Source: an uncultured bacterium (GTDB lineage: Bacteria; Patescibacteriota; Minisyncoccia; Phycocordibacterales; GWA1-40-21). From it: 64,000 nucleotides of DNA. Where the stretch lies: the NCBI GenBank assembly GCA_903831595.1, contig CAIKXY010000002.1:28339-92338 (forward strand), in the 5' to 3' direction. Positions 1-64,000 of the stretch are shown here, in pieces (positions within the stretch are counted from its first letter, which is position 1; the number at the start of each line of letters is the position of its first letter). The notes below the pieces were generated by a model. That model did not search any database, was not told where the DNA came from, and saw nothing but the letters and a program-made list of their open reading frames with translations. Position numbers and translations under genes: made by a program.

Positions 1-615
1 ATTTTTAACTGGTATATCATATTCCCTGACATAATTAAGTAACATTTGGTCCATTTTTTTATATAAATCAAAATAATATTTCTTTGTTTTACTTAAAACT
101 GGTATTGCATTACCATGACTACCAACGAGATATTTGATTTTTGTACCTAGCATTTTTTCGTACCTTAATAAGTCCAACTGGGCTCCATATCCATAAATAT
201 TTAGTCTTTTTAATACTCCAATTAAATAGGTTGCAACCTCATCTGTTGGATTAGTGATAACAATTATAGGCACTGTTTTAGGAAATTTTTTTATTAGTGG
301 AAGCAGTGTATTTATTTCATATATAGAGCCATGTAATTCCTTGAGTCTAATTTCATAATTATTGTTTAAAGAAAAAATATACTCCATTCTTTTTTCGGGA
401 GTTATACCAGCCAAACTAATTACAATTAAATCAATTTGACTATATTCCTTTTCATTTTTAAAATAATCGAAAAAATATTTGTATTCTTTTTGATTGTTTT
501 GATTCTTGTTAATATAAAAGGAGTTAGCCCAATCTTTTATCTCATTAGCTATACCTTTCCCAACTCTTCCCATCCCCAGAAACAAAATTTTAGGTTTTTC
601 TACATTATTTATCAT
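1..615 (-). CDS. L-lactate/malate dehydrogenase family protein. The N-terminal 205 aa are present; the C-terminus lies beyond the left edge of the window.
   Basis: The minus-strand frame opens at ATG 615 as MINNVEKPKILFLGMGRVGKGIANE, a Rossmann GxGxxG motif. It continues with ITNPTDEVATYL and GAQLDLLRYEKML, matching the LDH/MDH NPVD and LDxxR motifs. The frame stays open to position 1. The ORF track omits it because it is truncated. Confidence 0.6.
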   Translation of the reverse strand, partial: MINNVEKPKILFLGMGRVGKGIANEIKDWANSFYINKNQNNQKEYKYFFDYFKNEKEYSQIDLIVISLAGITPEKRMEYIFSLNNNYEIRLKELHGSIYEINTLLPLIKKFPKTVPIIVITNPTDEVATYLIGVLKRLNIYGYGAQLDLLRYEKMLGTKIKYLVGSHGNAIPVLSKTKKYYFDLYKKMDQMLLNYVREYDIPVKN

Positions 616-872
616 ACAAAAAGTATAACAAATAAATATAATATGTATATACCTTTGTTCCTTTCCATAATTGAATTTATTCAAAAAAATGATAATTAAA
701 GTTTTTTTAAATGTATATCAAGGTTACAAGATAAAAACACGAATTTTCTTCGTGTTTTTTAATATGTAAGCGAGTCAGTGCCGTGAAAATTTTTGAATGA
801 CGATGAGAAAATTATTCCTAGCTGCACTAGTGTGCACTTAAATAAATTTAATAAACGTGATATTATTTATCT

Positions 873-2543
873 ATGATTACACAAGACCTATTAAATTATA
901 TTGAAAGTGAAATAACAAAAGGCACTCCACAGGATATTATTAAATCAAATCTATTATCTAACGGATGGGATGAGAAAGATATTGCTGAGGGTATGATAAA
1001 CACTCAAACAAAAATAAATAACAATGTGCCTAAACCACCAGAAAATAAGTCTGTTATCAATTCTAGTTTTATAGAGCTTTCAAAAACACAACCGATAATA
1101 TCTATTGAAAACCATAATACAAAAACAGAGCTATCAAATAAGTCTACTGCTAAAAAGAAATTTCTTGTCGTTTCATTGCCTATTTTGGCCGTGGTCATTA
1201 TCGTCGTTGCATACTTTGGCTATGGTTATTATGCTGCTAATCAAATAACTTTTGGTGGTGCCGTGATAAAAACAGTGCAAGCATTTTTCAGTAATCAAAT
1301 TAAGAGTGGTCAGTTATCGATATCTGGAGAATTTACTTCAAAAGACGTTGGTAATAATTTCTCTGATTTAATTCCATCAGTTGATGCACGACAGACAATT
1401 AATAAAATTAATGATGTTTCTATAAAATTAGATTATTCAAGTATAATACAAGAAAATGCTGACAATAATATTGAAACCGATGGCAATATTGCTGGTTCAC
1501 TGAGGTATTCTTATTTTGGTTTGCAGAGCACAACTTCTGTACAAGAATTTAGTTTAAAATTTAAATCTTTTGCAGATAAAACATATCTCAGCGTACAAAC
1601 ATTACCGGCGATTACTTCAGTGCTTATTTCTCCTGACGTAGTTAAGCGATACTTGAGTAGTTGGTTTTATATACCAAAAGATCTTATTAAGGCTTACTCT
1701 GGGCCACTTCTTAATAATGCATCTAATTCAACAATTATTAATCAAAATATAAAAAATGATTTAATTGATCTTTTTGATAAAAGTGGTGCCTTTATAGTCT
1801 TGGATAAGAAGTTTGAGGTCACCGGTAATGGTATGCCTGTTAATGCAATCTATTTTAAAATCGATTGGGATAAATATAGTGATGGGCTAATAAAAATTAC
1901 CAGGGATATTTCTGAGAATGTAAATATTAGCTACCAAAGTTCCTATGAGGATATGATAAAAAATGAGATCCAAGTTATAAAAGAATTTTCAGTTAAAAAT
2001 AGTGTGTTCAAGGTATTAATAGGTTCAGACGGCTATATTCATGGATATTATTCATATTCTGATTTATTGGATAAAAATAACAATAATATAGGCAGCTTAA
2101 AAATCAATGTTTCTGGAGATAGCTATAATAAATCATTTATAATTGATAGACCGAAAGATGCCAAAGACATTAAAGACGTATTTATTGATATTTCCAATTT
2201 TTTAAAAGAGAAGAATGGTCCCACATCTTTGTCCGTCTTAGATTCTTATAAAGCAAGGGAGGTTATGGGTGTTTTACAAAACATGAGAGCACAAAACGAA
2301 ATATATTATGATGAACACAATAACTCTTATGAGGGTCTTTGTACAACAAATAATATTTTTAAAATAGCTATAGATAAAATTAAACAAGATACTGGCAATG
2401 ATGTTTCGTGTTTTTCATCTCCAACTAAATGGTCAGCTTCTGTTAGATTACCAGAAACAACAGTAAATTTTTGTGTCGACTCAACAGCTTTTGGTAATAC
2501 AGTATCTTCACCAAAGGTAGGGCTTACTGGTAAATGTGATTAA
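873..2543 (+). CDS. Hypothetical membrane-anchored protein. It has an N-terminal cytoplasmic domain, one TM helix and a Cys-containing C-terminal domain.
   Basis: 556-aa ORF with a single hydrophobic segment, FLVVSLPILAVVIIVVAYFGYGYY. No family recognised. Confidence 0.55.
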   Translation: MITQDLLNYIESEITKGTPQDIIKSNLLSNGWDEKDIAEGMINTQTKINNNVPKPPENKSVINSSFIELSKTQPIISIENHNTKTELSNKSTAKKKFLVVSLPILAVVIIVVAYFGYGYYAANQITFGGAVIKTVQAFFSNQIKSGQLSISGEFTSKDVGNNFSDLIPSVDARQTINKINDVSIKLDYSSIIQENADNNIETDGNIAGSLRYSYFGLQSTTSVQEFSLKFKSFADKTYLSVQTLPAITSVLISPDVVKRYLSSWFYIPKDLIKAYSGPLLNNASNSTIINQNIKNDLIDLFDKSGAFIVLDKKFEVTGNGMPVNAIYFKIDWDKYSDGLIKITRDISENVNISYQSSYEDMIKNEIQVIKEFSVKNSVFKVLIGSDGYIHGYYSYSDLLDKNNNNIGSLKINVSGDSYNKSFIIDRPKDAKDIKDVFIDISNFLKEKNGPTSLSVLDSYKAREVMGVLQNMRAQNEIYYDEHNNSYEGLCTTNNIFKIAIDKIKQDTGNDVSCFSSPTKWSASVRLPETTVNFCVDSTAFGNTVSSPKVGLTGKCD

Positions 2544-2609
2544 ACAACATCGCTATAAGGTAGATAATATATATAATTTTCTTAATTAAAGATAATAAAC
2601 TTTTTTCTT

Positions 2610-2644
2610 GACATTTTTTTATGTATATGGTTATATGTATATGA
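2610..2644 (+). promoter_or_regulatory. Sigma70-like promoter: TTGACA, 17-nt spacer, TTATAT. A palindrome ATCCAC-TTT-GTGGAT sits next to the RBS.
   Basis: Consensus -35 hexamer and an AT-rich -10 lie upstream of the zinc-ribbon gene. The perfect inverted repeat is at about 2671-2685. Confidence 0.3.
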
Positions 2645-2704
2645 AATCGGAATAGAAATACTTCCGATAATCCACTTTGTGGATATCAGTTCATAGGAGG
2701 AATT

Positions 2705-2968
2705 ATGTATTGCCCAAGATGCAGAGTTGAAAAACTCAATGGAAGATTTTGTTCCGCGTGTGGGGTTAAACTAGATAAAATTCCCACATGTGGCTATTGC
2801 GGGACAGAAATCTGGAGCACTGCGAAATATTGCTCGGGTTGCGGAAAGAAAAAAGAGGACGCGCTCGACAAGGCAACATCAAATGAATCGATTCTAAAAG
2901 AAGCGGCAAGGCAAGAAGAAGTCGCTAAGAAAAAGAAAGGTTTCTTGAAGAGATTGCTTGGTATGTAA
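2705..2968 (+). CDS. Zinc-ribbon domain protein
   Basis: Two CxxC...CxxC pairs (CPRCRVEKLNGRFCSAC and CGYCGTEIWSTAKYCSGC), a Lys-rich tail, and an AGGAGG RBS 6 nt upstream. Confidence 0.6.
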   Translation: MYCPRCRVEKLNGRFCSACGVKLDKIPTCGYCGTEIWSTAKYCSGCGKKKEDALDKATSNESILKEAARQEEVAKKKKGFLKRLLGM

Positions 2969-2971
2969 GTT

Positions 2972-3008
2972 TTGGCTCTCGTGGATTTATTCCACGAGAG
3001 CTTTTTAA
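2972..3008. terminator. Rho-independent terminator hairpin between convergent genes
   Basis: Stem GGCTCTCGTGGA, loop TTTAT, stem TCCACGAGAGC, followed by TTTTT. Confidence 0.5.
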
Positions 3009-3013
3009 AATAA

Positions 3014-3304
3014 TTAATTTCCAAAAAATATTTTAATGGCAACTCTTGTAGCGTTCGAAAATTGCCCTGCTTCAATGCCAGCGATATCATCCTCGATTCG
3101 GACCTTTCTTGTTGTGCCGACATAATAAACATACTCGCCTTCAATATATGCAATTTTTTTACCGGTAGTGTGATCATAAATCAAATTTCCAGAAACATAG
3201 CCGATTTTTTTTGCCATATGATTGAAAAGGTAGCCGTCTTGAACCCAGCCAAGCTTTACTCCATTTCTAAATAAATCTACACCGTTTACTTTTATCATAT
3301 TCAA
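3014..3304 (-). CDS. Hypothetical protein (96 aa)
   Basis: ORF only. Gly/Tyr-rich, no recognised motif. Confidence 0.4.
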   Translation of the reverse strand: MNMIKVNGVDLFRNGVKLGWVQDGYLFNHMAKKIGYVSGNLIYDHTTGKKIAYIEGEYVYYVGTTRKVRIEDDIAGIEAGQFSNATRVAIKIFFGN

Positions 3305-3434
3305 ATTGTATCAGATGAAAAGACATAGTCAAACATCTAAAAACAAATTTAATATAGTGGTTGATAATATGTCCGATGTCTGCTAGATTTTTAGAGGAAG
3401 TTTAGACACCAATTAAATAAGGGGGAGGGAAATT

Positions 3435-3599
3435 ATGAAAATTTTCAAGATGGTCGTTCTTTTTTGTCTTATTCTTACAATGGTTGTATTGTGGCTGGAT
3501 AAAAAGATAGAAACATTTCCTGCAGCTCTTTTAGCTTTGTGTTTTGTTATTTTGCTGGTTGAAAAAATTTTTTGCAAAAAAGAAAAAAATTGTTTTTAA
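3435..3599 (+). CDS. Small hydrophobic peptide (54 aa), predicted membrane peptide
   Basis: ATG at 3435 is preceded by a very strong SD, GGGGGAGGGAAATT. The product is MKIFKMVVLFCLILTMVVLWLDKK..., one or two TM helices. It is below the ORF-track size cutoff. Confidence 0.35.
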   Translation: MKIFKMVVLFCLILTMVVLWLDKKIETFPAALLALCFVILLVEKIFCKKEKNCF

Positions 3600-3645
3600 C
3601 ATAAGTAAAATTCAAAAATCTTTCAAAGATAGGGGGGTGATAGGA

Positions 3646-3858
3646 ATGAGATTTTTAGAGGTTGTTGCTTTAGAAGGAAACATACCGTTAGAGAAATGGC
3701 AAAAGTTAGCAGAAGAAGTAAAAAAATTCTGCTCCCTACAGCATATAACGATAGTACGTCAGAAGGTTGATTCACAGGGGATAGAGTTTGCCGTAGATAT
3801 CGACCATGGAGCAAAAGTTAGAACTTACATCTATGCGAGACTTTTGAAAAAAATCTGA
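3646..3858 (+). CDS. Hypothetical protein (70 aa)
   Basis: ATG at 3646 is preceded by AGGGGGGTGATAGGA. The longer 3544 start lacks an RBS and overlaps the upstream peptide. Confidence 0.4.
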   Translation: MRFLEVVALEGNIPLEKWQKLAEEVKKFCSLQHITIVRQKVDSQGIEFAVDIDHGAKVRTYIYARLLKKI

Positions 3859-3874
3859 GCAAGGGGGAAAGTTT

Positions 3875-4255
3875 ATGAATAACATAGTTGTTTGGCAAGG
3901 ATTAAAATTCAAAAAAAACATCAAGACATGTTCAAGATTCCGGGAGGTATTTCAAAGCATAAACGTCCGCCTAAAAAAAGGGGACATAATTAAATGCTTC
4001 AGAAATATCTCTATGGCGCTGGTCATAGGTAAAGAAACCGATCATACTGATATTGTTAAGAGAGCTGCAAATGTTGGGCTGATTCTTGATAATGTTCAGA
4101 ACGGCTACCTTACGAGAATGAACGGTGCCTTTGGGAAATCAAAGGAAGTCGAGGGTCTTCATTTTGTGTTTTCTTCCGGAGACGAAAAAGATGTTGGTGT
4201 TTTTTTAAGGTATAAAGACCATCTCGATTTTGTGGCGAGATTGGCTGTTGCATAG
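3875..4255 (+). CDS. Hypothetical protein (126 aa)
   Basis: An AAGGGGGAAAG RBS precedes ATG 3875. No family recognised. Confidence 0.5.
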   Translation: MNNIVVWQGLKFKKNIKTCSRFREVFQSINVRLKKGDIIKCFRNISMALVIGKETDHTDIVKRAANVGLILDNVQNGYLTRMNGAFGKSKEVEGLHFVFSSGDEKDVGVFLRYKDHLDFVARLAVA

Positions 4256-4260
4256 TTTTA

Positions 4261-4300
4261 CACCTGCGCACTCATTTTGAGAGCGCAGGTGTATTTTTTT
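4261..4300 (+). terminator. Rho-independent terminator
   Basis: Stem CACCTGCGCACTC, loop, stem GAGCGCAGGTG, then TATTTTTTT. Confidence 0.6.
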
Positions 4301-4307
4301 GTTAAAA

Positions 4308-4715
4308 TTATAATGGCAAATCAACTGCAAGAGCTCCTGCGCCAAGGAAAATAAGAGAAAGTGCAATTCCAAAAATTAAAATATAAAAAGTGAGGTTTCT
4401 TCTTTGAAGAATTGGCTCTCTGTATTCAAGTACTGCTTCGCAAAAAAACAAAACTGCAAAAACCATCGCAGTAAGCTGTGTATAAGATCCTGCAATAAGC
4501 ATAAGCCCGCCGATTATTTCTATAAAAGCTAAAACTCTTAAAAAAATTCTTGAAGGATGAATATTTATTGTTTCAAAAAGTTCTTGCCAAGCAATTTTTT
4601 CACTAGTTAATTTTAAATATCCGAGATTGATAACAATAAAGCCTAAAATAACTCTCAATATGAGAGGTGAAAACATGCTGAACGTTAGCAAAGTTGGAAA
4701 TGTGTTTAATATCAT
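4308..4715 (-). CDS. DoxX-family membrane protein
   Basis: Four TM helices, RVILGFIVINLGYLKL near the N-terminus, and a C-terminal GAGALAVD that resembles the DoxX signature. Confidence 0.55.
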   Translation of the reverse strand: MILNTFPTLLTFSMFSPLILRVILGFIVINLGYLKLTSEKIAWQELFETINIHPSRIFLRVLAFIEIIGGLMLIAGSYTQLTAMVFAVLFFCEAVLEYREPILQRRNLTFYILIFGIALSLIFLGAGALAVDLPL

Positions 4716-4804
4716 ATTGAAAGTGTATCATATTTATTACAAAAGTTAAAAGAATTATATTATAGTTGGTGTTTTGTGATTACTTGTATTCTAATAATTG
4801 CTCT

Positions 4805-4840
4805 TGACAAGAATGTTTATTTAGTGTATACTTGTTTCTG
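4805..4840 (+). promoter_or_regulatory. Sigma70-like promoter: TTGACA, 17-nt spacer, TATACT
   Basis: Near-consensus hexamers about 120 nt upstream of the SPFH gene. Confidence 0.4.
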
Positions 4841-4961
4841 GTAAACAGTTTAAGAGTCCTAGATTTCCGAACAGGAAATAGGATTCTTTTTTTAAAAAAA
4901 ATGAAATATTCTTACTGATTAATGATTTCATCTAATCAGAAGAATGAAAAGGAGGAGTAAA

Positions 4962-5816
4962 ATGGCACAACCGAAAGAACCAATAAAATGGGAGGAAATG
5001 ACTGAAGAGCAGAAATTCAAGAAGGGCCTGAAAGTGTCGGGAATAATTGCCGGCTGTGTGTTGGGGGTGATTTTAGCTCTCAGCATTATTTTCGGCAGCT
5101 ATTTTCTTGTTCAGGTCGGTGAAGTCGGCGTTGTTTTTAACAAAATGTCCGGCAAAACCACAGTGTCGAATCAGGGACTGCACTTTAAGGTCCCGTTTTT
5201 TGAAAATGTCACAAAGTTTGATGTTCAGACACAGAGCATCAACTTGAACGAGGAGGGGTCCTCGAAAGATTTGCAGATAGTGAAAATAAACACTGTCTGC
5301 AACTTGCACTTACAGGTCGAGAGGGTCAATGATGTTTACATGAAGATTGGCCCGAACTGGATAGGGAAAGTGGTAAACCCTATCACGATCGAAGTGGTAA
5401 AATCTTTGTCAGCTGGTTATAACGTAGAAGAGATTATTGTTAAGAGAGACACTCTTCGCCAGCAGATAGAAAAGGAACTTCGGTCTAGGTTGCTCGAATA
5501 CAATATTATACTAGAGACAGTCAATCTAGTTAATATTGGCTTAACGAAGGAATATAATAACGTCGTTGAGCAGAAACAAATTGAGCAACAGAATATTCTC
5601 GTCAAGGAAAATATCCGCAAGCAGGCGGAAATTTCTAAGGCGACGAAGATTCTTGATGCGGAGGGCGAGGCTCGGAAAAATCAGCTGATGCAGTCATCAG
5701 CTACCGAGCAGATAATAGCGCTCGAGTGGATCAAGAAATGGAAGGGTGACCTTCCTACTACGATGCTGGGTGATGGAAAGAACATCATGATAAGCATCGA
5801 GCACGAAAAGAAATAA
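4962..5816 (+). CDS. SPFH/band-7 (prohibitin/HflC-like) membrane protein
   Basis: N-terminal TM helix followed by VGEVGVVFNKMSGK...GLHFKVPFFENV, typical of the SPFH fold, then a coiled-coil tail. GGAGGAG sits 6 nt before ATG 4962. The ATG at 4944 lies inside the SD. Confidence 0.7.
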   Translation: MAQPKEPIKWEEMTEEQKFKKGLKVSGIIAGCVLGVILALSIIFGSYFLVQVGEVGVVFNKMSGKTTVSNQGLHFKVPFFENVTKFDVQTQSINLNEEGSSKDLQIVKINTVCNLHLQVERVNDVYMKIGPNWIGKVVNPITIEVVKSLSAGYNVEEIIVKRDTLRQQIEKELRSRLLEYNIILETVNLVNIGLTKEYNNVVEQKQIEQQNILVKENIRKQAEISKATKILDAEGEARKNQLMQSSATEQIIALEWIKKWKGDLPTTMLGDGKNIMISIEHEKK

Positions 5817-5824
5817 CAGTTAGT

Positions 5825-5857
5825 GAGGAGCGGTTTATGAGGCCGCTCCTTTTTTAT
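5825..5857 (+). terminator. Rho-independent terminator
   Basis: Stem AGGAGCGG, loop TTTATGAGG, stem CCGCTCCT, then TTTTTT. Confidence 0.55.
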
Positions 5858-5902
5858 TGTCAAAATTTGCAATTTTATTGTATTAGACTAATATCATATT
5901 AA

Positions 5903-6391
5903 ATGAAAAAGGCAGAAAAATTAAAAAAAGTTGTAATACTCGATAACATAAGAAGCGTTTATAACGTTGGCTCCATTTTTCGTACTTCAGACGCGCTTGG
6001 AATTGATAAAATATATTTATGTGGTTGTACCCCAACGCCAACGGATAGATTTGGTAGAGCAAGAAAAGATTTGGCAAAAGTTGCGCTTGGTGCAGAAAAA
6101 GATATTGCTTGGGAGTATGTAAAAGAGACAAAAGAAATAATTAAAAAGTTAAAAAAAGAAAAATTTCAAATAATTGCTGTTGAACAAGATAAAAAATCTA
6201 TAAATTTCAAAAAAATTAAACCAAAATATCCCTTGGCAATTGTAATGGGCAATGAAGTTGGTGGAATTGATAAAAAAACTTTGAATTTGTGTGATTTGAT
6301 AGCCGAAATACCAATGATGGGGAATAAAGAATCATTAAATGTTTCAGTTTCTTTTGGAATTGCTGGGTATCAGATATTTGGTGATAAATAA
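5903..6391 (+). CDS. SpoU/TrmH-family RNA 2'-O-methyltransferase
   Basis: ILDNIRSVYNVGSIFRTSDALGI, then the C-terminal motifs VMGNEVGGI and ESLNVSVSFGIAGY, typical of SPOUT methyltransferases. Confidence 0.7.
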   Translation: MKKAEKLKKVVILDNIRSVYNVGSIFRTSDALGIDKIYLCGCTPTPTDRFGRARKDLAKVALGAEKDIAWEYVKETKEIIKKLKKEKFQIIAVEQDKKSINFKKIKPKYPLAIVMGNEVGGIDKKTLNLCDLIAEIPMMGNKESLNVSVSFGIAGYQIFGDK

Positions 6392-6500
6392 AATAAAAGC
6401 GTAATTTCGCGAAGCAAAAATGCCCAATAAAAAAGCCGCCTATCTTTCGACAAGCGGCTCAACCAACCTATTTAACCTTACACATTTGTTTCTGTTCCCT

Positions 6501-6695
6501 TTATTCCTCCCTTAATTTATTTGTGATTTCCAGCGAAATTAATATAACAAGAGCTGAGAAAGGATTGAACCTTTCCATTAAAGTCATATTACCTTTTGGG
6601 TAGATAATTTCTGATACTACAAAAAGTAGTATCATTATTCCTATCAACTTTCCGGTGTTTACGATGTTATTTCTAATTATTTTTTTCCAGTCCAT
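6501..6695 (-). CDS. Small membrane protein (64 aa), last gene of a three-gene small-protein operon
   Basis: One TM helix. Its start is preceded by GAGGAGG, which overlaps the stop codon of the upstream gene. Confidence 0.4.
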   Translation of the reverse strand: MDWKKIIRNNIVNTGKLIGIMILLFVVSEIIYPKGNMTLMERFNPFSALVILISLEITNKLREE

Positions 6696-6715
6696 TTTTT
6701 CCTCCTCAGGAAATT

Positions 6716-7039
6716 TTATTTTACTTCTGCAATTTTTGACTCTATTTTTTTTGGGATAGTTAATATGTACTTATGGCCAGCAACTAAATTTTCACTGGAA
6801 TAAGAAACATATGCTACATGTCCCCGTTCCCACCTACAGTCCCTGATAAGTGCGAACTTACCGTCTGTAAATAGGACTTCAAACTGATGACCACTAACTA
6901 TCGCATTTTCAATGGGGACATAAGTACCTGCCAGGTCTTTTTTAAAGGCAATAATAAACAGACATATCACTATTGCCACCATGACAGTAATAAGCATATT
7001 ACCCAAAAAGTTTTGATTAGCATCATTATTTTCTGTCAT
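6716..7039 (-). CDS. Small membrane-anchored protein (107 aa) with an MTEN N-terminus
   Basis: TM helix LITVMVAIVICLFIIAF. The same CCTGAGGAGGAAAT junction precedes its start. Confidence 0.45.
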   Translation of the reverse strand: MTENNDANQNFLGNMLITVMVAIVICLFIIAFKKDLAGTYVPIENAIVSGHQFEVLFTDGKFALIRDCRWERGHVAYVSYSSENLVAGHKYILTIPKKIESKIAEVK

Positions 7040-7048
7040 ATTTCCTCC

Positions 7049-7165
7049 TCAGGAAATTATTTTGATAAGCGCCAGCAATACAAGTAACACGGCACAAATT
7101 ATCATATCTCTTCTATTTTTCTTCATATCCTTCACTAATTTTTCTAACTGCTCATTTTCAGTCAT
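7049..7165 (-). CDS. Small TM peptide (38 aa) with an MTEN N-terminus
   Basis: ATG at 7165 on the minus strand is preceded by AAAAAAAAAGGGGGGGAT, a strong SD. The longer 7378 start lacks an RBS and is not hydrophobic. Confidence 0.4.
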   Translation of the reverse strand: MTENEQLEKLVKDMKKNRRDMIICAVLLVLLALIKIIS

Positions 7166-7430
7166 ATCCCCCCCTTTTTTTTTGTATTCAGAAGACTTGT
7201 AATATTTTTTTGACCCCTTTACTTGATGGGGTAACAAATGTGTTGTCAAAGAACTGTTTAATTTCTTTACCGTAATTCTGATAACAGTATAAAACATTTT
7301 TATGTAAATGTCAAGATACGTGACACACTTCATTTTCATTTTGTCACACATTTTTATTATAACCTTGATATTTGACACAAATTAGCCATTTTGATATACT
7401 AAATATGTTGTCATAAATCATGACAAAACT

Positions 7431-8186
7431 ATGAATAATGAAATAACTAAGGCATTACTAGATATTGGATTGTCCAAAGAAGAGGTAAATATTTACCTAG
7501 CTGGGCTTGAGCTTGGAGAAAGTTCTGTGCAAAATATAGCTAAGAAAGCTGATATAAAAAGACCAACGGCGTATCTTATTATTGATGATCTGATTAAAAA
7601 AGGTCTTTTTTATCAAACATTTAAAGGTAAAAAAAGATATTTTAGTGCACAAAGCCCAAAAGATTTGGAAATTGAGCTAAAAAGAAAAGCATTTGAGCTT
7701 ACAAAGGTAATGCCGGAGCTTAATTCTATTTATAATACTTTAGGATTCAAACCAAGAGTAAGATTTTATGAAGGAGTTGCAGGCGCTATGTCTGTATATA
7801 ATGATACGATTGATTCTACACCAGAAAATGGTGAAATTTTAGATTTTGCAGGAATTAAAAATCTTTTTGACACTTTTCCAAAAGAATTTGCAATAGAATA
7901 CTACACCAAACGAATTCGAAAGAATATTATTGATAAGGTAATTGCAGTTGATTGTGAAGAAAGTAGGGAATGGAAAAAAAATGCAGAAGAAGAGATGAGA
8001 GAAATATTTATTGTTCCCGAAGATCAGTTTAATTTCTCTGGGGATATGGAGATATATGGAGATAAGGTGGCTTTGATATCATATAAAGAAAATTTTATGG
8101 CTGTCGTGATAGAAAGTAAGGAAATTGCAAATATGCAAAGGCTTATGTTTAATTTGATTTGGAATAATTTGAAGGGGCAGAAATAA
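7431..8186 (+). CDS. TrmB-family transcriptional regulator (paralog 1 of 3)
   Basis: N-terminal wHTH LLDIGLSKEEVNIYLAGLELGESSVQNIAKKADIKRPTAYLIIDDLIKKGL plus a TrmB-like C-terminal domain. It shares the same architecture with 14478..15227 and 16853..17626. Confidence 0.6.
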   Translation: MNNEITKALLDIGLSKEEVNIYLAGLELGESSVQNIAKKADIKRPTAYLIIDDLIKKGLFYQTFKGKKRYFSAQSPKDLEIELKRKAFELTKVMPELNSIYNTLGFKPRVRFYEGVAGAMSVYNDTIDSTPENGEILDFAGIKNLFDTFPKEFAIEYYTKRIRKNIIDKVIAVDCEESREWKKNAEEEMREIFIVPEDQFNFSGDMEIYGDKVALISYKENFMAVVIESKEIANMQRLMFNLIWNNLKGQK

Positions 8187-8194
8187 GCGGTGGA

Positions 8195-8360
8195 AAAAAC
8201 GGAGGTCTCTCCTTGAGGAGGAGCATAGCGACGGGAAAAGGTGAGTCCTCGGTTTTTTTGAGCAGTAATTTTTTGAAGATTTTCCGAGGAGAGACCTTTT
8301 TAAATTCCCAAGGTCTCACCTCCAAAAATCTGGATTCCCGCCTGCGTGGGAATGACACAC
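8195..8360 (+). promoter_or_regulatory. GC-rich structured leader or small-RNA candidate upstream of the Mur ligase gene
   Basis: GGTCTCTCC (about 8211) pairs with GGAGAGACC (about 8290). AGGTGAGTCCT (about 8251) pairs with AGGTCTCACCT (about 8322). CCTCGG can pair with CCGAGG, and there is a terminal hairpin TTCCC-GCCTGCGT-GGGAA. These are mutually exclusive or pseudoknotted pairings in an otherwise AT-rich intergenic region. Confidence 0.3.
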
Positions 8361-8396
8361 TTTATAAAAACTTGAATTAGGGTTATTATGTAAATT

Positions 8397-9656
8397 ATGC
8401 AAAAAATACTTTCAATATTGAAAAAATTAGTGCCGAAGAAGTTGTTTAAGATGTTGCAACCAATTTATCACTATACTCTAGCTCTTGCGGGAGCGTTGCT
8501 ATATAGATTTCCCTCAAAACAAATTAATGTGGTGGCTGTGACTGGGACAAAAGGTAAGACCTCATCTGTTGAATTTGTAAATGCGATTTTAGAAGAAGCA
8601 GGTAAAAAAACCGCGCTTGCAGGAACCTTGAGATTTAAAATTGGTAATGAATCAAAACCAAATTTGTATAAAATGACAATGCCGGGAAGAATGTTTATAC
8701 AAAAGTTTTTAAGACAGGCTGTAGATGCTGGATGTGAATATGCTGTCATTGAAATCTCTTCAGAAGCTGCAAAACAATACAGAAACAAATTTATTGATTT
8801 GAATGCACTTATTTTTACAAATCTTGCACCAGAACATATTGAGTCTCATGGAAGTTATGAAAAATATGTTGAAGCAAAACTTTCTATTGCAAAAGAATTG
8901 GAAAAATCTTGTAAAAAAGATAAAGCATTGATTGTAAATGCTGATGATAAAGAAAGTGAGAAGTTTTTGAAAATAAATATCACAAACAAGATTGAATATT
9001 CATTATGCGAGGCGACTAACATTGTAATTTCCGAAGATTTTACAAAATTTACATATAATGGAGTGGAAATTGGAACTGTGTTACCGGGTAAATTTAATAT
9101 TTATAATATTTTAGGTGCAATAAAGTATGCTGAAGTAGAAAAAATAAATTTGGATGTGATAAAAAAAGCAATTTTGAAACTAAAAGAGATTGGTGGTAGG
9201 GCACAGCGAATCGAAGAAGGTCAGGATTTTAAAGTGATTGTTGATTATGCTCATACGCCTGATTCTTTGAAGGCGATTTATGAAGCGTATTCTGAAAGCA
9301 CAAAAATCGGGGTACTTGGGAGCTGCGGTGGAGGACGTGATAAATGGAAAAGAAAAGAAATGGCTGAAATTGCAGATAAATATTGCGAAAAGGTAATTCT
9401 CACCGATGAGGATCCTTATGATGATGAACCAAAAGAAATTGTGGAAGATATGGCAAAATATTTTGTTAGAAAAAAACCAGAAATAATTATGGACAGAAGA
9501 GAAGCGATTGCGACTGCGTTTAAATATGCAAAAAGTGGTGACGTAGTAATAATCACGGGAAAGGGAACGGACCCATACATAATGAGAAAAAATGGAGTGA
9601 AAGAAAAATGGAGCGATGCGGAGGTGGCCAGGGAGGAATTAAGAAAATTAAAATAA
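8397..9656 (+). CDS. Mur ligase family protein (MurE-like, short form lacking the N-terminal domain)
   Basis: ATP-binding VTGTKGKTS, the central-domain motif NLAPEHIESHGSYEKYVEAK, and a C-terminal VIVDYAHTPDSL that resembles the MurE signature. Confidence 0.65.
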   Translation: MQKILSILKKLVPKKLFKMLQPIYHYTLALAGALLYRFPSKQINVVAVTGTKGKTSSVEFVNAILEEAGKKTALAGTLRFKIGNESKPNLYKMTMPGRMFIQKFLRQAVDAGCEYAVIEISSEAAKQYRNKFIDLNALIFTNLAPEHIESHGSYEKYVEAKLSIAKELEKSCKKDKALIVNADDKESEKFLKINITNKIEYSLCEATNIVISEDFTKFTYNGVEIGTVLPGKFNIYNILGAIKYAEVEKINLDVIKKAILKLKEIGGRAQRIEEGQDFKVIVDYAHTPDSLKAIYEAYSESTKIGVLGSCGGGRDKWKRKEMAEIADKYCEKVILTDEDPYDDEPKEIVEDMAKYFVRKKPEIIMDRREAIATAFKYAKSGDVVIITGKGTDPYIMRKNGVKEKWSDAEVAREELRKLK

Positions 9657-9661
9657 AATTA

Positions 9662-9694
9662 AAAAGAGCGGCGCCGAAGGCGCCGCTCTTTTAA
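9662..9694. terminator. Bidirectional rho-independent terminator
   Basis: Stem AGAGCGGCGCC, loop GAAG, stem GGCGCCGCTCT, flanked by an A-run and a T-run. Confidence 0.6.
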
Positions 9695-9695
9695 T

Positions 9696-10559
9696 TTATT
9701 TTTTTAATTCACTTGCAATATATTTTTCAATTGCAATTGCAGTACTTGATGCCGCATATTCAATAAAACTATTTCTTGTGCTAGAGCTCAACATCATTGG
9801 TTCGTAAATATATGCATACTCAATGACAACTACGGGAACTTTTAAAGTGTCATAAACACCCGTTGCGATAAGTTCTTGATCTTCAATTATCAAATCTTTT
9901 TCTTGTAGCATATTGCTTGGTTTTTCTATTTTAGAAATTTCAGTATTTAAATAATTTGCAAATATTCTGCTTGATGAAGAGTTTGAATATTGATGTTCTG
10001 GAATATACATACAGTAACCGTGGAAAACTGGTTTGCCATTAATTTTTGGATTGCTGTTGAAGTGGACATGTAAAACTAAATCAATATTATTTTTTTCTAT
10101 CCATTTATTTGTTCCAAATAAATATAGAACAGCATTTGTTGCCGCATTATTATGTTTCATGTTTGGGTCTATCAATTCTATTTCTCCAGAATCAACTTTT
10201 CCGATCATTTTATTTTTCATCGCAGATGCCCATTCCATTATTGTGGTAGAACTTGTTTCAACATAATTTTTTAAATCAGGATTCCAACCGTTGTTGTCTC
10301 TCGCTATAATTATTTCAAGATTTGGATTGGCAGAAAGTATATCCTGTAAATCATTTGAAAGCTGAAGATTTAAATCTCTTTCTTTTATTGTTTTGAATTC
10401 ATCAGCACCACCAGCTTTTGGCTCATGACCTGCGACAATAAGTATTTTTGTTTTTTTATTTTGGAAAAACTTTTTGTTTGGTTCTTTAAATAAGGAAAAA
10501 ATGATAGCCAGAAGTATTAATGTTAAAAGTATTATTTTTATTGCAAGGTTTTTTTTCAC
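9696..10559 (-). CDS. N-acetylmuramoyl-L-alanine amidase (Amidase_3 family) with an N-terminal membrane anchor
   Basis: ILIVAGHEPKAGGA...ERDLNLQLSNDL...LVLHVHFNS, typical of Amidase_3 (AmiC/CwlD-like). N-terminal TM/signal segment. Confidence 0.6.
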   Translation of the reverse strand: MKKNLAIKIILLTLILLAIIFSLFKEPNKKFFQNKKTKILIVAGHEPKAGGADEFKTIKERDLNLQLSNDLQDILSANPNLEIIIARDNNGWNPDLKNYVETSSTTIMEWASAMKNKMIGKVDSGEIELIDPNMKHNNAATNAVLYLFGTNKWIEKNNIDLVLHVHFNSNPKINGKPVFHGYCMYIPEHQYSNSSSSRIFANYLNTEISKIEKPSNMLQEKDLIIEDQELIATGVYDTLKVPVVVIEYAYIYEPMMLSSSTRNSFIEYAASSTAIAIEKYIASELKK

Positions 10560-10599
10560 TATTATATTCTATGTTATTAAATGGATAAGTTCAATCAAT

Positions 10600-12318
10600 A
10601 TGATAAAATATATACATATGAAAAACATCAACAACAATTTTGAATCTAATAAAGAACAGCCAAAAGAAATTGAGAAGAAATTCCTAATAGAATCTTCACC
10701 TGAAAATCTAAATACTTTTCCTCATAAGGAAATCATTCAGGGATATATTGCTATTACCGAAGATGGGACTGAGGTTCGTTTAAGGAAGAAAAAAGATAAA
10801 TATTATCAAACTGTAAAATCTGGGTCAGGAAAAATAAGAACAGAAAATGAGGTAGAAATAACGAAAGAGCAGTTTGATGTTTTATGGGGTGCAACAGTTG
10901 GTAAAAGAATTAATAAAACACGATATGAAATCCCAGATAAAGCAGGTGTAATTGAGCTTGATATATACCATGAAGATTTAAATGGGCTTAAGACTGCTGA
11001 GATTGAATTTAATTCTGAAGAGGCGAGTTTGGATTTTGTCCCCCCAGTTTGGTTTGGAAAAGAAGTTACAGAAAATAAGGCGTATAAAAATCAAAATCTT
11101 GCTCGAAATGGGATTCCCCAAGAATCAATCAAAGCAATTCCAGAATATGAATTGAATATTGGTGTTGAAAAACTTATTCAAGAAGTAGAACAAAAAGTAT
11201 TAGAAAATAAGAATGGAACAATCATTGTTGAAATAGCGGGCGGTTCAGCTTCTGGAAAAACAAGCGCAGTTTCAAAAAAATTAATGGAGGCGTTCAACGA
11301 CGAAGCAGTTTTGATATCGATGGACGACTACTACTACGGGCAAACTTTTATGGATCACAAAAAAAATGAAGGCAATGAATTAAACTGGGATCAGCCGGAA
11401 GCTTTAAATATACCAGAACTTAGAAAAAATCTTGAAGATTTGAAACAAGGAAAAACAATTCAAAAACCAAAATATGATTTTAAAACGGGTGAACCAATTG
11501 GATCTGAAGAAATAATGCCAAGAAAGGTAATTGTAATTGAGGGACTATTTGCGTTAAATGATGAAATTAAAACCGAAGGCGATGTAAAAGTATTTGTTGA
11601 TATTGGTACACACGGAAGAATTATAAGAAGACTTCTTCGTGATGTTGTCACAAGAGGAAAAAAACCTGAAGATATAATTAGTTATTTTTCTGGAGTTGTT
11701 GAACCAATGCATGAAAAATATATTCAAAATACAAAACAAAATGCAGACATGGTAATAAAAAATGAATACAAACCTGAAGTTGAGGCTGAACGATCTGGTC
11801 TACATGAGATCCAGTTAAAATTTAAAGCAGATATAGATTTAGAAAACCTGAGAAAACTTGGGGTAGATAAATTGGGACAGACAACTCAAATTGATCACTA
11901 TTATAATCCTAAAGATAGAAATTTAACTGACACAGATGAAATATTGAGAATTAGAGAAGAAGGAAGTGCGACTATTTTAACTTATAAAGGACCTCGAATT
12001 AAGTCACAGTATCGAGATAGGCCAAAATTTGAATTCAATATTGATAGTGAAACTAAAACAAAATTTTTATCTATTTATGGCAATGAGTCAAAAAGTATAA
12101 AAAAAGAAAGAATACTATACCAATTGGATAGCATAGTATTTTCAGTAGATAAAGTCAGTAAGCTTGAAGGAGATATTGAAAAGATAATTGGCACGTATGT
12201 CGAAGTCCGTTCTACGGACAAATCTATTGATGAGAAAAAATTGAATGAGACGTTATCAAAACTTGGTTTAAATATCAAAGATGGAATAAAAGAAACATAT
12301 TTTGAACTTGCAGAATAA
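10600..12318 (+). CDS. CYTH - uridine kinase (PRK family) - CYTH tri-domain protein
   Basis: N-terminal EIEKKFLIES...YEIPDKAGVIELDIYHEDLNGLKTAEIEF, a CYTH/triphosphate-tunnel fold. Middle domain IVEIAGGSASGKTS...VLISMDDYYYG...NWDQPEALNIPELRKNLEDLKQGKTIQKPKYDF, a uridine kinase P-loop with its motifs. The C-terminal EIQLKFKAD...YYNPKDRNLTDTDEILRIREEG...ILTYKG is a second CYTH. The start could be 10600 or 10618. Confidence 0.6.
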   Translation: MIKYIHMKNINNNFESNKEQPKEIEKKFLIESSPENLNTFPHKEIIQGYIAITEDGTEVRLRKKKDKYYQTVKSGSGKIRTENEVEITKEQFDVLWGATVGKRINKTRYEIPDKAGVIELDIYHEDLNGLKTAEIEFNSEEASLDFVPPVWFGKEVTENKAYKNQNLARNGIPQESIKAIPEYELNIGVEKLIQEVEQKVLENKNGTIIVEIAGGSASGKTSAVSKKLMEAFNDEAVLISMDDYYYGQTFMDHKKNEGNELNWDQPEALNIPELRKNLEDLKQGKTIQKPKYDFKTGEPIGSEEIMPRKVIVIEGLFALNDEIKTEGDVKVFVDIGTHGRIIRRLLRDVVTRGKKPEDIISYFSGVVEPMHEKYIQNTKQNADMVIKNEYKPEVEAERSGLHEIQLKFKADIDLENLRKLGVDKLGQTTQIDHYYNPKDRNLTDTDEILRIREEGSATILTYKGPRIKSQYRDRPKFEFNIDSETKTKFLSIYGNESKSIKKERILYQLDSIVFSVDKVSKLEGDIEKIIGTYVEVRSTDKSIDEKKLNETLSKLGLNIKDGIKETYFELAE

Positions 12319-12341
12319 TAAAATAGTTTTACACTGCAAAT

Positions 12342-13274
12342 ATGCCCGAACTACCAGAAGCACAGACAACTGCGGATATATTAAACAGCAAGATAAAAGG
12401 CCTGCGGATTTTAGACGTGTGGACGGATTATGACTCTGTCTTTAATCGCGGCAAAAACAATGTAAAAGACAAAAATTATTTTCCATATTTTAAAAAAGAG
12501 GTATCAAATAAAACTATTTTGAGCGTTACAAGAAGGGCAAAAAACGTGTTAATCAATGTTTCACACAACCCTAATGTTGGTACACGGGCAGGCAAAACTA
12601 TTTTGGTACATATGAAGATGACAGGGCATTTACTATACGGAAAATATAAATTTGAAAACGGAAAATGGCTTCCCCCAAAAGATAGCTCACTTTCTGATCC
12701 GTACAACCGTTTCATCCACCTTGCGTTTAATTTATCTAATAAAAATACTTTGGTCCTATCTGACGCGAGAAAATTTGCAAAAGTTTTTGTCTTTGATACA
12801 GACAAAATAAATAAAATTTCTGACCTTGAAAAACTTGGACCGGAACCACTTGAAAAAAGTTTTACATACAAAGTATTTAAAGAAAAATTATATGAAAAAA
12901 CAAATGGTAAAATAAAAACAGTGATTATGGACCAGACAATTATTGCCGGTATTGGAAATATTTATTCTGACGAAACTCTTTGGTATAGCTGTATTCATCC
13001 GACAACAAAAGTGCAAGATATCAGTGAGGACAAATTAAAATTGCTTTATAAAAATATTATTAAGATTTTGAAAGAGTCTATAAAAGTTGGTGGAGATTCT
13101 ATGTCGGATTATAGAAATCCGTACGGTGAAAAAGGCGGTTATCAAGACCTTCATAAAGTTTACAGAAGAATTGGGGAAAAATGTAAAATGAAAAATTGTA
13201 ACGGTATAGTCCGTAGAATAAAAGTTGGTGGAAGGAGCGCACATTTTTGTGATGTGCACCAAAAGAGTATTTAG
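12342..13274 (+). CDS. mutM: Formamidopyrimidine-DNA glycosylase
   Basis: N-terminal MPELPEAQTT with catalytic Pro2, helix-two-turn-helix, and a C-terminal zinc finger CKMKNCNGIVRRIKVGGRSAHFCDVHQ. Confidence 0.8.
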   Translation: MPELPEAQTTADILNSKIKGLRILDVWTDYDSVFNRGKNNVKDKNYFPYFKKEVSNKTILSVTRRAKNVLINVSHNPNVGTRAGKTILVHMKMTGHLLYGKYKFENGKWLPPKDSSLSDPYNRFIHLAFNLSNKNTLVLSDARKFAKVFVFDTDKINKISDLEKLGPEPLEKSFTYKVFKEKLYEKTNGKIKTVIMDQTIIAGIGNIYSDETLWYSCIHPTTKVQDISEDKLKLLYKNIIKILKESIKVGGDSMSDYRNPYGEKGGYQDLHKVYRRIGEKCKMKNCNGIVRRIKVGGRSAHFCDVHQKSI

Positions 13275-13292
13275 TATCAAGTATTCAGTATT

Positions 13293-13327
13293 AAAAAAGG
13301 CGGGGCGTTTACGCCACGCCTTTTTAA
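13293..13327. terminator. Bidirectional terminator between mutM and ruvA
   Basis: Stem GGCGGGGCG, loop TTTA, stem CGCCACGCC, flanked by A-runs and T-runs. Confidence 0.5.
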
Positions 13328-13333
13328 TTTAAT

Positions 13334-13900
13334 TTATTTGCCTAATATTTTAAGTGCCTGTTTAATTCTGTCTCCAGTTTTTGTAATTTTCTTGTCTATA
13401 TTTGCAAGTGCATCACGTGCATCTTTTTGTGTGTAGCCAAGTGCCTTCAATCCTTCCACTGCATCAATCTCATCTCTAAATGTAATATCATTTTCATCGC
13501 TTGTAATATTTATTTTATCTTTAAGTTCAAGTACCATTTTTTCTGCAATCTTTTTTCCGATACCGGAAACTTTTGTAAGATGTGATGTATCGCCGGTCGA
13601 GATCGCTCTTTTTAGTGCGGTGACGGAACTTATATTTAAAACGTTGAGTGCAGTTTTTGGACCGATACCAGAAATGGAAATTAACATTTCAAAAAATTGT
13701 AATTCTTCTTCTGTAAAAAATCCGTAAAGGTCGAGGGCATCCTCTCGCACAACAAGATGTGTAAACAAAGAAATTTTACTTCCTTTTTGTGCAACTTCTT
13801 TTGTTTCTGCTGTAGAGAAAATTTTAAAACCAACACCACCAACTCCGACGGTAATGAATTTTTCATTTGTGTCCCAAACTATACCTTCGATTTTTGCTAT
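13334..13900 (-). CDS. ruvA: Holliday junction DNA helicase subunit RuvA
   Basis: MIAKIEGIVWD...GVGFKIF...HLVVREDALDLYGF, then the HhH motifs ISISGIGPKTALNVL and LTKVSGIGKKIAEKMVLEL. Confidence 0.8.
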   Translation of the reverse strand: MAKIEGIVWDTNEKFITVGVGGVGFKIFSTAETKEVAQKGSKISLFTHLVVREDALDLYGFFTEEELQFFEMLISISGIGPKTALNVLNISSVTALKRAISTGDTSHLTKVSGIGKKIAEKMVLELKDKINITSDENDITFRDEIDAVEGLKALGYTQKDARDALANIDKKITKTGDRIKQALKILGK

Positions 13901-14041
13901 CATACGTTTAATAATACTACGAAACACGGAAAATAAAAATTGTTTTTATACGTTGATTTCTTTAGACAAAGATGTTAATGTATAGACCTGTCAAAAAACA
14001 TCGTGTCTCGATTATTATTTGATAAATTAATTTAATTAAAA

Positions 14042-14314
14042 ATGCCTATAACATCATCAGCAAAAAAAGCATTAAGAGTCGCCAGCAAGAAAAAAATCTT
14101 TAACACAAGACGAAGTAATGCTGTAGACGGTGCATTGAAAAGCATCAAAAAGCTTATAAAAGAAAATAAAATAAAGGAAGCTGAAAAAATGCTACCAGAA
14201 GTTTATACAGCAATCGATAAAGCCGTTAAAATAAAATATTTGAAAAAGAATACAGGTGCAAGATACAAATCAAGAATCACACTGTTTTTAAACAAATCAA
14301 AAGCTAAAAAATAA
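14042..14314 (+). CDS. rpsT: 30S ribosomal protein S20
   Basis: 90 aa, Lys/Arg-rich. MPITSSAKKALRVASKKKIFNTRRSN matches the S20 N-terminus. Confidence 0.8.
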   Translation: MPITSSAKKALRVASKKKIFNTRRSNAVDGALKSIKKLIKENKIKEAEKMLPEVYTAIDKAVKIKYLKKNTGARYKSRITLFLNKSKAKK

Positions 14315-14322
14315 GAAAATTT

Positions 14323-14350
14323 TAAAAGCCGTCGAAAGACGGCCTTTAAA
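14323..14350 (+). terminator. Weak terminator hairpin after rpsT
   Basis: AAAGCCGTC, loop GAAA, GACGGCCTTT, then a short T-run. Confidence 0.35.
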
Positions 14351-14452
14351 ATACCAGGTTTTCTTTACGGTATATGAGTCCGCCACCGCGGATCTCAGAA
14401 CACAACTCGCTTCACTCAACTGATTACAGTTTCGCGAATCGATCTCCGTTAA

Positions 14453-14480
14453 GAAAAAACACCCATATGGGTGTTTTTTA
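14453..14480. terminator. Bidirectional terminator. It overlaps the stop codon of the minus-strand TrmB gene.
   Basis: AAAAAAC-ACCC-ATAT-GGGT-GTTTTTT. Confidence 0.5.
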
Positions 14481-15227
14481 CTCTTCTTTTATAGCATCCC
14501 ACATGATATTAAAATATTGTTTATGCATATCAACAATATTTTTGTTTTCAATGATTATTGAGATATACGGTTCAATCAATTGTGTGATATAAATCTTTGT
14601 TGGAATGATCGCGACATTTGCTTTTAAATCTAAATTTGATTCAAACATCTTTACTTTAAAATTATAGTTCTGTTCGTTTTTCTTATAAAATGCCCCCACA
14701 TCATTGTTTTGTAGTATTGTCCTAACTCTTATATTCAATTTTGCTCTTTTTTCAATGAATTTTGTAAAAAATTCCCTATCAATGTTTAAAAACTTTTTTA
14801 AATCAGAAGTAATTAAATATTCATCATTTGGTTTTAAGGAATTATATATATCTTCATATATGGTTTTAACCCCCTCAATCCCTTCATAATACTTAATCAA
14901 GCTCTCACCACCTTTTAGATTATATAAAGCAGAAAGCTCAGGAATCATACTATTAAGCCTATCTTTTTTCTGTTCAATTATTTTTTCGAGCTTATCTGGG
15001 CTTTCAGCAACAAAAAGGTTTTTTAAACCTTTTAATTCAATATTCATAATCCCTTTTCTTTTTAAACTTTCAATAACAGGATAAACAGTGGTGCGTTTTA
15101 CACCTGAATGTTTTGCTATTTTATTTACAGTAGATGGACCCAACATAATAGAGGAAAGGTAAACTAGTGCCTCATGTTCTGAGAGACCAAAATCTATAAG
15201 TATTTCTTTAATATCTTCTTTTTGCAT
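14478..15227 (-). CDS. TrmB-family transcriptional regulator (paralog 2)
   Basis: wHTH LIDFGLSEHEALVYLSSIMLGPSTVNKIAKHSGVKRTTVYPVIESLKRKG, and the same length and domain order as 7431..8186. Confidence 0.6.
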   Translation of the reverse strand: MQKEDIKEILIDFGLSEHEALVYLSSIMLGPSTVNKIAKHSGVKRTTVYPVIESLKRKGIMNIELKGLKNLFVAESPDKLEKIIEQKKDRLNSMIPELSALYNLKGGESLIKYYEGIEGVKTIYEDIYNSLKPNDEYLITSDLKKFLNIDREFFTKFIEKRAKLNIRVRTILQNNDVGAFYKKNEQNYNFKVKMFESNLDLKANVAIIPTKIYITQLIEPYISIIIENKNIVDMHKQYFNIMWDAIKEE

Positions 15228-15269
15228 AAAATGTCAAATCTTTTGACAACAATACTATCATATACCATA

Positions 15270-15352
15270 TAGTTTATTTAGTCAAATACAGTTATGTGTT
15301 AACATATTTGACTATATTACACAATATATTATAATATAGTCAAATCAGGTAG
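15270..15352. promoter_or_regulatory. Operator-like repeats TAGTCAAAT/ATTTGACTA in the divergent intergenic region
   Basis: TAGTCAAAT, an 18-nt spacer, then ATTTGACTA as a perfect 9-nt inverted repeat. A third copy, ATAGTCAAATC, lies downstream. Confidence 0.35.
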
Positions 15353-15404
15353 GATAGTAAAACCTGATAAAAAGAACCTTGACAATCCCATAGGAGGGAA
15401 AAAT

Positions 15405-16151
15405 ATGAAAAAATTACTTGTAGCTCTAACAGCGTTAGTTGTACTCGTTGGGGTCTCATCCGCGGATGGATGGGTTCCTAGCGGCAGTGTAACAACTGCC
15501 GTAAGCAGCAAGTTGCTTGTCCCAGTATTGGGATGGGTAAAGTACGAGAAGGCAGCATGTTTTACTGCCGACGTCACACTTAACTTGCCGGAAGGATTTA
15601 TTCTGGAAGTTACGGAATATGGCGGGGTTGATTTTAACCTCGACAGTGACGGCGCGGATGAATTGGACTTTATTCTTTGGAAAAAGTTCAATTTGTCTCA
15701 AGACTCTTATTTAAAATTAAGAGTTAAGTATGCCAATGGCTTCCCTTTATCGTTGATGAACGGGAATGACATGTGGTCATACGACCTATTTTTAGGTCAG
15801 ACTGTTAAAGTTAACAGTCAGATAAGTATGGTGGCAGAAATGCGTTTAGAGTATTGCCACTATGTTCGTAGTCTGGCTGAAGGTGTCTGGGTAGTAATGC
15901 CCAGCATCTCAGCTTCATATACAATTGATCCTACGTTTTCCATTTATGGAAAGGTGGGGGGATTGTATAACAGCAAGTTTCTTAGTTTTGGGGAACTTGT
16001 ATCGGGTCAGGCAAGTCTTGGTGTAAAAACCAAGGTTATGAAAAACCTGACCCTGGTGGTGGATGCATCTGGACTGCTGCTCGACGTTAAGAGCGGCGAT
16101 CCTCGGAAGAGCGATGTGGTTTATACCACGTCGCTAACACTAAACTACTAA
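15405..16151 (+). CDS. Secreted hypothetical protein, beta-rich, with a C-terminal aromatic residue, encoded in a higher-GC island
   Basis: Signal peptide MKKLLVALTALVVLVGVSSA. Alternating hydrophobic pattern. It ends in ...TSLTLNY. Local GC looks about 45-48%, against roughly 30% background. Confidence 0.5.
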   Translation: MKKLLVALTALVVLVGVSSADGWVPSGSVTTAVSSKLLVPVLGWVKYEKAACFTADVTLNLPEGFILEVTEYGGVDFNLDSDGADELDFILWKKFNLSQDSYLKLRVKYANGFPLSLMNGNDMWSYDLFLGQTVKVNSQISMVAEMRLEYCHYVRSLAEGVWVVMPSISASYTIDPTFSIYGKVGGLYNSKFLSFGELVSGQASLGVKTKVMKNLTLVVDASGLLLDVKSGDPRKSDVVYTTSLTLNY

Positions 16152-16155
16152 GTTT

Positions 16156-16190
16156 AGTGACACGCCAGTCTAAAAGACTGGCGTGTATTA
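16156..16190 (+). terminator. Rho-independent terminator
   Basis: ACACGCCAGTC, loop TAAAA, GACTGGCGTGT, then ATT. Confidence 0.5.
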
Positions 16191-16230
16191 TTAAAATCAC
16201 CTAACAAAGCTTGATCCCAAGGAGGGAGAT

Positions 16231-16647
16231 ATGAAAAATACAGCAAACGTGTTTTTTGTAAGGTATGGTTCATACGTAAATGGTTTCCTAAGCAAAAAAG
16301 GTGAACAAGAAGCTGCAAAAGCTGGGAAAAAAATATTCAAATACTTGAAAGGCGAAGGTGCTACAGTAATAGTGACGTCTCCACTAACTCGTGCGGTGCA
16401 GACAACATCAGTTATGGCGAAATACCTTAGGGTGGAATTGATTCAAACTGAAAATTTTCTTAACTATGAGGTGTATTGCAACCGCAAGAAAAATTTTGAA
16501 AGAGTAAAATCTAGTCTTGCCAAAGCTGGATATGAAAATATTGTTTTTGTATCACACCAGCCAATCCTAGACGGGTTTGGCGTAATGGGAAGTGGTACTG
16601 GCGACGCCTATGTGTTAATAAAGGGCGTTGTAAAAAAATTGAAGTAG
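16231..16647 (+). CDS. Histidine phosphatase superfamily protein (SixA-like phosphohistidine phosphatase)
   Basis: VFFVRYGS (the RHG motif with Tyr in place of His), ...VIVTSPLTRAVQT...VFVSHQPIL. Length about 138 aa, as in SixA. AAGGAGGGAGAT RBS. Confidence 0.5.
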   Translation: MKNTANVFFVRYGSYVNGFLSKKGEQEAAKAGKKIFKYLKGEGATVIVTSPLTRAVQTTSVMAKYLRVELIQTENFLNYEVYCNRKKNFERVKSSLAKAGYENIVFVSHQPILDGFGVMGSGTGDAYVLIKGVVKKLK

Positions 16648-16659
16648 TTTGTATTGTAT

Positions 16660-16701
16660 AGCCCGTTCAAATCATTTATGATTTGAACGGGCTTTTTTTA
16701 T
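16660..16701. terminator. Strong terminator with a 16-bp perfect stem
   Basis: AGCCCGTTCAAATCAT, loop TTA, TGATTTGAACGGGCT, then TTTTTTT. Confidence 0.6.
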
Positions 16702-16709
16702 TGTACTTG

Positions 16710-16781
16710 TCCTCTCAGTAGGAATCGAACCTACATCTAACCCTTCGCAAGGGTTTGTCCTATCCATTGAACGATGAGAGG
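16710..16781 (-). tRNA. tRNA-Arg with anticodon GCG (as read)
   Basis: Cloverleaf on the minus strand: acceptor CCTCTCA/TGAGAGG, D-stem GTTC/GGAC, anticodon stem AACCC/GGGTT with loop TTGCGAA, T-arm GTAGG-TTCGATT-CCTAC. Confidence 0.6.
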
Positions 16782-16852
16782 ATGTGCAATTAGCAGTTTA
16801 AGCTAGATATGTTAAAAAGTAAAATATATTTGTCTAATATAAACCTTATAAA

Positions 16853-17626
16853 TTAAATATTACCATTTCCCAATAGTTCCCAAGTGCATAGGAAAAAAGA
16901 TTTAATCATTTGTACAATTGTTTTTGACTCTATAATCATAGAAATTGGATCTTTTTTATCAAGAGAAAACAACGCAATTTTATCTCCATAAATATATAAA
17001 GAACCCTGAAAGACAGACCCTTCCGGTAAAGTACGTACTTCTCTAAAAGCATCACTCTTAAAATACGAACCTAACTCTGATTTATCTGGGATAAGTATCA
17101 TTTTTGTGTAAATTTTATTTTGTTTTTTTATTTCATCTAATTTTGTAGGCAAATTTGGTGGGAGTAACTTACTTAATAAGGTATTAGTAAGCACATAAAT
17201 GTCTTTATATTTAGTCATTTCATTTTTATCAAACATTTCATCATATACTTTTTCAAGACTTCCATTTCCACGATATGTTCTTGTTGCAAAATTTGTTTCT
17301 TGGTTTTCGGCAAGATTTTTTATATCAGACAATATGGATTTGAAAATTTCACGTTTTTTATCCAATGATTTTTCGATTCGCATTGGATTTTCAGCCAAAA
17401 AATGTTTTTTGTTATTTATTGTATATGGGGAAATCAATTCTTTTTTTATTAGCCTTTCAATATATAGATAGACCGAGCTTCTAGGTATTGAAAGATTTTT
17501 TCCAACAGCAAAAGCAGTATTATCTTTCTTGTTGGAGCCAACTTTTGTAAGATAAAGATATATCTCAGCTTCTTGTCTATCAAGACCAAGTTCTATTAGA
17601 GATTCAATTGTTTTTGAGTTTTCCAT
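16853..17626 (-). CDS. TrmB-family transcriptional regulator (paralog 3)
   Basis: wHTH LIELGLDRQEAEIYLYLTKVGSNKK...SVYLYIERLIKKELI, and the same domain layout as the other two paralogs. Confidence 0.55.
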   Translation of the reverse strand: MENSKTIESLIELGLDRQEAEIYLYLTKVGSNKKDNTAFAVGKNLSIPRSSVYLYIERLIKKELISPYTINNKKHFLAENPMRIEKSLDKKREIFKSILSDIKNLAENQETNFATRTYRGNGSLEKVYDEMFDKNEMTKYKDIYVLTNTLLSKLLPPNLPTKLDEIKKQNKIYTKMILIPDKSELGSYFKSDAFREVRTLPEGSVFQGSLYIYGDKIALFSLDKKDPISMIIESKTIVQMIKSFFLCTWELLGNGNI

Positions 17627-17786
17627 AAAAAGTCATCATTTATGACTACTAATTCTAGCAATTATACATAAATAAATCAATGATAGAATTGTATATAGAT
17701 AATAACTGTCTAAAAAATATAGACAATATGTAATCTAAATGTTATTGTTTAGTTATTATTAATTTATTAATTAATTTATAAATATT

Positions 17787-18866
17787 ATGAAAAAAACATT
17801 TACTATCGCCGCCATCATATTTGTTGTCATTATTCTTGGTTTATATTTTGTAAACAAAAATCAAAAGAACATTACAAGTCAGCCCATCAAAATTGGTGTA
17901 ATACTTCCATTGACAGGCCCTGCTCAATCGGCTGGAGAGGCTGGTAGAAAGTCCGTTGAGCTTGCTATATCAAATCTTCCAGAAAACATTAGAAAAAATA
18001 TTCAAATAGTTTATGAGGATGATCAATCTGATACAAAACTTACAGTAACTGCAGCACAAAAACTAATTGAGGTTGATAAAGTTAAATCTTTAATTACGTA
18101 AAGTTCAGCTTCGTCTGTTGCGGCTTCGTATGTCGCTGAAAAAAGTTCTATTCCAATGATTGGACTTGGAAGTTCAGCAGATATTAATGCAAATAAACAG
18201 TGGGTAGTTCGATACGTACCAAGTTCATCATTGCTTATTAGTGCAATGGAAAAACAAATTCTTAACAGTAAGTATAAAAGAGTGGCAATAATTTGGAATC
18301 AAGCTGATGGCCCAAAAGCAAATGCTGAACAAACTGTTAAAACACTAACCGCTGCTGGTTATAATATTGTTGCGAATGAGTCAGTCGCTAAAGGAGAAAC
18401 TGATTTTAGAACATCAGTTACAAAAATAAAGTCCGCCAATCCTGAAGTGGTCATTGTTTTATTGTCTCCACAAGCTGGTGCATTCGCTAAACAGGTCCAA
18501 GATGTGGGCTGGAAAATACCTTTGGTCGGTATAATAAATTTTGAATCAACGGGACAAATTAAGATAGCCAACGGAGGATTAGATAATCAATTATATGTTG
18601 GAGATAAAAATGCTAATTTCCTTGATGAATATTACACCAAATACAACATGTACCCAGCAACCGCCGGAGACAATTTGTATGACGCCGTAATACAATTATC
18701 TAAAGCAAACATAGCAAGTAATGGGTCTAATTTGTCTGTGATGAAATATTTGAAGAAAGATTTCGTTGGAGTTTCTGGTGAATATAAATATTTGGGTGAT
18801 GGTTCCTACGACATTAGGCAGGTTGTCAAAACATGGAATGGCACTAAATTTATTGAGATAATATAG
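17787..18866 (+). pseudogene. Periplasmic substrate-binding protein (Leu/Ile/Val-binding, Peripla_BP_6-like) interrupted by an in-frame TAA
   Basis: ORFs 17787..18101 and 18156..18866 share a frame, and translation reads through the TAA at 18099-18101. The N-terminal part is IKIGVILPLTGPAQSAGEAGRKSVELAI, the typical start of a type-I binding protein. No ABC permease or ATPase genes are adjacent. Confidence 0.55.
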
Positions 18867-18867
18867 C

Positions 18868-18904
18868 TAGATTAAAAAACCACCAGCCTGCGGATGGTGG
18901 TTTT
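18868..18904. terminator. Bidirectional terminator hairpin
   Basis: AAAAACCACCAGCCTGCGGATGGTGGTTTTT. Confidence 0.45.
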
Positions 18905-19386
18905 TAAAATCCTAGTTTTTCCATTATTTTTTGGGATAAAGGTTCATGCATCTCTACTTCTGGAAGGTACTTTAGTAAAAATTCTCTCACATCTAAATGA
19001 TGATGTTCTTCAAGTGGTATTGAAATAAGTGTCATTGCTAATTTTTTTGATTTAAAAATTATTTTTTGATTATCTTTATCCATATTTTCTACCCAAAAAG
19101 ATTCAAGTGTCGCAAAAGGATATACTTCTTTTCCTACAGTAACACCTTTTTGATTGATACTTATATCAACGACTTTTGGCGCAATAATTGAAAATGACAT
19201 CAGAATTACTGTGGAAATAATTACAAGGATTGCAAAGAAACCATTGTGTGTAAAAAATGCACCAATAACAATTGCAAGCGCAATAAGAATTACTGCCCAG
19301 TACCAATCAGCAGTTTTATCTTTTCTTTTATATTCGAGTGCTTTCCAAGAAATTTTGTTTTCCATGAAATTAAAATTATTTAACAT
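18904..19386 (-). CDS. Hypothetical membrane protein (two TM helices followed by a soluble domain)
   Basis: WYWAVILIALAIVIGAFF and FFAILVIISTVILMSFSIIAP. No family assigned. Confidence 0.45.
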   Translation of the reverse strand: MLNNFNFMENKISWKALEYKRKDKTADWYWAVILIALAIVIGAFFTHNGFFAILVIISTVILMSFSIIAPKVVDISINQKGVTVGKEVYPFATLESFWVENMDKDNQKIIFKSKKLAMTLISIPLEEHHHLDVREFLLKYLPEVEMHEPLSQKIMEKLGF

Positions 19387-19428
19387 GGTTAATTATACCA
19401 AACTTTTTTAAAATGGTATAATCGATCC

Positions 19429-20190
19429 ATGTCTAACAAGTTAATTATTGCAAATTGGAAGATGAATCCCGCTTCTCTAGATATGGCAAAAGAGATAATT
19501 ACTGAAATCAACAAGGAATCAAAGCATTTTGGAGATGTGAATCTAGTTGTCTGTCCGCCGTTTGTCTATTTAAATGAAGTTACGGGTGTTATTCATAATT
19601 CTAAAAAAATTGTTTTGGGTGCTCAGGATGTTTTTGTTGGTGAAGGAGTGTCGCATACGGGTGAAGTTGGTATTAAATTGCTTAAAAAAGCTGGAGTAGA
19701 ATATGTTTTGGTTGGACATTCCGAAAGACGAGAATTGCTTGATACTGATCAGATCGTGAAAGAAAAAATGATTGCGTCAATGAAAGGTGGATTAAAAGTG
19801 GTCCTTTGTGTTGGGGAAAAAGAGAGGAGTGAACATGGTGACCATTATCATGAAGTAAAAAGACAAATTGAAAATGCAATTATTAAACTTCCCAAAAAAT
19901 TAATTAAAAATTTGATAATTGCGTATGAACCTGTTTGGGCGATAGGAAAATCTGAGGAAGAAGCGATAAAACCCGAGCAGCTTCACGAGATTACAATTTT
20001 TATTAAGCGACTGATAAATGATATTTTGGGTTCGAAAGAATTGAAGAAAGTAAAAATACTTTATGGTGGTTCTGTCACGAAAAATAATGCAAAAGAGATA
20101 ATTGGGAAAGGAAATGTTGATGGATTACTTATTGGAAGAGAAAGTTTAAAAGTTAAAAATTTTGTCGAGCTGATAAAACAAATAAAATAA
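19429..20190 (+). CDS. tpiA: Triosephosphate isomerase
   Basis: IIANWKMN, VGHSERR, AYEPVWAIG and YGGSV, the canonical TIM motifs. Confidence 0.85.
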   Translation: MSNKLIIANWKMNPASLDMAKEIITEINKESKHFGDVNLVVCPPFVYLNEVTGVIHNSKKIVLGAQDVFVGEGVSHTGEVGIKLLKKAGVEYVLVGHSERRELLDTDQIVKEKMIASMKGGLKVVLCVGEKERSEHGDHYHEVKRQIENAIIKLPKKLIKNLIIAYEPVWAIGKSEEEAIKPEQLHEITIFIKRLINDILGSKELKKVKILYGGSVTKNNAKEIIGKGNVDGLLIGRESLKVKNFVELIKQIK

Positions 20191-20196
20191 TAAAAT

Positions 20197-20232
20197 TAAA
20201 AGGCGGGTTTGCGAAGCAAACCCGCCTTTTAA
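20197..20232 (+). terminator. Rho-independent terminator
   Basis: GGCGGGTTTGC, loop GAA, GCAAACCCGCC, then TTTT. Confidence 0.6.
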
Positions 20233-20253
20233 TTTATCTGCTATAATATCCAA

Positions 20254-21981
20254 ATGAAAAATTATTCAGTCAGAAATGAAATTTCAGAAAAAGCTAGTAA
20301 AGAATTGGCAAAATACCCAGAAATTTTACGTAAACTCCTATTCTATAGAGGAATTAAAAAAGAAAAAGACGCTATAGTATTTTTGAGCCCAGTCTTCGAA
20401 GACAATTATGATCCATATTTAATGAAAGATATGGATATTGCAGTTGAGAGAATACTAAAAGCCGTAGAAAAAAATGAAAAGGTAATCATTTATAGCGATT
20501 ATGATGCCGATGGAATACCAGGCGCTGTAATTTTGCATGATTTTTTTAAAAAAATAGGTTTCAAAAATTTTGAAAATTATATTCCACACCGAGTGCTTGA
20601 AGGTTTTGGTCTTAATGACGAAGCGATTGATGAATTTGCAAAAAATGGAGTTAATTTAATCATTACAGTTGATTGTGGCATTGCCGATGTTGAAGAAGCT
20701 GAAAAAATTAAGAAACACAAAATAGATTTGGTAATTACGGATCATCATTTACCAAGAATTTCTGAAAAAAATAAAGAGGAATTACCTCATGCACTCGCAA
20801 TATTAAATACAAGGCAATCAAAGTGTAAATATCCTGATAAAAATATTTGTGGAGCTGGCGTTGTATTCAAACTTGTGCAAGCACTCATAAAAAAGTCTGG
20901 GAAAAAGTTTGACATAGTAGATGGATGGGAAAAATGGCTTCTTGATATGGTGGCAATCGGGACAATTTCAGATATGGTTCCTTTAGTCGGTGAAAATAGA
21001 TTATTAGCACATTATGGTTTGAAAGTTTTGAGAAAATCTAGAAGACCTGGATTGCAAAGTCTTTTTTCTGTAACAAAAATTGACCAAAAAAATATTACAG
21101 AAGATGATATTGGCTTTATGATTTCTCCACGTATAAATGCAGCTTCAAGAATGGGTTTGCCTGAGGACGCATTTAATATGCTTGTGGCACAAAATGAAAT
21201 AGATGCTGTTAAATATGCACTTCATTTAAATAAAATAAACGATGATAGAAAAGTAATTGTAGCTCAAATGGTGAAAGAAATCCGCAAACACTGGGAAAAA
21301 TTTGACCCAGATAAAAAAAGAAAAGTTCTTGTCGCTGGAAATCCAGATTGGAAGCCATCACTTCTCGGACTTGTTGCAAACTCACTAATGGATGAACATG
21401 ATGGACCTGTATTTCTTTGGGGAAGAGAGGAAGGAAAAACTTTGAAAGGTTCTTGTCGTTCCGATGGATGTGTCGATATTGTCGCCATGATGCGAGAATC
21501 TGGAAATCTTTTAGAAGAATATGGTGGACACTCTGCTTCAGGGGGTTTTTCGATTAGTTTAGAAAAAGTTGATTTACTCGCCGATGGGCTTGAAGTCGCA
21601 TATCAAAAACTTTCTATTATTGGCAAAGAAAAAGAATTAATTGCTGATGTTGAAATAAAAATAGATGATGTAAATAATAATTTAGAAAGGCAAGTCAGCC
21701 AGCTTGCACCTTTTGGAATGGATAACCCCAAACCAATTTTTGCACTCCCAAATATTGAAATACATGATGTAAAGATTTTTGGAAAGAAAAATGACCACTT
21801 AAAAATCAATTTTAAAAATAGTAAAGGACAAATTATTTCTGCCATTGGATTTTTTATGAAGCCGACTGATTTTGATGCAAAAATAGAAAAAGGAGAAAAA
21901 ATAAATTTGCTTGCAAACTTGGAGAAAAGTTTCTTTGGCGGAAGGGAGGAAGTAAGGCTTAGAATCGTTGATTTGTCGTAA
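20254..21981 (+). CDS. recJ: Single-stranded-DNA-specific exonuclease RecJ
   Basis: DHH-family motifs DYDADGI and VITDHHLP, a DHHA1 region and a C-terminal OB-like domain. 575 aa. Confidence 0.8.
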   Translation: MKNYSVRNEISEKASKELAKYPEILRKLLFYRGIKKEKDAIVFLSPVFEDNYDPYLMKDMDIAVERILKAVEKNEKVIIYSDYDADGIPGAVILHDFFKKIGFKNFENYIPHRVLEGFGLNDEAIDEFAKNGVNLIITVDCGIADVEEAEKIKKHKIDLVITDHHLPRISEKNKEELPHALAILNTRQSKCKYPDKNICGAGVVFKLVQALIKKSGKKFDIVDGWEKWLLDMVAIGTISDMVPLVGENRLLAHYGLKVLRKSRRPGLQSLFSVTKIDQKNITEDDIGFMISPRINAASRMGLPEDAFNMLVAQNEIDAVKYALHLNKINDDRKVIVAQMVKEIRKHWEKFDPDKKRKVLVAGNPDWKPSLLGLVANSLMDEHDGPVFLWGREEGKTLKGSCRSDGCVDIVAMMRESGNLLEEYGGHSASGGFSISLEKVDLLADGLEVAYQKLSIIGKEKELIADVEIKIDDVNNNLERQVSQLAPFGMDNPKPIFALPNIEIHDVKIFGKKNDHLKINFKNSKGQIISAIGFFMKPTDFDAKIEKGEKINLLANLEKSFFGGREEVRLRIVDLS

Positions 21982-22025
21982 GCGCGCCTGTTTTTAAACA
22001 TAAGCTATTGTTGTATAATTAAATT

Positions 22026-25000
22026 ATGGAACAAGAATCTCAATTAGTTGATGCCGGTCTTAATGAGGAAATAAGCAAAGAAGCGATTAAAAGGCAAGAA
22101 GACGAAGCCAAATTTATTAGTGGTTATATAAAATCGACAGAAAATATTAATCAAGAAATTTCTAAATTAGAAATAACAATTAAAAGAATATTTGGTATTT
22201 TTTCTACTGAAATTAATAAAAATGACTATTTGCAATCGCTGCCTGATATAGAAAAAAGCCTAAAAGATTTACAATTGAATGGCAATAAAGATATTAATTA
22301 TTTTATCGAACAATCCCCAATAATATTATGTAGCCTTAAGAAACTAAAAGAATCAACTGAAATAAATTTAGAAGCTGACAATCAAACTAAAATAAATAAA
22401 GAAAAAATTAAAAAAATTGAAGAAGAGATTGCATCACTAAAAGAGTATAATTTTTTCAAAAAAATAGTAAGGTCAGCAGACTCAAAAATCAAAAAACTAG
22501 AATCTGATAAACAGCAGCTAGTTAGTATTAATAATGAAGCTTCAAGAATTAGTACAGAAAATGTTAAACTTAATAAAGAAATAGGCAAAACTTTGCTTGA
22601 AGTTGAAAAAACAATTTCAAATATCGCCCAAAATGAGATTACAGAAAAATTGGGCAAAGAAGTAAAAATGGCGATTAATAAGTCTTGGGAATTAATGCAA
22701 GACATAAATTCAAACGGTCTTAGCTTATCAATTGGTGAATCATATATAAAAAATATTGCCTTACCATCTATTAATGGTTCTGTGGACAAAAATCTTGAAA
22801 ATAAATTATTTACTGAGTATAAATTATATACAGAAAGCGGGTATGAGGAGTACACAAAACATAAAAATAATGTAATTGATCTAGCTGACGAATTAAAGAT
22901 AATAAGACCAAATGAGCTTTTTAATATTGACAACGATGCACTGGGGCTATTGTTTTCAATAGATGTCTCAGAAAAAATCTCTAATTTAAAAAATACATTT
23001 ATTAATCTACAACAAACATTAAGCAAAAGTAATGCTGTAAATAATAGTTTTATATTATCAGATAGAGACATAGAAAATAACTTTGGTCTAGAAATTCGTA
23101 CCTCAAGTCAATATAATCAAATTATTCTTGATATGGAGATGGAAAAACAACCACTCCTTAAAAAATTAGGCTATCATGAAATAAAAGATTGGCAGGCAGT
23201 AAAAAAATCCCAATTGGTTAATTCAATTTTTGGAGAAAAAGTTAAGCGTGTTGATGATGCAATATATAAATATCTAATTCCTCAAGTTACAACTAGTTTT
23301 GATGACTCTGCGTTAATATTTTCATTAAATTACTATAAAACACCAGAAGCTGTACGTGCAGCTTTATTATTGAGCATATCTAACAAGTATTATTGCTCGC
23401 GTGAAGCCAACTTTCTCATTAATAGTTTGTCAAAGGATAAAAAATGGTTAGAAGTTTTGGATAACACAGAAAAAAAATATCCATATTTAAAACCTTTACA
23501 TGAGATATTAGCCAAATGGAATGAGTCTGATTTTGATAGTAGCTCAATTTTTTCAAGAAATCCTAAAATTAATAATAATTTGCTACAAAATCTTGTTACT
23601 TCCATAGCTGAAAACGAGAATAATAAAAGTGAATTGGGTAAAAAAACAACAACGTTGGCCTTTAATTCTCTGGGAGCAGATCAAATGGTTCCGTTTTTAG
23701 AAAAAAACGATTTGATTTCAAAAGATGAAAAAGCAAAAATAGAAAGTCTTTTTGTATCATGGCCAGATAACCATAATTTGAAGATTAAATTAAAAGATTG
23801 TTTTTATGCAATGCTATGTAATAAATATGAGAATGAAGATACCAAAGATGAACATGAAAAAATGGATTTCTATTTAAAAATTTTTGATTCCTATAAGGAA
23901 AGTTTTTCTAAGTACAATAAATTTGATGAGGAAAAAATAATCACATCTTTTATTGATTTAGTAAATAAAAATAGATTAACAAAAGATAGGGTATTGGAAT
24001 TGGCTAATCCAATTAAAACGAAAAATGGTGTGGTAAATTTTATGAATCTTGAATCAAATGCAGGAGCTCTAGATGCACCTGAACTTTTTTTAGATAGTAA
24101 TGATGGTTTAGATATATTTACTCATTTAGAAAAAAAAGGAATCGATTCAATAGATCCAAGATTAGATGGTGTAATTGGAGACAAACTAATCCATAGTGAC
24201 ATAAAAGATTATTTAATAAAAGATACAATTAATTATGTTAATTCAAGATTTGTCAATAATAATTTAGATGGCAATTTAGAAATAACAAAAAATAATTGGA
24301 AATCATTATTACTAAATTATATTCAATCTAATAACTGGGATTTTAATTTGGCGACTGGGCCAGCAAAAGGATTACACGAAAAAATATATTATATTTTTTC
24401 TTTGGACGGCTCAAAAGATTTATGTCTTAATGAAATGAAAAAAACCTGGATTCAATACTTGAATAGTTCAGATAAAAATAAATTTCCCTTATCGTCAAGT
24501 ATTATTGCTCAATCTATTAAAAATAATGGTGGTGCTGGACCGCTTAGCCAAATTGCATCACTTGGTTTTTTCCAAGATAATTATTCACTGGTTATTGCCA
24601 GTGAGCAAATTACAGAAAAAACAAAGAATCAACTTTTTGATGGTATGAAAATGATGGAGGAGAAATTTATTAAAGAAAAATGGTCGAACGAGGACACCAC
24701 AAATTTCTATAATATATCCAGAGACATTTTATCTGTTGCACCGAGCTTATTCTCAACATACCTTGAGGTTTTTGTGAAGCTTAAACAAAAAGATACCAAG
24801 ACATTCTTGCAAGATATATTCCCATTACACAGGGCAGTACTTTCGCTTATAGAAAAAAAAGATGGAGATGGACACAGAACATTTGCTAAGAGGGGGTTGG
24901 CTGGGATAAGAAAAAATTTTGTAAGATCAATTTTGGATGAGTCTGGATCTATTAAGCCATTCTCTGAACAAAAAAAAGAGCTCACTGATTTTATATTGGA

Positions 25001-26633
25001 AAATTTTAAAAATAAATTTGGAATAATTAAAGTTAAGGAAAATTTTACTCCAGAACACCTTCGTTCGACGAGTAATATTTCAATGTATTGGTCAAATTTT
25101 AATCGTAAGAGTGATACATATTTTGAAAAAGTAATGAGTGTTTATTTAGCCCTAATGATTAATGATAAGTGGGATGATTATAAAAAAGGAGAAAAAATAA
25201 ATTTTGAAGAATTATTGACTCAAGAAAGAGCATCTTTTGCTAATAATCTAAGTAAGGATAAATTAGAAATGAATCCAATTATACAGCAAAATTTAGGTAT
25301 AAATGAAAAGGATTTGCCAGAGTTTTATAATATTTTAAGTTCAGAAGTGGGAAATATAGTAATTGGAAACGTTGAAACAATAGATAACAAGCTAAATAAT
25401 GTTATTTTAAATTTAGATAGTCTTAAAGATTTGGATTTATATCCACCAGATTCATTAGATAGGCAAAGAATGAAAATACTATTGGATTATGGAAGCAAAA
25501 AAATTGGTGAAGTAGTTGCAAAAACTTATCAATCACTAATAAAGACGAAAGGGGACATCAAATTCTCGGCGGACGAACAAAGTATCAAAAATGAAATAGA
25601 ATCTATATTAAAGATTAACAATTTAGAAATAAACACAGCAAATATTAAGAAAGTATTTCAAGAAGAGATGAGACCATTTTCTACTGTCATTAATATGTTT
25701 AGTTTTGTGGAAGAGATTGGAGTTAAAAACGACATATCAGAACTCAGAGAATTATTGAAACCTTCATCAGAAATAATCTCTATTTTTAATAAATTAGGTG
25801 AAGAATTTAAACAGACATCTGGTGCTATGGCCCTATCCCAGGATTTGGGATATTTGGAAAGTGTAATTAGTAAAAATGAAGATAAAATATCTAGTGAAGA
25901 AAATTCGTCAGTAAAAAAATACTTAGATGAGATAAATAAAAAATTAACAAAACTTGAAGATAACTATAAAAAGATTATTGATAAATTTAAAAATGTAAAG
26001 CAAGGGCATGGAGTTGTCGAAAACAAGTCATTAAAAGATAGACTTAATAATATAGACAAAATTATTAACTTGCCAGATGATCAGGTTGTAGTAACGAGCG
26101 GCATAACGTCAAATTTAAATTATATTATAGAAAATATAAGAAATTGTTTATCTTGTGTGACTAATGGTGTTAATAATGATACCAATTTGACCTTTGGCGA
26201 TCAAAACAAGTTTTATTTGTATAGCAAAACCAATCAAGGGCCAAAATCAATCTCAGATCAAATTTTGTTTCTTGAGCCAGTAAAATATGATGGTGTATCT
26301 GAAATGTCTTTTGTTTTTGATAAAGTATATGGTACAAAAACCCCAACGATTTTATTGAACCAAATTGAAGTTGTAATAAAAAAATATAAAGAAATTAAAA
26401 AGAAATTTCCGGATTCAAGACTTTCTTTATTCGTTACTAATGCAGCCTTAGAATCTTCTGGTTTATCTGTCGAATCTCTTAAGCGCGATCTACCAAATAT
26501 GAAGTGTGGGACAAAAACTATTAATATAAACGTTTTAAAATCCCCAGTGGCTGATCACTATATTGAAATTGGTAGCGGAAGTAGTAGGTCATCTGGTGGT
26601 GAGATGGTTGTTAACGGAGTGTTATTAAAATAG
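22026..26633 (+). CDS. Giant hypothetical protein (1535 aa), coiled-coil-rich and Lys/Asn-rich, with no signal peptide
   Basis: Uninterrupted ORF. The N-terminal 250 aa have strong heptad-like patterns. No recognisable catalytic motifs. It is flanked by a duplicated recJ 3' end; see findings. Confidence 0.55.
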   Translation: MEQESQLVDAGLNEEISKEAIKRQEDEAKFISGYIKSTENINQEISKLEITIKRIFGIFSTEINKNDYLQSLPDIEKSLKDLQLNGNKDINYFIEQSPIILCSLKKLKESTEINLEADNQTKINKEKIKKIEEEIASLKEYNFFKKIVRSADSKIKKLESDKQQLVSINNEASRISTENVKLNKEIGKTLLEVEKTISNIAQNEITEKLGKEVKMAINKSWELMQDINSNGLSLSIGESYIKNIALPSINGSVDKNLENKLFTEYKLYTESGYEEYTKHKNNVIDLADELKIIRPNELFNIDNDALGLLFSIDVSEKISNLKNTFINLQQTLSKSNAVNNSFILSDRDIENNFGLEIRTSSQYNQIILDMEMEKQPLLKKLGYHEIKDWQAVKKSQLVNSIFGEKVKRVDDAIYKYLIPQVTTSFDDSALIFSLNYYKTPEAVRAALLLSISNKYYCSREANFLINSLSKDKKWLEVLDNTEKKYPYLKPLHEILAKWNESDFDSSSIFSRNPKINNNLLQNLVTSIAENENNKSELGKKTTTLAFNSLGADQMVPFLEKNDLISKDEKAKIESLFVSWPDNHNLKIKLKDCFYAMLCNKYENEDTKDEHEKMDFYLKIFDSYKESFSKYNKFDEEKIITSFIDLVNKNRLTKDRVLELANPIKTKNGVVNFMNLESNAGALDAPELFLDSNDGLDIFTHLEKKGIDSIDPRLDGVIGDKLIHSDIKDYLIKDTINYVNSRFVNNNLDGNLEITKNNWKSLLLNYIQSNNWDFNLATGPAKGLHEKIYYIFSLDGSKDLCLNEMKKTWIQYLNSSDKNKFPLSSSIIAQSIKNNGGAGPLSQIASLGFFQDNYSLVIASEQITEKTKNQLFDGMKMMEEKFIKEKWSNEDTTNFYNISRDILSVAPSLFSTYLEVFVKLKQKDTKTFLQDIFPLHRAVLSLIEKKDGDGHRTFAKRGLAGIRKNFVRSILDESGSIKPFSEQKKELTDFILENFKNKFGIIKVKENFTPEHLRSTSNISMYWSNFNRKSDTYFEKVMSVYLALMINDKWDDYKKGEKINFEELLTQERASFANNLSKDKLEMNPIIQQNLGINEKDLPEFYNILSSEVGNIVIGNVETIDNKLNNVILNLDSLKDLDLYPPDSLDRQRMKILLDYGSKKIGEVVAKTYQSLIKTKGDIKFSADEQSIKNEIESILKINNLEINTANIKKVFQEEMRPFSTVINMFSFVEEIGVKNDISELRELLKPSSEIISIFNKLGEEFKQTSGAMALSQDLGYLESVISKNEDKISSEENSSVKKYLDEINKKLTKLEDNYKKIIDKFKNVKQGHGVVENKSLKDRLNNIDKIINLPDDQVVVTSGITSNLNYIIENIRNCLSCVTNGVNNDTNLTFGDQNKFYLYSKTNQGPKSISDQILFLEPVKYDGVSEMSFVFDKVYGTKTPTILLNQIEVVIKKYKEIKKKFPDSRLSLFVTNAALESSGLSVESLKRDLPNMKCGTKTININVLKSPVADHYIEIGSGSSRSSGGEMVVNGVLLK

Positions 26634-26727
26634 GAAAAGGAGAAAGAATTAATTTTCTTGTGAACTTAGAAAAAAGTTTTTTGGTTTAAGGGAAGAGTTG
26701 AGATTAAGAATTATAGATATAGTTTAA
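26634..26727 (+). repeat. Decayed duplicate of the recJ 3' terminus (gene-end remnant)
   Basis: About 70% nt identity by eye to 21886-21981. One frame reads ...ELRKKFFGLREELRLRIIDIV*, against NLEKSFFGGREEVRLRIVDLS* in recJ. Confidence 0.5.
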
Positions 26728-26867
26728 ATTTTGCTAATCTAAAATCATTAATCCACATATCAGCAAAGGCTGATATTGCTGGAGGAAATTTTTTTGTAAT
26801 ATATAACTTTTTTACTTGCGAATTGAGCAATTTTAGGGTAAATTAATGCTTGTTTGGGAAAAAACAC

Positions 26868-26965
26868 GGAGAGGTGTCAGAGTGGGATAAAAGTGAACTG
26901 CTTTACTTTTATCCACAAACGAAGTTTGGGCGGCAACCAATCTGACACTATTCCGAAGGACGACA
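26868..26965 (+). other. Structured element that begins with an exact 18-nt copy of the tRNA-Ser 5' end (a tRNA-fragment-derived element)
   Basis: GGAGAGGTGTCAGAGTGG is identical to 26992-27009. It is followed by nested stems: GTGGGATAAAAG pairs with CTTTTATCCAC, and GTGTCAGA pairs with TCTGACAC. It does not fold as a tRNA. Confidence 0.3.
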
Positions 26966-26991
26966 AATTTGAGTGACAACGAAATATATTT

Positions 26992-27078
26992 GGAGAGGTG
27001 TCAGAGTGGTTGAATGAACCGGTCTTGAAAACCGGAAGGCCGGAAACGGTCTCGCGAGTTCGAATCTCGCCCTCTCCG
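26992..27078 (+). tRNA. tRNA-Ser (anticodon TGA)
   Basis: Acceptor GGAGAGG/CCTCTCC, 3-bp D-stem, anticodon loop CTTGAAA, long variable arm, T-arm GCGAG-TTCGAAT-CTCGC, discriminator G. Confidence 0.7.
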
Positions 27079-27084
27079 CATAAC

Positions 27085-27118
27085 AAAAAGCGCCGCGGAT
27101 TACCGCGGCGCTTTTATT
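27085..27118. terminator. Terminator after tRNA-Ser
   Basis: AAGCGCCGCGG, loop ATTA, CCGCGGCGCTT, then TTATT. Confidence 0.55.
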
Positions 27119-27356
27119 ATTTTGCAATATCTTTATTTTTCCTACCTTTTATATATAGATATACCAAATAGATTATCTCTATAATTCCCGCTGTGTTTAA
27201 AAATCCTAAAATTATAAAAATAGTCAAATGGTTATTTTTTACCGCTTTCCACGAAGCAATAAGCTTCCAAACTATTGACCAAACTAATAAAATAATCACC
27301 CAAGGATTTGCACTCATATAGGAGCTGATTGCCCCGTTTACTATTTGTGTGTTCAT
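27117..27356 (-). CDS. Small membrane protein (79 aa, two TM helices)
   Basis: WVIILLVWSIVWKLIASW and IFIILGFLNTAGIIEIIYLVYLYI. Confidence 0.45.
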   Translation of the reverse strand: MNTQIVNGAISSYMSANPWVIILLVWSIVWKLIASWKAVKNNHLTIFIILGFLNTAGIIEIIYLVYLYIKGRKNKDIAK

Positions 27357-27552
27357 AAGATAATTATAACATAGATGTCTATATTTTGAATACTTGCACC
27401 ATATTTTGTATTATTTTGTGAATTATAGAATGACAAAAGTTGTATATATCTAAAAAATATGAATACTCTTTTAATTTTCAAAAAAAGTGTTACTATTAAT
27501 TAAGATAATAGCTTGATTTTTTGCTATTATTTTTTATATTATTTAACTAAAG

Positions 27553-30500
27553 ATGAATTTAAGAAACATCAAAATAAATCTATCGAATATCTTTAGAAAA
27601 AATATTGGAGAAAGAGTAAAAGTGTGGATAAAAAATCCAATATTCTCCGTTGTAATTGTGGCACTACTTTTTTTTGTAATGGCCGCAGTTTTTATTTTAC
27701 CCAGTTATTCTATTCATAAAGATAATGTAATTAAAAATCTTTCCATTACCCAACTCCCATCTACTCCTGGCCAACCAATAAAATGGATAAAGAAAATTGC
27801 TGTAAATCAAATTAATGAAGACACACATTTGGTGGAGATTCCAAAAATTGCAACAAAAGTTTCAATTTCTACTTCAACAATAAAAAATATCTCCCCAGTA
27901 AAAACCTCTAAACTTACAAACGCAGATAGAAAGAAGCTTTCAGCATTAGCTGCACAAAGAGTAAATTCTACTTCCACACTTCAACTTGCAGAAAAAATAA
28001 AACAACAAAAAATTGAATCAACTAAAAAATTAACTTTTTTTCAAAAAATATTCCGTGCCATTAGAAATTCAATTTCAAATATGTTTGCTACCGTTGAGGA
28101 CGCAGTGGCACCTGCACCTGAGACAACCATTATAGATGTTGCTCCAGTAGTTTCTCTGACACAAGATCAAACACAAACACCAGTATCAACAGATAATTCT
28201 TCAACTCCAATAGCAGATAATTCATCCACAACAACTTCTCCTGATAATTCTATACCAGTACAATCTACATCAACAGATAGCTCTCAATCCACATCCACAG
28301 CTCCCGCTACTCCAGAGATTTCAACAACAAGCGCATCAACAACACAAGATCAATCAGTTTCAACATCATCCACATCAGCTTCAGCACAAAGTACTTCCGC
28401 ATCTACTACATCAACAAGTTCTGACCAATCAATAGCCACTTCTACTGGAACATCCACAGCACTTGTAAATGCATCATCCACAGCATCAACGACGGTAGAT
28501 GTTATATACGAAACTCCAGCACCAACTATCACCGAAGCAAATACTGACACTGGAAAAATTGTCACCATTTCTGCTACGGATACTTCTGACACACCAATAA
28601 CAAACGTCTTAGCTTATGCAAACATCCCAAAAATATATAAAGTAGGCCAAGAAGATAAGATAAAAATAAAATGGGTGAACAACGGCGACCAAAATGTTGT
28701 TTTTAAGGCATATGACTTAAACAAAGATGGATGGCTCGACTACGTAGAATGGACAGTTCCACACCTTTCAACACAAACATTTGAAATTATTTTCATATCA
28801 AAAGCTTTCCAGCTTGATACAGACCAAAGTATTCTCGCAGATATTTATGATTCAGTAAAAACAAAAGATGGGAACTACGCGACAATCAGCGACGGACAAT
28901 ATGTCAGAACAACTTTCAATCAAATTTTGACCAAAGGAAATGACATCACTATTTATGCAAAGCCAACAAACACAAGTGGCTCGGCAAGTATTGAAGTTTA
29001 TCCCGTCTATGTTGACGCAGAAGGTAATCAAACAGAAGGAGACAAGCTTACACTAGTAAATGATGATGTTAATTCAAATTTCGATAATATCAATCACACT
29101 GGCAAATACAGAATTTTGCTAAAAAATCTCGTCACCCCAACAAACATTTTTGACCTAAAAGTCACTGGAAACATAGATATAGATTATATTGTTGACCCTG
29201 TCCCGACACCTTTTATCTCAACATGGGATACAAGAAATACTTCCTCTGGTTCAAGTGCAGACAATCAAATACATATTCCTCTCATAGATCCAGGCCGATT
29301 TGGTAATAATAATACTGATACACAATATGGTTTTACAGTTGATTGGGGAGATGGGAACACCGATACTATTACATCATTCGATGACCCAAATACCACACAC
29401 ACATATTCAACAGCTGGTGTTTATACACTTACGATAACTGGTACGCTTGTCGGTTGGAGTTTTGCGCTGGCCCCTATAAATGATAGTAAAAAAATTATTG
29501 AAATAAGTCAGTGGGGTTCTCTAGTTTTGCTTAATACACTCAATGACAATGATTTTATAAATGGTTGGGCTTCTTATTATTACATAGGCTATTTTGCAGG
29601 GACATCAAATTTAAGCATTACTGCAACTGATACACTCAATACTGCTAGTACAACAGAAATGATGAGCGCTTTTGATGGAAGTGGTATTAGCACTGTTCCC
29701 TCTATGAATAGTTGGGATATGTCAAATGTTAGAAGTATGAACAGTATGTTTGCAAATACTCCAAATTTTAATCAACCTATTGGAAATTGGAAAACCTCAA
29801 ATGTATGGATAATGAAAGATATGTTTGCAAATGCCACGGCGTTTAATCAACCAATTGGGAATTGGGATGTAGGTTCACTTCAAATGGATTCATGCCAAGG
29901 AATGTTTAGAAATGCAACATCTTTTAATCAACCACTAAATGGTTGGCATTTTAGGGCGCCCAATGATTTTAGGTGGATGTTTTCTGGTGCGACTTCATTT
30001 GACCAAAATATTAGTACATTTGATTTTACTAATTTGGGCGGGATTTATTTAGCAGGTATGTTTGATGGAGTTACGCTTTCTACAACAACTTATGATGCCA
30101 TATTGATGGGATGGGGAAATCCAGAACATAACGCAGGTAATTGGCCAACGGGAGTCACTTTTTCCGCTGGCAGTTCCACTTACGACTATTCTGCATCTTT
30201 AGCAAGACAACATCTTGTAAATACTTTGGGTTGGACAATTACTGACGGTGGTCCATCTTGGCCTGCATCAGACGCAACATTACTTATTGCAGCTACAACT
30301 ACAGCTCAGGGTCTAATAGATGCAAATGCACCAGAGTCGACGGATATTCCAGGCAATCATTTACCAGGTTCTCTCGCTACACTTCAAACTGCGCTTGGTG
30401 CAGTATATGCGGATATTAGCTATCCACAAAGCGTCGTCGATGAACAAACTCTTGCACTAAATACTGCCATTGATACTTACAATACATCCCTTGTTTTACC

Positions 30501-33500
30501 ATCAAATGTTGATGCACTAAACAGTGCGAGAAATGACGCTTCTACAATTCTTCTTAATTACTGTAATGATGATTATCGACCTGGTTGTTATCCTGGTTGG
30601 CTTTTTTCTACTCTCAACGGTGTCGTAGAACAATATTCCGCTGTAGATAATACTTACACCCAAGGTGCTGTTGACTGGGCGGCTGGTGCTATACGAGGTG
30701 CAATTGATACTTTTTCTTGGTCACAAATACAACCATCTTATACTGGAAATCTTGAAGGTGCTAGATCACGGGCCCAGGGTACCCTAAATAATTGTAGTAG
30801 TTATGATCAACCAACCTGTTATCCCCCAAGCTCTTTTGAAAGCCTTAGTAGTACTCTGAATTCTTACTCTAGTGTTGATAGCAATTCGCCGCAAGGAGAT
30901 GTTGATAGTGCAACCAATGTAATAAATGATGCATGTAATTCTTTTGATGCCACACAAATACCGCTATCTTACACTGGAAATCTTGACTCTAATCGTCAGT
31001 GGGCTCAATGGATGTGTTGGGACGGCTGTGGTAGTTCCGGACAACATTATTGTTCAGACCGTGATGCTATATGTAGTGCTGCGGGTTCATATTGGGCAGG
31101 TCCCTATGACCCACAAGGTTATGTTGAGAGTATGGCACAACAGATTCAGGCTGCCATAGACACTTATAATTCCTCTCCTTTAATTCCCTACGCTGATACG
31201 TCTGGACTCGATTTTGCTAAAAGTCAAGCTCAAGATTTAATAAATCAAAATGCTCCAGAATCGAGTACACCCGGTGACCATATAGTTGGCTCACTTCAGA
31301 TACTTTCCGGCATTTTATGGTCAAATTATTGGCCTGATATTAACTATCAAAGCAGTGTTGACGCAGCAACAGCGGCAATTAATGATGCGATATCAGCTTA
31401 TTATGCAGCAATCGTGCCATCATCAGATGTTACTGACCTGAACTTTGCTATAAGTGTGGCTCAAACTTTTATTACAGAAAACGCACCAGAGTCTTACACC
31501 CTAGGTAATCATATGCCCGGCTCACTCAGTGCACTTTCTTTGGTCCTTGCATCTGCTACCTCAACGGTAAATGATCCTCAATCTGTTGTCTACACACAAA
31601 CATCTGACTTAAATAATGCTATTAAAATATACAACGCATCTGTAATCAGTGCGTTTATGCCAGATGCATCAAGCGATATAGAATTATCACAGCAGGCTGT
31701 AATTTCAAACAGCATAACAAATCTTTCTGGTATCCTTACACAAAATCAAAGTGTCCATAATCTTATTTTAGGTACGGGTGGATATTTGGATTTGGCTGGT
31801 CACACGTTGACTATATCGGGTACATACACAAATAATGGTGGAACACTTACTGATAGTGTTGGTGGAGGAGCAATGAACATTTCAGGTGCGCATTGGTGGG
31901 AGTATTCAAACGCATCAGAAGTAATAAATGGTGCGACAATAAATTATTTGCCAAATAGCGATGATGTAAACAGCGATGTTTCAATAGGTAGTGATGTTAA
32001 TACAAAGTTATTATTGCATATGGATGGTACAAATGGTTCAAATAATTTTGTTGATAGCGAATTAACCCCTAAAACTGTTACCGCAAATGGCAGTGCACAA
32101 ATAAGTACGACGCTATCAAAATTTGGGGCAAGCGGACAATTTAATGGTTCAACGGATTATTTAACTATTCCGGCAAGTAATGATTTTAATTTTGGAACCG
32201 GAGATTTTACTATTGACGGATGGTTCTATTTTAATAGTCTTGGTACACAAATAATAGCAAGTGATTACAATGCAAATAATGAATGGGGAGATGCTGGTTG
32301 GGCAATGTTTATTGAGTGGGGGCAATTCTCTTTTCTTTCAGCCTCCAGTCATGGGTGGGATAATTGGTCCGTTTATCATTCATCTTTTGTTCCACAAATT
32401 CACACGTGGACACATCTAGCAGTTGTAAGGCATGGAAATGTCTTTACTCTTTATGCAAATGGGCAAAGTGTTATGTCCGGGACATATAATGATGGAACTG
32501 GCAATTATTCTGGGCAACTGGTAATTGGAGCAAGATCCAATGGGAGTGCTTCATTTGATGGTTATATGGATGAATTAAGAATTTCAAAAGGGGTTGCCCG
32601 TTGGACAGATAATTTTACACCATCTAGCTCACCATATGGTTCTGATACAAAAAATATTTCTCTATTTAGAGATTCATATATCAGGAATATTGCCATAAAT
32701 GCAGGCAGTACATTAAATTTGGCTGGTCACTCATTAACTATTTCAGGTACATATACAAATTCTGGAGGAACTCTTACTGATAGTGTTGGTGGTGGTTCAA
32801 TTGATTATGCAGGACCATGGTGGATGCCTATTAATGTTGGCGGAAGTGGTATCACTGTAAATTATTCGGCAAATAGTAGTGAAGTCATCAGTGATTTAGT
32901 TCTAAGTACAAGCACCAGGCTTTATAGAGATGCATATATTCATAATCTTACTTTAGCGACCGGTGGAACTTTAGATTTGAATGGTCACACACTAAATATT
33001 TCTGGACATTGGTGGAATTTTAATAACACAGGTGGAACATTAATTAAAAATGGTGGAACAATAAATTATATATCCAAAATTCCTTATCCTTTAGATACTG
33101 TAAGCGATGCAACAATTGATACATCGATTACTCTTGATAGAGACCAAAGTGTAAACAATCTCACCCTTGCAAGCGGTGGAACTTTAGATTTAAATGGTCA
33201 TACATTAAACGTTTCAGGTAATTGGACAAATTCAGGCGGAACACTTATAAACCATGGTGGCACAGTTAATCTTACTGGAACAAACCAAAGTATTTTGGGT
33301 ACAAACACATTTGCAAATTTAGTTAAACAAACACCTGTTAGTGATTCATTATATTTTGATGGAACTGCATCAACCACTATTACTGACAGTATATCTTTAA
33401 ACGGAAGTTTGGGGAATTTGTTAACAATAAAACCAATAAGTGGAATTAGCAACGGCCTAATCTTGTCCCTCCCTTTTAATTCTCCAAATCCGACAGTCGA

Positions 33501-35544
33501 TATGTCATCCAATAATAACAATATTGTGGTGAGTGGGGCTACATATAATAGTACCGGTGGAATTGATAGTAGTGGAGCATATACATTTAATGGCAGTAAT
33601 GTAATAACCATACCTTCTCTCACTCAAGTCTTTGGTACAAACAATTCATTTACTTTTACTGCTTGGATAAAAGTCCCAAATCCTTGCACTGGTGGCAATG
33701 TAATATTTACAAAATCTGTTGCTTATCAGGATAATGTCGGTGATATGATACTTCAAACTGGTACCAATTGCCATTTGTATGCCACAGTTCAATCAAATTC
33801 AGGATGGTATCCAGGTTTTTTATCTCCATTAGGAACAGCGACATTAACAAGTGATTGGACTTTTGTCGCTTTAACTATAAGTCAAAACAGTTTCAAAACT
33901 TATGTCAATGGACAATTAGATATTAACCGGCCAGGAGTTTCTTTTACAGAAAATATAAATAGCAAGCATTATATTCGCTTGGGTACACAAGGTTCTTCAA
34001 ATAGTGAATTTGGTGAAAGGCCGTCGATGGTTGGTACTATAGATGGAGTAAAAATATTTAATCGACAACTTTCGCAAGAAGAAATATCTTCAATTTATAA
34101 TGCAAGAGAAAGATCAGCAGGAACATTTAGTATTTTAAAGACTGGTTCTGGTAACGTTTCTCTATCACACCTTAGTGTCGCAAGCTCTACAAACTTGAGT
34201 TCAAGTCCATTCGTGTGTACAAAATGTATTAATGGTGGAGGAAACACAAACTGGACATTCACTGCACCAGAGGCCCTTACATCTGTGATTATCTCACCTA
34301 TAAGTCCTACGGTATATGTTGGGGCAACTACAACATTTAGTGCGACAACACTCGACCAATATCAAAATCCGTTTACAGCAACAACTACATGGACAAGTTC
34401 TGCGTCATCTATTGGTACTATAAGTTCATCGACAGGTTTATTTAATGCACTTGCGATTGGTACTACGACAGTCACAGCAACAGCAGGAAATGTCTCATCG
34501 TCAACGCTAGTTACTGTCTCAAGGGTACCACCAAGATTGGGCTCAATTACTATTTCACCTTTATCTCAGACAGTAGGGGTTGGTTCTACTATAGCATTTA
34601 CGTACCATGCACTTGATCAATATGGTGCACCATATAATACTTCAGTTTCATGGACAAGCTCTAATAATTCTGTCGGTTCAATTGATAGTAGTGGATTCTT
34701 TACAGCTGTATCTTCTGGTGCAACTACTATTACGGCGACAGCAGGTAATCTATCAAATTATACATCTGTGATAGTAACGGCACGTGGGAAAAGAGTTTCT
34801 TTGACAGGTGTTGGTGGTGATACTGACACTTCAACATCAACGGCTTCTTCGACCATTTTTAGTGATATTGGTAATGCTATCACAAATCTATTAACGCCAA
34901 AAGAAAAAGTTTTGACCCCAATAAACACGATTGAAATTCCAGTATCAGTGCCAGCTTCATTAAAACTTCCCGAGCTACCAACATTTGCTGGGACATCGAC
35001 AAATTCTTTCACATTTGAGCCAATCATAAATACATTCCTTTCAGCCGCATTACCAGAAGATATTTCAAGCGCTTTAAGTAAATCAAAAGAATTGAAAAAT
35101 TATTTGGCTACAGTTGGTGTGGCAAAAATTCAAGATTTCGTTTCACTTGATCGTAAACCAATAACTGTAGTTGGCTCAACAGTTCCAACTGATTTGTTCT
35201 CTGTGCTAAATGGAACAACAACAATAAAAACTTACATAACAAATGATATAAATTATAAAATAATTCAGACTGTTCGTGTAGCGTCTGGGACGGAACTTAC
35301 GGTTTCTTTTAAGCCAAAGGACAACGACCTAATAACTGGAAAATGGAATGGCAATAAGGTCTCTTTTGTACAGCAAGGAAAACAAGCAGTATTAAAGATA
35401 ATAGCACCTTCAATGCCTGGTAAATATTATTTGAGTACGTCAGCTTCGCCATTACCACTTGTCGTTGAGGTACTTGATCTTAAAACAATACCAATCGCCA
35501 AAACAACTTGGGTGTCGAGGGTTTTGGGGTGGTTTGGGTTGTAG
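27553..35544 (+). CDS. Giant cell-surface protein (2663 aa). It has an N-terminal TM anchor, a Ser/Thr-rich linker, DUF285-type repeats, LamG/concanavalin-like domains, beta-helix-like repeats and two Big_2 Ig-like domains.
   Basis: Signal anchor IFSVVIVALLFFVMAAVFIL. STS-rich tract around aa 200-300. The repeated FANTPNFNQPIGNW.../FANATAFNQPIGNWDV... matches the DUF285/BspA-like type. LLLHMDGTNGSNNFVD...DELRISKGVARWTDNFTP is LamG. The GGTLDLNGHTLNISG repeats look like beta-helix. ISPISPTVYVGATTTFSATTLDQYQNPF... is Big_2, and occurs twice. Confidence 0.65.
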   Translation: MNLRNIKINLSNIFRKNIGERVKVWIKNPIFSVVIVALLFFVMAAVFILPSYSIHKDNVIKNLSITQLPSTPGQPIKWIKKIAVNQINEDTHLVEIPKIATKVSISTSTIKNISPVKTSKLTNADRKKLSALAAQRVNSTSTLQLAEKIKQQKIESTKKLTFFQKIFRAIRNSISNMFATVEDAVAPAPETTIIDVAPVVSLTQDQTQTPVSTDNSSTPIADNSSTTTSPDNSIPVQSTSTDSSQSTSTAPATPEISTTSASTTQDQSVSTSSTSASAQSTSASTTSTSSDQSIATSTGTSTALVNASSTASTTVDVIYETPAPTITEANTDTGKIVTISATDTSDTPITNVLAYANIPKIYKVGQEDKIKIKWVNNGDQNVVFKAYDLNKDGWLDYVEWTVPHLSTQTFEIIFISKAFQLDTDQSILADIYDSVKTKDGNYATISDGQYVRTTFNQILTKGNDITIYAKPTNTSGSASIEVYPVYVDAEGNQTEGDKLTLVNDDVNSNFDNINHTGKYRILLKNLVTPTNIFDLKVTGNIDIDYIVDPVPTPFISTWDTRNTSSGSSADNQIHIPLIDPGRFGNNNTDTQYGFTVDWGDGNTDTITSFDDPNTTHTYSTAGVYTLTITGTLVGWSFALAPINDSKKIIEISQWGSLVLLNTLNDNDFINGWASYYYIGYFAGTSNLSITATDTLNTASTTEMMSAFDGSGISTVPSMNSWDMSNVRSMNSMFANTPNFNQPIGNWKTSNVWIMKDMFANATAFNQPIGNWDVGSLQMDSCQGMFRNATSFNQPLNGWHFRAPNDFRWMFSGATSFDQNISTFDFTNLGGIYLAGMFDGVTLSTTTYDAILMGWGNPEHNAGNWPTGVTFSAGSSTYDYSASLARQHLVNTLGWTITDGGPSWPASDATLLIAATTTAQGLIDANAPESTDIPGNHLPGSLATLQTALGAVYADISYPQSVVDEQTLALNTAIDTYNTSLVLPSNVDALNSARNDASTILLNYCNDDYRPGCYPGWLFSTLNGVVEQYSAVDNTYTQGAVDWAAGAIRGAIDTFSWSQIQPSYTGNLEGARSRAQGTLNNCSSYDQPTCYPPSSFESLSSTLNSYSSVDSNSPQGDVDSATNVINDACNSFDATQIPLSYTGNLDSNRQWAQWMCWDGCGSSGQHYCSDRDAICSAAGSYWAGPYDPQGYVESMAQQIQAAIDTYNSSPLIPYADTSGLDFAKSQAQDLINQNAPESSTPGDHIVGSLQILSGILWSNYWPDINYQSSVDAATAAINDAISAYYAAIVPSSDVTDLNFAISVAQTFITENAPESYTLGNHMPGSLSALSLVLASATSTVNDPQSVVYTQTSDLNNAIKIYNASVISAFMPDASSDIELSQQAVISNSITNLSGILTQNQSVHNLILGTGGYLDLAGHTLTISGTYTNNGGTLTDSVGGGAMNISGAHWWEYSNASEVINGATINYLPNSDDVNSDVSIGSDVNTKLLLHMDGTNGSNNFVDSELTPKTVTANGSAQISTTLSKFGASGQFNGSTDYLTIPASNDFNFGTGDFTIDGWFYFNSLGTQIIASDYNANNEWGDAGWAMFIEWGQFSFLSASSHGWDNWSVYHSSFVPQIHTWTHLAVVRHGNVFTLYANGQSVMSGTYNDGTGNYSGQLVIGARSNGSASFDGYMDELRISKGVARWTDNFTPSSSPYGSDTKNISLFRDSYIRNIAINAGSTLNLAGHSLTISGTYTNSGGTLTDSVGGGSIDYAGPWWMPINVGGSGITVNYSANSSEVISDLVLSTSTRLYRDAYIHNLTLATGGTLDLNGHTLNISGHWWNFNNTGGTLIKNGGTINYISKIPYPLDTVSDATIDTSITLDRDQSVNNLTLASGGTLDLNGHTLNVSGNWTNSGGTLINHGGTVNLTGTNQSILGTNTFANLVKQTPVSDSLYFDGTASTTITDSISLNGSLGNLLTIKPISGISNGLILSLPFNSPNPTVDMSSNNNNIVVSGATYNSTGGIDSSGAYTFNGSNVITIPSLTQVFGTNNSFTFTAWIKVPNPCTGGNVIFTKSVAYQDNVGDMILQTGTNCHLYATVQSNSGWYPGFLSPLGTATLTSDWTFVALTISQNSFKTYVNGQLDINRPGVSFTENINSKHYIRLGTQGSSNSEFGERPSMVGTIDGVKIFNRQLSQEEISSIYNARERSAGTFSILKTGSGNVSLSHLSVASSTNLSSSPFVCTKCINGGGNTNWTFTAPEALTSVIISPISPTVYVGATTTFSATTLDQYQNPFTATTTWTSSASSIGTISSSTGLFNALAIGTTTVTATAGNVSSSTLVTVSRVPPRLGSITISPLSQTVGVGSTIAFTYHALDQYGAPYNTSVSWTSSNNSVGSIDSSGFFTAVSSGATTITATAGNLSNYTSVIVTARGKRVSLTGVGGDTDTSTSTASSTIFSDIGNAITNLLTPKEKVLTPINTIEIPVSVPASLKLPELPTFAGTSTNSFTFEPIINTFLSAALPEDISSALSKSKELKNYLATVGVAKIQDFVSLDRKPITVVGSTVPTDLFSVLNGTTTIKTYITNDINYKIIQTVRVASGTELTVSFKPKDNDLITGKWNGNKVSFVQQGKQAVLKIIAPSMPGKYYLSTSASPLPLVVEVLDLKTIPIAKTTWVSRVLGWFGL

Positions 35545-35610
35545 TAGTGTTGTAAAATAGGAATTGTGATATAATATTTATAAGTTATTAATTAAAATTT
35601 ATTTAAACAT

Positions 35611-35994
35611 ATGAAATTTGAATCAGGAGTTTTAGACAGAGCACGCTTATTTTCAAACTTTCTTTTGATACTTCTTGTTGCTGGAAATATTTTTTTCAGT
35701 ATTCAATATATTACAAATTTACAACAGCAAAATAATGCCCAGACAGACAATACTGTTACAAGAATACAAGCATCAAAATTATTAAAGCTGTTTATTGATG
35801 TGGTGTTAAACACGGAAGGTAAGACTATCTCATACGCAGACCGTGTAGCTCTTGAGAATGATGTTGTTCAAATGAATGATTCAGATATCACAAAAAAATG
35901 GGATACTTTCGTAGCTAGTGCCGATGCAAAATCTGCTCAGTCAAATGCCGTGACACTTATGAAAGCTTTGACCAATAAGTTGTTGTTGAATTAA
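35611..35994 (+). CDS. Hypothetical membrane-anchored protein (127 aa)
   Basis: N-terminal TM helix FLLILLVAGNIFFSIQYI. Otherwise polar. Confidence 0.4.
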   Translation: MKFESGVLDRARLFSNFLLILLVAGNIFFSIQYITNLQQQNNAQTDNTVTRIQASKLLKLFIDVVLNTEGKTISYADRVALENDVVQMNDSDITKKWDTFVASADAKSAQSNAVTLMKALTNKLLLN

Positions 35995-36003
35995 AAAAAT
36001 AAT

Positions 36004-36038
36004 AAAGAGCGGCGCCGCAGGCGCCGCTCTTTTTTGTT
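36004..36038 (+). terminator. Rho-independent terminator. Its stem is identical to the one at 9662-9694.
   Basis: AGAGCGGCGCC, loop GCAG, GGCGCCGCTCT, then TTTTTT. Confidence 0.6.
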
Positions 36039-36048
36039 TAGTATTTGC

Positions 36049-36101
36049 TATATCAGCCATGGCTGATATAACTTGAAGTCAATTACGCCACGGCGTAATT
36101 G
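36049..36101. repeat. Two palindromes downstream of the terminator
   Basis: TATATCAGCCATGGCTGATATA is a perfect 22-nt palindrome. CAATTACGCC-AC-GGCGTAATTG has 10-nt arms. Confidence 0.4.
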
Positions 36102-36157
36102 AGGAAACGATTTCTATATTTAAATAAATCGAATATTATCTCCTCCTTTTATTTTTA

Positions 36158-39100
36158 TTGATTATTACTTATAATGTATATGTGAATTTACTCAAAACAA
36201 AAATTAAGTTGCCAGTCTTTGTTCTCATCTGTGTTTTATTTGTTTTAGCGATTACTCTAGTCATTTCTAACCCAAAATTTAATTGGAAATGTGTTTTTGG
36301 TGGGAACAATTTTGCCACGGCATATATTCCACCAGTTAACCCGTCGGGGTTTACTGTTATAAAAGAATCTGGATCAGCTTTTGTTCCAGCAACTACGACA
36401 AATAATTTTGCATTTAAGATCTATTCTTATAAAAATACTCAATATGGTAGGGTTTATTCAAATAATTATAGTAGTGGGGATGTAACAGCTTATGGCGGAA
36501 CAATTACTGGAGTCAGTACAACAACTATTTTTGGTGGGGGTGGTTATAGTGTCGGAGATATTTTGACTGTGCAAGGGGGAAATAATGATGCAACGGTAAA
36601 AGTCTTAAGCACGTCAACTGGCGATGGCCATATAATTGGTTACAGTATTGCCTCGTCCTCCGGTTGGGTTGTGGGGCATAATTTTGATTTTAAAAGTCCA
36701 CTAGAAAATAGTGGTGGATTACCAGCCAGTTTTATTGTTGATAGTGTAAATAAAATATGGGGATCAATTTCTGGAGTTATTATTTCGGATCCTGCACATG
36801 CTGGCTATAGTTATAAAGTCGGAGATGAAATAACTGTTGATGCATGTCCATTAGGGGGGGGAGGAAAGATTGTTGTTGACTCAGTGTTTTTGGGAATAAT
36901 CAGAAGTTTATTTGTTTATGAGCCTGGTAGCAATTATAAAGTAGGGGACCAATTAACTTTACCTCAAACTAATAGTAGCAATGATGCTACAGCGGCTGTT
37001 TCATCCGTTGATGAGAATGGCGGTATTTCTGGAGTTAGTGTACAAAATGGCGGTACAGGTTATTGTAGTATAAATGCATCATATTGTCAGATAAATAATA
37101 ATCAAAAAATAATTAATCCAACTGGTGGAAGTGGAAGTGGCGCCAAATTGCTTGTCGATCAATCTGATGGCACAATTGGGGCTATTATTTCTTCTCATCC
37201 ATCTGCGACTTCGCCAGGGTCAGGATATGTTGGCTGCCAATTTTGTCCTTTTGGAAATAATATCCAAGCAACTGTATGCGCAAATACTGGTGGAATTATT
37301 ACAGCTTCTCATATGACATCTGGAGGAACTGGATTTCATGTTGGAGAATACTCATCGTCTAACACATCTTACGGAAATAACACTCCAGTAACGATTAATA
37401 TAAGCTCTGTTGATGCAATAGGTAAAGCAGATACCGTACAATTATTAAATGGTGGAACTGGTTATCAAACTGGCACTTATAGTCTTAGTGGTGGAAATAA
37501 TTCAGCAACGGTACAAGTAAATTCTGTAAACGTTGATAATTCTCCATACGAAATAAAATTAAATTGGGATGCGGTTTCAGGAGCCGATGGGTATAAAGTT
37601 GTCGTAGCGCAAGATTCAGTAAATGGATACAACAATAATTATTCTTTTGATACAGTAAACAATTCTTTTACTTATATCGGTGCAACTGCGAGTGGTACAG
37701 TAGGCACAATAACTGGAAATTGGTGGAATACCGCTGGAACGTTATTGAACAATAATGCCATTATTAATAATGGAACAACAACACTTACTGAAAATGAATA
37801 TGTTAATGATTTGACACTTGCGGTCGGTGGGACTTTAGATTTAGCTGGCCATACATTAAGTGTCGGTGGTAATTGGACAAATACCGGAGGAGTTCTTTTG
37901 AATAATGGTGGCACAATAAATTTTGTTGGAGTCAATCAAAGTATTTTTGGGGCAAATACATTTGAAAATTTAACAAAGAATTCATCCATAACCTCATCAT
38001 TATATTTTGATTCTACGGCAACGACTACAGTTACCGGGCAATTAAATTTGAATGGTGTAGCAGGAAAACTCTTAACAATTAGTAGCCAAAATGTTGATAA
38101 TGGAAGTATTGTTGCCCATTATTTGATGAATGACGCAACCAGTTCAACTATTATAGATAGTATCAACGGTTATAATGGGTTTACTTTAAGTGGAATCAAT
38201 ACCGGCAATTATTATGCGGACCATTATCCAATTTTGGGGAAGATTAATTCTTCATTCTATAGCGAGACTTATGGAGGAACATGGATTCCATATAATGATA
38301 ATTTTAATTTATCAAACACTAACTTTACAATAACCGCTTGGGTAAAACCAAATGGCGCTTCATCGATTTTAGATCAGTATGGTGGCTGGAAACTTGCAAT
38401 CGTAGCAAATCGTGTAATTGAATTCGGTTCATATCCATATATATCAGTTAATTTACCAAACTCATTTCAAAATAATCAATGGAATTTTATTTCTGTTATG
38501 TACGCGAATGGGGAATATACATTTCAAATAAATGATACCGTCTTGGATTCTGTAGCTGGTTCGTCGCCAACAAATACAAATAATAATATTAATATTGCAA
38601 ATGGTATTGGTATTGATGATTTAAGAATATTTAGAAATGCTCTCTCTCAGGATTCAATTGACTTTATCTATAATAATGGGAATGGCACAGAACTTGAATT
38701 ACCAAATAGTAGTTTTAATATTAAATTATCTGACTCAGCTGTAGCTTCTTTATCATACTTAAATGTATTTAATTCAAACAACGTGAGCACAAAGCCTCTC
38801 GTTTGCAATACTGAGTGTATTAATGGTGGAGGAAACACTAATTGGACATTACCAACGCAGAGCCGTGCAAGGAAAACTCTACAATTAAATATGTTGGCAC
38901 AGAATTCTGCAACAACTACTGTCGCTTTACATGTTATTGCCACCAGCACTGATTTGCTAATTTCTCCTGAGCAGTCTGGTACTTACTCTAAGGATACAGC
39001 AGATGGAAAAATAATTATTGATGTCCCGATAAATGCAATTCAGAGCACAACAACCTTTAGTGTAATTTCAGCAACAACAACCACGACTACAACAACATCT

Positions 39101-40660
39101 TCTTCCACAGAAATAAAACTTGCTGGGAACGAGACTTTTGATGTTGTAGCAAAAGATACTGATGGAAATAATATTCACACTTTTACTTTTCCATTAACAA
39201 TTACTATCCCAATACCAGCTGATGTGACAAGTACAGAAAATCTCGGAGTATATTATTTTGATGAAACGACAAGTCAGTGGGTTTTAGTACCGGATGCGAC
39301 ATTTTTAGATGGTAATGCGGTGTTCCAGGTTAGTCATCTAACAAAATTTGCAATATTTAGTGTTGTTAAAGAGATCACTATCCCAAAAAATAATTTGGCC
39401 ACAACAACTGAAGCAACAAGCACTATCCCAGCTCAATCAAAAAATAGAAAACAAATAATTATTTCAAATGAAGAGGCTTCAAGCTTTGAAAATATTGGTG
39501 TTAGTAGTTCAACAGAAAGTTCAGTGAGTGAGACAAACAAAACCGACATAAATTCTCAGGCATCATCTAGTTCGATTATTCAAAATTCATCAACAACTGA
39601 AAAACAAGCTGAGGTTTCAACAACTCCTTCAACTATTGCTGAATCAGTTAAACAGGCCTACGAACAGACGACAACTGCCGTAAGCGACATAGTTAGTAGT
39701 CCAACAGGAAATACGGTAACAAAGGTTGTTTCAACTGTCGGTATTGTCGCCGGTGCTTCAGCCTCAGTAGGAGCGGTTGCTTTTGCTACACCACTTTCAC
39801 TTGCTGAAATATGGCTAATTCCAGCTAGAATTTTTGGTTTATTTATCGGTGCATTGGGTGCTAGAAGAAAAAATAGACAGTGGGGGACAGTGTATGATTC
39901 AATAACGAAACGGCCACTTGATCCTGTTTATGTTTCACTTATTAACACAGAGACTGACAAAGAAGTCGCGAGCGCTATTACAGATATTGACGGCAGATAT
40001 GGTTTCTTAGTACTTCCTGGAAAATATCGAATCGTCGCAAATAAAACAAACTATACGTCACCATCTATCATTATGAAAGGTAAATCTTTTGATGAAGTTT
40101 ATAATGATTTGTATTTTGGAGAAGAGATTGTTGTTACTGATGAAAGTCAAACAATCACGAAAAATATTCCGATGGATTCCATGTCTTTTGATTGGAATGA
40201 GTTTGCAAAAACAAAAATGAATGTCAACACCTTCATGAAAGGAAAAGACATACAAAGGGCTAAAATTTCAAAAATATTATTTACGCTTGGTGCGGCTGTT
40301 TCACTTATATCTTTGATTTTTGCCCCATCGCCATACAACCTTATAATCGCTGCTTTTTACATTATCACTTACTTATTTAATTATTTTGTTTCAAACACAA
40401 AGAAATCTGGAAGTATCACAGAAAAGAATACAAATGCTCCACTTTCCTTTGCTATCGTGAAAATATTTAGAGAGGGAGAAGATACACCAGTTACAAAAAA
40501 GGTTGCTGATAAATTTGGTGCTTATTATGCTCTTGTTCCAAAAGGAAAATATTATGTTGAGATTGAAAAAAAGAATGATGATAGTACATACACCGAAGCA
40601 TTCAAATCTGAAATAATTGACGCAAACAGAGGAATAATTAACTATAATTTTAGTTTGTAA
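36158..40660 (+). CDS. Giant cell-surface protein 2 (1500 aa). It has an N-terminal TM anchor, beta-helix-like repeats, a LamG-like domain, a Ser/Thr-rich region, and a C-terminal membrane-embedded region that holds two carboxypeptidase-regulatory-like beta-sandwich domains.
   Basis: TM helix LPVFVLICVLFVLAITLVI. The segment GGTLDLAGHTLSVGGNWTNTGGVLLNNGGTINFVGVNQSIFGANTF is paralogous to gene 27553. The CNTECINGGGNTNWTL motif is shared with the first giant protein. At the C-terminus, DGRYGFLVLPGKYRIV and FGAYYALVPKGKYYVEI lie between 3-4 hydrophobic helices. Confidence 0.65.
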   Translation: MIITYNVYVNLLKTKIKLPVFVLICVLFVLAITLVISNPKFNWKCVFGGNNFATAYIPPVNPSGFTVIKESGSAFVPATTTNNFAFKIYSYKNTQYGRVYSNNYSSGDVTAYGGTITGVSTTTIFGGGGYSVGDILTVQGGNNDATVKVLSTSTGDGHIIGYSIASSSGWVVGHNFDFKSPLENSGGLPASFIVDSVNKIWGSISGVIISDPAHAGYSYKVGDEITVDACPLGGGGKIVVDSVFLGIIRSLFVYEPGSNYKVGDQLTLPQTNSSNDATAAVSSVDENGGISGVSVQNGGTGYCSINASYCQINNNQKIINPTGGSGSGAKLLVDQSDGTIGAIISSHPSATSPGSGYVGCQFCPFGNNIQATVCANTGGIITASHMTSGGTGFHVGEYSSSNTSYGNNTPVTINISSVDAIGKADTVQLLNGGTGYQTGTYSLSGGNNSATVQVNSVNVDNSPYEIKLNWDAVSGADGYKVVVAQDSVNGYNNNYSFDTVNNSFTYIGATASGTVGTITGNWWNTAGTLLNNNAIINNGTTTLTENEYVNDLTLAVGGTLDLAGHTLSVGGNWTNTGGVLLNNGGTINFVGVNQSIFGANTFENLTKNSSITSSLYFDSTATTTVTGQLNLNGVAGKLLTISSQNVDNGSIVAHYLMNDATSSTIIDSINGYNGFTLSGINTGNYYADHYPILGKINSSFYSETYGGTWIPYNDNFNLSNTNFTITAWVKPNGASSILDQYGGWKLAIVANRVIEFGSYPYISVNLPNSFQNNQWNFISVMYANGEYTFQINDTVLDSVAGSSPTNTNNNINIANGIGIDDLRIFRNALSQDSIDFIYNNGNGTELELPNSSFNIKLSDSAVASLSYLNVFNSNNVSTKPLVCNTECINGGGNTNWTLPTQSRARKTLQLNMLAQNSATTTVALHVIATSTDLLISPEQSGTYSKDTADGKIIIDVPINAIQSTTTFSVISATTTTTTTTSSSTEIKLAGNETFDVVAKDTDGNNIHTFTFPLTITIPIPADVTSTENLGVYYFDETTSQWVLVPDATFLDGNAVFQVSHLTKFAIFSVVKEITIPKNNLATTTEATSTIPAQSKNRKQIIISNEEASSFENIGVSSSTESSVSETNKTDINSQASSSSIIQNSSTTEKQAEVSTTPSTIAESVKQAYEQTTTAVSDIVSSPTGNTVTKVVSTVGIVAGASASVGAVAFATPLSLAEIWLIPARIFGLFIGALGARRKNRQWGTVYDSITKRPLDPVYVSLINTETDKEVASAITDIDGRYGFLVLPGKYRIVANKTNYTSPSIIMKGKSFDEVYNDLYFGEEIVVTDESQTITKNIPMDSMSFDWNEFAKTKMNVNTFMKGKDIQRAKISKILFTLGAAVSLISLIFAPSPYNLIIAAFYIITYLFNYFVSNTKKSGSITEKNTNAPLSFAIVKIFREGEDTPVTKKVADKFGAYYALVPKGKYYVEIEKKNDDSTYTEAFKSEIIDANRGIINYNFSL

Positions 40661-40666
40661 AATATA

Positions 40667-40700
40667 AAAGTGCGGCAGGCTATGCCTGCCGCACTTTTAT
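40667..40700 (+). terminator. Rho-independent terminator
   Basis: GTGCGGCAGG, loop CTATG, CCTGCCGCAC, then TTTT. Confidence 0.6.
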
Positions 40701-40729
40701 ATTTTTCTTTTACATAGTAGTATATAGGT

Positions 40730-41503
40730 ATGAAATATTTAGGTATTGATTATGGAGAAAAAAATGTTGGGGTTGCTATTTCTGATGTTGAAGGAAAAGT
40801 CGCATTCCCTAAAATTGTGTTGCAAAATAACCCTGAATTAGCAGAAAAGATTTTAGATATTTGTAAAGAATCAAAAATTGAGGCTATTGTTATTGGGGAA
40901 TCAAAAGATTATAAAGGAGAAGATAATAAGATTAGCCCAAAGGTAATTTCTTTTAAGAGAGAATTATTATCTTTAATAAAACTTCCAATTTCACTTGAAC
41001 CAGAATTTATGTCTTCAATGCAAGTTGAGAAGACTTTTGGAAAGACAGAAATGATTGACGCTTCTGCCGCTTCAATAATTCTTCAAACATTTATGGACAA
41101 AGAGAAAAGCAGAAAAATTGCAAAGGCAAAAAATGAAGAAGGGCTGAAAAAAAAAGACGTAAAAGTTGAGAATAAAAAAATAACTTACGATGATTTTAAA
41201 AAAGTCCAAATGAAAGTCGGAAAAATACTTTCTGCTGAAGCTGTAGTCGGTTCCGATAAGCTTTATAAGCTTTCAGTCGATTTTGCCGAAGAAAAACCAA
41301 GACAAATAGTCTCTGGTATAGCAAAATATTTTCCTGACGCAACAGAAATAGTTGGTAAAAAAGTTGCTTTTGTTACAAACCTTGAAGCACGACCACTTAT
41401 GGGACTAATAAGCGATGGAATGATACTTGCAGTAAAGTCAGATGACAAACTTGCGATTATGGAAGTTCCAGATTTTATAAAAGAGGGGACAGAATTGAGC
41501 TAA
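40730..41503 (+). CDS. Fusion of a YqgF/RuvC-like putative pre-16S rRNA nuclease (Holliday-junction-resolvase-like) with a C-terminal tRNA-binding (Myf/CsaA/EMAP-like) domain
   Basis: N-terminal LGIDYGEKNVGVAISD...IEAIVIGES, an RNase H-like YqgF. C-terminal KVGKILSAEAVVGSDKLYKLSVDFAEEKPRQIVSGIAKYF...VAFVTNLEARPLMGLISDGMILA, a tRNA_bind OB fold. A Lys-rich linker lies between them. Confidence 0.55.
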   Translation: MKYLGIDYGEKNVGVAISDVEGKVAFPKIVLQNNPELAEKILDICKESKIEAIVIGESKDYKGEDNKISPKVISFKRELLSLIKLPISLEPEFMSSMQVEKTFGKTEMIDASAASIILQTFMDKEKSRKIAKAKNEEGLKKKDVKVENKKITYDDFKKVQMKVGKILSAEAVVGSDKLYKLSVDFAEEKPRQIVSGIAKYFPDATEIVGKKVAFVTNLEARPLMGLISDGMILAVKSDDKLAIMEVPDFIKEGTELS

Positions 41504-41507
41504 AGAC

Positions 41508-42107
41508 ATGACAAATATTTTTCACATGCTTGATCCAATGATAATAATTAAGACACTTGGTCTTATTGGTGTTTTAATAATTGTTTTTGCAGAATCCGGA
41601 TTGTTTTTTGGTTTTTTCTTTCCAGGTGATTCTTTGCTTTTTACCGCAGGCTTACTTGCTTCTCAACATCTCATAAATATTGAGACCCTTGTCATAGGGG
41701 CTTTTGTTTGCGCAGTACTTGGGGATAGTGTTGGTTACTGGTTTGGGAAAAAAGTTGGGCCAAAAATTTTTACAAAAGAAGATTCAATTTTCTTTCACAA
41801 AAAACATATAGAAAGAGCCCAAAATTTTTATAATGAATATGGAAATAAAACCATATTTTTAGCCAGATTTGTGCCAATTGTTAGAACTTTTGCACCGATT
41901 GTGGCTGGAGTCGGCCAGATGAAATATCGAAATTTTTTAACTTACAATATTATTGGAGGATTTGTTTGGGCTTTCGGAATGACGCTAGGGGGATATTTTT
42001 TGGGTGAAGCAATACCAAACATAGACAAATATATACTGCCAATAATTTTGTTAATTGTCTTACTTTCAATAATGCCAATCATTATTGAAGGTTTCAAGAA
42101 AAGATAG
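41508..42107 (+). CDS. DedA-family (SNARE-associated) membrane protein
   Basis: GLFFGFFFPGDSLLFTAG...FLARFVPIVRTFAPIVAGVGQMKYRNFLTYNIIGG, the DedA signature. Confidence 0.7.
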   Translation: MTNIFHMLDPMIIIKTLGLIGVLIIVFAESGLFFGFFFPGDSLLFTAGLLASQHLINIETLVIGAFVCAVLGDSVGYWFGKKVGPKIFTKEDSIFFHKKHIERAQNFYNEYGNKTIFLARFVPIVRTFAPIVAGVGQMKYRNFLTYNIIGGFVWAFGMTLGGYFLGEAIPNIDKYILPIILLIVLLSIMPIIIEGFKKR

Positions 42108-42176
42108 TTTGTTTATTGTTTGTTACCATTGCTATTTCCGAAAGGCGTTATTTTTTGTTATAATTACGCATAGTTT

Positions 42177-43277
42177 ATGAAGGTCAATTTTTTGAAAAAA
42201 TTATTATATATACCAAATTACTTATCTTTGCCAGTTGCTGGGATAGAGGTATGTAATAAATCTATTAAATATATAGAATTTTTAGATTATAAGGGTAATA
42301 CTTCTATTAAAAAATTTGGTGAAATCGTACTAGCTCCTGATATTGTAAAAGATGGCGATATTTTGAACAGAAATGCTTTGGTAAAGGCGCTCACTGAGGT
42401 GAAAAAAAATATTTCATCAGATTTTGTTAAGGTATCTATTCCTGAAGAAAAAACTTATATTTTTGATGTTCTAATCCCTAGAGAAGCAAAAGATCATATT
42501 AGAGATGCACTTGAGTTTAGAATAGAAGAAAATGTGCCGTTGAAACTTGAAGAATCTTGTTTTGAATATGAAATAGTTGATGAAGACAGTTGTGAAAAAG
42601 ATATGGTAGTAAATGTTTCTGTAGTTTCAAAAAGGGTCATCGCAGATTTTTCTGAAGCGTTTGACCAAGCAGGTTTGTACCCTGTTTCTTATGAAATAGA
42701 GTCAAAAATGATTGCGAACTCTGTAATAGGAAAGGGAGATAAAAAAAGTACAATAATATTAAATATTAAAGACGATTCAACCACTCTTGTCGCGGTTGTT
42801 GATGGTTTTGTAAGGCTATCGTCATCTGTTTCAATAGGTGAAAACACTATAGTTGATACACTTTTTAAAACTGGTTTATTTAAAAATAGAGCGGAAATTG
42901 GTAAGTTTTTTGAAAATGATTTTTCTTTTGAAACAATATACACCAAAGAGTCCTATCTTTCTCTTGTGAATATATTTTCTATTTATAAAGATGAAGTAGA
43001 AAAATTTAATGAATACATATTAAATAAATTCCCAGGTATAAAACTATCTCCCCGTGGGAGTGTCGACAAAATAGTTTTGTGCGGGAAAAGTTCTTCATTA
43101 CCAGGATTAACAAAACACATAAATCAAAATATAAAGACGGATATAGTTTTGGCAAATACAATAAGTAATGTTTGTGATGTTAATGAATGTACCTCAAATA
43201 TAAAATTTCAAGATTCGTTGAATTTTGTAACGCCAATAGGTTTGGTGTTAGCTTCATATAGACAAGCAAATGCTTAA
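42177..43277 (+). CDS. pilM: Type IV pilus assembly protein PilM-like (actin-like ATPase fold)
   Basis: 366 aa. VAGIEVCNKSIKYIEF, and position directly upstream of PilN-like and PilO-like genes. The identity is weak, so the call is inferred mainly from length and context. Confidence 0.5.
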   Translation: MKVNFLKKLLYIPNYLSLPVAGIEVCNKSIKYIEFLDYKGNTSIKKFGEIVLAPDIVKDGDILNRNALVKALTEVKKNISSDFVKVSIPEEKTYIFDVLIPREAKDHIRDALEFRIEENVPLKLEESCFEYEIVDEDSCEKDMVVNVSVVSKRVIADFSEAFDQAGLYPVSYEIESKMIANSVIGKGDKKSTIILNIKDDSTTLVAVVDGFVRLSSSVSIGENTIVDTLFKTGLFKNRAEIGKFFENDFSFETIYTKESYLSLVNIFSIYKDEVEKFNEYILNKFPGIKLSPRGSVDKIVLCGKSSSLPGLTKHINQNIKTDIVLANTISNVCDVNECTSNIKFQDSLNFVTPIGLVLASYRQANA

Positions 43278-43812
43278 TTTTTTACAACAAAAAAATAAAA
43301 AACAAATCATCATTGAATACTTGCTAAGGGCATTTGTTTTACTGCTTTCATCCATTTTAATTATTAGTTTAGTTATCACTATTCTATTTTTACCATCTTT
43401 TTTCTTTTCTAAATATAAAAACATTAGTTTAAATAATCAATTACAATCTGTAAAAACAGAAAGTTCGTCATTAATAGACGACCCAATACTTTTAATAAAA
43501 AATACCAACAAGTTTGTTCAAATATTTGCACAAGATAACATTTCCCCCATAAAATCAACTGACATTATAAATAAAATTACCTCTTTAAAAAATAAGGATA
43601 TAAAAATATTATCAATAAATATTAGGGCTAGTGCAGACATTAACTTTGCTCGCACGATACAAATTTCTGGTGTAGCAAACACTAGGGATAGCCTAACTTT
43701 ATTTGAAAAGGCTATAAAGGATGATGGATTTTTTTATAGTGTTATTTTTCCAGTAGCAAATTTTATAAAGAGTACAGATTCTGCATTCACAGCAACTCTA
43801 ACTTTAAAATAA
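43270..43812 (+). CDS. PilN-like pilus assembly protein (single TM helix)
   Basis: 180 aa. TM helix LLLSSILIISLVITILFL. Overlaps the pilM stop codon. Confidence 0.45.
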   Translation: MLNFLQQKNKKQIIIEYLLRAFVLLLSSILIISLVITILFLPSFFFSKYKNISLNNQLQSVKTESSSLIDDPILLIKNTNKFVQIFAQDNISPIKSTDIINKITSLKNKDIKILSINIRASADINFARTIQISGVANTRDSLTLFEKAIKDDGFFYSVIFPVANFIKSTDSAFTATLTLK

Positions 43813-43813
43813 T

Positions 43814-44371
43814 ATGCCCAAAAAAGAAACAAAAAAATTATTAATTATACTCATATTCATTAACTTATTATCTATAAGTGTTTTTGTATTTTTGTATAAA
43901 TATACAAATAATATGATCAAGGAATCGATAAATGATGAAAGTGCCATAAAGTTGGAATTACAAAAACAGGATGCTAGAATTTTAATGAAAAGTGACTTGT
44001 CACAAAGCGATATGTATCAAAAAGAACTTACGGATTACTTTGTTCCAAGTGGTGGCACTGTAGATTTTATTAAAACGATTGAGAAAATAGTTTCAAATAG
44101 TAATATTAAATCTGACATTAAGACCGTTACTTCGGAAAGCAATGATAAAACCAATGTTGTTGGTGCCGAATTACTAAAAATAAATATGGATGTAATAGGG
44201 GAATGGAAAAATATTCAATTTTTTATAAACTTACTTGAAAATTATCCATTAAAAATTGAAATAAAAAGTGTTTCTCTGAATAAGTTTTCTGATAGTATGA
44301 TAAAGGGTAAAAGTGTCCCACAATGGGCGGGGAATTTTGAATTTACCGTATTGAAACTTAAAGACAAATAA
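43814..44371 (+). CDS. PilO-like pilus assembly protein (single TM helix)
   Basis: 185 aa. TM helix LLIILIFINLLSISVFVFLY, coiled-coil, then a C-terminal domain. Immediately follows PilN. Confidence 0.4.
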   Translation: MPKKETKKLLIILIFINLLSISVFVFLYKYTNNMIKESINDESAIKLELQKQDARILMKSDLSQSDMYQKELTDYFVPSGGTVDFIKTIEKIVSNSNIKSDIKTVTSESNDKTNVVGAELLKINMDVIGEWKNIQFFINLLENYPLKIEIKSVSLNKFSDSMIKGKSVPQWAGNFEFTVLKLKDK

Positions 44372-44378
44372 AAATATT

Positions 44379-44705
44379 ATGGAAAATCCTTCAAAAAATA
44401 TTAAAATTTCAAATAACACTCAAGCATCCAAAAAATTTTGGTCTAGTAAAATTATTAAACCAAAAAGAGACTGGAGGAGTATTCTTGTTATTTCAATTAC
44501 ACTTTTAATATTTGCTTTAGGTTTTGATTTTTATATTTATGAACAAATCTCGAGTGGAGAGATGTATGTTAATGTTAATAGGGCAGATCTTTCCGTACAA
44601 AGTTTAATGAAAAACGAGTTACAAAAAATACTTGACGCTTTTGAAGCGAAAAAACAAGTAATAACAACACTAAAAGTAAAAAATTTAGTTGACCCATCAA
44701 TATAA
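44379..44705 (+). CDS. Small TM protein (108 aa)
   Basis: TM helix ILVISITLLIFALGFDFYIY. Last gene of the pilMNO-strand cluster. Confidence 0.4.
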   Translation: MENPSKNIKISNNTQASKKFWSSKIIKPKRDWRSILVISITLLIFALGFDFYIYEQISSGEMYVNVNRADLSVQSLMKNELQKILDAFEAKKQVITTLKVKNLVDPSI

Positions 44706-44750
44706 AGTTGATATAGTGTTTTGGCTTAATTATTAAAAGTTTACTATCCT

Positions 44751-44822
44751 GCCCTTGTAGTTCAATGGATAGAACAGAGCTCTTCTAAGGCTTTGATGTA
44801 GGTTCGATTCCTGCCAAGGGCA
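44751..44822 (+). tRNA. tRNA-Arg (anticodon TCT)
   Basis: Acceptor GCCCTTG/CAAGGGC, D-arm GTTC-AATGGATA-GAAC, anticodon loop CTTCTAA, T-arm GTAGG-TTCGATT-CCTGC. Confidence 0.7.
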
Positions 44823-44832
44823 CAAATGACAG

Positions 44833-44862
44833 AAAAACCCGGACTGCTCCGGGTTTTTCTTT
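44833..44862 (+). terminator. Terminator after tRNA-Arg
   Basis: AAACCCGGA, loop CTGCT, CCGGGTTT, then TTCTTT. Confidence 0.5.
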
Positions 44863-45060
44863 ACATGAGTGAGACGGAGCTATGTTTTGTGAGCACGCAA
44901 AACTGGCGAGTCATGGTCGAAACTTTTTCTGAGCGACGGCGAAGAAAAAAGTTGTGACCAATATAAAACCGCTAAAAAGATAAGCGAAGTGGTCCTGCCT
45001 CGTGTATTCGTGTTTTGAGTTTGGGATGGGCCCCAAAGAAATAAGCAAGTCCAGTTTTTT
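44863..45060. repeat. GC-rich noncoding repeat (copy X), related to 53965-54130
   Basis: Shared blocks: GTGAGACGGA, CTGAGCG-NN-G-GCGAAG, and AAAAGTTGTG(A/G)CC followed by (A/G)ATAAAA. Confidence 0.35.
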
Positions 45061-45074
45061 ATTTCACAACAATT

Positions 45075-45230
45075 TTATTGTTGTGTAGTAGTTGATATTG
45101 TTGTCGCTGTTGTTGTGGTAGATGTTGTCGTTGATACAGTCTGGCTATTATTAGAATGAGTAACAATATATCCATAAACCAAAGCGATAACGATAATAAT
45201 AATTATTGATACAATAATTTTTTTTGACAT
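45075..45230 (-). CDS. Small secreted or TM Thr-rich peptide (51 aa)
   Basis: MSKKIIVSIIIIIVIALVYGYIV then TVSTTTSTTTTATTISTTTQQ. No clear RBS. Speculative. Confidence 0.25.
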   Translation of the reverse strand: MSKKIIVSIIIIIVIALVYGYIVTHSNNSQTVSTTTSTTTTATTISTTTQQ

Positions 45231-45243
45231 AATCATTTATAAT

Positions 45244-45579
45244 TTATTTTTGATCTGATTTCTTTGTATCAGACGGTTCTTCTCTAGAACCAAACTTTGT
45301 CATCATTTCATAATACCCATCAAAATAACCTTCACGGTGTGCACCTCGTCTAATAAATACATAAAGTGGATATAACAGCATTACAAGCCCAACCAAAACA
45401 AGCAATTTGTTTTGTACAAAGAGAATTACTGCAATACCAGCGACAGAGATTAATAGAAGCCCAAAAGCGCTCATTTCGTTAACATTTTTTTTAGCAGCTT
45501 TATACTCTTCGTGTAATTTACCAAGCTCTTCCTTAGTTGCCTTTTGTATTTTCTTAACATCTTTCTTTTTAAATTCCAT
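45244..45579 (-). CDS. Hypothetical membrane protein (111 aa, two TM helices)
   Basis: Coiled-coil N-terminus, then GLLLISVAGIAVILFV and LVLVGLVMLLYPLYVFI. Confidence 0.45.
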   Translation of the reverse strand: MEFKKKDVKKIQKATKEELGKLHEEYKAAKKNVNEMSAFGLLLISVAGIAVILFVQNKLLVLVGLVMLLYPLYVFIRRGAHREGYFDGYYEMMTKFGSREEPSDTKKSDQK

Positions 45580-45733
45580 TTTTTTAGTTAATTTATTAAT
45601 AATTTTATAAAAATTTGACCTTTTCTTCTACTTAAGCCGTTTCTCTCGTAAAAACATTACAAGTTGGTAGTTGTAATGTTTATCAACATGAAACGGCAGC
45701 ATACCAGGAATTTTTACTAATAATAAATAAAAT

Positions 45734-46102
45734 ATGAATTTAAAAAATCACACAAATATTGTAAGTAAGTTATTTTTAGCTGCTGCCATAATTATGCTCC
45801 TTAGTTACCCTGGATTTAAAATATTTTTACCACAATACCCAATTTTTATGATCGGAGCAATTACTCTATTGTCTGTCATGGCCGGACTTACCAATTTGAA
45901 GGGAAAATGGTTGGCACTTATCAATATCGTTATATCAATTATTGCAATAATCTATTTTGAAAGTCACGCGATTATGTTTGTGAGAGTCCCCAATCTCATA
46001 GGTATATTTCTCATAGACGAAATACTTACATTGATATTTGTTCTCGCACTTTACTTTAGTATCAAGACTTTTAGAATAAAATCACCAGAAATAAAAGTCT
46101 AG
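45734..46102 (+). CDS. Hypothetical polytopic membrane protein (122 aa)
   Basis: Four hydrophobic segments. Confidence 0.45.
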   Translation: MNLKNHTNIVSKLFLAAAIIMLLSYPGFKIFLPQYPIFMIGAITLLSVMAGLTNLKGKWLALINIVISIIAIIYFESHAIMFVRVPNLIGIFLIDEILTLIFVLALYFSIKTFRIKSPEIKV

Positions 46103-46104
46103 TT

Positions 46105-46620
46105 TTAAACATTGTTATATAAAGCTTTTAATTTTTCCAGCCCTCTATAAAGTTGTACTGCCATAGCGTTTTTTGATTGCCCAGTTATAAGTGACATTTC
46201 TTTAAGCGACAAATCTTGAATATACTTCATACGCATGATTTTCTGGTATTTTTCTGGAAGGCGTTGAATCAAAATAAGAGCAGCTTTTCCATCTAAAACA
46301 TTTAAAAGATTTTCAGGATGAATATCTTTTGGTTCATATCCTTTTTCAACTAAAACATCGAGTGATGTTGTTTTGTGTTTTCTATACTCATCTACAATAA
46401 GATTATTTAAAATATGATAAAGAAAAGCTCTCATGATATCTATCTTGCCACCTTTCGCAAGATAGCTCCAAGTTTTCATAAAAGTATTTTGTACCAAATC
46501 TTCTCCAAGCTCATGGTCATGAACTTTAAAAAATGCACGAGAATTAAGCCCCTTTTCAAAGTCGTGGTGAGCTACGGTGAGGATTTCTTGCCTATCCTTT
46601 TTTTGTTTTGGAGTCATCAT
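46105..46620 (-). CDS. ECF-type RNA polymerase sigma factor (sigma-70 regions 2 and 4)
   Basis: Region 2: LVQNTFMKTWSYL...FLYHILNNLIVDEYRK. Region 4 HTH: LPEKYQKIMRMKYIQDLSLKEMSLITGQSKNAMAVQLYRGLEKLK. The start is taken at MMTPKQ, so the exact position is uncertain. Confidence 0.6.
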   Translation of the reverse strand: MMTPKQKKDRQEILTVAHHDFEKGLNSRAFFKVHDHELGEDLVQNTFMKTWSYLAKGGKIDIMRAFLYHILNNLIVDEYRKHKTTSLDVLVEKGYEPKDIHPENLLNVLDGKAALILIQRLPEKYQKIMRMKYIQDLSLKEMSLITGQSKNAMAVQLYRGLEKLKALYNNV

Positions 46621-47021
46621 AATATTTTTTGACTTTTTATAACAATTGAGCTGACTGTATGAGTAGCATATTACACACCTATTACAAAGTTTTGTAATAG
46701 ATTCTAATATGTCCATATGATTGTGTACTTAGTTATATTCGAAGAGTGAGTTTTTATTACACGAACATTACAAAATGTTCGGTGCTTGAGAGTAAGTAAA
46801 ATAACCTACCTAGAATTATAGCACACAATACATCTATTAGTAAGTTGTAATGATTATGTAGTTTTGACGGCTTTATAAGTATAAACTCATTAGAAATGGG
46901 TTAAATAGCTTATAACAAGTCTTAGTAGTCTTTTTTGAGTGATTTTAAAAAGAATACTAGACGTAAAAATGTTTTTATTTATAAACAATCACTCAAATTA
47001 TTAGTTTTAATAAAAAAAAGT

Positions 47022-48284
47022 ATGAAAATATTTAATAAAAGTTTGATAACAATAATAAGTCTTGCATTTGGTCTATCTGGATCAATTACAGCATTTGCAG
47101 CAGGGCCAGCAGCCGTAAATCTTGGGTCAGCAGTAAATTTTGAAATTTTAGCAAAAACAGGAATCTCAACAACAGGAACTACTTTGGTCGTTGGTGATAT
47201 TGGAGTTAGTCCAGCCGAAGCAACTTATATTACTGGATTTGGTTTAATTCTTCCTGCGGCAGGTTCATATTCAACAACTCCATTGGTTGTTGGAAAAGTA
47301 TATGCACCAAGTTATGCAAATCCAACTCCTTCAAATATGTCTACAGCAGTTAGTAATATGGAGACAGCTTATACTGATGCAGCTGGAAGAACAAATCCAA
47401 CAACAACCGAGCTCGGTGCTGGAAATATTGGTGGAATGACACTTGCCCCAGGACTTTATAAGTGGGGAACTAGTTTGACAATACCTTCAAATGTTACTTT
47501 ATCAGGTAGTGCAAATGATGTTTGGATTTTTCAGATAGCTGGAAATCTAAATATTAGTTCAGATGTAAAGGTTATATTAAGTGGTGGTGCACAAGATAGT
47601 AATATTTTCTGGCAAGTTGCTGGACAAGCTACTCTTGAAACAACATCTGTTTTTCACGGAAATATATTAAGTCAAACGGCAATAGTATTAAATACTGGTG
47701 CAAAATTATATGGTAGAGCTTTGGCTCAGACTGCCGTTACTCTAGATTCAAACTCTGTAAATATTCCAGTTGTTGTTAAGACTCCTGCAACACCAGCAGT
47801 ACCAACAGTAAGCTCAGCAATTCCAGCTACTCCAGCGGTATCAGCTAATTCATCATCAAATAATAATAGTGGTGGAAGTGTTACTTATTCAAATTCATTA
47901 CTAACTTCACAGCAACAAAAACAATACGATCAACTTATTTCTACTGGTGTAAATTCAAGTAATGCATTAAAAGCAGTAAATCTTCTTTCAAATCCAGCTT
48001 CAATTTCTACGCTCTCAGCATCTGCTTTTGGTCAATTAGTTAAAATAATTTCAAAAAATCTTGCACAAGGTGGTCGCGGTGATGATATAAAAACCCTTCA
48101 ACAGTTTTTAATTTCTCAAGGTAAAGGTTCAGCAGCCCAAGCTTTATCAAAAATCGGCGCAACAACTTACTTTGGAGCTTTGACTCGTGCAGCGCTCGCT
48201 GAGTTTCAAGCAAATGTAGGAATTAATCCTGCTCTTGGAAATTTTGGTTCAATAACTCGAGCTTATCTAAGTTCGCATTATTAA
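47022..48284 (+). CDS. Secreted DUF3494 (ice-binding-like beta-helix) protein with a C-terminal peptidoglycan-binding (PG_binding_1-like) domain
   Basis: Signal peptide MKIFNKSLITIISLAFGLSGSITAFA. AVNLGSAVNFEILAKTGISTTGTTLVVGDIGVSPAEATYITGF matches the conserved DUF3494 start. C-terminal GGRGDDIKTLQQFLISQG...ALTRAALAEFQANVGI. Confidence 0.6.
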   Translation: MKIFNKSLITIISLAFGLSGSITAFAAGPAAVNLGSAVNFEILAKTGISTTGTTLVVGDIGVSPAEATYITGFGLILPAAGSYSTTPLVVGKVYAPSYANPTPSNMSTAVSNMETAYTDAAGRTNPTTTELGAGNIGGMTLAPGLYKWGTSLTIPSNVTLSGSANDVWIFQIAGNLNISSDVKVILSGGAQDSNIFWQVAGQATLETTSVFHGNILSQTAIVLNTGAKLYGRALAQTAVTLDSNSVNIPVVVKTPATPAVPTVSSAIPATPAVSANSSSNNNSGGSVTYSNSLLTSQQQKQYDQLISTGVNSSNALKAVNLLSNPASISTLSASAFGQLVKIISKNLAQGGRGDDIKTLQQFLISQGKGSAAQALSKIGATTYFGALTRAALAEFQANVGINPALGNFGSITRAYLSSHY

Positions 48285-48303
48285 TTTATTAATTAAAAAA
48301 TAT

Positions 48304-50601
48304 ATGAAAAATTTTGGTAAAAATTTAATATCAACAGTAATCATTTCTCTATCATTTGCTATTATTGGGCCGATTTCTGCATTTGCGGTAACGACACCAA
48401 ACCTTGGAGCCGCAACTACTTATGGTATTCTTGGTGGTACTTATACAAATACAACAGTTGGAGGAACCACGATTACTAACGGAGACGTCGGATATACTAC
48501 TCCGCCGGCGGCAGTACCTACTATGGTTGGAGGTACGATTTATGGAAATGTTCCACCCACTCCTGCTGCAAGAACAGACGCAACCGCAGCTTTGACTACC
48601 TTAAATGCGATGACATGTCCGCCAGCTAATAATTTAGGTACTACAGTTGATTTATCATTAGTACACAGTGCTTCATATACACCAGGTGTTTATTGTAGTA
48701 CTGGTGCCATGTCTATAGGAACTGCAGGAATTACTCTTAATGGTGCAGGAACTTATGTTTTTAGAGCCGATGGAACTTTTGGTACAGTTGTAGATTCTGT
48801 TGTTACGCTGGCAGGTGGTGCGTCTGCTTGCGATGTCTTTTGGACACCAACAGGAGCAACTACACTTGCTGCTAACACAACACCAGCAACGACATTTTAT
48901 GGAACTATAATTGATAATAATAATTTTATTACCGTTGGTATAAATGTTGGGTGGCTAGGAAGAGCACTTTCATTACTTGCGGGAACAGTTACGACAGACA
49001 CTGATTCAATTACTGTCCCATCTGGATGTACGTCCGATGTTACTCCACCAGTGATTACTTTGGTCGGGACTTCTCCAATTACAAAAGAATTTGGTTCAAC
49101 TTATACAGATGTCGGAGCTACAGCGGCAGATAACATTGACGGAAATATTACAGCAAATATCGTAACCGTTAACCCAGTCAACACTTCAATTCTTGGTGCG
49201 TATACAGTTACTTATAACGTTTCAGATTTAGCAGGAAATCCTGCTACTCAAGTTACAAGAACGGTTAATGTTATTGATACCGCGATACCAGTAATTACAA
49301 GGCTAGGTTTAAACCCAGTCTCAATAGTAATCGGTACAGTATATACAGATGCTGGAGCTACAGCGGCAGATAATGTTGATGGAAATATTACCCCAAGTAT
49401 TATAACTGTTAATCCAGTAAATAAAGATGTTGTAGGCACTTACACAGTTACTTACAACGTTACTGATTCATCAGGAAATCATGCAGCTCAAGTTATAAGA
49501 ACGGTTAAGGTGATCGCTGCTATTGATAATGTACCACCAGTTATTACAGTTGTGGGTTCAAGCACAGTGTCATTGACAGCCAGTACTGCATATACAGATG
49601 CTGGAGCAACAGCGTTAGATGATGTTGATGGAGATATCACAACTAACATTGTTACTGTTAATCCAGTAAATATTAATTTAATTGGAACTTACACAATCAC
49701 TTACGACGTTGTTGATTCATCTGGGAACCATGCTATTCAAAAAATAAGAACAGTTAATGTTGTTGGTGTTGCACACAAAAGACCAACTTCTACGACAGCG
49801 CCAATTGTACCAATAATCGGTATATTAAAAGTACCTTCACCACTTAATTTACCGCAAGGAGCTGGAAAAGTCCTATATAATTATTCAGTTTGGAATGTTG
49901 CAAAATTACAACAATTAATTGACGTCACGGTTGTTGATGATAAATGCAATCCTGTAGTTTTAGTTTCCGGTGACGCAAATAATAATGGAAAACTTGATAT
50001 TGATGAAACTTGGAAATATACTTGTACTTCAACACTTGCAAACACTACTACAAATACTGCGATAGCAACTGCTCATAGTAGTGATGGTTATTACAATACA
50101 GCAATAGCAACTGCAATTACTACAGTTGTTGTCGGTGCACCGATACAACCACCACTTATTCATGTAATAAAAGTTCCTAGTCAATTGACCCCATTCCCAT
50201 TTGGAGGTGGTGAGGTTACCTACACATACACCATAACAAATCCTGGTTTAGTTTCATTAAACAACGTTGTTGTTACTGATGATAAATGTCCCACAGTTTC
50301 CTATGTTTCTGGTGATGCAAATAATAATAATTTGCTTGATGTAGGTGAGTCATGGATTTATGCTTGCAAACAAAATATTAAAGTTTCAACTGGAAATGTT
50401 GCTACAGCTACAGGTAAAGCAAATGGTTTAACTGCTGTAGCTTATGCTTTTGTAAATGTTCTTGTCTCTTCTCCATCTCTCCCAGATACAGGATTGATTC
50501 CTGAGTTAAATAATACCTCATGGATTATTGCTACTCTTGCTGGTGTAATTATTATTCTTTCAATCTCACTCACTGTAGTTTTAAAGAAAAAGAAAGTTTA
50601 G
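48304..50601 (+). CDS. LPXTG-anchored surface protein. It has a DUF3494-like N-terminal domain, three tandem DUF5011-like Ig repeats, two DUF11-like repeat domains, and a sortase sorting signal.
   Basis: Signal peptide. PNLGAATTYGILGGTYTNTTVGGTTITNGDVG. Three copies of about 80 aa, P(P)VIT.VG...YTD.GATA.D..DG.IT..IVTVNPVN...G.YT(V/I)TY.V.D..GN.A. A C-terminal LPDTG, then hydrophobic WIIATLAGVIIILSISLTVVL, then KKKKV. Confidence 0.65.
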   Translation: MKNFGKNLISTVIISLSFAIIGPISAFAVTTPNLGAATTYGILGGTYTNTTVGGTTITNGDVGYTTPPAAVPTMVGGTIYGNVPPTPAARTDATAALTTLNAMTCPPANNLGTTVDLSLVHSASYTPGVYCSTGAMSIGTAGITLNGAGTYVFRADGTFGTVVDSVVTLAGGASACDVFWTPTGATTLAANTTPATTFYGTIIDNNNFITVGINVGWLGRALSLLAGTVTTDTDSITVPSGCTSDVTPPVITLVGTSPITKEFGSTYTDVGATAADNIDGNITANIVTVNPVNTSILGAYTVTYNVSDLAGNPATQVTRTVNVIDTAIPVITRLGLNPVSIVIGTVYTDAGATAADNVDGNITPSIITVNPVNKDVVGTYTVTYNVTDSSGNHAAQVIRTVKVIAAIDNVPPVITVVGSSTVSLTASTAYTDAGATALDDVDGDITTNIVTVNPVNINLIGTYTITYDVVDSSGNHAIQKIRTVNVVGVAHKRPTSTTAPIVPIIGILKVPSPLNLPQGAGKVLYNYSVWNVAKLQQLIDVTVVDDKCNPVVLVSGDANNNGKLDIDETWKYTCTSTLANTTTNTAIATAHSSDGYYNTAIATAITTVVVGAPIQPPLIHVIKVPSQLTPFPFGGGEVTYTYTITNPGLVSLNNVVVTDDKCPTVSYVSGDANNNNLLDVGESWIYACKQNIKVSTGNVATATGKANGLTAVAYAFVNVLVSSPSLPDTGLIPELNNTSWIIATLAGVIIILSISLTVVLKKKKV

Positions 50602-50725
50602 TTTAAGTTCTATTATTAAAATTAATTAACCCGCTAAAGTTTTGACTGATGTAAAATCAAAGATTTTACGGGCATTAAACAAAAAGTTTAATGCGTCAGT
50701 CAAAATTTTCTCGGGTAAAAAAAAT

Positions 50726-50866
50726 ATGCTTACAACAATCGCATTTGTGCTTATAGTTTTGTGGCTCGTTGGATTTATTGCTTTTCCTGTGATAGGAGGA
50801 TTTATTCATATTCTTCTTGTGATTGCTGTTATTACAATTCTAATAAGGGTTATCAGAGGTAAATAA
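50726..50866 (+). CDS. lmo0937-family small membrane protein (46 aa)
   Basis: MLTTIAFVLIVLWLVGFIAFPVIGGFIHILLVIAVITILIRVIRGK matches the conserved pattern of this small-protein family. Confidence 0.4.
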   Translation: MLTTIAFVLIVLWLVGFIAFPVIGGFIHILLVIAVITILIRVIRGK

Positions 50867-50893
50867 ATCTAAAAATAATTTATAATCAAAAAA

Positions 50894-51559
50894 ATGGGAT
50901 TAAAAATTTCATCAAAAATATTTCTGCTTATTATTATTTTTGTAATAGTTTCATTTTTTGTGATTTTGCTTTTCTTTCCAACATCAAATGTTCAAAACCA
51001 AATTTCTTACGCAGAATCAATACCAATTCCATCTGTTGTTGTGCAAACTTTAAAAAATATTGTTAGCACCACTTCCAAAGTGCAAACAAATTTATCCGCA
51101 GTAGGACAGGTAGGAATAGGACTTCCGATCAGTTTAAAAATTCCCAAAATTAATGTTGATGCCACGTTTGAATACAAGGGACTTACATCTGGTGGAGCAA
51201 TGGATGTGCCAAAAGGCCCTGATAACGTCGCATGGTTTAGTCTAGGAACACTTCCTGGTAATATAGGTTCTGCTGTTGTGGCAGGGCATTATGGTTGGAA
51301 AGACGGCATACCAGCAGTGTTTGATGATTTACACACCTTACAAAAAGGAGACAAAATATATGTTGAGAATGATATGGGAAAGACAATAACTTTCGTTGTG
51401 AAAGAAATCGGAATATATGGCGAAAATAGCGATGCTTCAAATGTATTTGGTTCAAATGATGGAAAAGCACACCTAAATCTGATTACTTGTGAAGGAATTT
51501 GGGATGCATATAAAAAAAGTTACTCAAACCGTACAGTCGTATTTACTGATATGGAATAG
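50894..51559 (+). CDS. Sortase (transpeptidase) with an N-terminal membrane anchor
   Basis: TM helix. LKIPKINVDATFEYKG...VVAGHYG...LHTLQKGDKIYVE...NLITCEG, the catalytic TLxTC motif with its His and Arg context. Confidence 0.65.
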   Translation: MGLKISSKIFLLIIIFVIVSFFVILLFFPTSNVQNQISYAESIPIPSVVVQTLKNIVSTTSKVQTNLSAVGQVGIGLPISLKIPKINVDATFEYKGLTSGGAMDVPKGPDNVAWFSLGTLPGNIGSAVVAGHYGWKDGIPAVFDDLHTLQKGDKIYVENDMGKTITFVVKEIGIYGENSDASNVFGSNDGKAHLNLITCEGIWDAYKKSYSNRTVVFTDME

Positions 51560-51622
51560 AAAAATATCAAGCAAAATATAAACAATTTGTAATAATATGA
51601 GTTCTCTAACGTCTTAATAAAT

Positions 51623-52177
51623 ATGAAAACCCCCACAAAAAAGATAGATTTCGTTGAAAATTTTTTAGGAGAAAGTTGGACATATATAAAAACTGTAGTG
51701 GATGTTATGCGGGAACCAATTTTGATTCTTGATAAAGATTTAAGAGTAATGGCGGCCAACGAATCTTTTTATAGAGTGTTCCAAGTTGAACAAAAAGACA
51801 CCGAAAAGAAAGTTGTATATGAGCTTGGAGATGGTCAGTGGAATATTCCTGCATTAAGAAAACTTCTTGAAGATATTTTACCTAAAAACACATTTTTTAA
51901 AGGATTTGAAGTTATTCACGAGTTTCCATTTATAGGAAAAAAAGTGATGATTTTAAATGCACGACAAATTCATTTTAAAGAAGAATCTGTTTCAAAATTA
52001 TTTCCATCAATTATACTTTTAGCAATGGAGGATATTACCGACATGATGGTTGTTGCTGAAACACTTGCTGGTCATGCAAATCATTTAGAAACAAGATTTA
52101 CAGAAAGAACACAAAAGTTGAGTACCGATATTGTAAAATTAGAAAAAGAAATTATTCAACTAAAAAAGAAAGTATAA
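51623..52177 (+). CDS. PAS-domain protein with a C-terminal coiled-coil
   Basis: VMREPILILDKDLRVMAANESFYRVF...ELGDGQWNIPALRKLLEDIL is a PAS fold. No output domain. Confidence 0.5.
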   Translation: MKTPTKKIDFVENFLGESWTYIKTVVDVMREPILILDKDLRVMAANESFYRVFQVEQKDTEKKVVYELGDGQWNIPALRKLLEDILPKNTFFKGFEVIHEFPFIGKKVMILNARQIHFKEESVSKLFPSIILLAMEDITDMMVVAETLAGHANHLETRFTERTQKLSTDIVKLEKEIIQLKKKV

Positions 52178-52263
52178 ATTTACATACTCCGAAAAATCAC
52201 TGTTTAAGCCGCAGTGGTTTTTTATTTGTTTTTCCCATTTTTTCGTGTATATTACATATGTTT

Positions 52264-52337
52264 GGGCGCTTAGCTCAGTTGGTTAGAGCACCTCATTTAC
52301 ACTGAGGGGGTCAGGGGTTCGAATCCCTTAGCGCCCA
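52264..52337 (+). tRNA. tRNA-Val (anticodon TAC)
   Basis: Acceptor GGGCGCT/AGCGCCC, D-arm TAGCTCAGTTGGTTAGAGCA, anticodon stem CCTCA/TGAGG with loop TTTACAC, T-loop TTCGAAT. Confidence 0.7.
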
Positions 52338-52375
52338 CAAAAATATCCGCCGCGGATTTTTTTGTGGGCGCTAAC
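52338..52375 (+). terminator. Terminator after tRNA-Val. It includes an inverted copy of the tRNA 3' acceptor strand.
   Basis: ATCCGCCGCGGAT hairpin plus a T-run. The outer stem GCGCCCAC...GTGGGCGC reuses the tRNA 3' end. Confidence 0.45.
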
Positions 52376-52527
52376 ACGCAAACTTCTTTGCGTGTGTAAG
52401 GGATTTGAAAGACTTTTCCGTACGAGCAAAGCGAGGTGGAAAAGTACCCGCGACGGTAGTCGAGAATCCCAGAATTATTGTAAATAGCAGTTATCACAAA
52501 TCTATGCTAAATTATTAAAATATCTCT

Positions 52528-53256
52528 ATGAAAATCCCCATTCTCTATGAAGATAAAAATGTCGTTGTGATAAATAAGCCAGCAGGGCTTATTGTTCATC
52601 CAGATATAAAAACCAAAGAAAAAACTTTGGTTGATTGGATTTTGAAAAAATATCCTAAAATAAAAAATGTTGGGGAGCCGATTATCCTTTCAGATGGCAC
52701 AAAAATATTGAGACCTGGGATTGTGCATAGGATTGATAGAGATACGACAGGTGCTCTTATTATTGCAAAAAACCAAAAAGCGTATGAATTTTTGAAAGGG
52801 CAATTTAAAGTTAGAAAAGTCCATAAAGTTTATCAGGCGTTTATTTACGGTGATTTAAAAGATGAAAGAGGAATGATAGATAGACCTATAGGTAGAAGCT
52901 CAACGGATTTTAGAAAATGGACATCGCAAAGAGGTGCTCGTGGGGAGATGCGAGAGGCAGTAACATATTTTAAAGTTTTGGGAAATAAAAATAATATTAC
53001 TTTTGTTGAAGCAATGCCAAAAACAGGTAGGACGCATCAAATAAGAGTACATTTTAGCGCCATAAATCATCCTCTGGTACAAGATAAACTTTATGCATCA
53101 GATTTTTTTCTAAAAAAGAGGCAACAGTTTGGTTTTAAAAGAACTGCGCTCCATGCAAAAGAATTGGAGATTACATTACCTGATGGTAAATTGCTAAAAA
53201 TTACAGCTCCATATCCAGAAGATTTTGCGGATGCAATGAAAAAAATGAACAAATAA
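52528..53256 (+). CDS. RluA-family 23S rRNA/tRNA pseudouridine synthase
   Basis: [14 protein letters not shown], the catalytic-Asp motif [16 protein letters not shown], and the downstream RTHQIRVH. Confidence 0.75.
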
Positions 53257-53279
53257 GGCCGTGGTTTTTCTTGCGAAAA

Positions 53280-53753
53280 ATGACCTTATGTGCTAAATTA
53301 CTACAACTTATGCAATTAAAAAATATTAAGATTTCACCTATAGATATGGAAGCCAGAAAGAAGATTGATATGAGATCTGGCGATACTGTTCGTGTATGGC
53401 AAAAAATTAAAGAAGGAGAAAAAACAAGACTTCAAGCTTTTGAAGGAATGATTTTGGCTATAAAACACGGAAAAGAAAATGGCGGAACTTTTACTGTAAG
53501 AAAAGTTATAGATGAAGTTGGAGTAGAAAGAATCTTCCCTTTATATTCTCCAATCATTGATTCAGTTGAAGTTTTGAAGAGAGCAAAAGTTAGAAGAGCA
53601 AAATTATATTACATTAGAGAAAAAGCAGCCAAAGAGCTCAAGAGACATTTGAAGAGTGAGCTCCTAAGTGCAAGACAAGAAAGCAACACTGATACAAAGA
53701 GAGTAGAAAAAGCAGAGAAAGCAGAAAAGGCTGAAAAAGAAGAAACAAAATAA
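53280..53753 (+). CDS. rplS: 50S ribosomal protein L19 with a Lys/Glu-rich C-terminal extension
   Basis: [82 protein letters not shown] matches the L19 core. The start is ambiguous among 53271 (TTG), 53280 and 53310. Confidence 0.75.
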
Positions 53754-53804
53754 ATTAAAAAATCCCGTGGCAAACGGGATTTTTTGTTTGAAAAAAAATG
53801 GTTT

Positions 53805-53962
53805 TAGTATATTATGAACTCCGATGCTCGGGTGGCGAAACTAGAAGACGCACTACCTTGAGGTGGTAGCGGGAGCAATCCTATGCAGGTGCAAGTCCTG
53901 TCCCGAGCACAAACTGCAAATAATTGAAAATCGCCTAGTAATGATAGGGCGATTTTCTTTTG
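53805..53962 (+). ncRNA. Candidate structured small RNA, unidentified, ending in a terminator-like hairpin
   Basis: Closing helix TGCTCGGG...CCCGAGCA. Internal hairpins CTACC-TTGAGG-TGGTAG and CAGG...CCTG. A 3' hairpin CAAACTGCAAA...AAATCGCC-TAGTAATGATA-GGGCGATTT, then TCTTTTGCAGTTTG. Locally GC-rich. No match to RNase P, tmRNA or SRP consensus by eye. Confidence 0.25.
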
Positions 53963-53964
53963 CA

Positions 53965-54130
53965 GTTTGTGAGACGGACTGAGCGTAGCGAAGGAGTCGG
54001 GGGCTGCGACTTTGCTTTGAGTTCACGAAAAGCAAAAGTTGTGGCCCAGATAAAAATATCAAACAAGCCTGTCCCGTGTATGAAAAAACATACAACAAGC
54101 CTGTCTCGAACACATTTTATAAAGAGTTTT
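53965..54130. repeat. GC-rich noncoding repeat (copy Y), related to 44863-45060
   Basis: Same ordered blocks as copy X: GTGAGACGGA, CTGAGCGTAGCGAAGGA, AAAAGTTGTGGCCCAGATAAAAATA. Plus a duplicated AACAAGCCTGTC(C/T)CG. Confidence 0.35.
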
Positions 54131-54177
54131 AATGATATTTTAGATGTGGTCTAGAACTTTCGTGTTATAATTTTATT

Positions 54178-54735
54178 ATGAATAATACATATATTTTTTT
54201 ACGTCACGGTGAGACAATAAAAGATCCAGCAGTTCATCCAAAAGAATGGAAACTTACTCCAAAAGCTCTAACGGTGATTAATGAGTATCTTAATTTAGAT
54301 ATATTTAAACAAGTTAATTTTATTTATTCATCAACAGAAAATAAATCAATTGCAACTTTAAAACCGATTGCTAATTTTTTGTCTAAGAAAATAATTGAAG
54401 TTGAAAATTTTGTAGAAATAGGCAGAAGCCCAAAATTTTTAAGTGACGAAGAATTTTTGGTTCAAAAGAAAAGACAACTAACTGAGTTTCAGGTGGAGGT
54501 AGATGGCGGCGAATCTGCGGAGCATGCCCTCAACCGTTTTAAAGAAGGAATAGGACAAATTGAAAAATATTATAATAACAAAGTCGTTTTGATTGGAAGT
54601 CATGGAACTGTTTTAAGCCTATATTTTGCTAATATTTTAAATAAAATGGACCAGGCTTATGAGCGCTGGGGGAAATTACCATTTTGCGCATACGGTGTAA
54701 TACGAGATGGTAGGGTTGAAAAAGACATCATTTGA
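54178..54735 (+). CDS. Histidine phosphatase family protein (phosphoglycerate-mutase-like)
   Basis: IFLRHGET, the RHG catalytic motif, and the C-terminal VLIGSHGTVLSLYF. Confidence 0.6.
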   Translation: MNNTYIFLRHGETIKDPAVHPKEWKLTPKALTVINEYLNLDIFKQVNFIYSSTENKSIATLKPIANFLSKKIIEVENFVEIGRSPKFLSDEEFLVQKKRQLTEFQVEVDGGESAEHALNRFKEGIGQIEKYYNNKVVLIGSHGTVLSLYFANILNKMDQAYERWGKLPFCAYGVIRDGRVEKDII

Positions 54736-54838
54736 TTTTTTTAATATTAGGACTATTATTTATACAGATAAAAGTTGTTATTTAAAGTCGATTTATTAAC
54801 AAAAATTAAGTCCATTCCATAGCGAGTGGCAAAATATT

Positions 54839-55105
54839 ATGGTAAAAGCAGTCAAAAAAGAAAAACCAATTGGCGTAATAAGTCATTGGTATGGCAATAT
54901 AAACGTTGCAGTTATTAAACTTACTGGCGCATTAGCAGTTGGTGATAAAATAAAAGTTAAAAAAGGCGATGTAGAATTTGAAGAAGTTATTGAATCAATG
55001 CAATTAAATCACGAGGCAATAAAATCTGGTAAAAAAGGACAAGATATTGCAATCAAACTCGCTGGATTAACAAAAGAAGGCGCAGAAATTTATAAAGTAA
55101 AATAA
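54839..55105 (+). CDS. Hypothetical small protein (88 aa), beta-barrel-like
   Basis: ORF with an acceptable start. The Gly/Lys/Val pattern resembles translation-factor-type beta-barrel domains. The assignment is weak. Confidence 0.35.
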   Translation: MVKAVKKEKPIGVISHWYGNINVAVIKLTGALAVGDKIKVKKGDVEFEEVIESMQLNHEAIKSGKKGQDIAIKLAGLTKEGAEIYKVK

Positions 55106-55106
55106 A

Positions 55107-55646
55107 ATGTCTCAAACAAAAAGGGGTGATGATGGGAAGACAAATCTCTATGGTTGCGACCAAAGAATTTCAAAAAGCTCGGCTATTACCGAGGCACTTG
55201 GGTGTTTGGATGAGATAAATTCTTATCTTGGTGTTGTAAAGGCAAATCTAAAAAAAGAAATATTAGGGAAAGAGGAAATTTCTGGCATTATTCATGGTAT
55301 TCAAAATGATTTGTTTATTGTTCAAGCACAAGTGGCCGGTGCGGACAAAAAAATAAGTGAAAATAATGTTAAATATATTGAGGATATTATTTCAGAAATT
55401 GAGAAAAAATTACCCCCGATAAAATCTTTTCTTGTTTCTGGTGCAAATAATATTTCTGCATATTTTGATTTTGCGCGAACACTTGCAAGAAGAGCAGAAA
55501 GAAGAGTCGTTGCTGTGAGCGAGGAGGGAATAGCAAAAATCGACCCCAAAACCCTTGTTTTTTTAAACCGTCTATCGAGTCTTTTGTATGTGTTCGCAAG
55601 ATACTTTGCCTTAAAAAATGGAGATGAGGTAGCTCCAAAGTATTAA
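55107..55646 (+). CDS. ATP:cob(I)alamin adenosyltransferase, PduO-type (MMAB family)
   Basis: TKRGDDGKTNLYGCDQRISKSSAITEALGCLDEINSYLGV and IQNDLFIVQAQVA match the PduO-type N-terminal signature. Confidence 0.65.
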   Translation: MSQTKRGDDGKTNLYGCDQRISKSSAITEALGCLDEINSYLGVVKANLKKEILGKEEISGIIHGIQNDLFIVQAQVAGADKKISENNVKYIEDIISEIEKKLPPIKSFLVSGANNISAYFDFARTLARRAERRVVAVSEEGIAKIDPKTLVFLNRLSSLLYVFARYFALKNGDEVAPKY

Positions 55647-55680
55647 ACCTAGATTTAATCGTAAAAATCTGTTATAAATA

Positions 55681-55806
55681 GTTTGTTTGATGGTGGCTAC
55701 GGTGAGAGGTAGCAGTTATGCTTGTTATTAGACAGTTTGTTTGATGTTCATTTGTATTTGATGGTGACTACGGTAGGAGGTAGCAGTTATGCTTGTTATG
55801 AGACAG
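55681..55806 (+). repeat. Two tandem degenerate copies of the 5' part of tRNA-His with its upstream leader
   Basis: Copy 1, about 55681-55736: GTTTGTTTGATGGTGGCTACGGTGAGAGGTAGCAGTTATGCTTGTTATTAGACAG. Copy 2, about 55751-55806: TTTGATGGTGACTACGGTAGGAGGTAGCAGTTATGCTTGTTATGAGACAG. The genuine leader plus 5' half is TTTGATGGTGGCTATGGTGTAGCGGTAGCA. Confidence 0.45.
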
Positions 55807-55835
55807 CTGTTTTGAGGTTCGTTATGTTGTTTGAT

Positions 55836-55907
55836 GGTGGCTATGGTGTAGCGGTAGCACAGAAGCCTGTGGAGCTTTTAGTTCGGGTTCAACTCCCGAT
55901 AGCCACC
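55836..55907 (+). tRNA. tRNA-His (anticodon GTG) with an encoded G-1
   Basis: The extra 5' G pairs with discriminator C. Acceptor GTGGCTA/TAGCCAC. Anticodon stem GAAGC/GCTTT with loop CTGTGGA. T-arm TCGGG-TTCAACT-CCCGA. The D-stem is short (3 bp). Confidence 0.6.
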
Positions 55908-56144
55908 CAATTGACAGCAGTCAGAAAGTGTGACCTGATTGCGTCGTGTTCGCGAATTTTCGTTCTAGACTCGTACGGTTCAAATCGTGAAAGGGACCCA
56001 AGAGTCAGCGATTGGTTTTCAGACCGGTACGCGTCAGTTTTATAGAATTTTGGTTCTAGACCAATACAGTTAAAAAACTATGAAAATAAAAAACTGGCGT
56101 AGGTTAGTGACGTCAGTTTTTCAATGTTATAACTTTGTTATATT

Positions 56145-56507
56145 TTATCTACCTAAACATTCAGGGAGATAAAGTAAGTTATCTCTTTTTGTTTCATCTG
56201 CAATCGTTTTGACATACCTTGTTCCCTCGTGTATCGCTACCATAAGTCGTGCTCGAGTTAGTCCTGATGAAACGTATGCTTCTCCTCCTTTGATTACGAA
56301 GTCATACATTTGCAATCTAGTACTCCAACCGACTTGTCCTGTGATATCATTTGTCCAACCAAGACCTCTAATTGCCTTATGTGGATTCTGATGATACCCA
56401 GCGTCTTTATTGATACATGTAATTTTAATAGCCATTTTTGTATTGTGTGTGTTTGTATCCCGATACTTGTTAATATTCAGCCTTTTAGTTATTATACTAA
56501 GGGTCAT
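56145..56507 (-). CDS. DUF3892-family protein
   Basis: MAIKITCINKDAGYHQNPHKAIRGLGW...YDFVIKGGEAYV...GTRYVKTIADETKRDNLLYLPEC matches the DUF3892 pattern that is common in mobile-element contexts. Confidence 0.5.
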   Translation of the reverse strand: MTLSIITKRLNINKYRDTNTHNTKMAIKITCINKDAGYHQNPHKAIRGLGWTNDITGQVGWSTRLQMYDFVIKGGEAYVSSGLTRARLMVAIHEGTRYVKTIADETKRDNLLYLPECLGR

Positions 56508-56665
56508 TCAATCGAGTTCTAACCAAATCCCAATCATAGACTCTCATCAGCGTAGTATCAGATTCTTGTCGATGAGACCTAACAAAAATAGGAAGTCGTT
56601 TCTTTCGCGAGCAACATCTTCCGCATTTTCGTGCTTACCACGGTTTTCACCATGTTATATCTATA

Positions 56666-56713
56666 TTATCAAATTGATAAACGCTTGTCAAATCATTTTG
56701 ATAAGTGTATAAT
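56666..56713 (+). promoter_or_regulatory. Operator palindrome TTATCAA-A-TTGATAA followed by the promoter TTGTCA, 17-nt spacer, TATAAT. It drives a leaderless XRE transcript.
   Basis: The 7-nt arms form a perfect inverted repeat at 56666-56680. The -10 box ends 6 nt before ATG 56720. Confidence 0.45.
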
Positions 56714-56719
56714 GCCAGT

Positions 56720-57061
56720 ATGAAAAATGAAGAAAATAAAGGGTCATCTATAGGTTCTCGAATTAGAAGTGCTCGTGAGGAAATGGGTTATTCACAACTT
56801 GATCTAGCTAAGAAGCTGGATTTTGAGTCTGCAACAGCAATCTCACTCATTGAGAGCGGGGAACGTAATATTACTATCAATAATCTAGAAAAAATTGCTG
56901 GCATCCTCCATCGAAGTGTTAATTATTTTCTAGGGAAGCCAGAAAAAGATAATGTTACAGTTGAATATGCTCTTCGTGCTGATAAACATCTTTCTCCAGA
57001 TGCAAAAAAGGCTATTCTCCAATTCATAGAATTAGCAAAAAATAACAAGAATGGAAAATGA
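56720..57061 (+). CDS. XRE-family helix-turn-helix transcriptional regulator
   Basis: IGSRIRSAREEMGYSQLDLAKKLDFESATAISLIESGERNITINNLEKIAGIL is an HTH_3 domain. Confidence 0.7.
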   Translation: MKNEENKGSSIGSRIRSAREEMGYSQLDLAKKLDFESATAISLIESGERNITINNLEKIAGILHRSVNYFLGKPEKDNVTVEYALRADKHLSPDAKKAILQFIELAKNNKNGK

Positions 57062-57551
57062 TCCTATTAATCTTGGCCCACGAAAAACGGCAGCAAAAAA
57101 TCTTGCTAAGAAGCTTATTAAAGACACAAAAATAAGCGAAGCTCCAGTTTCTCTTCAAACGATTATTGAACATTTACAGTCTACGTACACTATTTCTGTA
57201 CAGAGAGTTAATTTTCCAACAGAGGTATCCGGTTTGCTTGTTAAGTGTAAAGAAGTTGATGGGGAATATTACACGATTGGTTTTAACGAAAACCACCCAT
57301 GGTGTCGTCGTCGATTTACCATAGCTCATGAAATCGGGCATCTACTTTTCGGTCATGTTTGCAAAAAGGGGCAAAAAGATGAGACGGATGACGAAAAAGA
57401 AGCGGATGCTTTTGCCGGAGAATTATTAATTCCTACAATATTAATAAAAAAAGATTTTGGAAAAATTAAGAAAGTTCCAGAACTTTCAAAATTATATCGT
57501 GTTAGTGCAGAGGCTCTCACTATAAAATTAATGGATGCACGTTTATTGTAA
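57051..57551 (+). CDS. ImmA/IrrE-family zinc metallopeptidase (COG2856)
   Basis: HEIGHLLFGH zinc-binding motif. Overlaps the XRE stop by 11 nt, the canonical XRE-ImmA pairing. Confidence 0.7.
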   Translation: MENDPINLGPRKTAAKNLAKKLIKDTKISEAPVSLQTIIEHLQSTYTISVQRVNFPTEVSGLLVKCKEVDGEYYTIGFNENHPWCRRRFTIAHEIGHLLFGHVCKKGQKDETDDEKEADAFAGELLIPTILIKKDFGKIKKVPELSKLYRVSAEALTIKLMDARLL

Positions 57552-57553
57552 TT

Positions 57554-58894
57554 CTAGTTTTGTAGAATAATTTTTCTGTCATCTAACACGATTTTATTCT
57601 TTAATTGTTCGAGTAACTCCCGTTTCTCATAAATCGTTCCTTCTCTAAGTATATATTTAGCATATGCTCGTATATCAACTTCTTTTTCTTTTATTTTTTT
57701 ATCATCTTTTATTCCAAATACGTTTGAACGTAGTTTGTTATGTTTTTCGATCTCTCTATCAATGATATGTCTTGCACCAATCTGATTGATATCAAGTTTG
57801 TCGATAATTTCTTCAAGCTGAGTTATTAAATTATCTTCTCTGATATATGGATTTTTGCAAAACATATCATTATGCCTTGTACAACTGTAGTAAATGTATG
57901 AATGCACACTCCCATCGCTAATATTTTTATGTTTTTCCTGTGCTGTTATTCCTGATCCACATTTTCCGCAAGTCATTAGTTTAGTAAATGTAAACTCATG
58001 ATAAAGTTTTTTACTCTTACTTCGTTCTTCTGCCATATTTTCTTGTACACGCTGGAAAAGTTCTTTGGTTATAATCGGCTGATGTTTCCCCTCGTACCAG
58101 TTACCGCTTCCACGCGGATATTCGAATGTTCCAGTGTAGAAAGAGTTTTTTAATAGGTTGTATATTGTACTTAAGTTTAGATTTTTATTATTTTTCGTTT
58201 TGAATTTCATATCATCTCTCAGCCAATGATATAATTTTCGTCCACTCCATCTTTCATATGCAACTTTTTCAAATACTTGTTTTATGATTGGAGCTCTAAT
58301 CGGATCTACTATTACATAGCACTCTCTACCGATAATTTTCTCATTCGTATATCCTACCGAAGCCACTGATGGCCACAATCCCATCTCTGCCCGTGCTTTG
58401 AGTCCACGTTTTACATTTACGCTCTTGTTGTCATTCTCAAGCTTCGCCTGTGAGCCAAGAATCATCAACAAGAACTTTTCATTAGGGGAGTCAGTGAACT
58501 TTTGACTGTAGGTTCTTATCTCAACTAATTTCTTTTGATCAATAAGATCGACTATCATTCCAAGATCCCCACCATTTCTTGAAAGTCTGTCTGGTGCCCA
58601 CGTCAATATTCCATTAAACATTCCTTTTCGGATGTCCTCAAGAAGTTGTACGAAAACCGGTCTTGAACCACTAGCTTTCGCCGAATGACTCTCTTTACGA
58701 ATTTCAGTTATGTTTAAACCATCTCGTTGGGCAAGCTCTAGCATCTCCTTGATTTGAGAATCAATTGATAACGCTTGCAATTCATCCGCCTCACTGCTCT
58801 TACGTGCGTATAGGCAGTATTTGATTGTCACATCCGCCTTTTGTTCTCCACGAGCCACTTGTGCCCCTGAAAACCCTTGTTTCGCCTGTTGCAT
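57554..58894 (-). CDS. Large serine recombinase (resolvase/invertase N-terminal domain, recombinase domain and zinc-ribbon)
   Basis: N-terminal YARKSSEADELQALSIDSQ with the catalytic Ser, DRLSRN, a recombinase domain, and the Cys cluster CGKCGSGITAQ...YYSCTRHNDMFCKN. Confidence 0.8.
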   Translation of the reverse strand: MQQAKQGFSGAQVARGEQKADVTIKYCLYARKSSEADELQALSIDSQIKEMLELAQRDGLNITEIRKESHSAKASGSRPVFVQLLEDIRKGMFNGILTWAPDRLSRNGGDLGMIVDLIDQKKLVEIRTYSQKFTDSPNEKFLLMILGSQAKLENDNKSVNVKRGLKARAEMGLWPSVASVGYTNEKIIGRECYVIVDPIRAPIIKQVFEKVAYERWSGRKLYHWLRDDMKFKTKNNKNLNLSTIYNLLKNSFYTGTFEYPRGSGNWYEGKHQPIITKELFQRVQENMAEERSKSKKLYHEFTFTKLMTCGKCGSGITAQEKHKNISDGSVHSYIYYSCTRHNDMFCKNPYIREDNLITQLEEIIDKLDINQIGARHIIDREIEKHNKLRSNVFGIKDDKKIKEKEVDIRAYAKYILREGTIYEKRELLEQLKNKIVLDDRKIILQN

Positions 58895-59021
58895 ATTTAT
58901 TATTCTTTAATATCTTTTAAATTCGACTACATACATCAATGACGCAACCCTTTCGTGGAGTCCAGAGAGGGTAAGTTGGTAAGAAGTAGATAACTAGCGA
59001 GCTCTTTATTTTTCTTCAATT

Positions 59022-60227
59022 TTGTTGTACTTTTATGTAATAATATCAATTATGGATTTTCAACAATATTTTCAATCGAAAAATCTCACAAAAACCCCAA
59101 TGGAGGGTGTTCATTATGAGCAAAAAATTACACCAGATTTATTGTGGTGTGTTGCTTATGTCGTCTCAGATCTTATCAAGGATGATCCCGAAAAGATATT
59201 TACTGATAGTGATGTGAGAGAATCTCCAATTTTTAATTCATTAACACAGGATTATTTTTCGAAGGCACCCCAAGAAAATGCCGAAAATGAATATAATAAA
59301 TTCAGCTCATATCAACTCGGTGTTTTGTCTTTTGCTGGTATCTTTGAACAAATTTCAGGCCGCCCTAAAAAATATAGAGTAAACAATTTAGAAGCTTTAA
59401 AATATATTGCAATAAATGATTTTAATGCCGCAAGATTTTTAGGGGAATATACAGAAAAATTTATTCTTGATAATGGTCTTAATGGTATTTTTGAAATTTA
59501 TCATCAAAATCCAAATCAGGATAATTATCTGCGTGTAAAAGAAGCTTATTGGAATTGGGCAAAAATAAATACAGCAATAAAAGGTACTGATAGAAAACAC
59601 ACTTATCGTGTCTTCAATAAAATGTTTAATGTTTTTTGTTACAAGAATCATTTACCAGGGGAGGATGGTTCAAATATAATAAATGGTCCATGTCCATATT
59701 CCTTTTTACTATATAATCGAACAAATTTTAGAGATGTAGATATGCCCTCTGGTATGACAAGACAGCAATATCAGGAAGAAGTACTTTCAGAAGTCGAGCA
59801 AGGGGGTTTGGTTGAAACTCTATTACAAAAAGTTAAGGAGGCTGTAAAAATAAAAAGTGGTAATAGTAGTGAAATTAAAGATATTGACTGGGGATATGCT
59901 CCCAATGATGGTGGTATTCATGTTCATCACATACTTCCTCGTCATTCATATCCTCAATTCTCAATTGCAAAAGAAAATTTAATAGCTTTAACTCCCGGTC
60001 AGCACCTTTCGTATGCTCACGTAGAAGCAAATACTAGAACAATAAATCATGAGTTCCAAATTATTTGTTTAAAGAGAAAATTTGAAGCTGTAAGGGCATC
60101 TTTAGAAGCAGGAGATGGCTTCTATGACTTAAAACAATTTATAAGAATGTTCAATACTTGTTTTAACTGGACTATCAGTGAAAATTCTTCTGTCGATCAA
60201 GTTGGTTCAGCACTTGCAACTGTTTAG
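59022..60227 (+). CDS. HNH-motif nuclease, a putative Type II restriction endonuclease partner of the adjacent methyltransferase
   Basis: C-terminal GGIHVHHILPRHSYPQF...ENLIALTPGQHLSYAH is an HNH. It is convergent with and adjacent to the methyltransferase gene. Confidence 0.5.
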   Translation: MLYFYVIISIMDFQQYFQSKNLTKTPMEGVHYEQKITPDLLWCVAYVVSDLIKDDPEKIFTDSDVRESPIFNSLTQDYFSKAPQENAENEYNKFSSYQLGVLSFAGIFEQISGRPKKYRVNNLEALKYIAINDFNAARFLGEYTEKFILDNGLNGIFEIYHQNPNQDNYLRVKEAYWNWAKINTAIKGTDRKHTYRVFNKMFNVFCYKNHLPGEDGSNIINGPCPYSFLLYNRTNFRDVDMPSGMTRQQYQEEVLSEVEQGGLVETLLQKVKEAVKIKSGNSSEIKDIDWGYAPNDGGIHVHHILPRHSYPQFSIAKENLIALTPGQHLSYAHVEANTRTINHEFQIICLKRKFEAVRASLEAGDGFYDLKQFIRMFNTCFNWTISENSSVDQVGSALATV

Positions 60228-60229
60228 TC

Positions 60230-62749
60230 TTATCTTTTAACTCCAAAAAAGAATACAGAATTGTTATCAATATTGAGAGATCGAGTACCATGATTTCTTG
60301 CTACTCTATAAAACTCAGTAAATTCTTCCGTACCAAAGTAATCTAAATCATTTTTTGTTATTTTTGCTTCATTTTCTTTTAGGGTAAGGATAGCCACTGA
60401 TCCATCAACAAGTGTATTCTCTGGCAGAAATGAGGCTCGTGGGGCGTATGTTAGATTTGGCACTAAAACACTATTTTCTTTATTCCAAAATTTCGAAATA
60501 GATAAACCGTCCAGTGAATCAACGTAAGAATCATAATTGGGAATATTTAATATTTCGTTCCGTCCAATATTTCTTGATTTTAATATTCTTATCCTACCTT
60601 CATTTTTTGTTATTTTCTTGGTAATTTGACGATCCCTGTATGAAATAAAAATATTAAATCGAAGTTTTTTTGCTATAGAATCAAAAAAGGCATTTCTATA
60701 TACTAACCAATAAGGAAAATCTTTTGAACATATATAAGATTGATCTTTATACTCAATTATATTTTTAACATAAGACTCCACCAGTGTTCGTGTGCCTTTG
60801 TTTTGAGTATTAATAATTAAACTTATCGTCTCAATTTTTACACCCTTGAATCCCTTTTCTCCGTAATCTGTAATTTTTTCAATAGCAAAAGATGAAACAA
60901 GTTCTCTTGTCTTGTTAAATTCTGGCGCTGAAAGAAAACTTTTAGGAATAATAAGACCAACAGTATTTCCCAATTGGATTGTTTTTTCAAGGAAAAAAGA
61001 AAAAAGATTATTTGTTTCTGTATTATATTTATTTTTTTTATATAGATTTAATAATTCTTTATTTTCAGATATGTCTCCGAATGGAGGGTTACCGATAATA
61101 ATGTCATATCGTTTTGATTGATTGAATAAGTTTGTTTCTCCATATAGTAAAAAGTCAGCATTAATCAAGTTGATGATAATATTTTTAGGAATGTTTAGTT
61201 TTTTCAGTAAGAGTTTTAATATTTCAATCGCATTTTTATCAATATCAATCACATCGATATGAACTTCTTTAACTGTTTTATATTTTTCGATAAGAAGAGG
61301 AAGAAAATTTCCAGCCCCAACGGATGGTTCTAATATCGAAAGCTTTTCGAATTTAGATGTGTCGGGTAAATCTTTCACAATGGTAAAACAAATATCTTGT
61401 CTTGTGTAATATGCCGCGTGTTGAAGACGTTGGGCGTTTGCAAGCTCAACAATTTTTACTAGTTCAGGATAAGTCAAATCATTTATATTTTTTTTAATAA
61501 AATTTTTTAGATTTTCCTCAATATCAAGTCTCTTATCTACAATAAGTTTTTTTATTTGGGTTTCGTTTTTATTATTATTTTTTAGTTTTAAATTTATATT
61601 TTTAGCAATACCTTTAAATATAACTGTTGGTACAGCTTCACCAAGAGACTGTCTAATATTTATCTCTTCTTTTTTAAGAATTTTTCTTTTTTCTTCAACC
61701 GATAATTTATTTAATATATTGAGTGGTGTTGATACCCAATTAAAAGAATCTGGTACTGACATCATTCGCATCAATTCTCTTATACTGAAAACTCTATTAT
61801 CCTTTGGGTGAACTGTGGCTTGGCTTGCCAAAATATCATTTCTTGTGTGAACACATGGTGCAACCTTATCCCAATAACAACGTGAATATTTATCTGCATT
61901 CTTGTTTTCATTACAAACAATTTTTCCATTTATAATCTGATGTGGTCGTCTTTTTGGATCAATGTTATCGAAAGCTGACTGTCCCTCTTTGATGTTCTCA
62001 ATCCAAGGAAGCATATGTTCCCCATATGATCTAAAATTATGATAAATATCTTTCTTATCAATTTTTCCCATTATTTTAAGAGAAGTAAGATCGCCAATTG
62101 CATCACGTAATGTACCTCCATTTTTTAAATTAGGCATAAGGTCAAGAGGTGTAACTTCCTGTATGTCTTTTCTTACCCCAATAACTAGTGTTCGTGTTCT
62201 ACTTGATGGATTTCCATAATCTTTAAAATTTATTATTTGATAGTGGATATTATATTTTCCGCCAAGGTTCAATTCAATTGCTTCTCGAATTTTTTTCTGT
62301 TTTTTGTCGGTATCAGTGCAAAGACTAGAAAGAAATGCTCTAACATTCTCAAAAATAAATACTTTTGGTCTAATTTGATCTACAAGTTTAATTGATTCTA
62401 CGACAAGAGAATTTCTGGCAAGCTCGTCTCCTTTTTTGTGATTAGCAACAGACATACCCTGACAAGGTGGAGTTGCTAGTAAGACATCAATTTCTTTAAT
62501 TCCTTTTTTTGATTTCCATAAATCGATTTCTGAGAATATTTTTTCTTTTGCAGATTTTTTTGTAATATCATCCGCTATATAGCCACTTGGATATAAACAT
62601 TTATTATTATGTTTTTGGACATCTAAACGTCTATTAATCAATTCAATAGTTGCGACACAATCAAAATTTTCCTGAGAAAATCCGTAACATCCAACACCTG
62701 CACTACTGAATAAACTAATGTATGTTAATTTTTTCTCGTTGCTTTTCAT
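60230..62749 (-). CDS. Fused DNA methyltransferase. The N-terminal half is a C5-cytosine MTase and the C-terminal half an N6-adenine MTase.
   Basis: C5 motifs: I LFSSAGVG, IV PPCQGMSVAN, VI FIFENVRAF. N6A motifs: ILEPSVGAGNF (motif I) and IIGNPPFG (motif IV). 839 aa. Confidence 0.75.
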   Translation of the reverse strand: MKSNEKKLTYISLFSSAGVGCYGFSQENFDCVATIELINRRLDVQKHNNKCLYPSGYIADDITKKSAKEKIFSEIDLWKSKKGIKEIDVLLATPPCQGMSVANHKKGDELARNSLVVESIKLVDQIRPKVFIFENVRAFLSSLCTDTDKKQKKIREAIELNLGGKYNIHYQIINFKDYGNPSSRTRTLVIGVRKDIQEVTPLDLMPNLKNGGTLRDAIGDLTSLKIMGKIDKKDIYHNFRSYGEHMLPWIENIKEGQSAFDNIDPKRRPHQIINGKIVCNENKNADKYSRCYWDKVAPCVHTRNDILASQATVHPKDNRVFSIRELMRMMSVPDSFNWVSTPLNILNKLSVEEKRKILKKEEINIRQSLGEAVPTVIFKGIAKNINLKLKNNNKNETQIKKLIVDKRLDIEENLKNFIKKNINDLTYPELVKIVELANAQRLQHAAYYTRQDICFTIVKDLPDTSKFEKLSILEPSVGAGNFLPLLIEKYKTVKEVHIDVIDIDKNAIEILKLLLKKLNIPKNIIINLINADFLLYGETNLFNQSKRYDIIIGNPPFGDISENKELLNLYKKNKYNTETNNLFSFFLEKTIQLGNTVGLIIPKSFLSAPEFNKTRELVSSFAIEKITDYGEKGFKGVKIETISLIINTQNKGTRTLVESYVKNIIEYKDQSYICSKDFPYWLVYRNAFFDSIAKKLRFNIFISYRDRQITKKITKNEGRIRILKSRNIGRNEILNIPNYDSYVDSLDGLSISKFWNKENSVLVPNLTYAPRASFLPENTLVDGSVAILTLKENEAKITKNDLDYFGTEEFTEFYRVARNHGTRSLNIDNNSVFFFGVKR

Positions 62750-63124
62750 TTGTTACATTATAACTTTTATATTTTTTCTTGGGAAGGCCTAAAACAATAA
62801 TGACTGAATATAGTTAATTGGTCTAGTGGCATTGTTGGTAACTTTGCTTCGCAAACTCTCTAATCTAAGCTAGGGTATGGAGTAATACCTAATTTTTTGG
62901 TATTATGTTATTTACAATTAAATAAAAGACGACCTAACCCCTTTAGAAATAGAGGATATGGTTGCAAAACCCGCTAGAGAACAAAGGACTCCTCGTCAGA
63001 GTCACTCTAGCGGGTCATATTGGGAAACTGATATGGGTGAGGCTGAAAGGTTTCATCGCGATGGCGGGGAGCTCTTTGTTTATATAAAGACTCACCTCTA
63101 TCGATTAAAACCCGCTAGAGTTTT

Positions 63125-63769
63125 ATGAATGATCAAAACCAGTCTTTCGAGATTAAGACTAAAAAACAAGTCTCAAATATCAATCTATTATTAAGCTGGG
63201 CATTTGGAATATTTTTTATTTTGTGCGGAATAGGACTTATATTTACAAGCATTGTATCGGGAATTATTTTTATTGTTGGTGGCTTAATATTACTACCTAC
63301 AATAGCTGAAAAAATAGAAAAAACTTATAAAGTTTCTTTTTCTAGAAATATGAAAGTATCTATTGTATTTTTAGTGATTATATTATCTGCAGTGTTATCA
63401 TCAATAACTGATAAAAAAGATGACTCGCCTTCTCTATCTAAGGTCCAAGAAGTAAAAACAGAAACAATTAATAATCAAAATTCTATATCTAAAGAAAGTG
63501 CTCAAAAAGATTTAGATGAAATAATTTCATTAGGTAAAAAAGCAGGACTGATAGTTTCTTACGAGTTTTCAGATAAAGCTACTGTAGTATATATTGGAAG
63601 TACATGGTATACACAAACTGTAGCATTCAAAAAAGATTTTATGGCTAAAATCGCATCACTAAAAAAAGTCATAACTGGATATAATCATTTTGAAGCCAGA
63701 GACGCTTATTCAAATGAAAAAGTAGCTGAAGTGACAGCTTTCTCAAATTCTATAGAGGTATATAAATAA
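63125..63769 (+). CDS. Hypothetical membrane protein (214 aa)
   Basis: Two TM helices (WAFGIFFILCGIGLIFTSIVSGIIFIVGGLILL) and a third (VSIVFLVIILSAVLSSI), then a soluble C-terminal domain. Confidence 0.45.
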   Translation: MNDQNQSFEIKTKKQVSNINLLLSWAFGIFFILCGIGLIFTSIVSGIIFIVGGLILLPTIAEKIEKTYKVSFSRNMKVSIVFLVIILSAVLSSITDKKDDSPSLSKVQEVKTETINNQNSISKESAQKDLDEIISLGKKAGLIVSYEFSDKATVVYIGSTWYTQTVAFKKDFMAKIASLKKVITGYNHFEARDAYSNEKVAEVTAFSNSIEVYK

Positions 63770-63772
63770 TAT

Positions 63773-64000
63773 ATGGGAAAACGATTAAACATAATAAAAC
63801 TTTCTTCCTTAGTACTGATATTATTTTTTATTGTTTGGATATTTTCTAACATAGATACAAAAGTTGAAATTCAAAACGAGGAAATAACCGCGTCCTCTAA
63901 TGTAACGATATCTACTACAACAGATAAAAATGTTCAGCAAGATTTAGTGTCTGTCATTTCTGTTGTAGACGGAGATACAATAAAAGTTTTAATTGAAGGA
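63773..64000 (+). CDS. Thermonuclease (SNase-like) family protein, N-terminal part; continues beyond the window
   Basis: Signal/TM segment, then VISVVDGDTIKVLIEG, the SNase N-terminal signature. Confidence 0.45.
   Translation, partial: MGKRLNIIKLSSLVLILFFIVWIFSNIDTKVEIQNEEITASSNVTISTTTDKNVQQDLVSVISVVDGDTIKVLIEG

Follow-up and report, generated by a model that had tools for sequence, protein, structure and literature searches.

A putative nucleoside kinase flanked by two unlike triphosphate tunnel domains in a member of the Patescibacteria

The closest described counterparts of the protein analysed here are TTM1 and TTM2 of Arabidopsis (PDB 7z66/7z67), in which an extra N-terminal helix, a UCK-like kinase, a short helical linker and a CYTH tunnel follow one another. 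The tunnel of AtTTM1 has no catalytic competence; it lies against the kinase and pushes aside the hairpin that binds the nucleoside, yet UMP is still made (PMC9582702). The kcat on uridine is about 0.1 per min, the position that reads the base is occupied by a serine, and the protein has an unexplained hydrophobic pocket (PMC9582702). No metal density is seen in the AtTTM1 tunnel. AtTTM1 and AtTTM2 nonetheless have a weak pyrophosphatase activity in vitro, and in the plant the two proteins affect senescence, immunity and flowering. Fusions of a kinase to a CYTH domain have been described, in two published structural papers, as exclusive to plants (Viridiplantae) and Amoebozoa.

Several tunnel proteins that act without a kinase partner are also relevant. 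NeuTTM and CthTTM have been shown experimentally to be PPPases without cyclase activity, and Tyr28 and Lys52 form the catalytic dyad (PMC3440374). SaTTM (Saci_0718, 7ns8), a triphosphatase that works with two metals, has complete ExExK and ExE motifs. The first glutamate of ExE serves metal site 1, and both glutamates of ExExK together with the second glutamate of ExE form site 2, which activates the nucleophilic water (Martinez 2015, PMC4641920); the same assignment of the metal sites is given by Vogt 2021 (PMC8233210). The class IV cyclases are set apart by an HFxxxxExExK motif, by a small residue in place of the first Arg of xRxR and by the change of ExE to ExA (Vogt 2021, PMC8233210).

The window, a stretch of 64,000 nucleotides from an uncultured member of the Patescibacteria, contains a gene in which these two kinds of protein appear to be joined. 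The gene lies in a single open reading frame (10474-12318, forward strand) with two plausible starts, ATG 10600 and ATG 10618. The second start matches a 100% identical database protein of 566 amino acids and is the one used in the Table. Residues 1-11 are predicted to be disordered. All motifs quoted in an earlier note on this DNA are found where expected in the reading frame, including EIEKK at 10666-10680 and ILRIREEG.

Table. Coordinates of the gene, its domains and motifs, and the downstream gene
Feature	Position	Strand	Basis or remark
Whole gene	10618..12318	+	566 codons + stop; alternative start ATG 10600
N-terminal TTM/CYTH domain, NeuTTM/CthTTM type, residues 16-163	10663..11106	+	PDB sequence and fold matches
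Linker with the extra helix (residues 179-196) that opens the kinase module	11107..11217	+	Secondary structure of the model
Udk/UCK-type P-loop kinase, residues 201-385	11218..11772	+	Pfam, profile and alignment
P-loop AGGSASGKT	11236-11262	+	Kinase domain
D236-D-Y-Y	11323-11334	+	Kinase domain
Short helical linker, residues 386-395	11773..11802	+	After junction motif N382-E-Y384-x-P386
C-terminal CYTH, SaTTM/CyaB-like, degenerate metal site 2, residues 396-566	11803..12315	+	Pfam, profile, model
E397-x-Q399-x-K401 (EIQLK; ExQxK for ExExK)	11806-11820	+	C-terminal tunnel
E529-x-R531 (ExR for ExE)	12202-12210	+	C-terminal tunnel
mutM/fpg	12342-13274	+	23 nt downstream of the three-domain gene, same strand

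The succession of a tunnel, a kinase (from about residue 200) and a second tunnel had been proposed from the sequence in the earlier note, and it stands. Pfam recognizes the kinase (PRK, PF00485, residues 209-388, E 3e-34) and the C-terminal tunnel (CYTH, PF01928, residues 402-567, E 5e-22; both numbered from ATG 10600). A Pfam scan of the N-terminal 200 amino acids alone gave no CYTH match, so that of the two CYTH domains only the second is called by this method. The miss can be dismissed as evidence against the first one, as the searches of PDB sequences and folds are unambiguous: the domain matches the NeuTTM structures 2fbl and 3typ with an E value of 1e-32 and an identity of 41-43%, and the corresponding part of the AlphaFold model superimposes on them with a TM score of 0.75-0.78 (Foldseek E about 1e-14). 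Both CYTH domains are therefore real. They have no detectable similarity to each other and belong to different subfamilies, one NeuTTM-like and the other SaTTM-like, which rules out a tandem duplication of one CYTH domain. The AF2 model is confident for each domain (pLDDT 86.6) and contains two complete eight-stranded barrels, the N-terminal one spanning residues 16-131 with a pLDDT of around 90. The plug helix is the last element of the protein. How the domains are placed relative to one another is uncertain (pTM 0.62). Superposed as a whole on the AtTTM1 crystal structure, the model fits poorly (TM 0.33/0.46, rmsd 15.7 Å).

The architecture had been considered unusual for a bacterium. This is true relative to the characterised proteins, but the protein belongs to a large conserved family of very small symbionts, the Patescibacteria, with members on DPANN archaeal contigs. 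More than 120 full-length homologues are present in the databases. At 50% identity, the Patescibacteria account for about 65 clusters of the three-domain form and about 60 of a two-domain, kinase-CYTH form, and the three-domain form is found also on genuine DPANN archaeal contigs, the family being concentrated in the CPR. A literature search on CPR or Saccharibacteria combined with uridine kinase or CYTH gave nothing relevant. Since the two structural papers restrict kinase-CYTH fusions to plants and Amoebozoa, the prokaryotic family looks undescribed so far.

The two-domain forms, which lack the N-terminal tunnel, are about as common as the three-domain ones. They start just before the helix formed by residues 179-196 of the window protein, aligning from about residue 170-180. 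At four loci (L018, L024, L025 and L026) they are not products of split genes, as no coding sequence for an N-terminal tunnel was found there within 4 kb, and at L018 the two-domain form is encoded by a clean reading frame of 409 amino acids. In a rough neighbor-joining tree of the kinase-tunnel module the two forms are interspersed, with 34 switches between them, a tree too crude to separate repeated gain or loss of the N-terminal tunnel from poor resolution. Because the two-domain versions are so common, the N-terminal tunnel would be a facultative addition to a kinase-tunnel core.

Where the N-terminal tunnel is present, its active site is strongly conserved. The domain is similar to NeuTTM (NE1496) over its full length and has the same fold, and it keeps the ExExK motif, the Tyr28/Lys52 dyad, the RxR and KxR motifs and the C-terminal ExE. 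Among 117 homologues, the ExExK residues E17, E19 and K21 are conserved in 116, 117 and 115 proteins, respectively, and E128 and E130 of the last-strand ExE in 117 and 116. Residues Y43 and K67, which align with the NeuTTM dyad, are invariant, and the basic lining (R54, R56, K67, K100 and R102) is invariant or nearly so; the tunnel also carries D115. The catalytic and binding residues of NeuTTM are all invariant or nearly invariant both in these 117 homologues and in the roughly 65 three-domain representatives at 50% identity. The N-terminal tunnel is apparently catalytically complete and of the NeuTTM type. Unlike NeuTTM and CthTTM, which are stand-alone bacterial inorganic triphosphatases, it is fused to a kinase-tunnel module. 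It would most likely hydrolyse inorganic triphosphate, and possibly NTPs, to PPi (or NDP) and Pi.

The central domain is a kinase of the Udk/UCK type. Its Pfam PRK score (119) is far above the gathering score of 22, and a profile of the family kinase finds the Udk of T. thermophilus at 167 bits, AtTTM1 at 157 and UCK2 at 145; bacterial Udk is the top match, above PRK and pantothenate kinase. As in T. thermophilus Udk (3asy/3w8r) and human UCK2, the P-loop, the catalytic Asp, the ribose-binding Asp and the lid arginines are kept. Besides the motifs in the Table, N256-W-D258-Q-P, Y286, E308-G-L-F and R334/R337/R341-D342 can be recognized. The P-loop Lys and Thr, D236, D258, Y286, E308, R337, R341 and D342 are invariant in the family, and the P-loop and D236 align with the catalytic K78 and D98 of AtTTM1 and with Udk. 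The earlier description of a kinase core with a P-loop and a DDYYYG motif is borne out, and AGGSASGKT and the catalytic D236 are invariant.

The domain differs from Udk and UCK in lacking the C-terminal kinase helix and having the extra N-terminal one, which may take its place, in its two flanking tunnels, and in falling below the NCBIfam uridine-kinase equivalog cut-offs (NF004018, 162 against 180; TIGR00235, 152.6 against 220.3). It also lacks the His or Tyr that specifies the base. This position, which is His117 in UCK2 and Tyr93 in ttCK and belongs to the YDF hairpin, is G291 in the window protein; in the 117 homologues it is Ser 75 times, Gly 36 times, and Ala and Asn three times each. 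As the equivalog cut-offs are missed and the base-reading residue is absent, the true acceptor may be other than uridine or cytidine, and the Gly or Ser at this position possibly alters or broadens the base specificity. The same two observations, together with the slow turnover of uridine by AtTTM1 and its hydrophobic pocket, could be taken to mean that the PRK-fold domain is no nucleoside kinase at all and phosphorylates another small molecule, or uses or makes a polyphosphorylated metabolite handled by the tunnels, uridine being a poor surrogate here and perhaps also for TTM1/2. This is quite improbable, as DDYY, NWDxP with its ribose-binding Asp, the YDF hairpin and the RxxRRxxRD lid are as well conserved as in bona fide Udk, and bacterial Udk outscores PRK and pantothenate kinase. 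As a kinase of the Udk/UCK family, the domain would phosphorylate ribonucleosides of the uridine/cytidine type at the 5'-OH, with the gamma-phosphate coming from an NTP.

The kinase and the C-terminal tunnel together resemble plant TTM1/2, a likeness already pointed out in the earlier note. AtTTM1 (7z66) is the top Foldseek match of the window protein (7e-25), and the two sequences align collinearly over residues 193-537 (E 1e-26), including the junction motif N-x-[YF]-x-P, which is NKFNP in AtTTM1. In the model, the P-loop strand comes after the helix 179-196, and the linker is reached without a C-terminal kinase helix. Among the kinases matched by the profile, AtTTM1 is the only one to align through this helix, and the same extra helix has been described in its structure (Pesquera 2022, PMC9582702). 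Where UCK has its base-reading His, both proteins have a small residue, Ser in AtTTM1 and Gly in the window protein. In both, the metal site of the tunnel is degenerate, and the basic residues and the plug-helix Tyr are kept. A PRK-fold kinase followed by a CYTH domain without intact ExExK and ExE is the arrangement of the plant TTM1/2 type (SSN cluster 7, Vogt 2021), and the window protein has it.

The differences from TTM1/2 are nevertheless considerable. The window protein has an additional N-terminal tunnel of the NeuTTM type, catalytically intact as far as its residues indicate, and it has neither a coiled coil nor a transmembrane tail anchor. The degeneration of its C-terminal tunnel is partial, with one Glu replaced in each of the two motifs (ExQxK, ExR), whereas no Glu is left in the corresponding motifs of AtTTM1 (TYILK, QVQ). 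The aromatic residue of the plant W/YxRxR motif is Leu (L443). The family occurs in CPR bacteria and on DPANN archaeal contigs as opposed to Viridiplantae and Amoebozoa. The C-terminal tunnel and that of AtTTM1 are only remotely similar: a profile of the C-terminal tunnel finds AtTTM1 with an E value of 7e-4 as compared with 3.6e-22 for SaTTM.

The same profile finds PH1819 with an E value of 1.8e-21 and YpAC-IV with 1.7e-7. SaTTM and the archaeal CyaB-like proteins PH1819, PH1012 and PF0863 are the closest relatives of known structure (E 3.6e-22 to 7e-12) and share the DxY, RxR, YKGP and KxR motifs with the C-terminal tunnel. Unlike SaTTM with its full ExExK and ExE, the present family has ExQxK and ExR, and it carries an insertion of about eight residues before the last strand. 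NCBI gives the homologues the name class IV adenylate cyclase, and the C-terminal domain could accordingly be read as a CyaB-type adenylate or nucleotidyl cyclase, the signal of which is modulated or degraded by the kinase and the N-terminal tunnel. The name is explained by the TIGR00318 (cyaB) score of 60.5 bits, which passes the cut-off of 57.95 marginally, and YpAC-IV is a detectable relative. However, the position of the HF motif, four residues before the ExExK equivalent, is occupied by E391-R392 and the motif itself is E-x-Q-x-K, the first Arg of xRxR is kept (R444, invariant in the family) where cyclases have a small residue, and the last strand has ExR where cyclases have ExA. Judged by these residues, the label disagrees with all three published determinants. 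The triphosphatase SaTTM and the archaeal CYTH proteins moreover surpass YpAC-IV by about 15 orders of magnitude in the profile search, and a cyclase is very improbable.

The ExExK residues and metal-binding glutamates, which the earlier note had singled out for comparison, are intact in the N-terminal tunnel and altered in the C-terminal one. In the alignment of family representatives at 50% identity, Q399 is invariant and position 531 is never acidic and usually Arg, so that two of the three ligands of metal site 2 are replaced; the third, E397, is variable (E, D, Q, A, P, T, H and others). The site 1 Glu (E529) and the basic lining are kept. The tunnel retains D426-x-Y428, R444-x-R446, K457, K496-x-R498, D511 and the plug-helix Y561; E529, R444, R446, K457, K496 and R498 show little or no variation, and D426 and Y428 are conserved. 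With the replacements at positions 399 and 531, the protein has lost the canonical metal site 2, the catalytic one. Because the site 2 ligands are lost but the Glu for the substrate metal and the basic residues of the lining are kept, the C-terminal tunnel is most likely a ligand-binding or regulatory domain, as in Arabidopsis TTM1. Its ligand would be a tri- or diphosphate (NTP, PPPi or PPi) that is not hydrolysed through the canonical two-metal mechanism, and the tunnel would control the kinase allosterically or by gating, a role proposed for AtTTM1.

The strong purifying selection on this domain and the retention of E529, of the DxY motif, to which the placement of water has been assigned, and of all basic residues could also be explained if both tunnels were hydrolytic. 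The C-terminal tunnel would then be a one-metal pyrophosphatase or triphosphatase, and kinase turnover would be coupled to the removal of PPi or PPPi at two sites. That the even more degenerate tunnels of AtTTM1/2 keep a low pyrophosphatase activity agrees with this and counts against taking a non-catalytic C-terminal tunnel as certain. Two hydrolytic tunnels are nevertheless unlikely in view of the invariant Gln, the non-acidic residue in ExR and the lack of conservation of E397. Mutations of the equivalent glutamates in AtTTM3 and ygiF cut hydrolysis strongly (Martinez 2015, PMC4641920), and the AtTTM1 tunnel, devoid of metal density, was judged catalytically incompetent.

The surroundings of the gene contribute little. 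As reported in the earlier note, mutM/fpg follows directly on the same strand. The 23 nt that separate them contain no terminator-like site, and a bidirectional terminator lies after mutM (13302-13322); here, the two genes are probably co-transcribed. Inspection of 27 loci revealed nothing common in the neighbourhoods beyond close relatives and ubiquitous TrmB regulators, and no conserved neighbours that point to a pathway. The adjacency of mutM, not being conserved among these loci, is a peculiarity of this genome and tells nothing about function; a functional link is rejected and mutM is outside the system. Two small reading frames that precede the gene at loci L001 and L003 are not homologous and do not form a conserved pair. 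A role in anti-phage defence has no support, with zero PADLOC matches.

The analysis shows the domain identities, the conserved residues, the fold, the distribution and the lack of a conserved gene neighbourhood; we infer all activities of the protein, the regulatory role of its C-terminal tunnel and its link to salvage. The function is most likely that of a nucleoside-salvage kinase plus a triphosphatase. The best explanation, to which a probability of about 0.55 can be given, is an enzyme of nucleotide economy built of three modules, a nucleoside kinase, a C-terminal tunnel that gates it and an N-terminal triphosphatase. The host would be an ultra-small member of the Patescibacteria (CPR) that depends on salvage. 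The CPR and DPANN lineages are known to lack de novo nucleotide synthesis.

A more speculative extension, itself rather improbable, is that the CPR and DPANN proteins represent in prokaryotes the TTM1/2 module of plants and Amoebozoa, that they possibly gave rise to it, and that they work as ligand-gated nucleoside kinases. By sensing the pool of NTP, PPPi or PPi, the degenerate C-terminal tunnel would make the nucleoside pocket open or close, and the N-terminal triphosphatase would clear PPPi. Kinase and PPPase would in this way handle both products, nucleoside and PPPi, of reactions of the NTP/dNTP triphosphohydrolase type.

The setting would be cells living entirely on scavenged nucleic acids. 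In CPR and DPANN organisms, the three-domain protein may be a main route by which scavenged nucleosides reach the nucleotide pool. With no membrane anchor, a less degenerate tunnel and a frequent fusion to an intact triphosphatase, the prokaryotic family would offer a simpler, soluble system in which the ligand sensed by the tunnel and the gating of the kinase could be worked out. The comparison also flags a systematic mis-annotation of these proteins as class IV adenylate cyclase in public genomes.

Two CYTH (triphosphate tunnel, TTM) domains enclose a uridine kinase in the product of this gene, as the earlier note had proposed. Pfam recognises PRK/uridine kinase (E 3e-34) in the protein and CYTH at its C-terminal end (E 5e-22), but the Pfam CYTH model misses the N-terminal third when scanned alone. 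Along its full length, however, this third shares 41-43% identity with NeuTTM, an inorganic triphosphatase of Nitrosomonas (2fbl/3typ, E 1e-32). An AlphaFold2 model computed from 70 homologues (mean pLDDT 86.6, pTM 0.62) contains a Rossmann-like kinase between two complete eight-stranded barrels. Its Foldseek matches in the PDB are, in order, the kinase-tunnel tandem of Arabidopsis TTM1 (7z67, E 7e-25), NeuTTM (TM 0.75-0.78), UCK2 and T. thermophilus Udk (TM 0.72-0.78), and the archaeal triphosphatase SaTTM (TM 0.77). Because the Pfam matches, the identity to NeuTTM, the barrels of the model and the Foldseek matches agree, the sandwich is real. The domain scan envisaged as its check thus recovers the kinase and the C-terminal CYTH domain, and the N-terminal one emerges from the PDB and Foldseek comparisons; Pfam on its own could have "refuted" the sandwich wrongly.

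The mechanical ORF call begins at a TTG, and its first stretch, 10474-10599, runs into the 5' end of the amidase gene on the opposite strand. The true start is therefore probably ATG 10600, the one chosen previously, or ATG 10618, where an identical 566-aa protein from a public collection (P0001) begins. No clear Shine-Dalgarno sequence precedes either ATG. Residue numbers here count from ATG 10618. All motifs quoted in the earlier note are present in the sequence at the expected positions.

Coordinates of the tri-domain gene, its motifs and other features in the window and at homologue loci
Feature	Sequence	Coordinates	Strand	Remark
ORF of tri-domain gene	window	10474-12318	+	mechanical ORF call, from TTG 10474
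EIEKK	window	10666-10680	+	read in sequence
AGGSASGKT (P-loop)	window	11236-11262	+	read in sequence
DDYY	window	11323-11334	+	read in sequence
EIQLK	window	11806-11820	+	read in sequence
EVR	window	12202-12210	+	read in sequence
phrog_6660 match	window	10663-11106		N-tunnel
Amidase_3 gene	window	9696-10559	-	divergent
TrmB-family gene	window	7431-8186	+	
TrmB-family gene	window	14478-15227	-	
248-aa ORF	window	15405-16151	+	
Giant ORF, 1535 aa	window	22026-26633	+	
Giant ORF, 2663 aa	window	27553-35544	+	middle
Giant ORF, 1500 aa	window	36158-40660	+	
LOOT RNA (RF03000)	window	62931-63054	+	
TrmB-family gene	L004	6839-7597		directly downstream of homologue
TrmB-family gene	L014	1076-1819		directly downstream of homologue
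Tri-domain gene	L022	3902-5617		DPANN contig
ORF	L022	3069-3722		directly upstream of tri-domain gene
Tri-domain gene	L028	3959-5671		DPANN contig
In-frame TGA	L024	4505-4507		CP060226.1

No similarity between the two tunnels can be detected, and they differ in origin and state. By its sequence the N-terminal tunnel is of the NeuTTM/CthTTM type. In 117 full-length homologues it keeps E17, E19 and K21 of the ExExK motif, R54/R56, K100/R102, D115, E128/E130 of the metal-binding ExE, and Y43 and K67, which are equivalent to the catalytic dyad Tyr28/Lys52 of NeuTTM (PMC3440374). This residue set also holds in tri-domain representatives at 50% identity, so far as residues can tell equipping the tunnel with everything a working triphosphatase would need. 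The phage protein family phrog_6660, of unknown function, matches the N-tunnel at full length (E 2e-29), and phages too thus carry NeuTTM-like tunnels.

The C-terminal tunnel is conserved as strongly, in a different pattern. Its family profile matches SaTTM (3.6e-22) and the archaeal CyaB-like proteins PH1819, PH1012 and PF0863; the match to the true cyclase YpAC-IV is far weaker (1.7e-7) and that to AtTTM1 weaker still (7e-4). As to whether both tunnels keep their metal-binding glutamates, this one does so only in part: Q399 is invariant at the position of the second ExExK Glu, E397 at the first varies freely over the wider family, and most members have Arg, and none an acidic residue, in place of the second Glu of ExE on the last strand. 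The first Glu of ExE (E529), R444, R446, K457, K496, R498, D426-x-Y428, D511 and Y561 of the plug helix are invariant or nearly so. In TTM proteins, metal site 1 comprises the first Glu of ExE and the substrate, and both ExExK glutamates and the second ExE Glu make up site 2, where the attacking water is activated (Martinez 2015, PMC4641920; likewise Vogt 2021, PMC8233210). Mapped onto these sites, the conserved and lost residues indicate that site 1 and the phosphate-binding walls are kept and site 2 is dismantled. The straightforward reading is that the C-tunnel would bind a metal-(poly)phosphate ligand without hydrolysing it by the canonical route. The same conclusion was reached for the AtTTM1 tunnel, which was judged to pack against the kinase and probably to regulate it (Pesquera 2022, PMC9582702).

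Database names of the homologues are "class IV adenylate cyclase" or "uridine kinase". TIGR00318 scores the C-terminal domain marginally over its cut-off. True class IV cyclases have HFxxxxExExK, have lost the first Arg of xRxR and have ExA (Vogt 2021, PMC8233210); the C-terminal domain fails all three, and the cyclase name is thus not trustworthy.

The kinase domain keeps its catalytic residues, unlike the degenerate scaffold that the earlier note had allowed for: its P-loop AGGSASGKT and the DDYY Asp (the general base, aligned with D98 of AtTTM1) are invariant across the family. Also invariant are N-W-D-x-P, Y286 of the YDF hairpin, E308-G-L-F and the R337/R341-D342 lid. The family profile gives bacterial Udk 167 bits, AtTTM1 157 and UCK2 145, with phosphoribulokinase and pantothenate kinase well below. 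The pyrimidine-reading residue, His in the 3w8r variant of T. thermophilus Udk and Tyr in 3asy, is Gly in the window kinase and Ser or Gly across the family, likewise in AtTTM1. Because of this residue, and because the NCBIfam Udk equivalog cut-offs are not reached, the domain is called, from sequence, a Udk-type nucleoside kinase of uncertain base specificity.

The alignment with AtTTM1 is collinear over residues 193-537, from the pre-P-loop helix through kinase and junction to the tunnel. AtTTM1 alone, unlike Udk and UCK, aligns with the family profile in the extra N-terminal helix and the junction, and both share the junction motif N-x-[YF]-x-P. In the model, helix 179-196 precedes the first kinase strand and the C-terminal kinase helix is absent, an order of helices like that described for the plant family (Pesquera 2022, PMC9582702). 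Homologues composed of kinase and C-tunnel only (bi-domain) begin just ahead of this helix. The tunnels, however, are only remotely similar in sequence; W/Y in the plant W/YxRxR is Leu in the window protein, each metal motif retains one Glu, and the coiled-coil and membrane anchor are missing. Common ancestry of the plant and prokaryotic kinase-tunnel fusions is plausible but unproven.

A word-indexed protein search yields more than 120 full-length homologues (545-598 aa, 51-71% identity), those named being Parcubacteria, Komeilibacteria or "Patescibacteria group". An exhaustive search of 50%-identity representatives yields 368 proteins at E <= 1e-30; the best 150 of these include 65 tri-domain proteins with an intact N-tunnel signature, 60 bi-domain proteins with a degenerate tunnel (about 390-420 aa) and 10 of other architectures. 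By record labels, the tri-domain gene occurs in GTDB species representatives of Jacksonbacteria, Saccharibacteria, Falkowbacteria, Gracilibacteria, unclassified Patescibacteria, Parvarchaeota (L022) and Micrarchaeota (L028), and in MAGs bearing only the labels Gammaproteobacteria, Bacteroidales and Methanosarcinales. Neighbours at L022 and L028 are archaeal (S8e, L7Ae, the aEF-2 C-terminus, deoxyhypusine synthase and FtsZ among them, translations judged by eye). The DPANN occurrences are hence genuine, implying that CPR bacteria and DPANN archaea share the gene. At L022 the ORF directly upstream is, by eye, a dCTP deaminase candidate.

Saccharibacteria, Peribacteria and Omnitrophota contain bi-domain forms. 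These are not the product of gene splitting at L018, L024, L025 and L026, where the N-tunnel is not encoded anywhere within 4 kb. Tri- and bi-domain proteins intermingle in a rough NJ tree, too crude for counting events, so the N-terminal triphosphatase appears to be a facultative add-on. Architectures are more varied still, since residues 393-791 of a giant NCBI protein (P0254, 2845 aa, 321-kb contig) form a kinase and degenerate-tunnel module, and three proteins of about 630-660 aa (P0125, P0184, P0208) have a different or degenerate N-terminal domain replacing the NeuTTM-like tunnel. In the homologue at L024 (labelled Candidatus Peribacteria) an in-frame TGA falls exactly on the conserved Gly330 (VFVDL*THGR against VFVDIGTHGR), a coincidence better explained by recoding of UGA as Gly in that genome (genetic code 25) than by a pseudogene.

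The gene is flanked by the divergent Amidase_3 gene and by mutM; RuvA, S20 and TrmB regulators lie in the vicinity. The adjacency to mutM pointed out earlier stands, and the two are probably co-transcribed in the window; this adjacency is incidental, as other genomes have ATP synthase and metK, dnaA/dnaN, or HU and TrmB next to the gene. Neighbour clustering over 27 loci found no recurrent partner, so gene context gives no functional clue. TrmB-family genes, near the gene in 4 of the 27 loci, are the only neighbours recurring outside close relatives, and this probably just reflects abundant TrmB paralogues in CPR genomes. Elsewhere in the window are a full-length match to the orphan structured sRNA motif LOOT (73.5 bits, gathering score 46.4), three consecutive giant ORFs, the middle one coinciding with a rise in local G+C (0.37-0.41 versus about 0.32), and a 248-aa ORF whose N-terminus is signal-peptide-like and which lacks Pfam matches.

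The most likely mechanism is that the central Udk-type nucleoside kinase would serve salvage, gated by the non-hydrolytic C-terminal tunnel on binding tri- or diphosphate, with an active NeuTTM-type triphosphatase often fused at its N-terminus. The domain assignments are established, whereas the activities, the gating and the purpose of the fusion are inferred. Speculatively, the fusion might reflect that (d)NTP triphosphohydrolases release just two products, nucleoside and inorganic triphosphate. Plant TTMs have been called unique for their P-loop kinase, a "plant-unique TTM-kinase family" (Pesquera 2022, PMC9582702). Searches of the accessible literature that combined CPR or Saccharibacteria with CYTH or uridine kinase returned nothing on the tri- and bi-domain family; its sequences are public, but it appears uncharacterised and undescribed. 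The tri-domain protein is real, well conserved and uncharacterised; with its family, the range of the TTM1/2-type module comes to include prokaryotes, and a tractable model for that module becomes available.

What the first reader, a model, noticed from the sequence alone, without database searches (positions are those of the whole stretch)
21886..26727. A single 1535-aa ORF is inserted into the 3' end of recJ, with a decayed duplicate of the recJ tail on its far side
The last roughly 96 nt of recJ (21886-21981, encoding ...EKGEKINLLANLEKSFFGGREEVRLRIVDLS*) recur in degenerate form at 26634-26727, directly after the stop of the 22026-26633 ORF. One frame of the remnant reads ...ELRKKFFGLREELRLRIIDIV*, and nt identity is roughly 70% by eye. 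An intact gene end plus a displaced, decaying copy downstream is the classic footprint of an integrative element that targets a gene 3' end and brings a replacement end with it. Here the cargo is just one gene: a coiled-coil-rich, Lys/Asn-rich protein with no signal peptide, no TM helix and no domain I can name. tRNA-Ser lies just downstream, and its own 5'-fragment duplication suggests the locus is an integration hotspot. A single-gene, gene-3'-end-targeting insertion of a giant cytoplasmic protein is unusual, and the protein is a good candidate for an undescribed function such as a defence, toxin or host-interaction factor.
Basis: partly seen in the sequence, partly recalled or inferred. Interest (0 to 1): 0.8.

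Follow-up and report, generated by a model that had tools for sequence, protein, structure and literature searches.

The report
Giant gene inserted into recJ's tail
A 4.7-kb stretch holding one giant gene sits between recJ and tRNA-Ser in a Patescibacteria (CPR) genome, flanked by two versions of the last ~100 bases of recJ. The insertion footprint is real, but the gene is not an orphan: it belongs to a large, uncharacterised CPR protein family whose C-terminal domain looks like a distant GNAT acyltransferase.

Summary
The last 102 nt of recJ (21880-21981) recur at 26627-26727, right after the 1535-aa ORF. The local alignment scores 75, against at most 33 in shuffles.

The two closest relatives (recJ 86% nt identity) and at least 10 more distant ones have recJ followed within 0.07-0.9 kb by tRNA-Ser, with no giant ORF. 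One other lineage (giant protein 71% identical) has the same filled layout. The remnant keeps the clade-consensus C-terminus. The working recJ tail is a mosaic, native-like on the left and foreign-like on the right, and the two copies differ mostly at synonymous sites. They are therefore two functional recJ ends from diverged lineages joined by recombination, not a duplicate that decayed.

- The insert carries no recombinase.
- GC3 matches the rest of the genome.
- The insertion looks old: giant-gene dS 0.74 against recJ dS 0.75.
- The tRNA-Ser 5' fragment is part of a conserved structured unit, not a fresh scar.

The cargo belongs to a family of at least 281 clusters of 1200-2800-aa cytoplasmic proteins. 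They lie at different chromosomal sites and have a helical body plus a distant GNAT-like C-terminal domain. Interest is moderate.

The parts
20254..21981 (+). recJ (575 aa), intact. It is the target gene of the insertion.
   Evidence: Pfam DHH, DHHA1 and RecJ_OB. It is 90-91% aa identical to recJ of L013/L084 and L085.
21880..21981 (+). Left copy of the repeat: the working recJ tail (last 33 codons plus stop). It is a mosaic. About 21880-21945 is native-like and about 21946-21981 is foreign-like and ends ...RIVDLS*.
   Evidence: Against the empty-site relative L013 there are 8 differences in the left 66 nt and 11 in the right 36 nt (Fisher p=0.03). The equivalent copy in L001 against L085 gives 1/66 and 10/36 (p=1e-4). 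The C-terminus departs from the clade consensus.
21982..22025 (+). Spacer brought in with the insert. It holds a TATAAT box (22014-22019) 6 nt upstream of the giant ORF's ATG, conserved in the second carrier. Promoter function is inferred.
   Evidence: TTGTTGTATAATT(A/G)AATTATGG is conserved between the window and L001, while the rest of the spacer is not. The generic promoter scan was uninformative.
22026..26633 (+). Giant ORF, 1535 aa, cytoplasmic. It is the sole cargo and a member of a large uncharacterised Patescibacteria family.
   Evidence: It is 71% identical to P0002. dN/dS is 0.23 overall and 0.08 in the last 335 aa. HMMER finds 281 clusters at E<=1e-3. There are no significant Pfam, NCBIfam, PADLOC, PHROGs or PDB-sequence matches. 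No TM helix.
24258..26069 (+). Conserved helical region of the giant protein, aa 745 to about 1348.
26070..26630 (+). C-terminal alpha/beta domain, aa ~1349-1535, with a GNAT-like fold. Invariant residues form R-x-C-L..C, NNDT, K-F, S..D, F..D..Y-G, K, S, Y-x-E.
26627..26727 (+). Right copy of the repeat: the displaced native recJ tail. It is a pseudogene with a 1-nt deletion between 26676 and 26677 and ends ...RIIDIV*.
   Evidence: The last 12 nt are identical to the L013 tail, read from the codon alignment printed. The C-terminus fits the clade consensus. L013 and L085 recJ tails also align here in blastn.
26728..26867 (+). Native spacer between recJ and tRNA-Ser. It holds a possible remnant of a Cas2-like gene's 3' end (~26760-26800) and the tRNA-Ser promoter-like TTGCGA(26816-26821)-17 nt-TAAATT(26839-26844).
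   Evidence: The TTGCGA...TAAAT motif recurs upstream of tRNA-Ser in L013, L001, L005, L007 and L088. The resemblance to the 3' end of the L001 Cas2-like gene was seen by eye and is weak.
26868..26991 (+). Exact copy of the first 18 nt of tRNA-Ser (26868-26885) plus 106 nt. Together they form a conserved structured unit upstream of tRNA-Ser.
   Evidence: It is 83% identical to L094 12455-12577(-). The consensus fold has 29 pairs, 2 with compensatory double changes and none broken. Only these two copies turned up in 2.5 Mb of loci. No Rfam match.
26992..27079 (+). tRNA-Ser (UGA), the conserved right-hand neighbour of recJ across the clade.
   Evidence: ARAGORN and Rfam. recJ and tRNA-Ser are adjacent in relatives.
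27086..27115 (+). Terminator-like hairpin after tRNA-Ser. It is the first terminator-like site downstream of the giant ORF's stop; one weak + strand site lies inside the ORF at 24561-24576.
   Evidence: The same hairpin follows tRNA-Ser in L013.

Best explanation
This is a recombination-made, single-gene insertion at the 3' end of recJ, not a self-mobile element.

How it arose. DNA from a related Patescibacterium carried the end of a recJ gene, a short promoter-bearing spacer and the giant gene. It recombined with the resident recJ inside the last ~100 bp. The most likely route is a single reciprocal crossover of a circularised fragment (Campbell-type), done by the host's general recombination system or by a recombinase acting in trans. 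The result is: recJ body, then a mosaic tail (native left two-thirds, incoming right third), then the giant gene, then the displaced native tail, then tRNA-Ser.

When it arose. The event probably predates the split of the two known carrier lineages. The non-carriers nested among them would then have lost the insert again by recombination between the two ~100-bp direct repeats, and the copies have since been partly homogenised by gene conversion.

What the cargo is. It is a real gene under purifying selection, for a cytoplasmic protein of a large Patescibacteria-wide family. The protein has a long helical scaffold ending in a distant GNAT-like (acyl-CoA N-acyltransferase fold) domain. I infer that it is a scaffolded acyltransferase with an unknown substrate.

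Shown: the footprint, the empty sites, the mosaic tail, purifying selection, the family and the fold resemblance.
Inferred: the circular intermediate, the enzyme that did the crossover, the age and loss history, and the catalytic activity.
For: Footprint and its limits:
- The repeat is far above chance.
- Relatives L013 and L085 are collinear with the window on both sides, and their single recJ tail aligns to both copies.
- Among 163 loci centred on recJ homologues, only the window and L001-L003 carry the giant ORF.

Two functional tails, not decay of one:
- Between the window's two copies pS=0.74 and pN=0.17.

Crossover inside the tail:
- The working tails are mosaics: 1/66 against 10/36 differences (p=1e-4) and 8/66 against 11/36 (p=0.03).
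- Both carriers share the CTT Leu codon in the right part, where the remnants and empty-site relatives have TTA or TTG.

The remnant is the native tail:
- It keeps the consensus C-terminus and the downstream flank TAAATTTTG.

No element machinery:
- The 4.7-kb insert holds only one credible gene.
- The nearest recombinase gene found is a serine recombinase 31 kb away.

Age:
- Giant-gene dS between the window and L001 is 0.74. recJ dS between the window and L013 is 0.75, and recJ-fragment pS between the window and L001 is 0.48.
- GC3 is native.

Loss by repeat recombination is plausible:
- The L085 tail equals the left part of L001's working copy (1/66). Its right part is closer to L001's remnant (5/36) than to L001's working copy (10/36).

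Protein:
- D-[RKQ]-x-Y-G sits at the beta4-alpha3 junction, where GNATs carry the Q/R-x-x-G-x-G/A motif.
Against: - No circular form, excision junction or donor genome with recJ next to the giant gene and no remnant was found.
- The remnants are uniformly diverged from the empty-site tails (5/48 against 5/36, and 15/65 against 7/36). A donor origin for their left parts, which the Campbell model predicts, is therefore not shown.
- The two remnants are more alike (19/83 differences) than the pS of 0.47 at synonymous sites predicts (p=5e-6). In L001 the two copies differ little at synonymous sites (pS 0.13). An ancient single event therefore needs later gene conversion, or the events are younger or repeated.
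- The grouping of the window outside L001+L013+L085 rests on 135 nt for L001.
Confidence: 0.55

Rival explanations
1. It is a true site-specific mini-island. The cassette (recJ-tail attP plus the giant gene) is integrated and excised by a tyrosine or serine recombinase encoded elsewhere, acting in trans. It targets the recJ 3' end each time, so the window and L001 could be independent hits.
For: The footprint is the classic one: target gene kept intact, displaced 3' end, empty sites. The junctions in the two carriers are the same apart from small indels. Carriers and non-carriers are interleaved. In L001 the two tail copies differ little at synonymous sites (pS 0.13), as after a recent event. 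A large serine recombinase gene lies in the window at 57554-58894.
Against: The insert has no recombinase. The serine recombinase is 31 kb away and unlinked. Family members elsewhere show no flanking duplications and no recJ-tail-like sequence. Phage, plasmid and viral collections give no hits. Giant-gene dS equals host-gene dS. No circular form was seen, and the L001-L003 contigs have no terminal overlap.
Confidence: 0.2
2. It arose by homology-facilitated illegitimate recombination of linear donor DNA taken up from a relative in which the giant gene already followed recJ. A homologous crossover occurred in the recJ tail, and an illegitimate join linked the end of the giant gene to the recipient's recJ about 100 nt before its stop. 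In this case the remnant is wholly native.
For: The remnants are uniformly diverged from the empty-site tails, with no left/right contrast. The working tails are mosaics. The right junction lies in an A-rich microhomology (AAAATAG), and the giant protein ends at the family's normal C-terminus. The window encodes a PilM-type pilus assembly protein, which hints at DNA uptake.
Against: This topology uses the recipient's first 66 nt of the tail twice, so it needs two chromosome copies or an extra step. No donor arrangement was found among 163 recJ loci. As far as I know, reported events of this kind usually delete recipient DNA rather than duplicate it.
Confidence: 0.12
3. The giant gene is an old core gene at this site, and the second recJ tail is a local tandem duplication that is decaying.
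For: GC3 is native, the gene is under purifying selection, and the family is mostly embedded among housekeeping or ordinary metabolic genes elsewhere.
Against: The closest relatives and all more distant ones examined lack the gene at this site. The two copies differ mainly at synonymous sites (pS 0.74, pN 0.17), which decay of a duplicate would not produce. The working tail is a mosaic.
Confidence: 0.03
4. It is an assembly artefact: two strains' recJ ends were joined in one contig.
For: The L001-L003 contigs break at similar points, and their right ends lie in a 141-nt stretch identical to L013. That shows strain mixtures in those samples.
Against: The same layout is recovered in the window (116-kb contig) and, for the second lineage, in contigs from four samples (three with DNA held). 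The junction sequences are consistent and a 4.6-kb ORF lies uninterrupted between the copies.
Confidence: 0.02

Closest known systems
Integrative elements that insert into the 3' end of a gene and bring a substitute end. The example I have in mind is the e14 element and phage 21 in the icd gene of E. coli, with its displaced icd' remnant. This is from my own knowledge and was not checked here.
   Same: The target gene stays intact. The displaced native 3' end lies at the far side of the insert. The substitute end differs mostly at synonymous sites. Relatives have empty sites.
   Different: The insert has no integrase or excisionase. The cargo is a single 4.6-kb gene. No phage or plasmid genes are present, no excised form is known, and the insertion looks ancient and vertically inherited.
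Campbell-type insertion-duplication by a single homologous crossover, and merodiploids formed during natural transformation (PMC3784515, title and abstract as listed).
   Same: Direct repeats of the homologous segment flank the incoming DNA. No dedicated recombinase is needed. The insert can be lost by recombination between the repeats.
   Different: Neither the circular intermediate nor the donor has been observed. The homology is short (~100 bp) and only ~75-85% identical.
GNAT (Gcn5-related N-acetyltransferase / acyl-CoA N-acyltransferase) superfamily
Genomic islands that target tRNA genes and leave partial tRNA copies
   Same: An exact 18-nt copy of the tRNA-Ser 5' end lies 124 nt upstream of the gene, in a spacer that holds different small cassettes in different relatives.
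   Different: The copy is of the 5' end, not the 3' end. Only 106 nt separate it from the gene. The whole unit is conserved, with compensatory pair changes, in a distant relative. It looks like a structured leader rather than an att scar.

Membership tests
Site-specific integrative element (integrase-mediated, targets a gene's 3' end) | Recombinase (tyrosine or serine integrase) encoded within the element | tested here: not met
   The only credible gene between the repeats is the giant ORF, which has no Pfam, NCBIfam or PHROGs recombinase match. The nearest recombinase gene found is 31 kb away.
Site-specific integrative element (integrase-mediated, targets a gene's 3' end) | Direct repeats at both ends made of the target gene's 3' end, with the target gene kept intact | tested here: met
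   21880-21981 against 26627-26727. recJ is full length with a complete RecJ_OB domain.
Site-specific integrative element (integrase-mediated, targets a gene's 3' end) | Empty target site in close relatives | tested here: met
   L013/L084 and L085, plus more distant relatives including L004, L005, L007-L010, L015 and L016, have recJ followed by tRNA-Ser with no giant ORF.
Site-specific integrative element (integrase-mediated, targets a gene's 3' end) | Evidence of mobility: an excised circle, or independent insertions at the same site in separate lineages | tested here: inconclusive
   There are two carrier lineages with non-carriers nested among them. The gene's dS equals the host's, and loss by repeat recombination explains the pattern equally well. 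No terminal overlap in the L001-L003 contigs. Reads were not available.
GNAT acyltransferase superfamily (C-terminal domain only) | GNAT fold topology | tested here: met
GNAT acyltransferase superfamily (C-terminal domain only) | Motif A, Q/R-x-x-G-x-G/A, in the beta4-alpha3 loop (binds the CoA pyrophosphate) | tested here: inconclusive
   D-[RKQ]-[IVL]-Y-G is conserved at the end of beta4. The final G/A position varies.
GNAT acyltransferase superfamily (C-terminal domain only) | Sequence match to a curated GNAT family | tested here: not met
   No Acetyltransf family appears among the 25 listed Pfam families matched at E<=0.1 (41 in all) by 30 family members, nor in NCBIfam. The PDB profile search found nothing.
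GNAT acyltransferase superfamily (C-terminal domain only) | Acyl-CoA-dependent transferase activity | not testable with these tools
   Needs biochemistry.
Known anti-phage defence systems | Match to a PADLOC-DB model | tested here: not met
   Zero PADLOC families at E<=1. The gene is stand-alone, and no partner gene recurs across the eight family contexts looked at.

The most novel reading that the evidence does not exclude
The giant-protein gene may be a recombinase-less, single-gene cassette that moves around and between Patescibacteria genomes. It would do so by capturing the 3' end of whatever gene precedes it and re-entering by a crossover in that end. On this reading, the family's scattered, always-solitary positions inside otherwise conserved housekeeping gene strings (rpsO|pnp, greA|aspS, folD|rpsB, recJ|tRNA-Ser) record repeated moves, and the recJ locus is the one case where the footprint is still visible. 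The protein itself would be a lineage-specific scaffolded acyltransferase that matters for the CPR lifestyle.
Probability: 0.12. Interest if true: 0.75.

Novelty: new variant of a known kind. Interest (0 to 1): 0.45.

Why it matters
- It is a clean, datable example of how a reduced, episymbiont-type CPR genome gains a very large gene without any visible mobile-element machinery. It also shows that such an insert can be lost again through its own flanking repeats.
- It shows that a 1500-aa "orphan" is in fact a member of a large, unannotated Patescibacteria family of at least 281 clusters at 50% identity.
- That family now has a confident structural model and a testable lead: a distant GNAT-like catalytic domain with a distinctive set of invariant residues. 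Families of this size with no annotation are good targets for working out CPR biology.
- The footprint itself is a known kind of thing.

Tried and rejected
1. The word-index homologue search made the protein look like an orphan. It returned 2 hits, and a second search with the C-terminus did not even return the query itself. The full HMMER scan overturned this.
2. Sequence annotation gave nothing significant for the protein or for family members: Pfam, NCBIfam, PADLOC, PHROGs, and PDB by sequence and by profile.
3. A mobile-element origin found no support. There are no relatives in IMG/VR viral contigs, INPHARED phages or PLSDB plasmids.
4. A general mechanism was tested and not found:
   - The six other family loci tested have no flanking duplications.
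   - They have no recJ-tail-like sequence nearby.
   - Two other window-specific insertions, 10598-12338 and 16827-18901, have none either.
5. The ~5.6-kb L001-L003 contigs are not circular: no terminal overlap. Their right ends lie in a 141-nt stretch identical to L013, which fits assembly breaks caused by strain mixtures.
6. Composition gives no sign of foreign origin. The low GC is in codon positions 1 and 2 (Lys/Asn-rich protein), while GC3 is normal.
7. The 22-nt exact match between recJ 21887-21908 and the giant ORF at 25183-25204 is specific to the window. The second carrier differs there, so I treat it as chance in A-rich coding sequence.
8. Reading the remnant as a C-terminal extension of the giant protein fails. 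It is in frame after TAA in L001, but out of frame and frameshifted in the window.
9. A NUDIX fusion suggested by P0155 is a gene fragment at a contig end.
10. The afdb50 structure library was not available.
11. A covariance model of the tRNA-Ser leader found only the two copies it was built from.
12. The literature searches turned up no description of this family or of this recJ insertion.

Full report

Yes.

- recJ (20254-21981, +, 575 aa) has DHH, DHHA1 and RecJ_OB domains. The OB domain reaches residue 573, so the tail is a structural part of the protein.
- Its last 102 nt (21880-21981) recur at 26627-26727. The second copy starts 7 nt before the end of the 1535-aa ORF 22026-26633.
- Identity is 84% over the first 56 nt and 74 of 101 aligned positions overall, with a 1-nt deletion between 26676 and 26677.
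- The local alignment scores 75. The next-best place in the window scores 45, and 200 shuffles gave at most 33.
- The ORF is Lys/Asn-rich, with no hydrophobic N-terminus and no TM-grade segment.

**2. Where the window comes from, and the ancestral gene order**

- recJ's relatives are MAGs of Patescibacteria, labelled Paceibacterota or Parcubacteria.
- In the relatives scanned for tRNAs (12 loci), the order is tRNA-Arg(gcg) ... recJ, then a spacer, then tRNA-Ser(uga). The spacer is 0.07-0.9 kb where tRNA-Ser lies on the same strand as recJ; in L006, L012 and L094 the tRNA gene is inverted and lies 0.6-1.5 kb away. tpiA precedes recJ in the window.
- Among 163 loci centred on recJ homologues from genome and metagenome collections, only the window ("W") and three contigs of one other lineage ("R", L001-L003) contain the giant ORF. 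This holds by tblastn and by a family HMM against all six-frame ORFs.
- W's closest relatives are L013/L084 ("E") and L085 ("F"). Their recJ is 90-91% aa and 86% nt identical to W's. Both are collinear with W on both sides, and their single recJ tail aligns both to 21880-21972 and to 26627-26727.
- The insert is therefore delimited to about 4.75 kb.

**3. The second carrier**

- R's giant protein (P0002, 1538 aa) is 71% identical to W's.
- The contigs, from four samples, are laid out as follows (three have DNA held): recJ tail, a spacer with the same TATAAT...ATG motif, the giant ORF, a recJ-tail remnant, a Cas2-like gene, then tRNA-Ser.
- R's remnant lacks 18 nt at its start. The missing stretch lies between two AAAAATA repeats, which fits a slippage deletion.
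- R's remnant is otherwise an intact reading frame.
- The junctions in W and R are the same apart from these small indels.

**4. Which copy is native?**

- The clade's recJ ends ...RLRIVDI[V/I/F]*.
- The remnants end RIIDIV* (W) and RIVDII* (R) and share the downstream flank TAAATTTTG.
- The working tails end RIVDLS* (W) and RIVKIL* (R).
- The working tails are mosaics.

| Comparison | Differences, left 66 nt | Differences, right 36 nt | Fisher p |
|---|---|---|---|
| R working tail vs F | 1/66 | 10/36 | 1e-4 |
| W working tail vs E | 8/66 | 11/36 | 0.03 |

- Both working tails carry a CTT Leu codon where the remnants and the empty-site relatives have TTA or TTG.
- In W the two copies differ at pS=0.74 but pN=0.17. 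Decay of a duplicate cannot produce that pattern. It means that two functional recJ ends, diverged in different lineages, were brought together.
- A crossover therefore took place inside the last ~100 bp of recJ, and the incoming DNA carried at least the end of a recJ gene.
- The remnants are uniformly diverged from the E and F tails. I cannot show that their left parts come from the donor, as a reciprocal (Campbell) crossover predicts. A one-sided illegitimate join stays possible.

**5. Age and history**

- Giant-gene dS between W and R is 0.74 (pS 0.47). recJ dS between W and E is 0.75. The 45-codon recJ fragment available for R gives pS 0.48 against W. The cargo has therefore diverged as much as the host gene.
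- GC3 of the cargo is 0.21, within the genome's usual 0.19-0.26.
- On the limited data, W lies outside a group made of R, E and F. Non-carriers are thus nested among carriers.
- The simplest history is one old insertion, later lost in E and F by recombination between the ~100-bp repeats.
- F's tail fits this. It equals the left part of R's working copy (1/66), and its right part is closer to R's remnant (5/36) than to R's working copy (10/36).
- Two observations complicate that history:
  - The two remnants are more alike (19/83 differences) than synonymous sites would predict (p=5e-6).
  - R's two copies differ little at synonymous sites (pS 0.13).
- Either gene conversion has kept the copies similar, or the cassette has been re-acquired or exchanged among lineages.
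- A 141-nt stretch covering the tRNA-Ser promoter and gene is 100% identical between R and E, next to DNA that is 50-70% identical. That fits recent exchange of this segment between the two lineages.

**6. Is it an integrative element?**

- The footprint is the one such elements leave.
- However, the insert encodes nothing but the giant protein.
- The nearest recombinase gene found is a large serine recombinase 31 kb away, at 57554-58894.
- No relative of the protein occurs in viral contigs, phages or plasmids.
- I therefore prefer a recombination-made insertion that needs no element-encoded enzyme. A trans-mobilised mini-island is the main rival.

**7. What is the cargo?**

*Not an orphan.* A full HMMER search with residues 346-1535 of W and R found 281 clusters (50% identity) at E<=1e-3 and 209 at E<=1e-30. 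The proteins are mostly 1200-2800 aa and share the C-terminal ~790 residues. Some hits are labelled Saccharimonadales and Levybacteria.

*Genomic context.* Eight members looked up (one of them, P0155, a fragment truncated at a contig end) are solitary chromosomal genes at different sites. For most, the immediate neighbours are housekeeping or ordinary metabolic genes:
- greA|X|aspS
- rpsO|X|pnp
- folD|X|rpsB
- SWIB|X|glyoxalase
- a pyridoxamine-oxidase-like gene (next to a copper-resistance cluster)|X|an AAA-type ATPase gene, with groES and groEL beyond
- hypothetical genes|X|a hypothetical gene followed by copper-resistance genes
- cysteine synthase|X (split into two ORFs)|gpmA
- P0155, the fragment, near glycosyltransferase and asparagine synthase genes.

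The six loci tested have no flanking duplication and no recJ-like sequence nearby.

*Selection.* dN/dS is 0.23 overall and 0.08 in the last 335 residues.

*Structure.*
- An AlphaFold2 model of residues 745-1535 is confident: pLDDT 82.7, pTM 0.68. It shows about 600 helical residues followed by an alpha/beta domain.
- Foldseek agrees in kind but weakly: best E=0.01, TM<=0.5.

*Conserved residues.* The family's invariant residues cluster in this domain: R-x-C-L..C, NNDT, K-F, S..D, F..D..Y-G, K, S, Y-x-E. [RKQ]-x-Y-G sits where GNATs carry the start of their CoA-binding motif (the motif itself is from my own knowledge).

*Limits.* No Pfam GNAT family matches. The most I can say is [quoted passage not shown]. 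PADLOC gives no support for a defence role.

**8. The tRNA-Ser fragment**

- 26868-26885 is an exact copy of the first 18 nt of tRNA-Ser.
- Together with the next 106 nt it forms a unit that is 83% identical in L094, a relative whose recJ is only 70% identical. There too it lies directly upstream of tRNA-Ser, even though the tRNA gene is inverted relative to recJ in that genome.
- The consensus fold has 29 pairs. Two show compensatory double changes, four show one-sided compatible changes, and none is broken.
- The tRNA promoter-like motif lies upstream of the fragment.
- This looks like a conserved structured leader, or at least an old unit that travels with this tRNA-Ser allele. It does not look like a fresh integration scar.
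- Only two copies were found, and there is no Rfam match.
- The spacer between recJ and tRNA-Ser is nevertheless variable:
  - a Cas2-like gene between two copies of a palindrome in E and R;
  - an HNH-like ORF in F, L100 and L004;
  - no room for a cassette in L005, L007 and L015, where the spacer is only 69-107 nt.

**9. Verdict**

- The labels "integrative element", "unnameable orphan" and "integration-hotspot scar" are not supported as stated.
- The footprint is a recombinase-less, single-gene variant of a known kind.
- The protein family is uncharacterised and large, and it now has a structural lead.
- Interest is moderate.

Noticed in passing
window 26868-26991 (and L094 12455-12577, minus strand): A ~124-nt unit upstream of tRNA-Ser begins with an exact copy of the tRNA's first 18 nt. 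It folds into a 14-bp outer stem plus a 13-bp hairpin. It is 83% conserved in a distant relative, with 2 compensatory pair changes and no broken pair among 29. There is no Rfam match. It may be a structured tRNA leader or a new small RNA.
   Followed up: partly
L013 8596-9070; L001 5010-5500; L085 11760-12254; L100 and L004: The spacer between recJ and tRNA-Ser holds alternative small cassettes. One is a Cas2-family 125-aa gene (TIGR01573, 31 bits) with no CRISPR array seen nearby. It is bracketed by two copies of a palindrome that differs between genomes but is the same on both sides within a genome (CTCCACCATGGTGGAG or TACGCCATGGCGTA). The other is an HNH-like ORF (Pfam HNH, 21.1 bits, just under the cutoff) whose 3' end overlaps tRNA-Ser.
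   Followed up: partly
window 26992-27079 compared with L013, L001, L085, L015, L010 and L094: The tRNA-Ser(UGA) alleles do not follow the recJ tree. The window's allele matches distant L015 (96.6%) and L010 and resembles L094's, while close relatives L013 and L001 share a different acceptor stem and L085 has a third. L001 and L013 are 100% identical over 141 nt of promoter plus tRNA, next to DNA that is 50-70% identical. This suggests the tRNA segment is exchanged between lineages.
   Followed up: partly
window 57554-58894 (-): A large serine recombinase (Resolvase + Recombinase + Zn_ribbon_recom, 446 aa) lies about 1.6 kb from tRNA-His (55837-55908). It may mark another integrated element. 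No link to the recJ insert was found.
   Followed up: no
window 10598-12338 and 16827-18901: Two further segments are absent from the collinear relatives L013 and L085. One holds a 614-aa PRK/uridine-kinase + CYTH protein. The other, next to tRNA-Arg(gcg), holds a TrmB-like ORF and a periplasmic-binding-protein gene split into two ORFs (17787-18101 and 18156-18866). Neither segment has flanking repeats.
   Followed up: partly
window 21887-21908 and 25183-25204: A 22-nt exact match (AAAAAGGAGAAAAAATAAATTT) links the recJ tail and the inside of the giant ORF (KKGEKINF). The second carrier differs at this spot, so it is probably chance in A-rich coding sequence. It is unexpectedly long for chance, though.
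   Followed up: partly
window 27553-35544 and 36158-40660 (+): Two more giant ORFs (2663 and 1500 aa) lie just downstream. The first has an N-terminal hydrophobic segment and Ser/Thr-rich repeats, seen by eye. The second has a Laminin_G_3 (concanavalin-like) domain. They are probably surface proteins and are unrelated to the recJ-site protein.
   Followed up: no
L169 8001-16397; L171 6001-10521; L164 8001-12950: Other members of the giant-protein family sit inside otherwise conserved housekeeping strings: between rpsO and pnp, between folD and rpsB, and between greA and aspS. They lie in the same orientation as their neighbours with short spacers, as if inserted singly there too. No flanking duplications were detectable.
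   Followed up: partly

Follow-up and report, generated by a model that had tools for sequence, protein, structure and literature searches.

Genes and features at the tRNA-Ser locus

The window, which is the whole 64-kb stretch of DNA that was analysed, has a G+C content of 33% and encodes a DUF5652 protein, giant surface proteins, RecJ and TIM. Database relatives of its RecJ and adenosyltransferase proteins are named Candidatus Paceibacterota, Taylorbacteria and Patescibacteria, and an exact-protein look-up with the RecJ of the window returned nothing recorded. The window contains an intact tRNA-Ser(UGA) gene, and a short block of DNA directly 5' of this gene repeats the beginning of the gene. 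The features of the locus, in the order in which they lie, are the following.

26627-26727, + strand: second recJ 3' tail, displaced and carrying a frameshift (26627-26696 matches 21880-21950; the real tail lies at 21880-21981)
26816-26844, + strand: putative ancestral tRNA-Ser promoter, assigned by conservation and position (-35 TTGCGA at 26816-26821, 17-nt spacer, -10 TAAATT at 26839-26844)
26868-26885, + strand: pseudo 5' fragment, identical to nt 1-18 of tRNA-Ser; the ancestral 5' end, beside the ancestral promoter and leader
26882-26916, + strand: near-perfect hairpin GTGGGATAAAAGTGAA-CTGC-TTTACTTTTATCCAC, whose left arm begins within the pseudo-copy, at tRNA nt 15-18
26916-26928, + strand: small hairpin CAAAC-GAA-GTTTG, present in the minimum-free-energy structures
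26934-26954, + strand: inverted copy of the tRNA 5' end, CAACCAATCTGACAC, then TATTCC, which pairs partly with nt 1-6
26955-26991, + strand: spacer, now the immediate leader of the real tRNA-Ser, with a weak likeness to part of the R1 repeat described below (TTCCGAAGGACGA... and TTTGAGTGACAACGAAATA)
26992-27079, + strand: intact tRNA-Ser(UGA) (ARAGORN; Rfam tRNA 59.6 bits; 88/88 identical in the relative L126)
27086-27115, + strand: predicted intrinsic terminator of the tRNA-Ser transcript (the same hairpin lies 3' of the tRNA in the relative L127)

An earlier note on this DNA had described the 18 nt at 26868-26885 as identical to the start of tRNA-Ser(TGA), and this match is exact. The 18-mer, GGAGAGGTGTCAGAGTGG, occurs in the 64-kb window only at 26868-26885 and 26992-27009, and the same two sites are returned when up to three mismatches are tolerated, with 0.02 matches expected by chance. 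The downstream copy constitutes nt 1-18 of the tRNA-Ser gene and agrees with the pseudo-copy at 18 of 18 positions. Both lie on one strand with a repeat period of 124 bp. The block of 124 bp can be placed at 26868-26991 or, equivalently, at 26886-27009, and ~106 bp separate the 18-nt fragment from the gene. The copy is not continued by the rest of a tRNA, as had also been noted: the similarity between the remainder of the insert and tRNA nt 19-88 is at chance level, with 1730 of 2000 shuffles scoring as high.

The insert carries an inverted copy of tRNA-Ser nt 7-21 at 26934-26948 (14 of 15 positions identical; none of 2000 shuffles as high; z 5.4). The segment TCTGACAC belongs to this 15-nt inverted copy and could form base pairs not only with the pseudo-copy but also with the real tRNA. 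Since the inverted copy includes nt 19-21, which lie outside the direct repeat, it was templated on an intact tRNA gene. Direct, inverted and direct copies of one short segment are found within ~140 bp, and ~70 nt of the insert have no identifiable source. No + strand open reading frame (ORF) of at least 50 aa lies inside the insert, and the ORFs that overlap it are two on the - strand, running antisense through the tRNA.

The block is identical to that of the window in two independent assemblies from other samples (L002 and L004), both of which read through it, and a contig of a further assembly (L001) stops within it. The three assemblies that carry the block show zero polymorphism. Identity across independent assemblies indicates that the block is real sequence and no assembly artefact.

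The block is absent from related lineages

The relative L126 was found by a metagenome scan with the tRNA D-arm and anticodon-arm sequence, and the other lineages by RecJ-anchored look-ups. The pseudo-copy and the insert were absent from the syntenic loci of all four related Paceibacteria lineages (RecJ identities of 81-91%), namely L126, L127/L128, L129/L130/L132 and L131. L126, with a nucleotide identity of 78-84% to the window, has a tRNA-Ser identical at 88 of 88 positions, and its promoter, ACTTGCGAAT...GGTAAATTAATGCTTGTTT, lies 18 nt 5' of the intact tRNA. The order in L127/L128 (RecJ 91%) is promoter, 11-nt leader and tRNA-Ser. An ORF for a 165-aa HNH endonuclease runs into the 5' end of tRNA-Ser in L129/L130/L132 (RecJ 90%), and the leader ...AAAAACAC followed by GG is common to the tRNA-Ser of these genomes and the pseudo-copy of the window. 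L131 (RecJ 81%) has promoter, leader and tRNA-Ser in the opposite orientation. The promoter is thus found 11-18 nt 5' of an intact tRNA-Ser in three of the four related lineages.

The promoter block ACTTGCGAAT..GGTAAATTA is kept in L126 and L127, and the version in L131 is ACTTGCTCTT..GTTAAATTA. This putative promoter had been omitted by a consensus scan because merely 8 of 12 positions match. The same consensus scan returned no promoter-like site within the insert, the spacer at 26955-26991 included. Leader and start of the pseudo-copy (TGGGAAAAAACAC followed by GGAGAGG) are orthologous to leader and tRNA start in L129/L132 (TGGTTAAAAACAC followed by GGAGGGG).

Judged by these alignments, the relatives show that the ancestral order was promoter, short leader and tRNA. 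The putative ancestral promoter of the window now faces the pseudo-copy at the ancestral spacing, which identifies the pseudo-copy as the former 5' terminus of the gene, with 124 bp interposed. The 124 bp thus appear to have entered the 5' part of the gene, with one intact copy of tRNA-Ser being regenerated. We also considered a foreign tRNA allele brought in by recombination, since the tRNA of L126 is 100% identical to that of the window whereas the tRNA of the closer relative L127 differs. This candidate was rejected: the two copies in the window represent a single allele, and the duplication would be left unexplained.

The earlier note had read the block as a structured element and offered a tRNA-derived small RNA or a promoter-proximal decoy as its possible function. 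The note itself had named a lack of conserved structure in homologous regions as refuting its reading, and the comparison of these regions is decisive against a conserved element, the block being absent from all four lineages. This absence leaves the small-RNA and decoy readings without comparative support. The other copies of the block that were found are identical to it, so that no covariation is measurable. Overall, the block looks like a young, lineage-specific rearrangement rather than a conserved RNA.

Folding of the block and of the tRNA precursor

The nested stems reported earlier for 26868-26965 exist. This segment folds at -35.4 kcal/mol, compared with -20.3 ± 2.8 kcal/mol in dinucleotide shuffles (z -5.4; 0 of 200 shuffles as low). 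The outer helix, GGAG-A-GGUGUCAGA / UCUGACACU-A-UUCC, sets the pseudo-copy against TCTGACAC-TA-TTCC, and it forms because 26934-26948 is the inverted copy of tRNA nt 7-21. Inside it stands a 13-bp hairpin at 26885-26914, which GTGG/CCAC lengthens to 26882-26916. Searching the block against Rfam at gathering and E-value thresholds, we found that the tRNA alone reached threshold (59.6 bits), and the sub-threshold matches all fell on the tRNA and the terminator. We infer that the stems of the block are a by-product of the inverted duplication, and we see no evidence of a dedicated RNA function.

For the full precursor, the fold predicted to prevail at equilibrium ties up the 5' end of the real tRNA in a helix with the inverted copy (-112.2 versus -88.3 kcal/mol). 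The two global folds, in which the inverted copy pairs with either one or the other direct copy, are thus 24 kcal/mol apart. Given this preference, the picture of the block as a harmless leader depends on the order of co-transcriptional folding.

An unstable neighbourhood and a parallel case at tRNA-His

The earlier note had pointed to a remnant of the recJ tail near the block and suggested a hot spot, and both suggestions hold. The two recJ tails bracket a 4.6-kb gene (22026-26633, a 1535-aa ORF) that L126 lacks. The recJ-tail duplication is, by its sequence arrangement, a second insertion-with-duplication event, ~140 nt 5' of the block. Compared with L126, the window has lost a ~120-aa ORF 5' of the promoter and ~850 bp 3' of tRNA-Ser, and several ORF gains and losses within 1 kb distinguish the two. 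HNH, GIY-YIG and Cas2-like ORFs lie at the tRNA-Ser gene of relatives or within ~0.4 kb of it. A blastx search of 26730-27000 against these HNH, GIY-YIG and Cas2-like proteins for an endonuclease remnant returned the orthologous leader/tRNA overlap only, and GIY-YIG proteins were absent from the whole 64-kb window (phmmer).

The same 5'-side phenomenon had been claimed for the tRNA-His gene of the window, and pseudo-copies are indeed present there.

55693-55714 and 55764-55785, + strand: two pseudo 5' copies of tRNA-His, between the putative ancestral promoter (~55663-55680) and tRNA-His (55837-55908)

The two pseudo-copies lie within tandem units, each comprising the leader and nt 1-23, with 92% identity between the units, and neither copy has an inverted partner. 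L135 and L136, relatives with a 95% identical neighbouring protein at tRNA-His, as well as L137, have the promoter ...AAAAATCTGTTATAAAT, a 33-34-nt leader and tRNA-His, with zero pseudo-copies. The outcome is like that at tRNA-Ser, with the putative ancestral promoter facing a pseudo-fragment, but its form is different. Because the units are in tandem and include the leader, slippage or unequal recombination seems the best explanation, ahead of integration at a specific site. On the 3' side of tRNA-His we also observed genes for an IrrE-like protease and a large serine recombinase, which are absent there in the relatives.

Copies of the tRNA-Ser 5' end in other genomes

A scan for the 18-mer in one genome per species, covering 185,579 species, yielded at least 120 loci. 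Nearly all of the 122 matches in the 120 loci listed begin a tRNA-Ser gene, and they come from many phyla. This pattern marks the 18-mer as specific to tRNA rather than as a dispersed repeat, in agreement with the earlier view that it derives from the tRNA. In about 10 of the 120 listed tRNA-Ser loci, the 5' end of the gene is repeated upstream in the same direction, which would be vanishingly rare by chance. A small hairpin is often inserted in the D-loop of the pseudo-copies in the listed loci.

Four of these loci (L062, L064, L100 and L104) have a GIY-YIG ORF, intact or decayed, between the 5' copy and the gene, and L041 has a near-complete pseudo-tRNA-Ser(GCT), followed by a GIY-YIG ORF and then by the real gene. 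GIY-YIG ORFs on the tRNA strand, mostly within ~0.5 kb of tRNA-Ser, occur in 8 of the 120 listed loci. We found no description in the literature of GIY-YIG or other homing endonucleases associated with bacterial tRNA 5' duplications. The motif TCCGAAGGAC, which the block has in common with pseudo-copies in Bacteroidota, was set aside as a coincidence or a lead at most, because a 12-nt match is expected ~0.3 times by chance at that search size.

R1, a repeat family linked to tRNA genes

A second kind of tRNA-linked sequence, which we denote R1, is a structured element of ~85-130 nt that is common in this lineage of Paceibacteria and lies 3' of tRNA genes. In several R1 copies, the closing helix consists of a same-direction repeat of the tRNA 3' end (up to 19/19 identical) and its complement. 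At tRNA-Val in L131 and at tRNA-Ser in L056, R1 lies between an inverted and a direct repeat of the tRNA 3' end, and L056 has tandem tRNA-Ser genes with R1 elements between them. A covariance model built from four copies (core AGACGGAGC...GAGTCGGGGTCG...CUGAG..CGAAGAAA..GUGAC) retrieved 11 copies, three of them within the window.

723-841, strand not given: R1 copy, found with the covariance model
44858-44976, strand not given: R1 copy, after tRNA-Arg
53958-54062, strand not given: R1 copy, after tRNA-Leu

On the alignment fitted to the model, 92.8% of cells are paired and double changes occur at 25 of the 29 pairs, a result reached in 0 of 500 shuffles, with slid controls far lower. R1 has no match in Rfam 15. 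When 26868-26991 was searched with the R1 covariance model (cmsearch, filters off), nothing was returned at E<=10. An nhmmer search of the window with R1 gave a weak match of 22 nt at 26963-26984 (E=8 over the whole window). The likeness of the spacer to the L132 element reached z 2.4 (7 of 300 shuffles as high; 7-8 of 300-500 over the alignments made) and was rejected as insignificant after multiple tests. The absence of a model match and the weakness of the HMM match make a relationship between the block and R1 a lead rather than a result.

Origin of the block

We put the probability at roughly one half that the block is a scar left in a recombination hot spot by a DNA-level event, either a duplication-inversion or an insertion, and that it now serves as a long leader removed by RNase P. 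The locus would be broken frequently, as the homing-endonuclease genes and other insertions there in relatives suggest. The insert seems to be built at least partly from tRNA-Ser itself, its inverted copy coming from nt 7-21 and one arm of the palindrome beginning in nt 15-18, and this self-derived content makes a template-switch or repair event the most likely origin. Error-prone repair, a replication template switch or fold-back repair could have produced the direct-inverted-direct duplication together with filler. Selection would have kept only outcomes with one intact tRNA, which may be why the repeat starts exactly at tRNA +1.

Transcription of the tRNA-Ser gene most likely still starts at the old promoter, which would give the transcript a leader of ~140 nt. 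In this transcript, pseudo-copy and inverted copy would be made first and would pair co-transcriptionally, leaving the tRNA free to fold, and RNase P would then cut off the entire leader. An inverted copy alone, lacking the upstream pseudo-copy, would probably be harmful, which argues that both arose together.

Support for a scar comes from the empty sites in relatives, the ancestral context of the pseudo-copy, the self-derived content of the insert and the hot spot. The parallel at tRNA-His, the recurrence of 5' copies in other genomes and the lack of any sign of an autonomous element point the same way, and so do the absence of a promoter-like site from the insert and the terminator that follows the tRNA. 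Against it counts, besides the ~70 nt without an identifiable source, the contrast between a direct repeat that matches at 18 of 18 positions and an inverted copy that contains a mismatch, since a template switch in a single step predicts equal age. The equilibrium fold of the precursor, with its sequestered tRNA 5' end, also counts against it, as does the lack of polymorphism among the three assemblies with the block.

A possible but clearly less probable origin is a mobile element, miniature or decayed, with the 5' part of tRNA genes as its target. An imported small non-coding foldback element, or what is left of a larger one that bore an integrase or endonuclease, would have been inserted in the D-loop, the 18-bp copy being carried along or generated on insertion, and the gene would have been regenerated. 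Such an event would be the mirror image of the usual regeneration of a tRNA 3' end. The earlier note had held that integrase events classically duplicate tRNA 3' ends downstream, which is too strong as a rule: 159 of 3919 tDNA islands carry a 5' tDNA fragment upstream (PMC4383910), and the block likewise has a short insert between two same-direction copies of one end of the gene, with the 5' fragment upstream. The R1 architecture in relatives, in which the tRNA 3' end recurs in both orientations, is a mirror image of the block. A mobile element would also fit the weak likeness of the spacer at 26955-26991 to R1, and the GIY-YIG and HNH ORFs that lie between pseudo-copy and tRNA, or abut the tRNA, in other genomes.

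However, the insert contains no integrase, nuclease or ORF remnant, it is not repeated in the 64 kb of the source genome or in ~150 kb of related genomes (blastn-short), and the R1 covariance model misses it. The junction in the D-loop falls outside the known crossover sublocations (PMC4383910), and an inverted copy of the target inside the insert is predicted more readily by a local origin. Two scans of viral contigs for an attP or phage origin, one with the core and left junction and one with the hairpin, gave 0 matches. The earlier proposal of recurrent integration and excision at tRNA 5' halves therefore stands in part: a DNA-level insertion fits the empty sites of relatives, whereas recurrence finds no integrase, ORF remnant, second copy or attP-like viral match.

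A more specific and unlikely variant is that the block is the 5' counterpart of R1. Both would then belong to undescribed small, non-coding, structured mobile elements that copy the terminal 18-19 nt of a tRNA gene in direct and inverted form. The tRNA gene might be regenerated on insertion, the element might be closed by a helix of tRNA sequence, and nearby endonucleases might act as mobilisers.

A functional RNA is slightly less likely again. The block would act like an attenuator, with three-way competing helices that gate the folding of tRNA-Ser or its processing by RNase P, or it would give rise to a tRNA-derived small RNA or decoy of ~100 nt. The strong fold (z -5.4), the capacity of the inverted copy to pair with either direct copy in global folds that differ by 24 kcal/mol, and the unchanged block in three assemblies are in keeping with a function. 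However, the block is absent from every related lineage examined, even where tRNA and promoter are identical, and it has no match in Rfam. The lack of sequence variation makes covariation unmeasurable, the inverted duplication accounts fully for the stems, and the tRNA-His pseudo-copies have no inverted partner.

We regard as equally improbable a tandem duplication of the whole tRNA-Ser gene, perhaps with a downstream repeat, in which the upstream copy decayed until nt 1-18 were left. Near-complete upstream pseudo-tRNAs with insertions occur elsewhere, e.g., at the tRNA-Ser(GCT) of L041 and in L104, and the tandem tRNA-Ser genes of L056 are parted by R1. However, nt 1-18 are perfectly preserved and the rest is chance-like, a contrast unlike neutral decay, and the inverted copy is left unexplained. 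A decayed full-length copy was rejected on the ground that the remainder of the insert is unlike tRNA nt 19-88. An assembly or chimeric artefact caused by the repeated 18-mer, to which the end of the L001 contig within the block might point, is extremely improbable, as L002 and L004 from different samples read through the block with identical sequence and an 18-nt repeat is far below read length.

Implications

If the block is indeed a scar, a single-copy tRNA gene split from its promoter by a self-derived insertion can survive, provided that an intact copy is regenerated and the precursor can be processed. The occurrence of tRNA 5' and 3' pseudo-fragments, palindromes, homing-endonuclease genes and R1 in Patescibacteria and other phyla suggests that tRNA genes are preferred sites of breakage and insertion well beyond the classical integrase islands. 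Fragments of tRNA ends may mislead island finders and tRNA annotation, and they break short-read assemblies, as the L001 contig end illustrates. The wider pattern of pseudo 5' fragments, endonuclease genes and R1 is a more interesting lead than the single scar.

Comparison with known systems

According to the Islander criteria, a tDNA island is 2-200 kb long, carries a tyrosine integrase between fragment and tDNA, has a fragment from the 5' end on the upstream side of the gene or one from the 3' end on its downstream side, and shows a crossover in the anticodon loop or at the T-loop/T-acceptor junction (PMC4383910). Like these islands, the block combines an intact tRNA with a cognate fragment that has the orientation of the gene and lies on the appropriate side, with an intervening sequence that regenerates the gene. 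Unlike them, it has no tyrosine integrase and only 106 bp between fragment and gene, and its period is 124 bp rather than 2-200 kb. The match to the tRNA stops after nt 18, inside the D-loop and outside the two crossover regions just named, and the insert contains an inverted copy of the target.

Among elements that have lost their recombinase, the cis-mobilizable or decayed integrative elements (CIMEs) of Streptococcus are remnants flanked by att sites. The core direct repeats of the block likewise flank a short non-coding remnant, a likeness that is an analogy only. Unlike for CIMEs, no full-length relative, recombinase or second copy of the block was found in the window, the relatives or the viral contigs.

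Free-standing homing endonuclease genes lie beside tRNA genes in phages, such as the seg genes of T4 (GIY-YIG) and the HNH genes of T5. The HNH ORF that overlaps the 5' end of tRNA-Ser in relatives, and the GIY-YIG ORFs nearby, resemble this arrangement, as do the GIY-YIG ORFs found in other phyla between a 5' pseudo-copy and the real tRNA-Ser. The site in the window differs from a homing-endonuclease insertion in having neither an endonuclease ORF nor a recognisable remnant. As for transposons, an 18-bp target-site duplication would be unusually long for a transposon or MITE, and searches of the 64-kb window and of related loci returned the insert just once.

The block and R1 are both adjacent to tRNA genes, both (R1 in several of its copies) have a helix made of a copy of a tRNA terminus and its complement, and the spacer of the block is weakly similar to R1. 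They differ in position and in the part of the tRNA used: R1 sits on the 3' side and uses the T-arm and the acceptor 3' end, whereas the block sits on the 5' side and uses the tRNA 5' end, with acceptor and D-arm sequence.

DUP-INV-DUP rearrangements arise by replication template switching or fold-back repair. The block resembles them in its direct, inverted and direct copies and in a palindrome that begins inside the duplicated segment. In contrast to them, the copies are only 15-18 nt long, ~70 nt have no identified template and the steps of the event are not reconstructable. Taken together, we rate the block as belonging with gene-regenerating partial duplications at tRNA genes, which are a known kind of event.

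Endonuclease ORFs and possible allele exchange at the tRNA-Ser locus

Among the matches listed from the 18-mer scan, with one genome per species, GIY-YIG ORFs (PF01541, about 85-100 aa) were found near tRNA-Ser in 8 of 120 species, spanning several phyla. They lie on the same strand as the tRNA, mostly at a distance of ≤ about 0.5 kb, and often between a pseudo 5' part of tRNA-Ser and the intact gene. In such pseudo 5' parts, the D-loop or the T-loop contains an inserted hairpin. At the comparison locus L041, the GIY-YIG ORF follows a pseudo-tRNA-Ser(GCT) that is nearly complete and whose T-loop contains an insert of about 85 nt. Our literature search found no report for bacteria of GIY-YIG ORFs with pseudo tRNA 5' parts. 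In three relatives (L129, L130, and L132; RecJ identity 90%), the tRNA-Ser promoter region is replaced by a 165-aa HNH endonuclease ORF that extends into the tRNA-Ser gene and covers its first 24 nt.

Endonuclease ORFs in the comparison loci
L062, L064, L100, L104, L096, L041: GIY-YIG ORF upstream of tRNA-Ser
L078, L111: GIY-YIG ORF downstream of tRNA-Ser
L127, 12696-12983, - strand: GIY-YIG ORF
L129, 8616-8888: GIY-YIG ORF
L129, about 11760-12254: HNH endonuclease ORF
L130: HNH endonuclease ORF
L132, 1990-2487: HNH endonuclease ORF

The tRNA-Ser(TGA) gene of the window is 100% identical to that of the more distant relative L126, whereas the closer relative L127 differs from this allele at about 14 of 88 positions. 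Because of this distribution, the sequence comparison suggests allele exchange or conversion at the tRNA-Ser locus.

The interval between recJ and tRNA-Ser was also variable. In the window, a 1535-aa ORF (22026-26633) with no match in a Pfam search is flanked on both sides by duplicated recJ 3' tails (21880-21981 and 26627-26727), of which the downstream copy is frameshifted. This ORF is missing in L126, and a large ORF follows recJ in two other loci (L133 and L134). In L127, recJ and tRNA-Ser are separated by a Cas2-like/PaaX_M ORF of 128 aa, which has copies of the palindrome CAATCTCCACCATGGTGGAGATTG on either side (11740-11775 and 12190-12220).

R1, a structured repeat beside tRNA genes

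The repeat family R1 (about 85-130 nt) lies mostly directly 3' of tRNA genes (Arg, Leu, Val, and Ser) in Paceibacteria/Parcubacteria. In the alignment fitted to its covariance model, 92.8% of cells were paired and 25 of 29 pairs showed double changes, a strong covariation that none of 500 shuffles reached. A direct copy of the tRNA 3' end, identical at up to 19/19 positions, and its complement together close several of the R1 elements. An Rfam search with R1 gave no match; the family may represent either a mobile repeat or an RNA motif that is new.

On the 3' side of tRNA-Ser and tRNA-Val, the complement-type copies of the tRNA 3' ends are split by small hairpins. One such hairpin is GAAAGCTCT-GGG-AGAGCTTTC; that of L056 is GGAGTGCT-GGG-AGCACTCC, and that of the window is CACGCAAA-CTTC-TTTGCGTG, flanked by TAA.

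R1 copies and hairpin-split complement-type copies
Window, 44858-44976, 53958-54062, and 723-841, + strand: R1 copies
Window, 52363-52470, + strand: degenerate R1 copy
L131, 10757-10875: R1 copy
L132, 2609-2739: R1 copy
L056, 5522-5642 and 5800-5888, - strand: R1 copies
L126, 9179-9290, - strand: R1 copy
L018, 644-767, - strand: R1 copy
L019, 6168-6286: R1 copy
L129, 7696-7788, - strand: R1 copy
L131, 3395-3265, - strand: hairpin-split copy
L132, 2606-2625: hairpin-split copy
Window, 52363-52408: hairpin-split copy

The tRNA-His region and a LOOT RNA

In the window, the conserved promoter is separated from tRNA-His by two tandem units (55681-55836), each consisting of the leader and nt 1-23 of tRNA-His. 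They share 92% identity and are absent in the three relatives compared there (L135-L137). On the 3' side of tRNA-His, 56145-58894 encodes DUF3892 (- strand), a Peptidase_M78/IrrE-like protein (+ strand), and a large serine recombinase (57554-58894, - strand); the relatives instead have a PG_binding_1 protein, PNP_UDP_1, and NUDIX at this position. The segment 56145-58894 is probably an integrated element.

To our knowledge, the LOOT RNA motif (RF03000) has so far been an orphan. An Rfam search matched it at 62931-63054 of the window (+ strand; 73.5 bits, E = 6e-12), which places the motif in a Paceibacteria-like genome.
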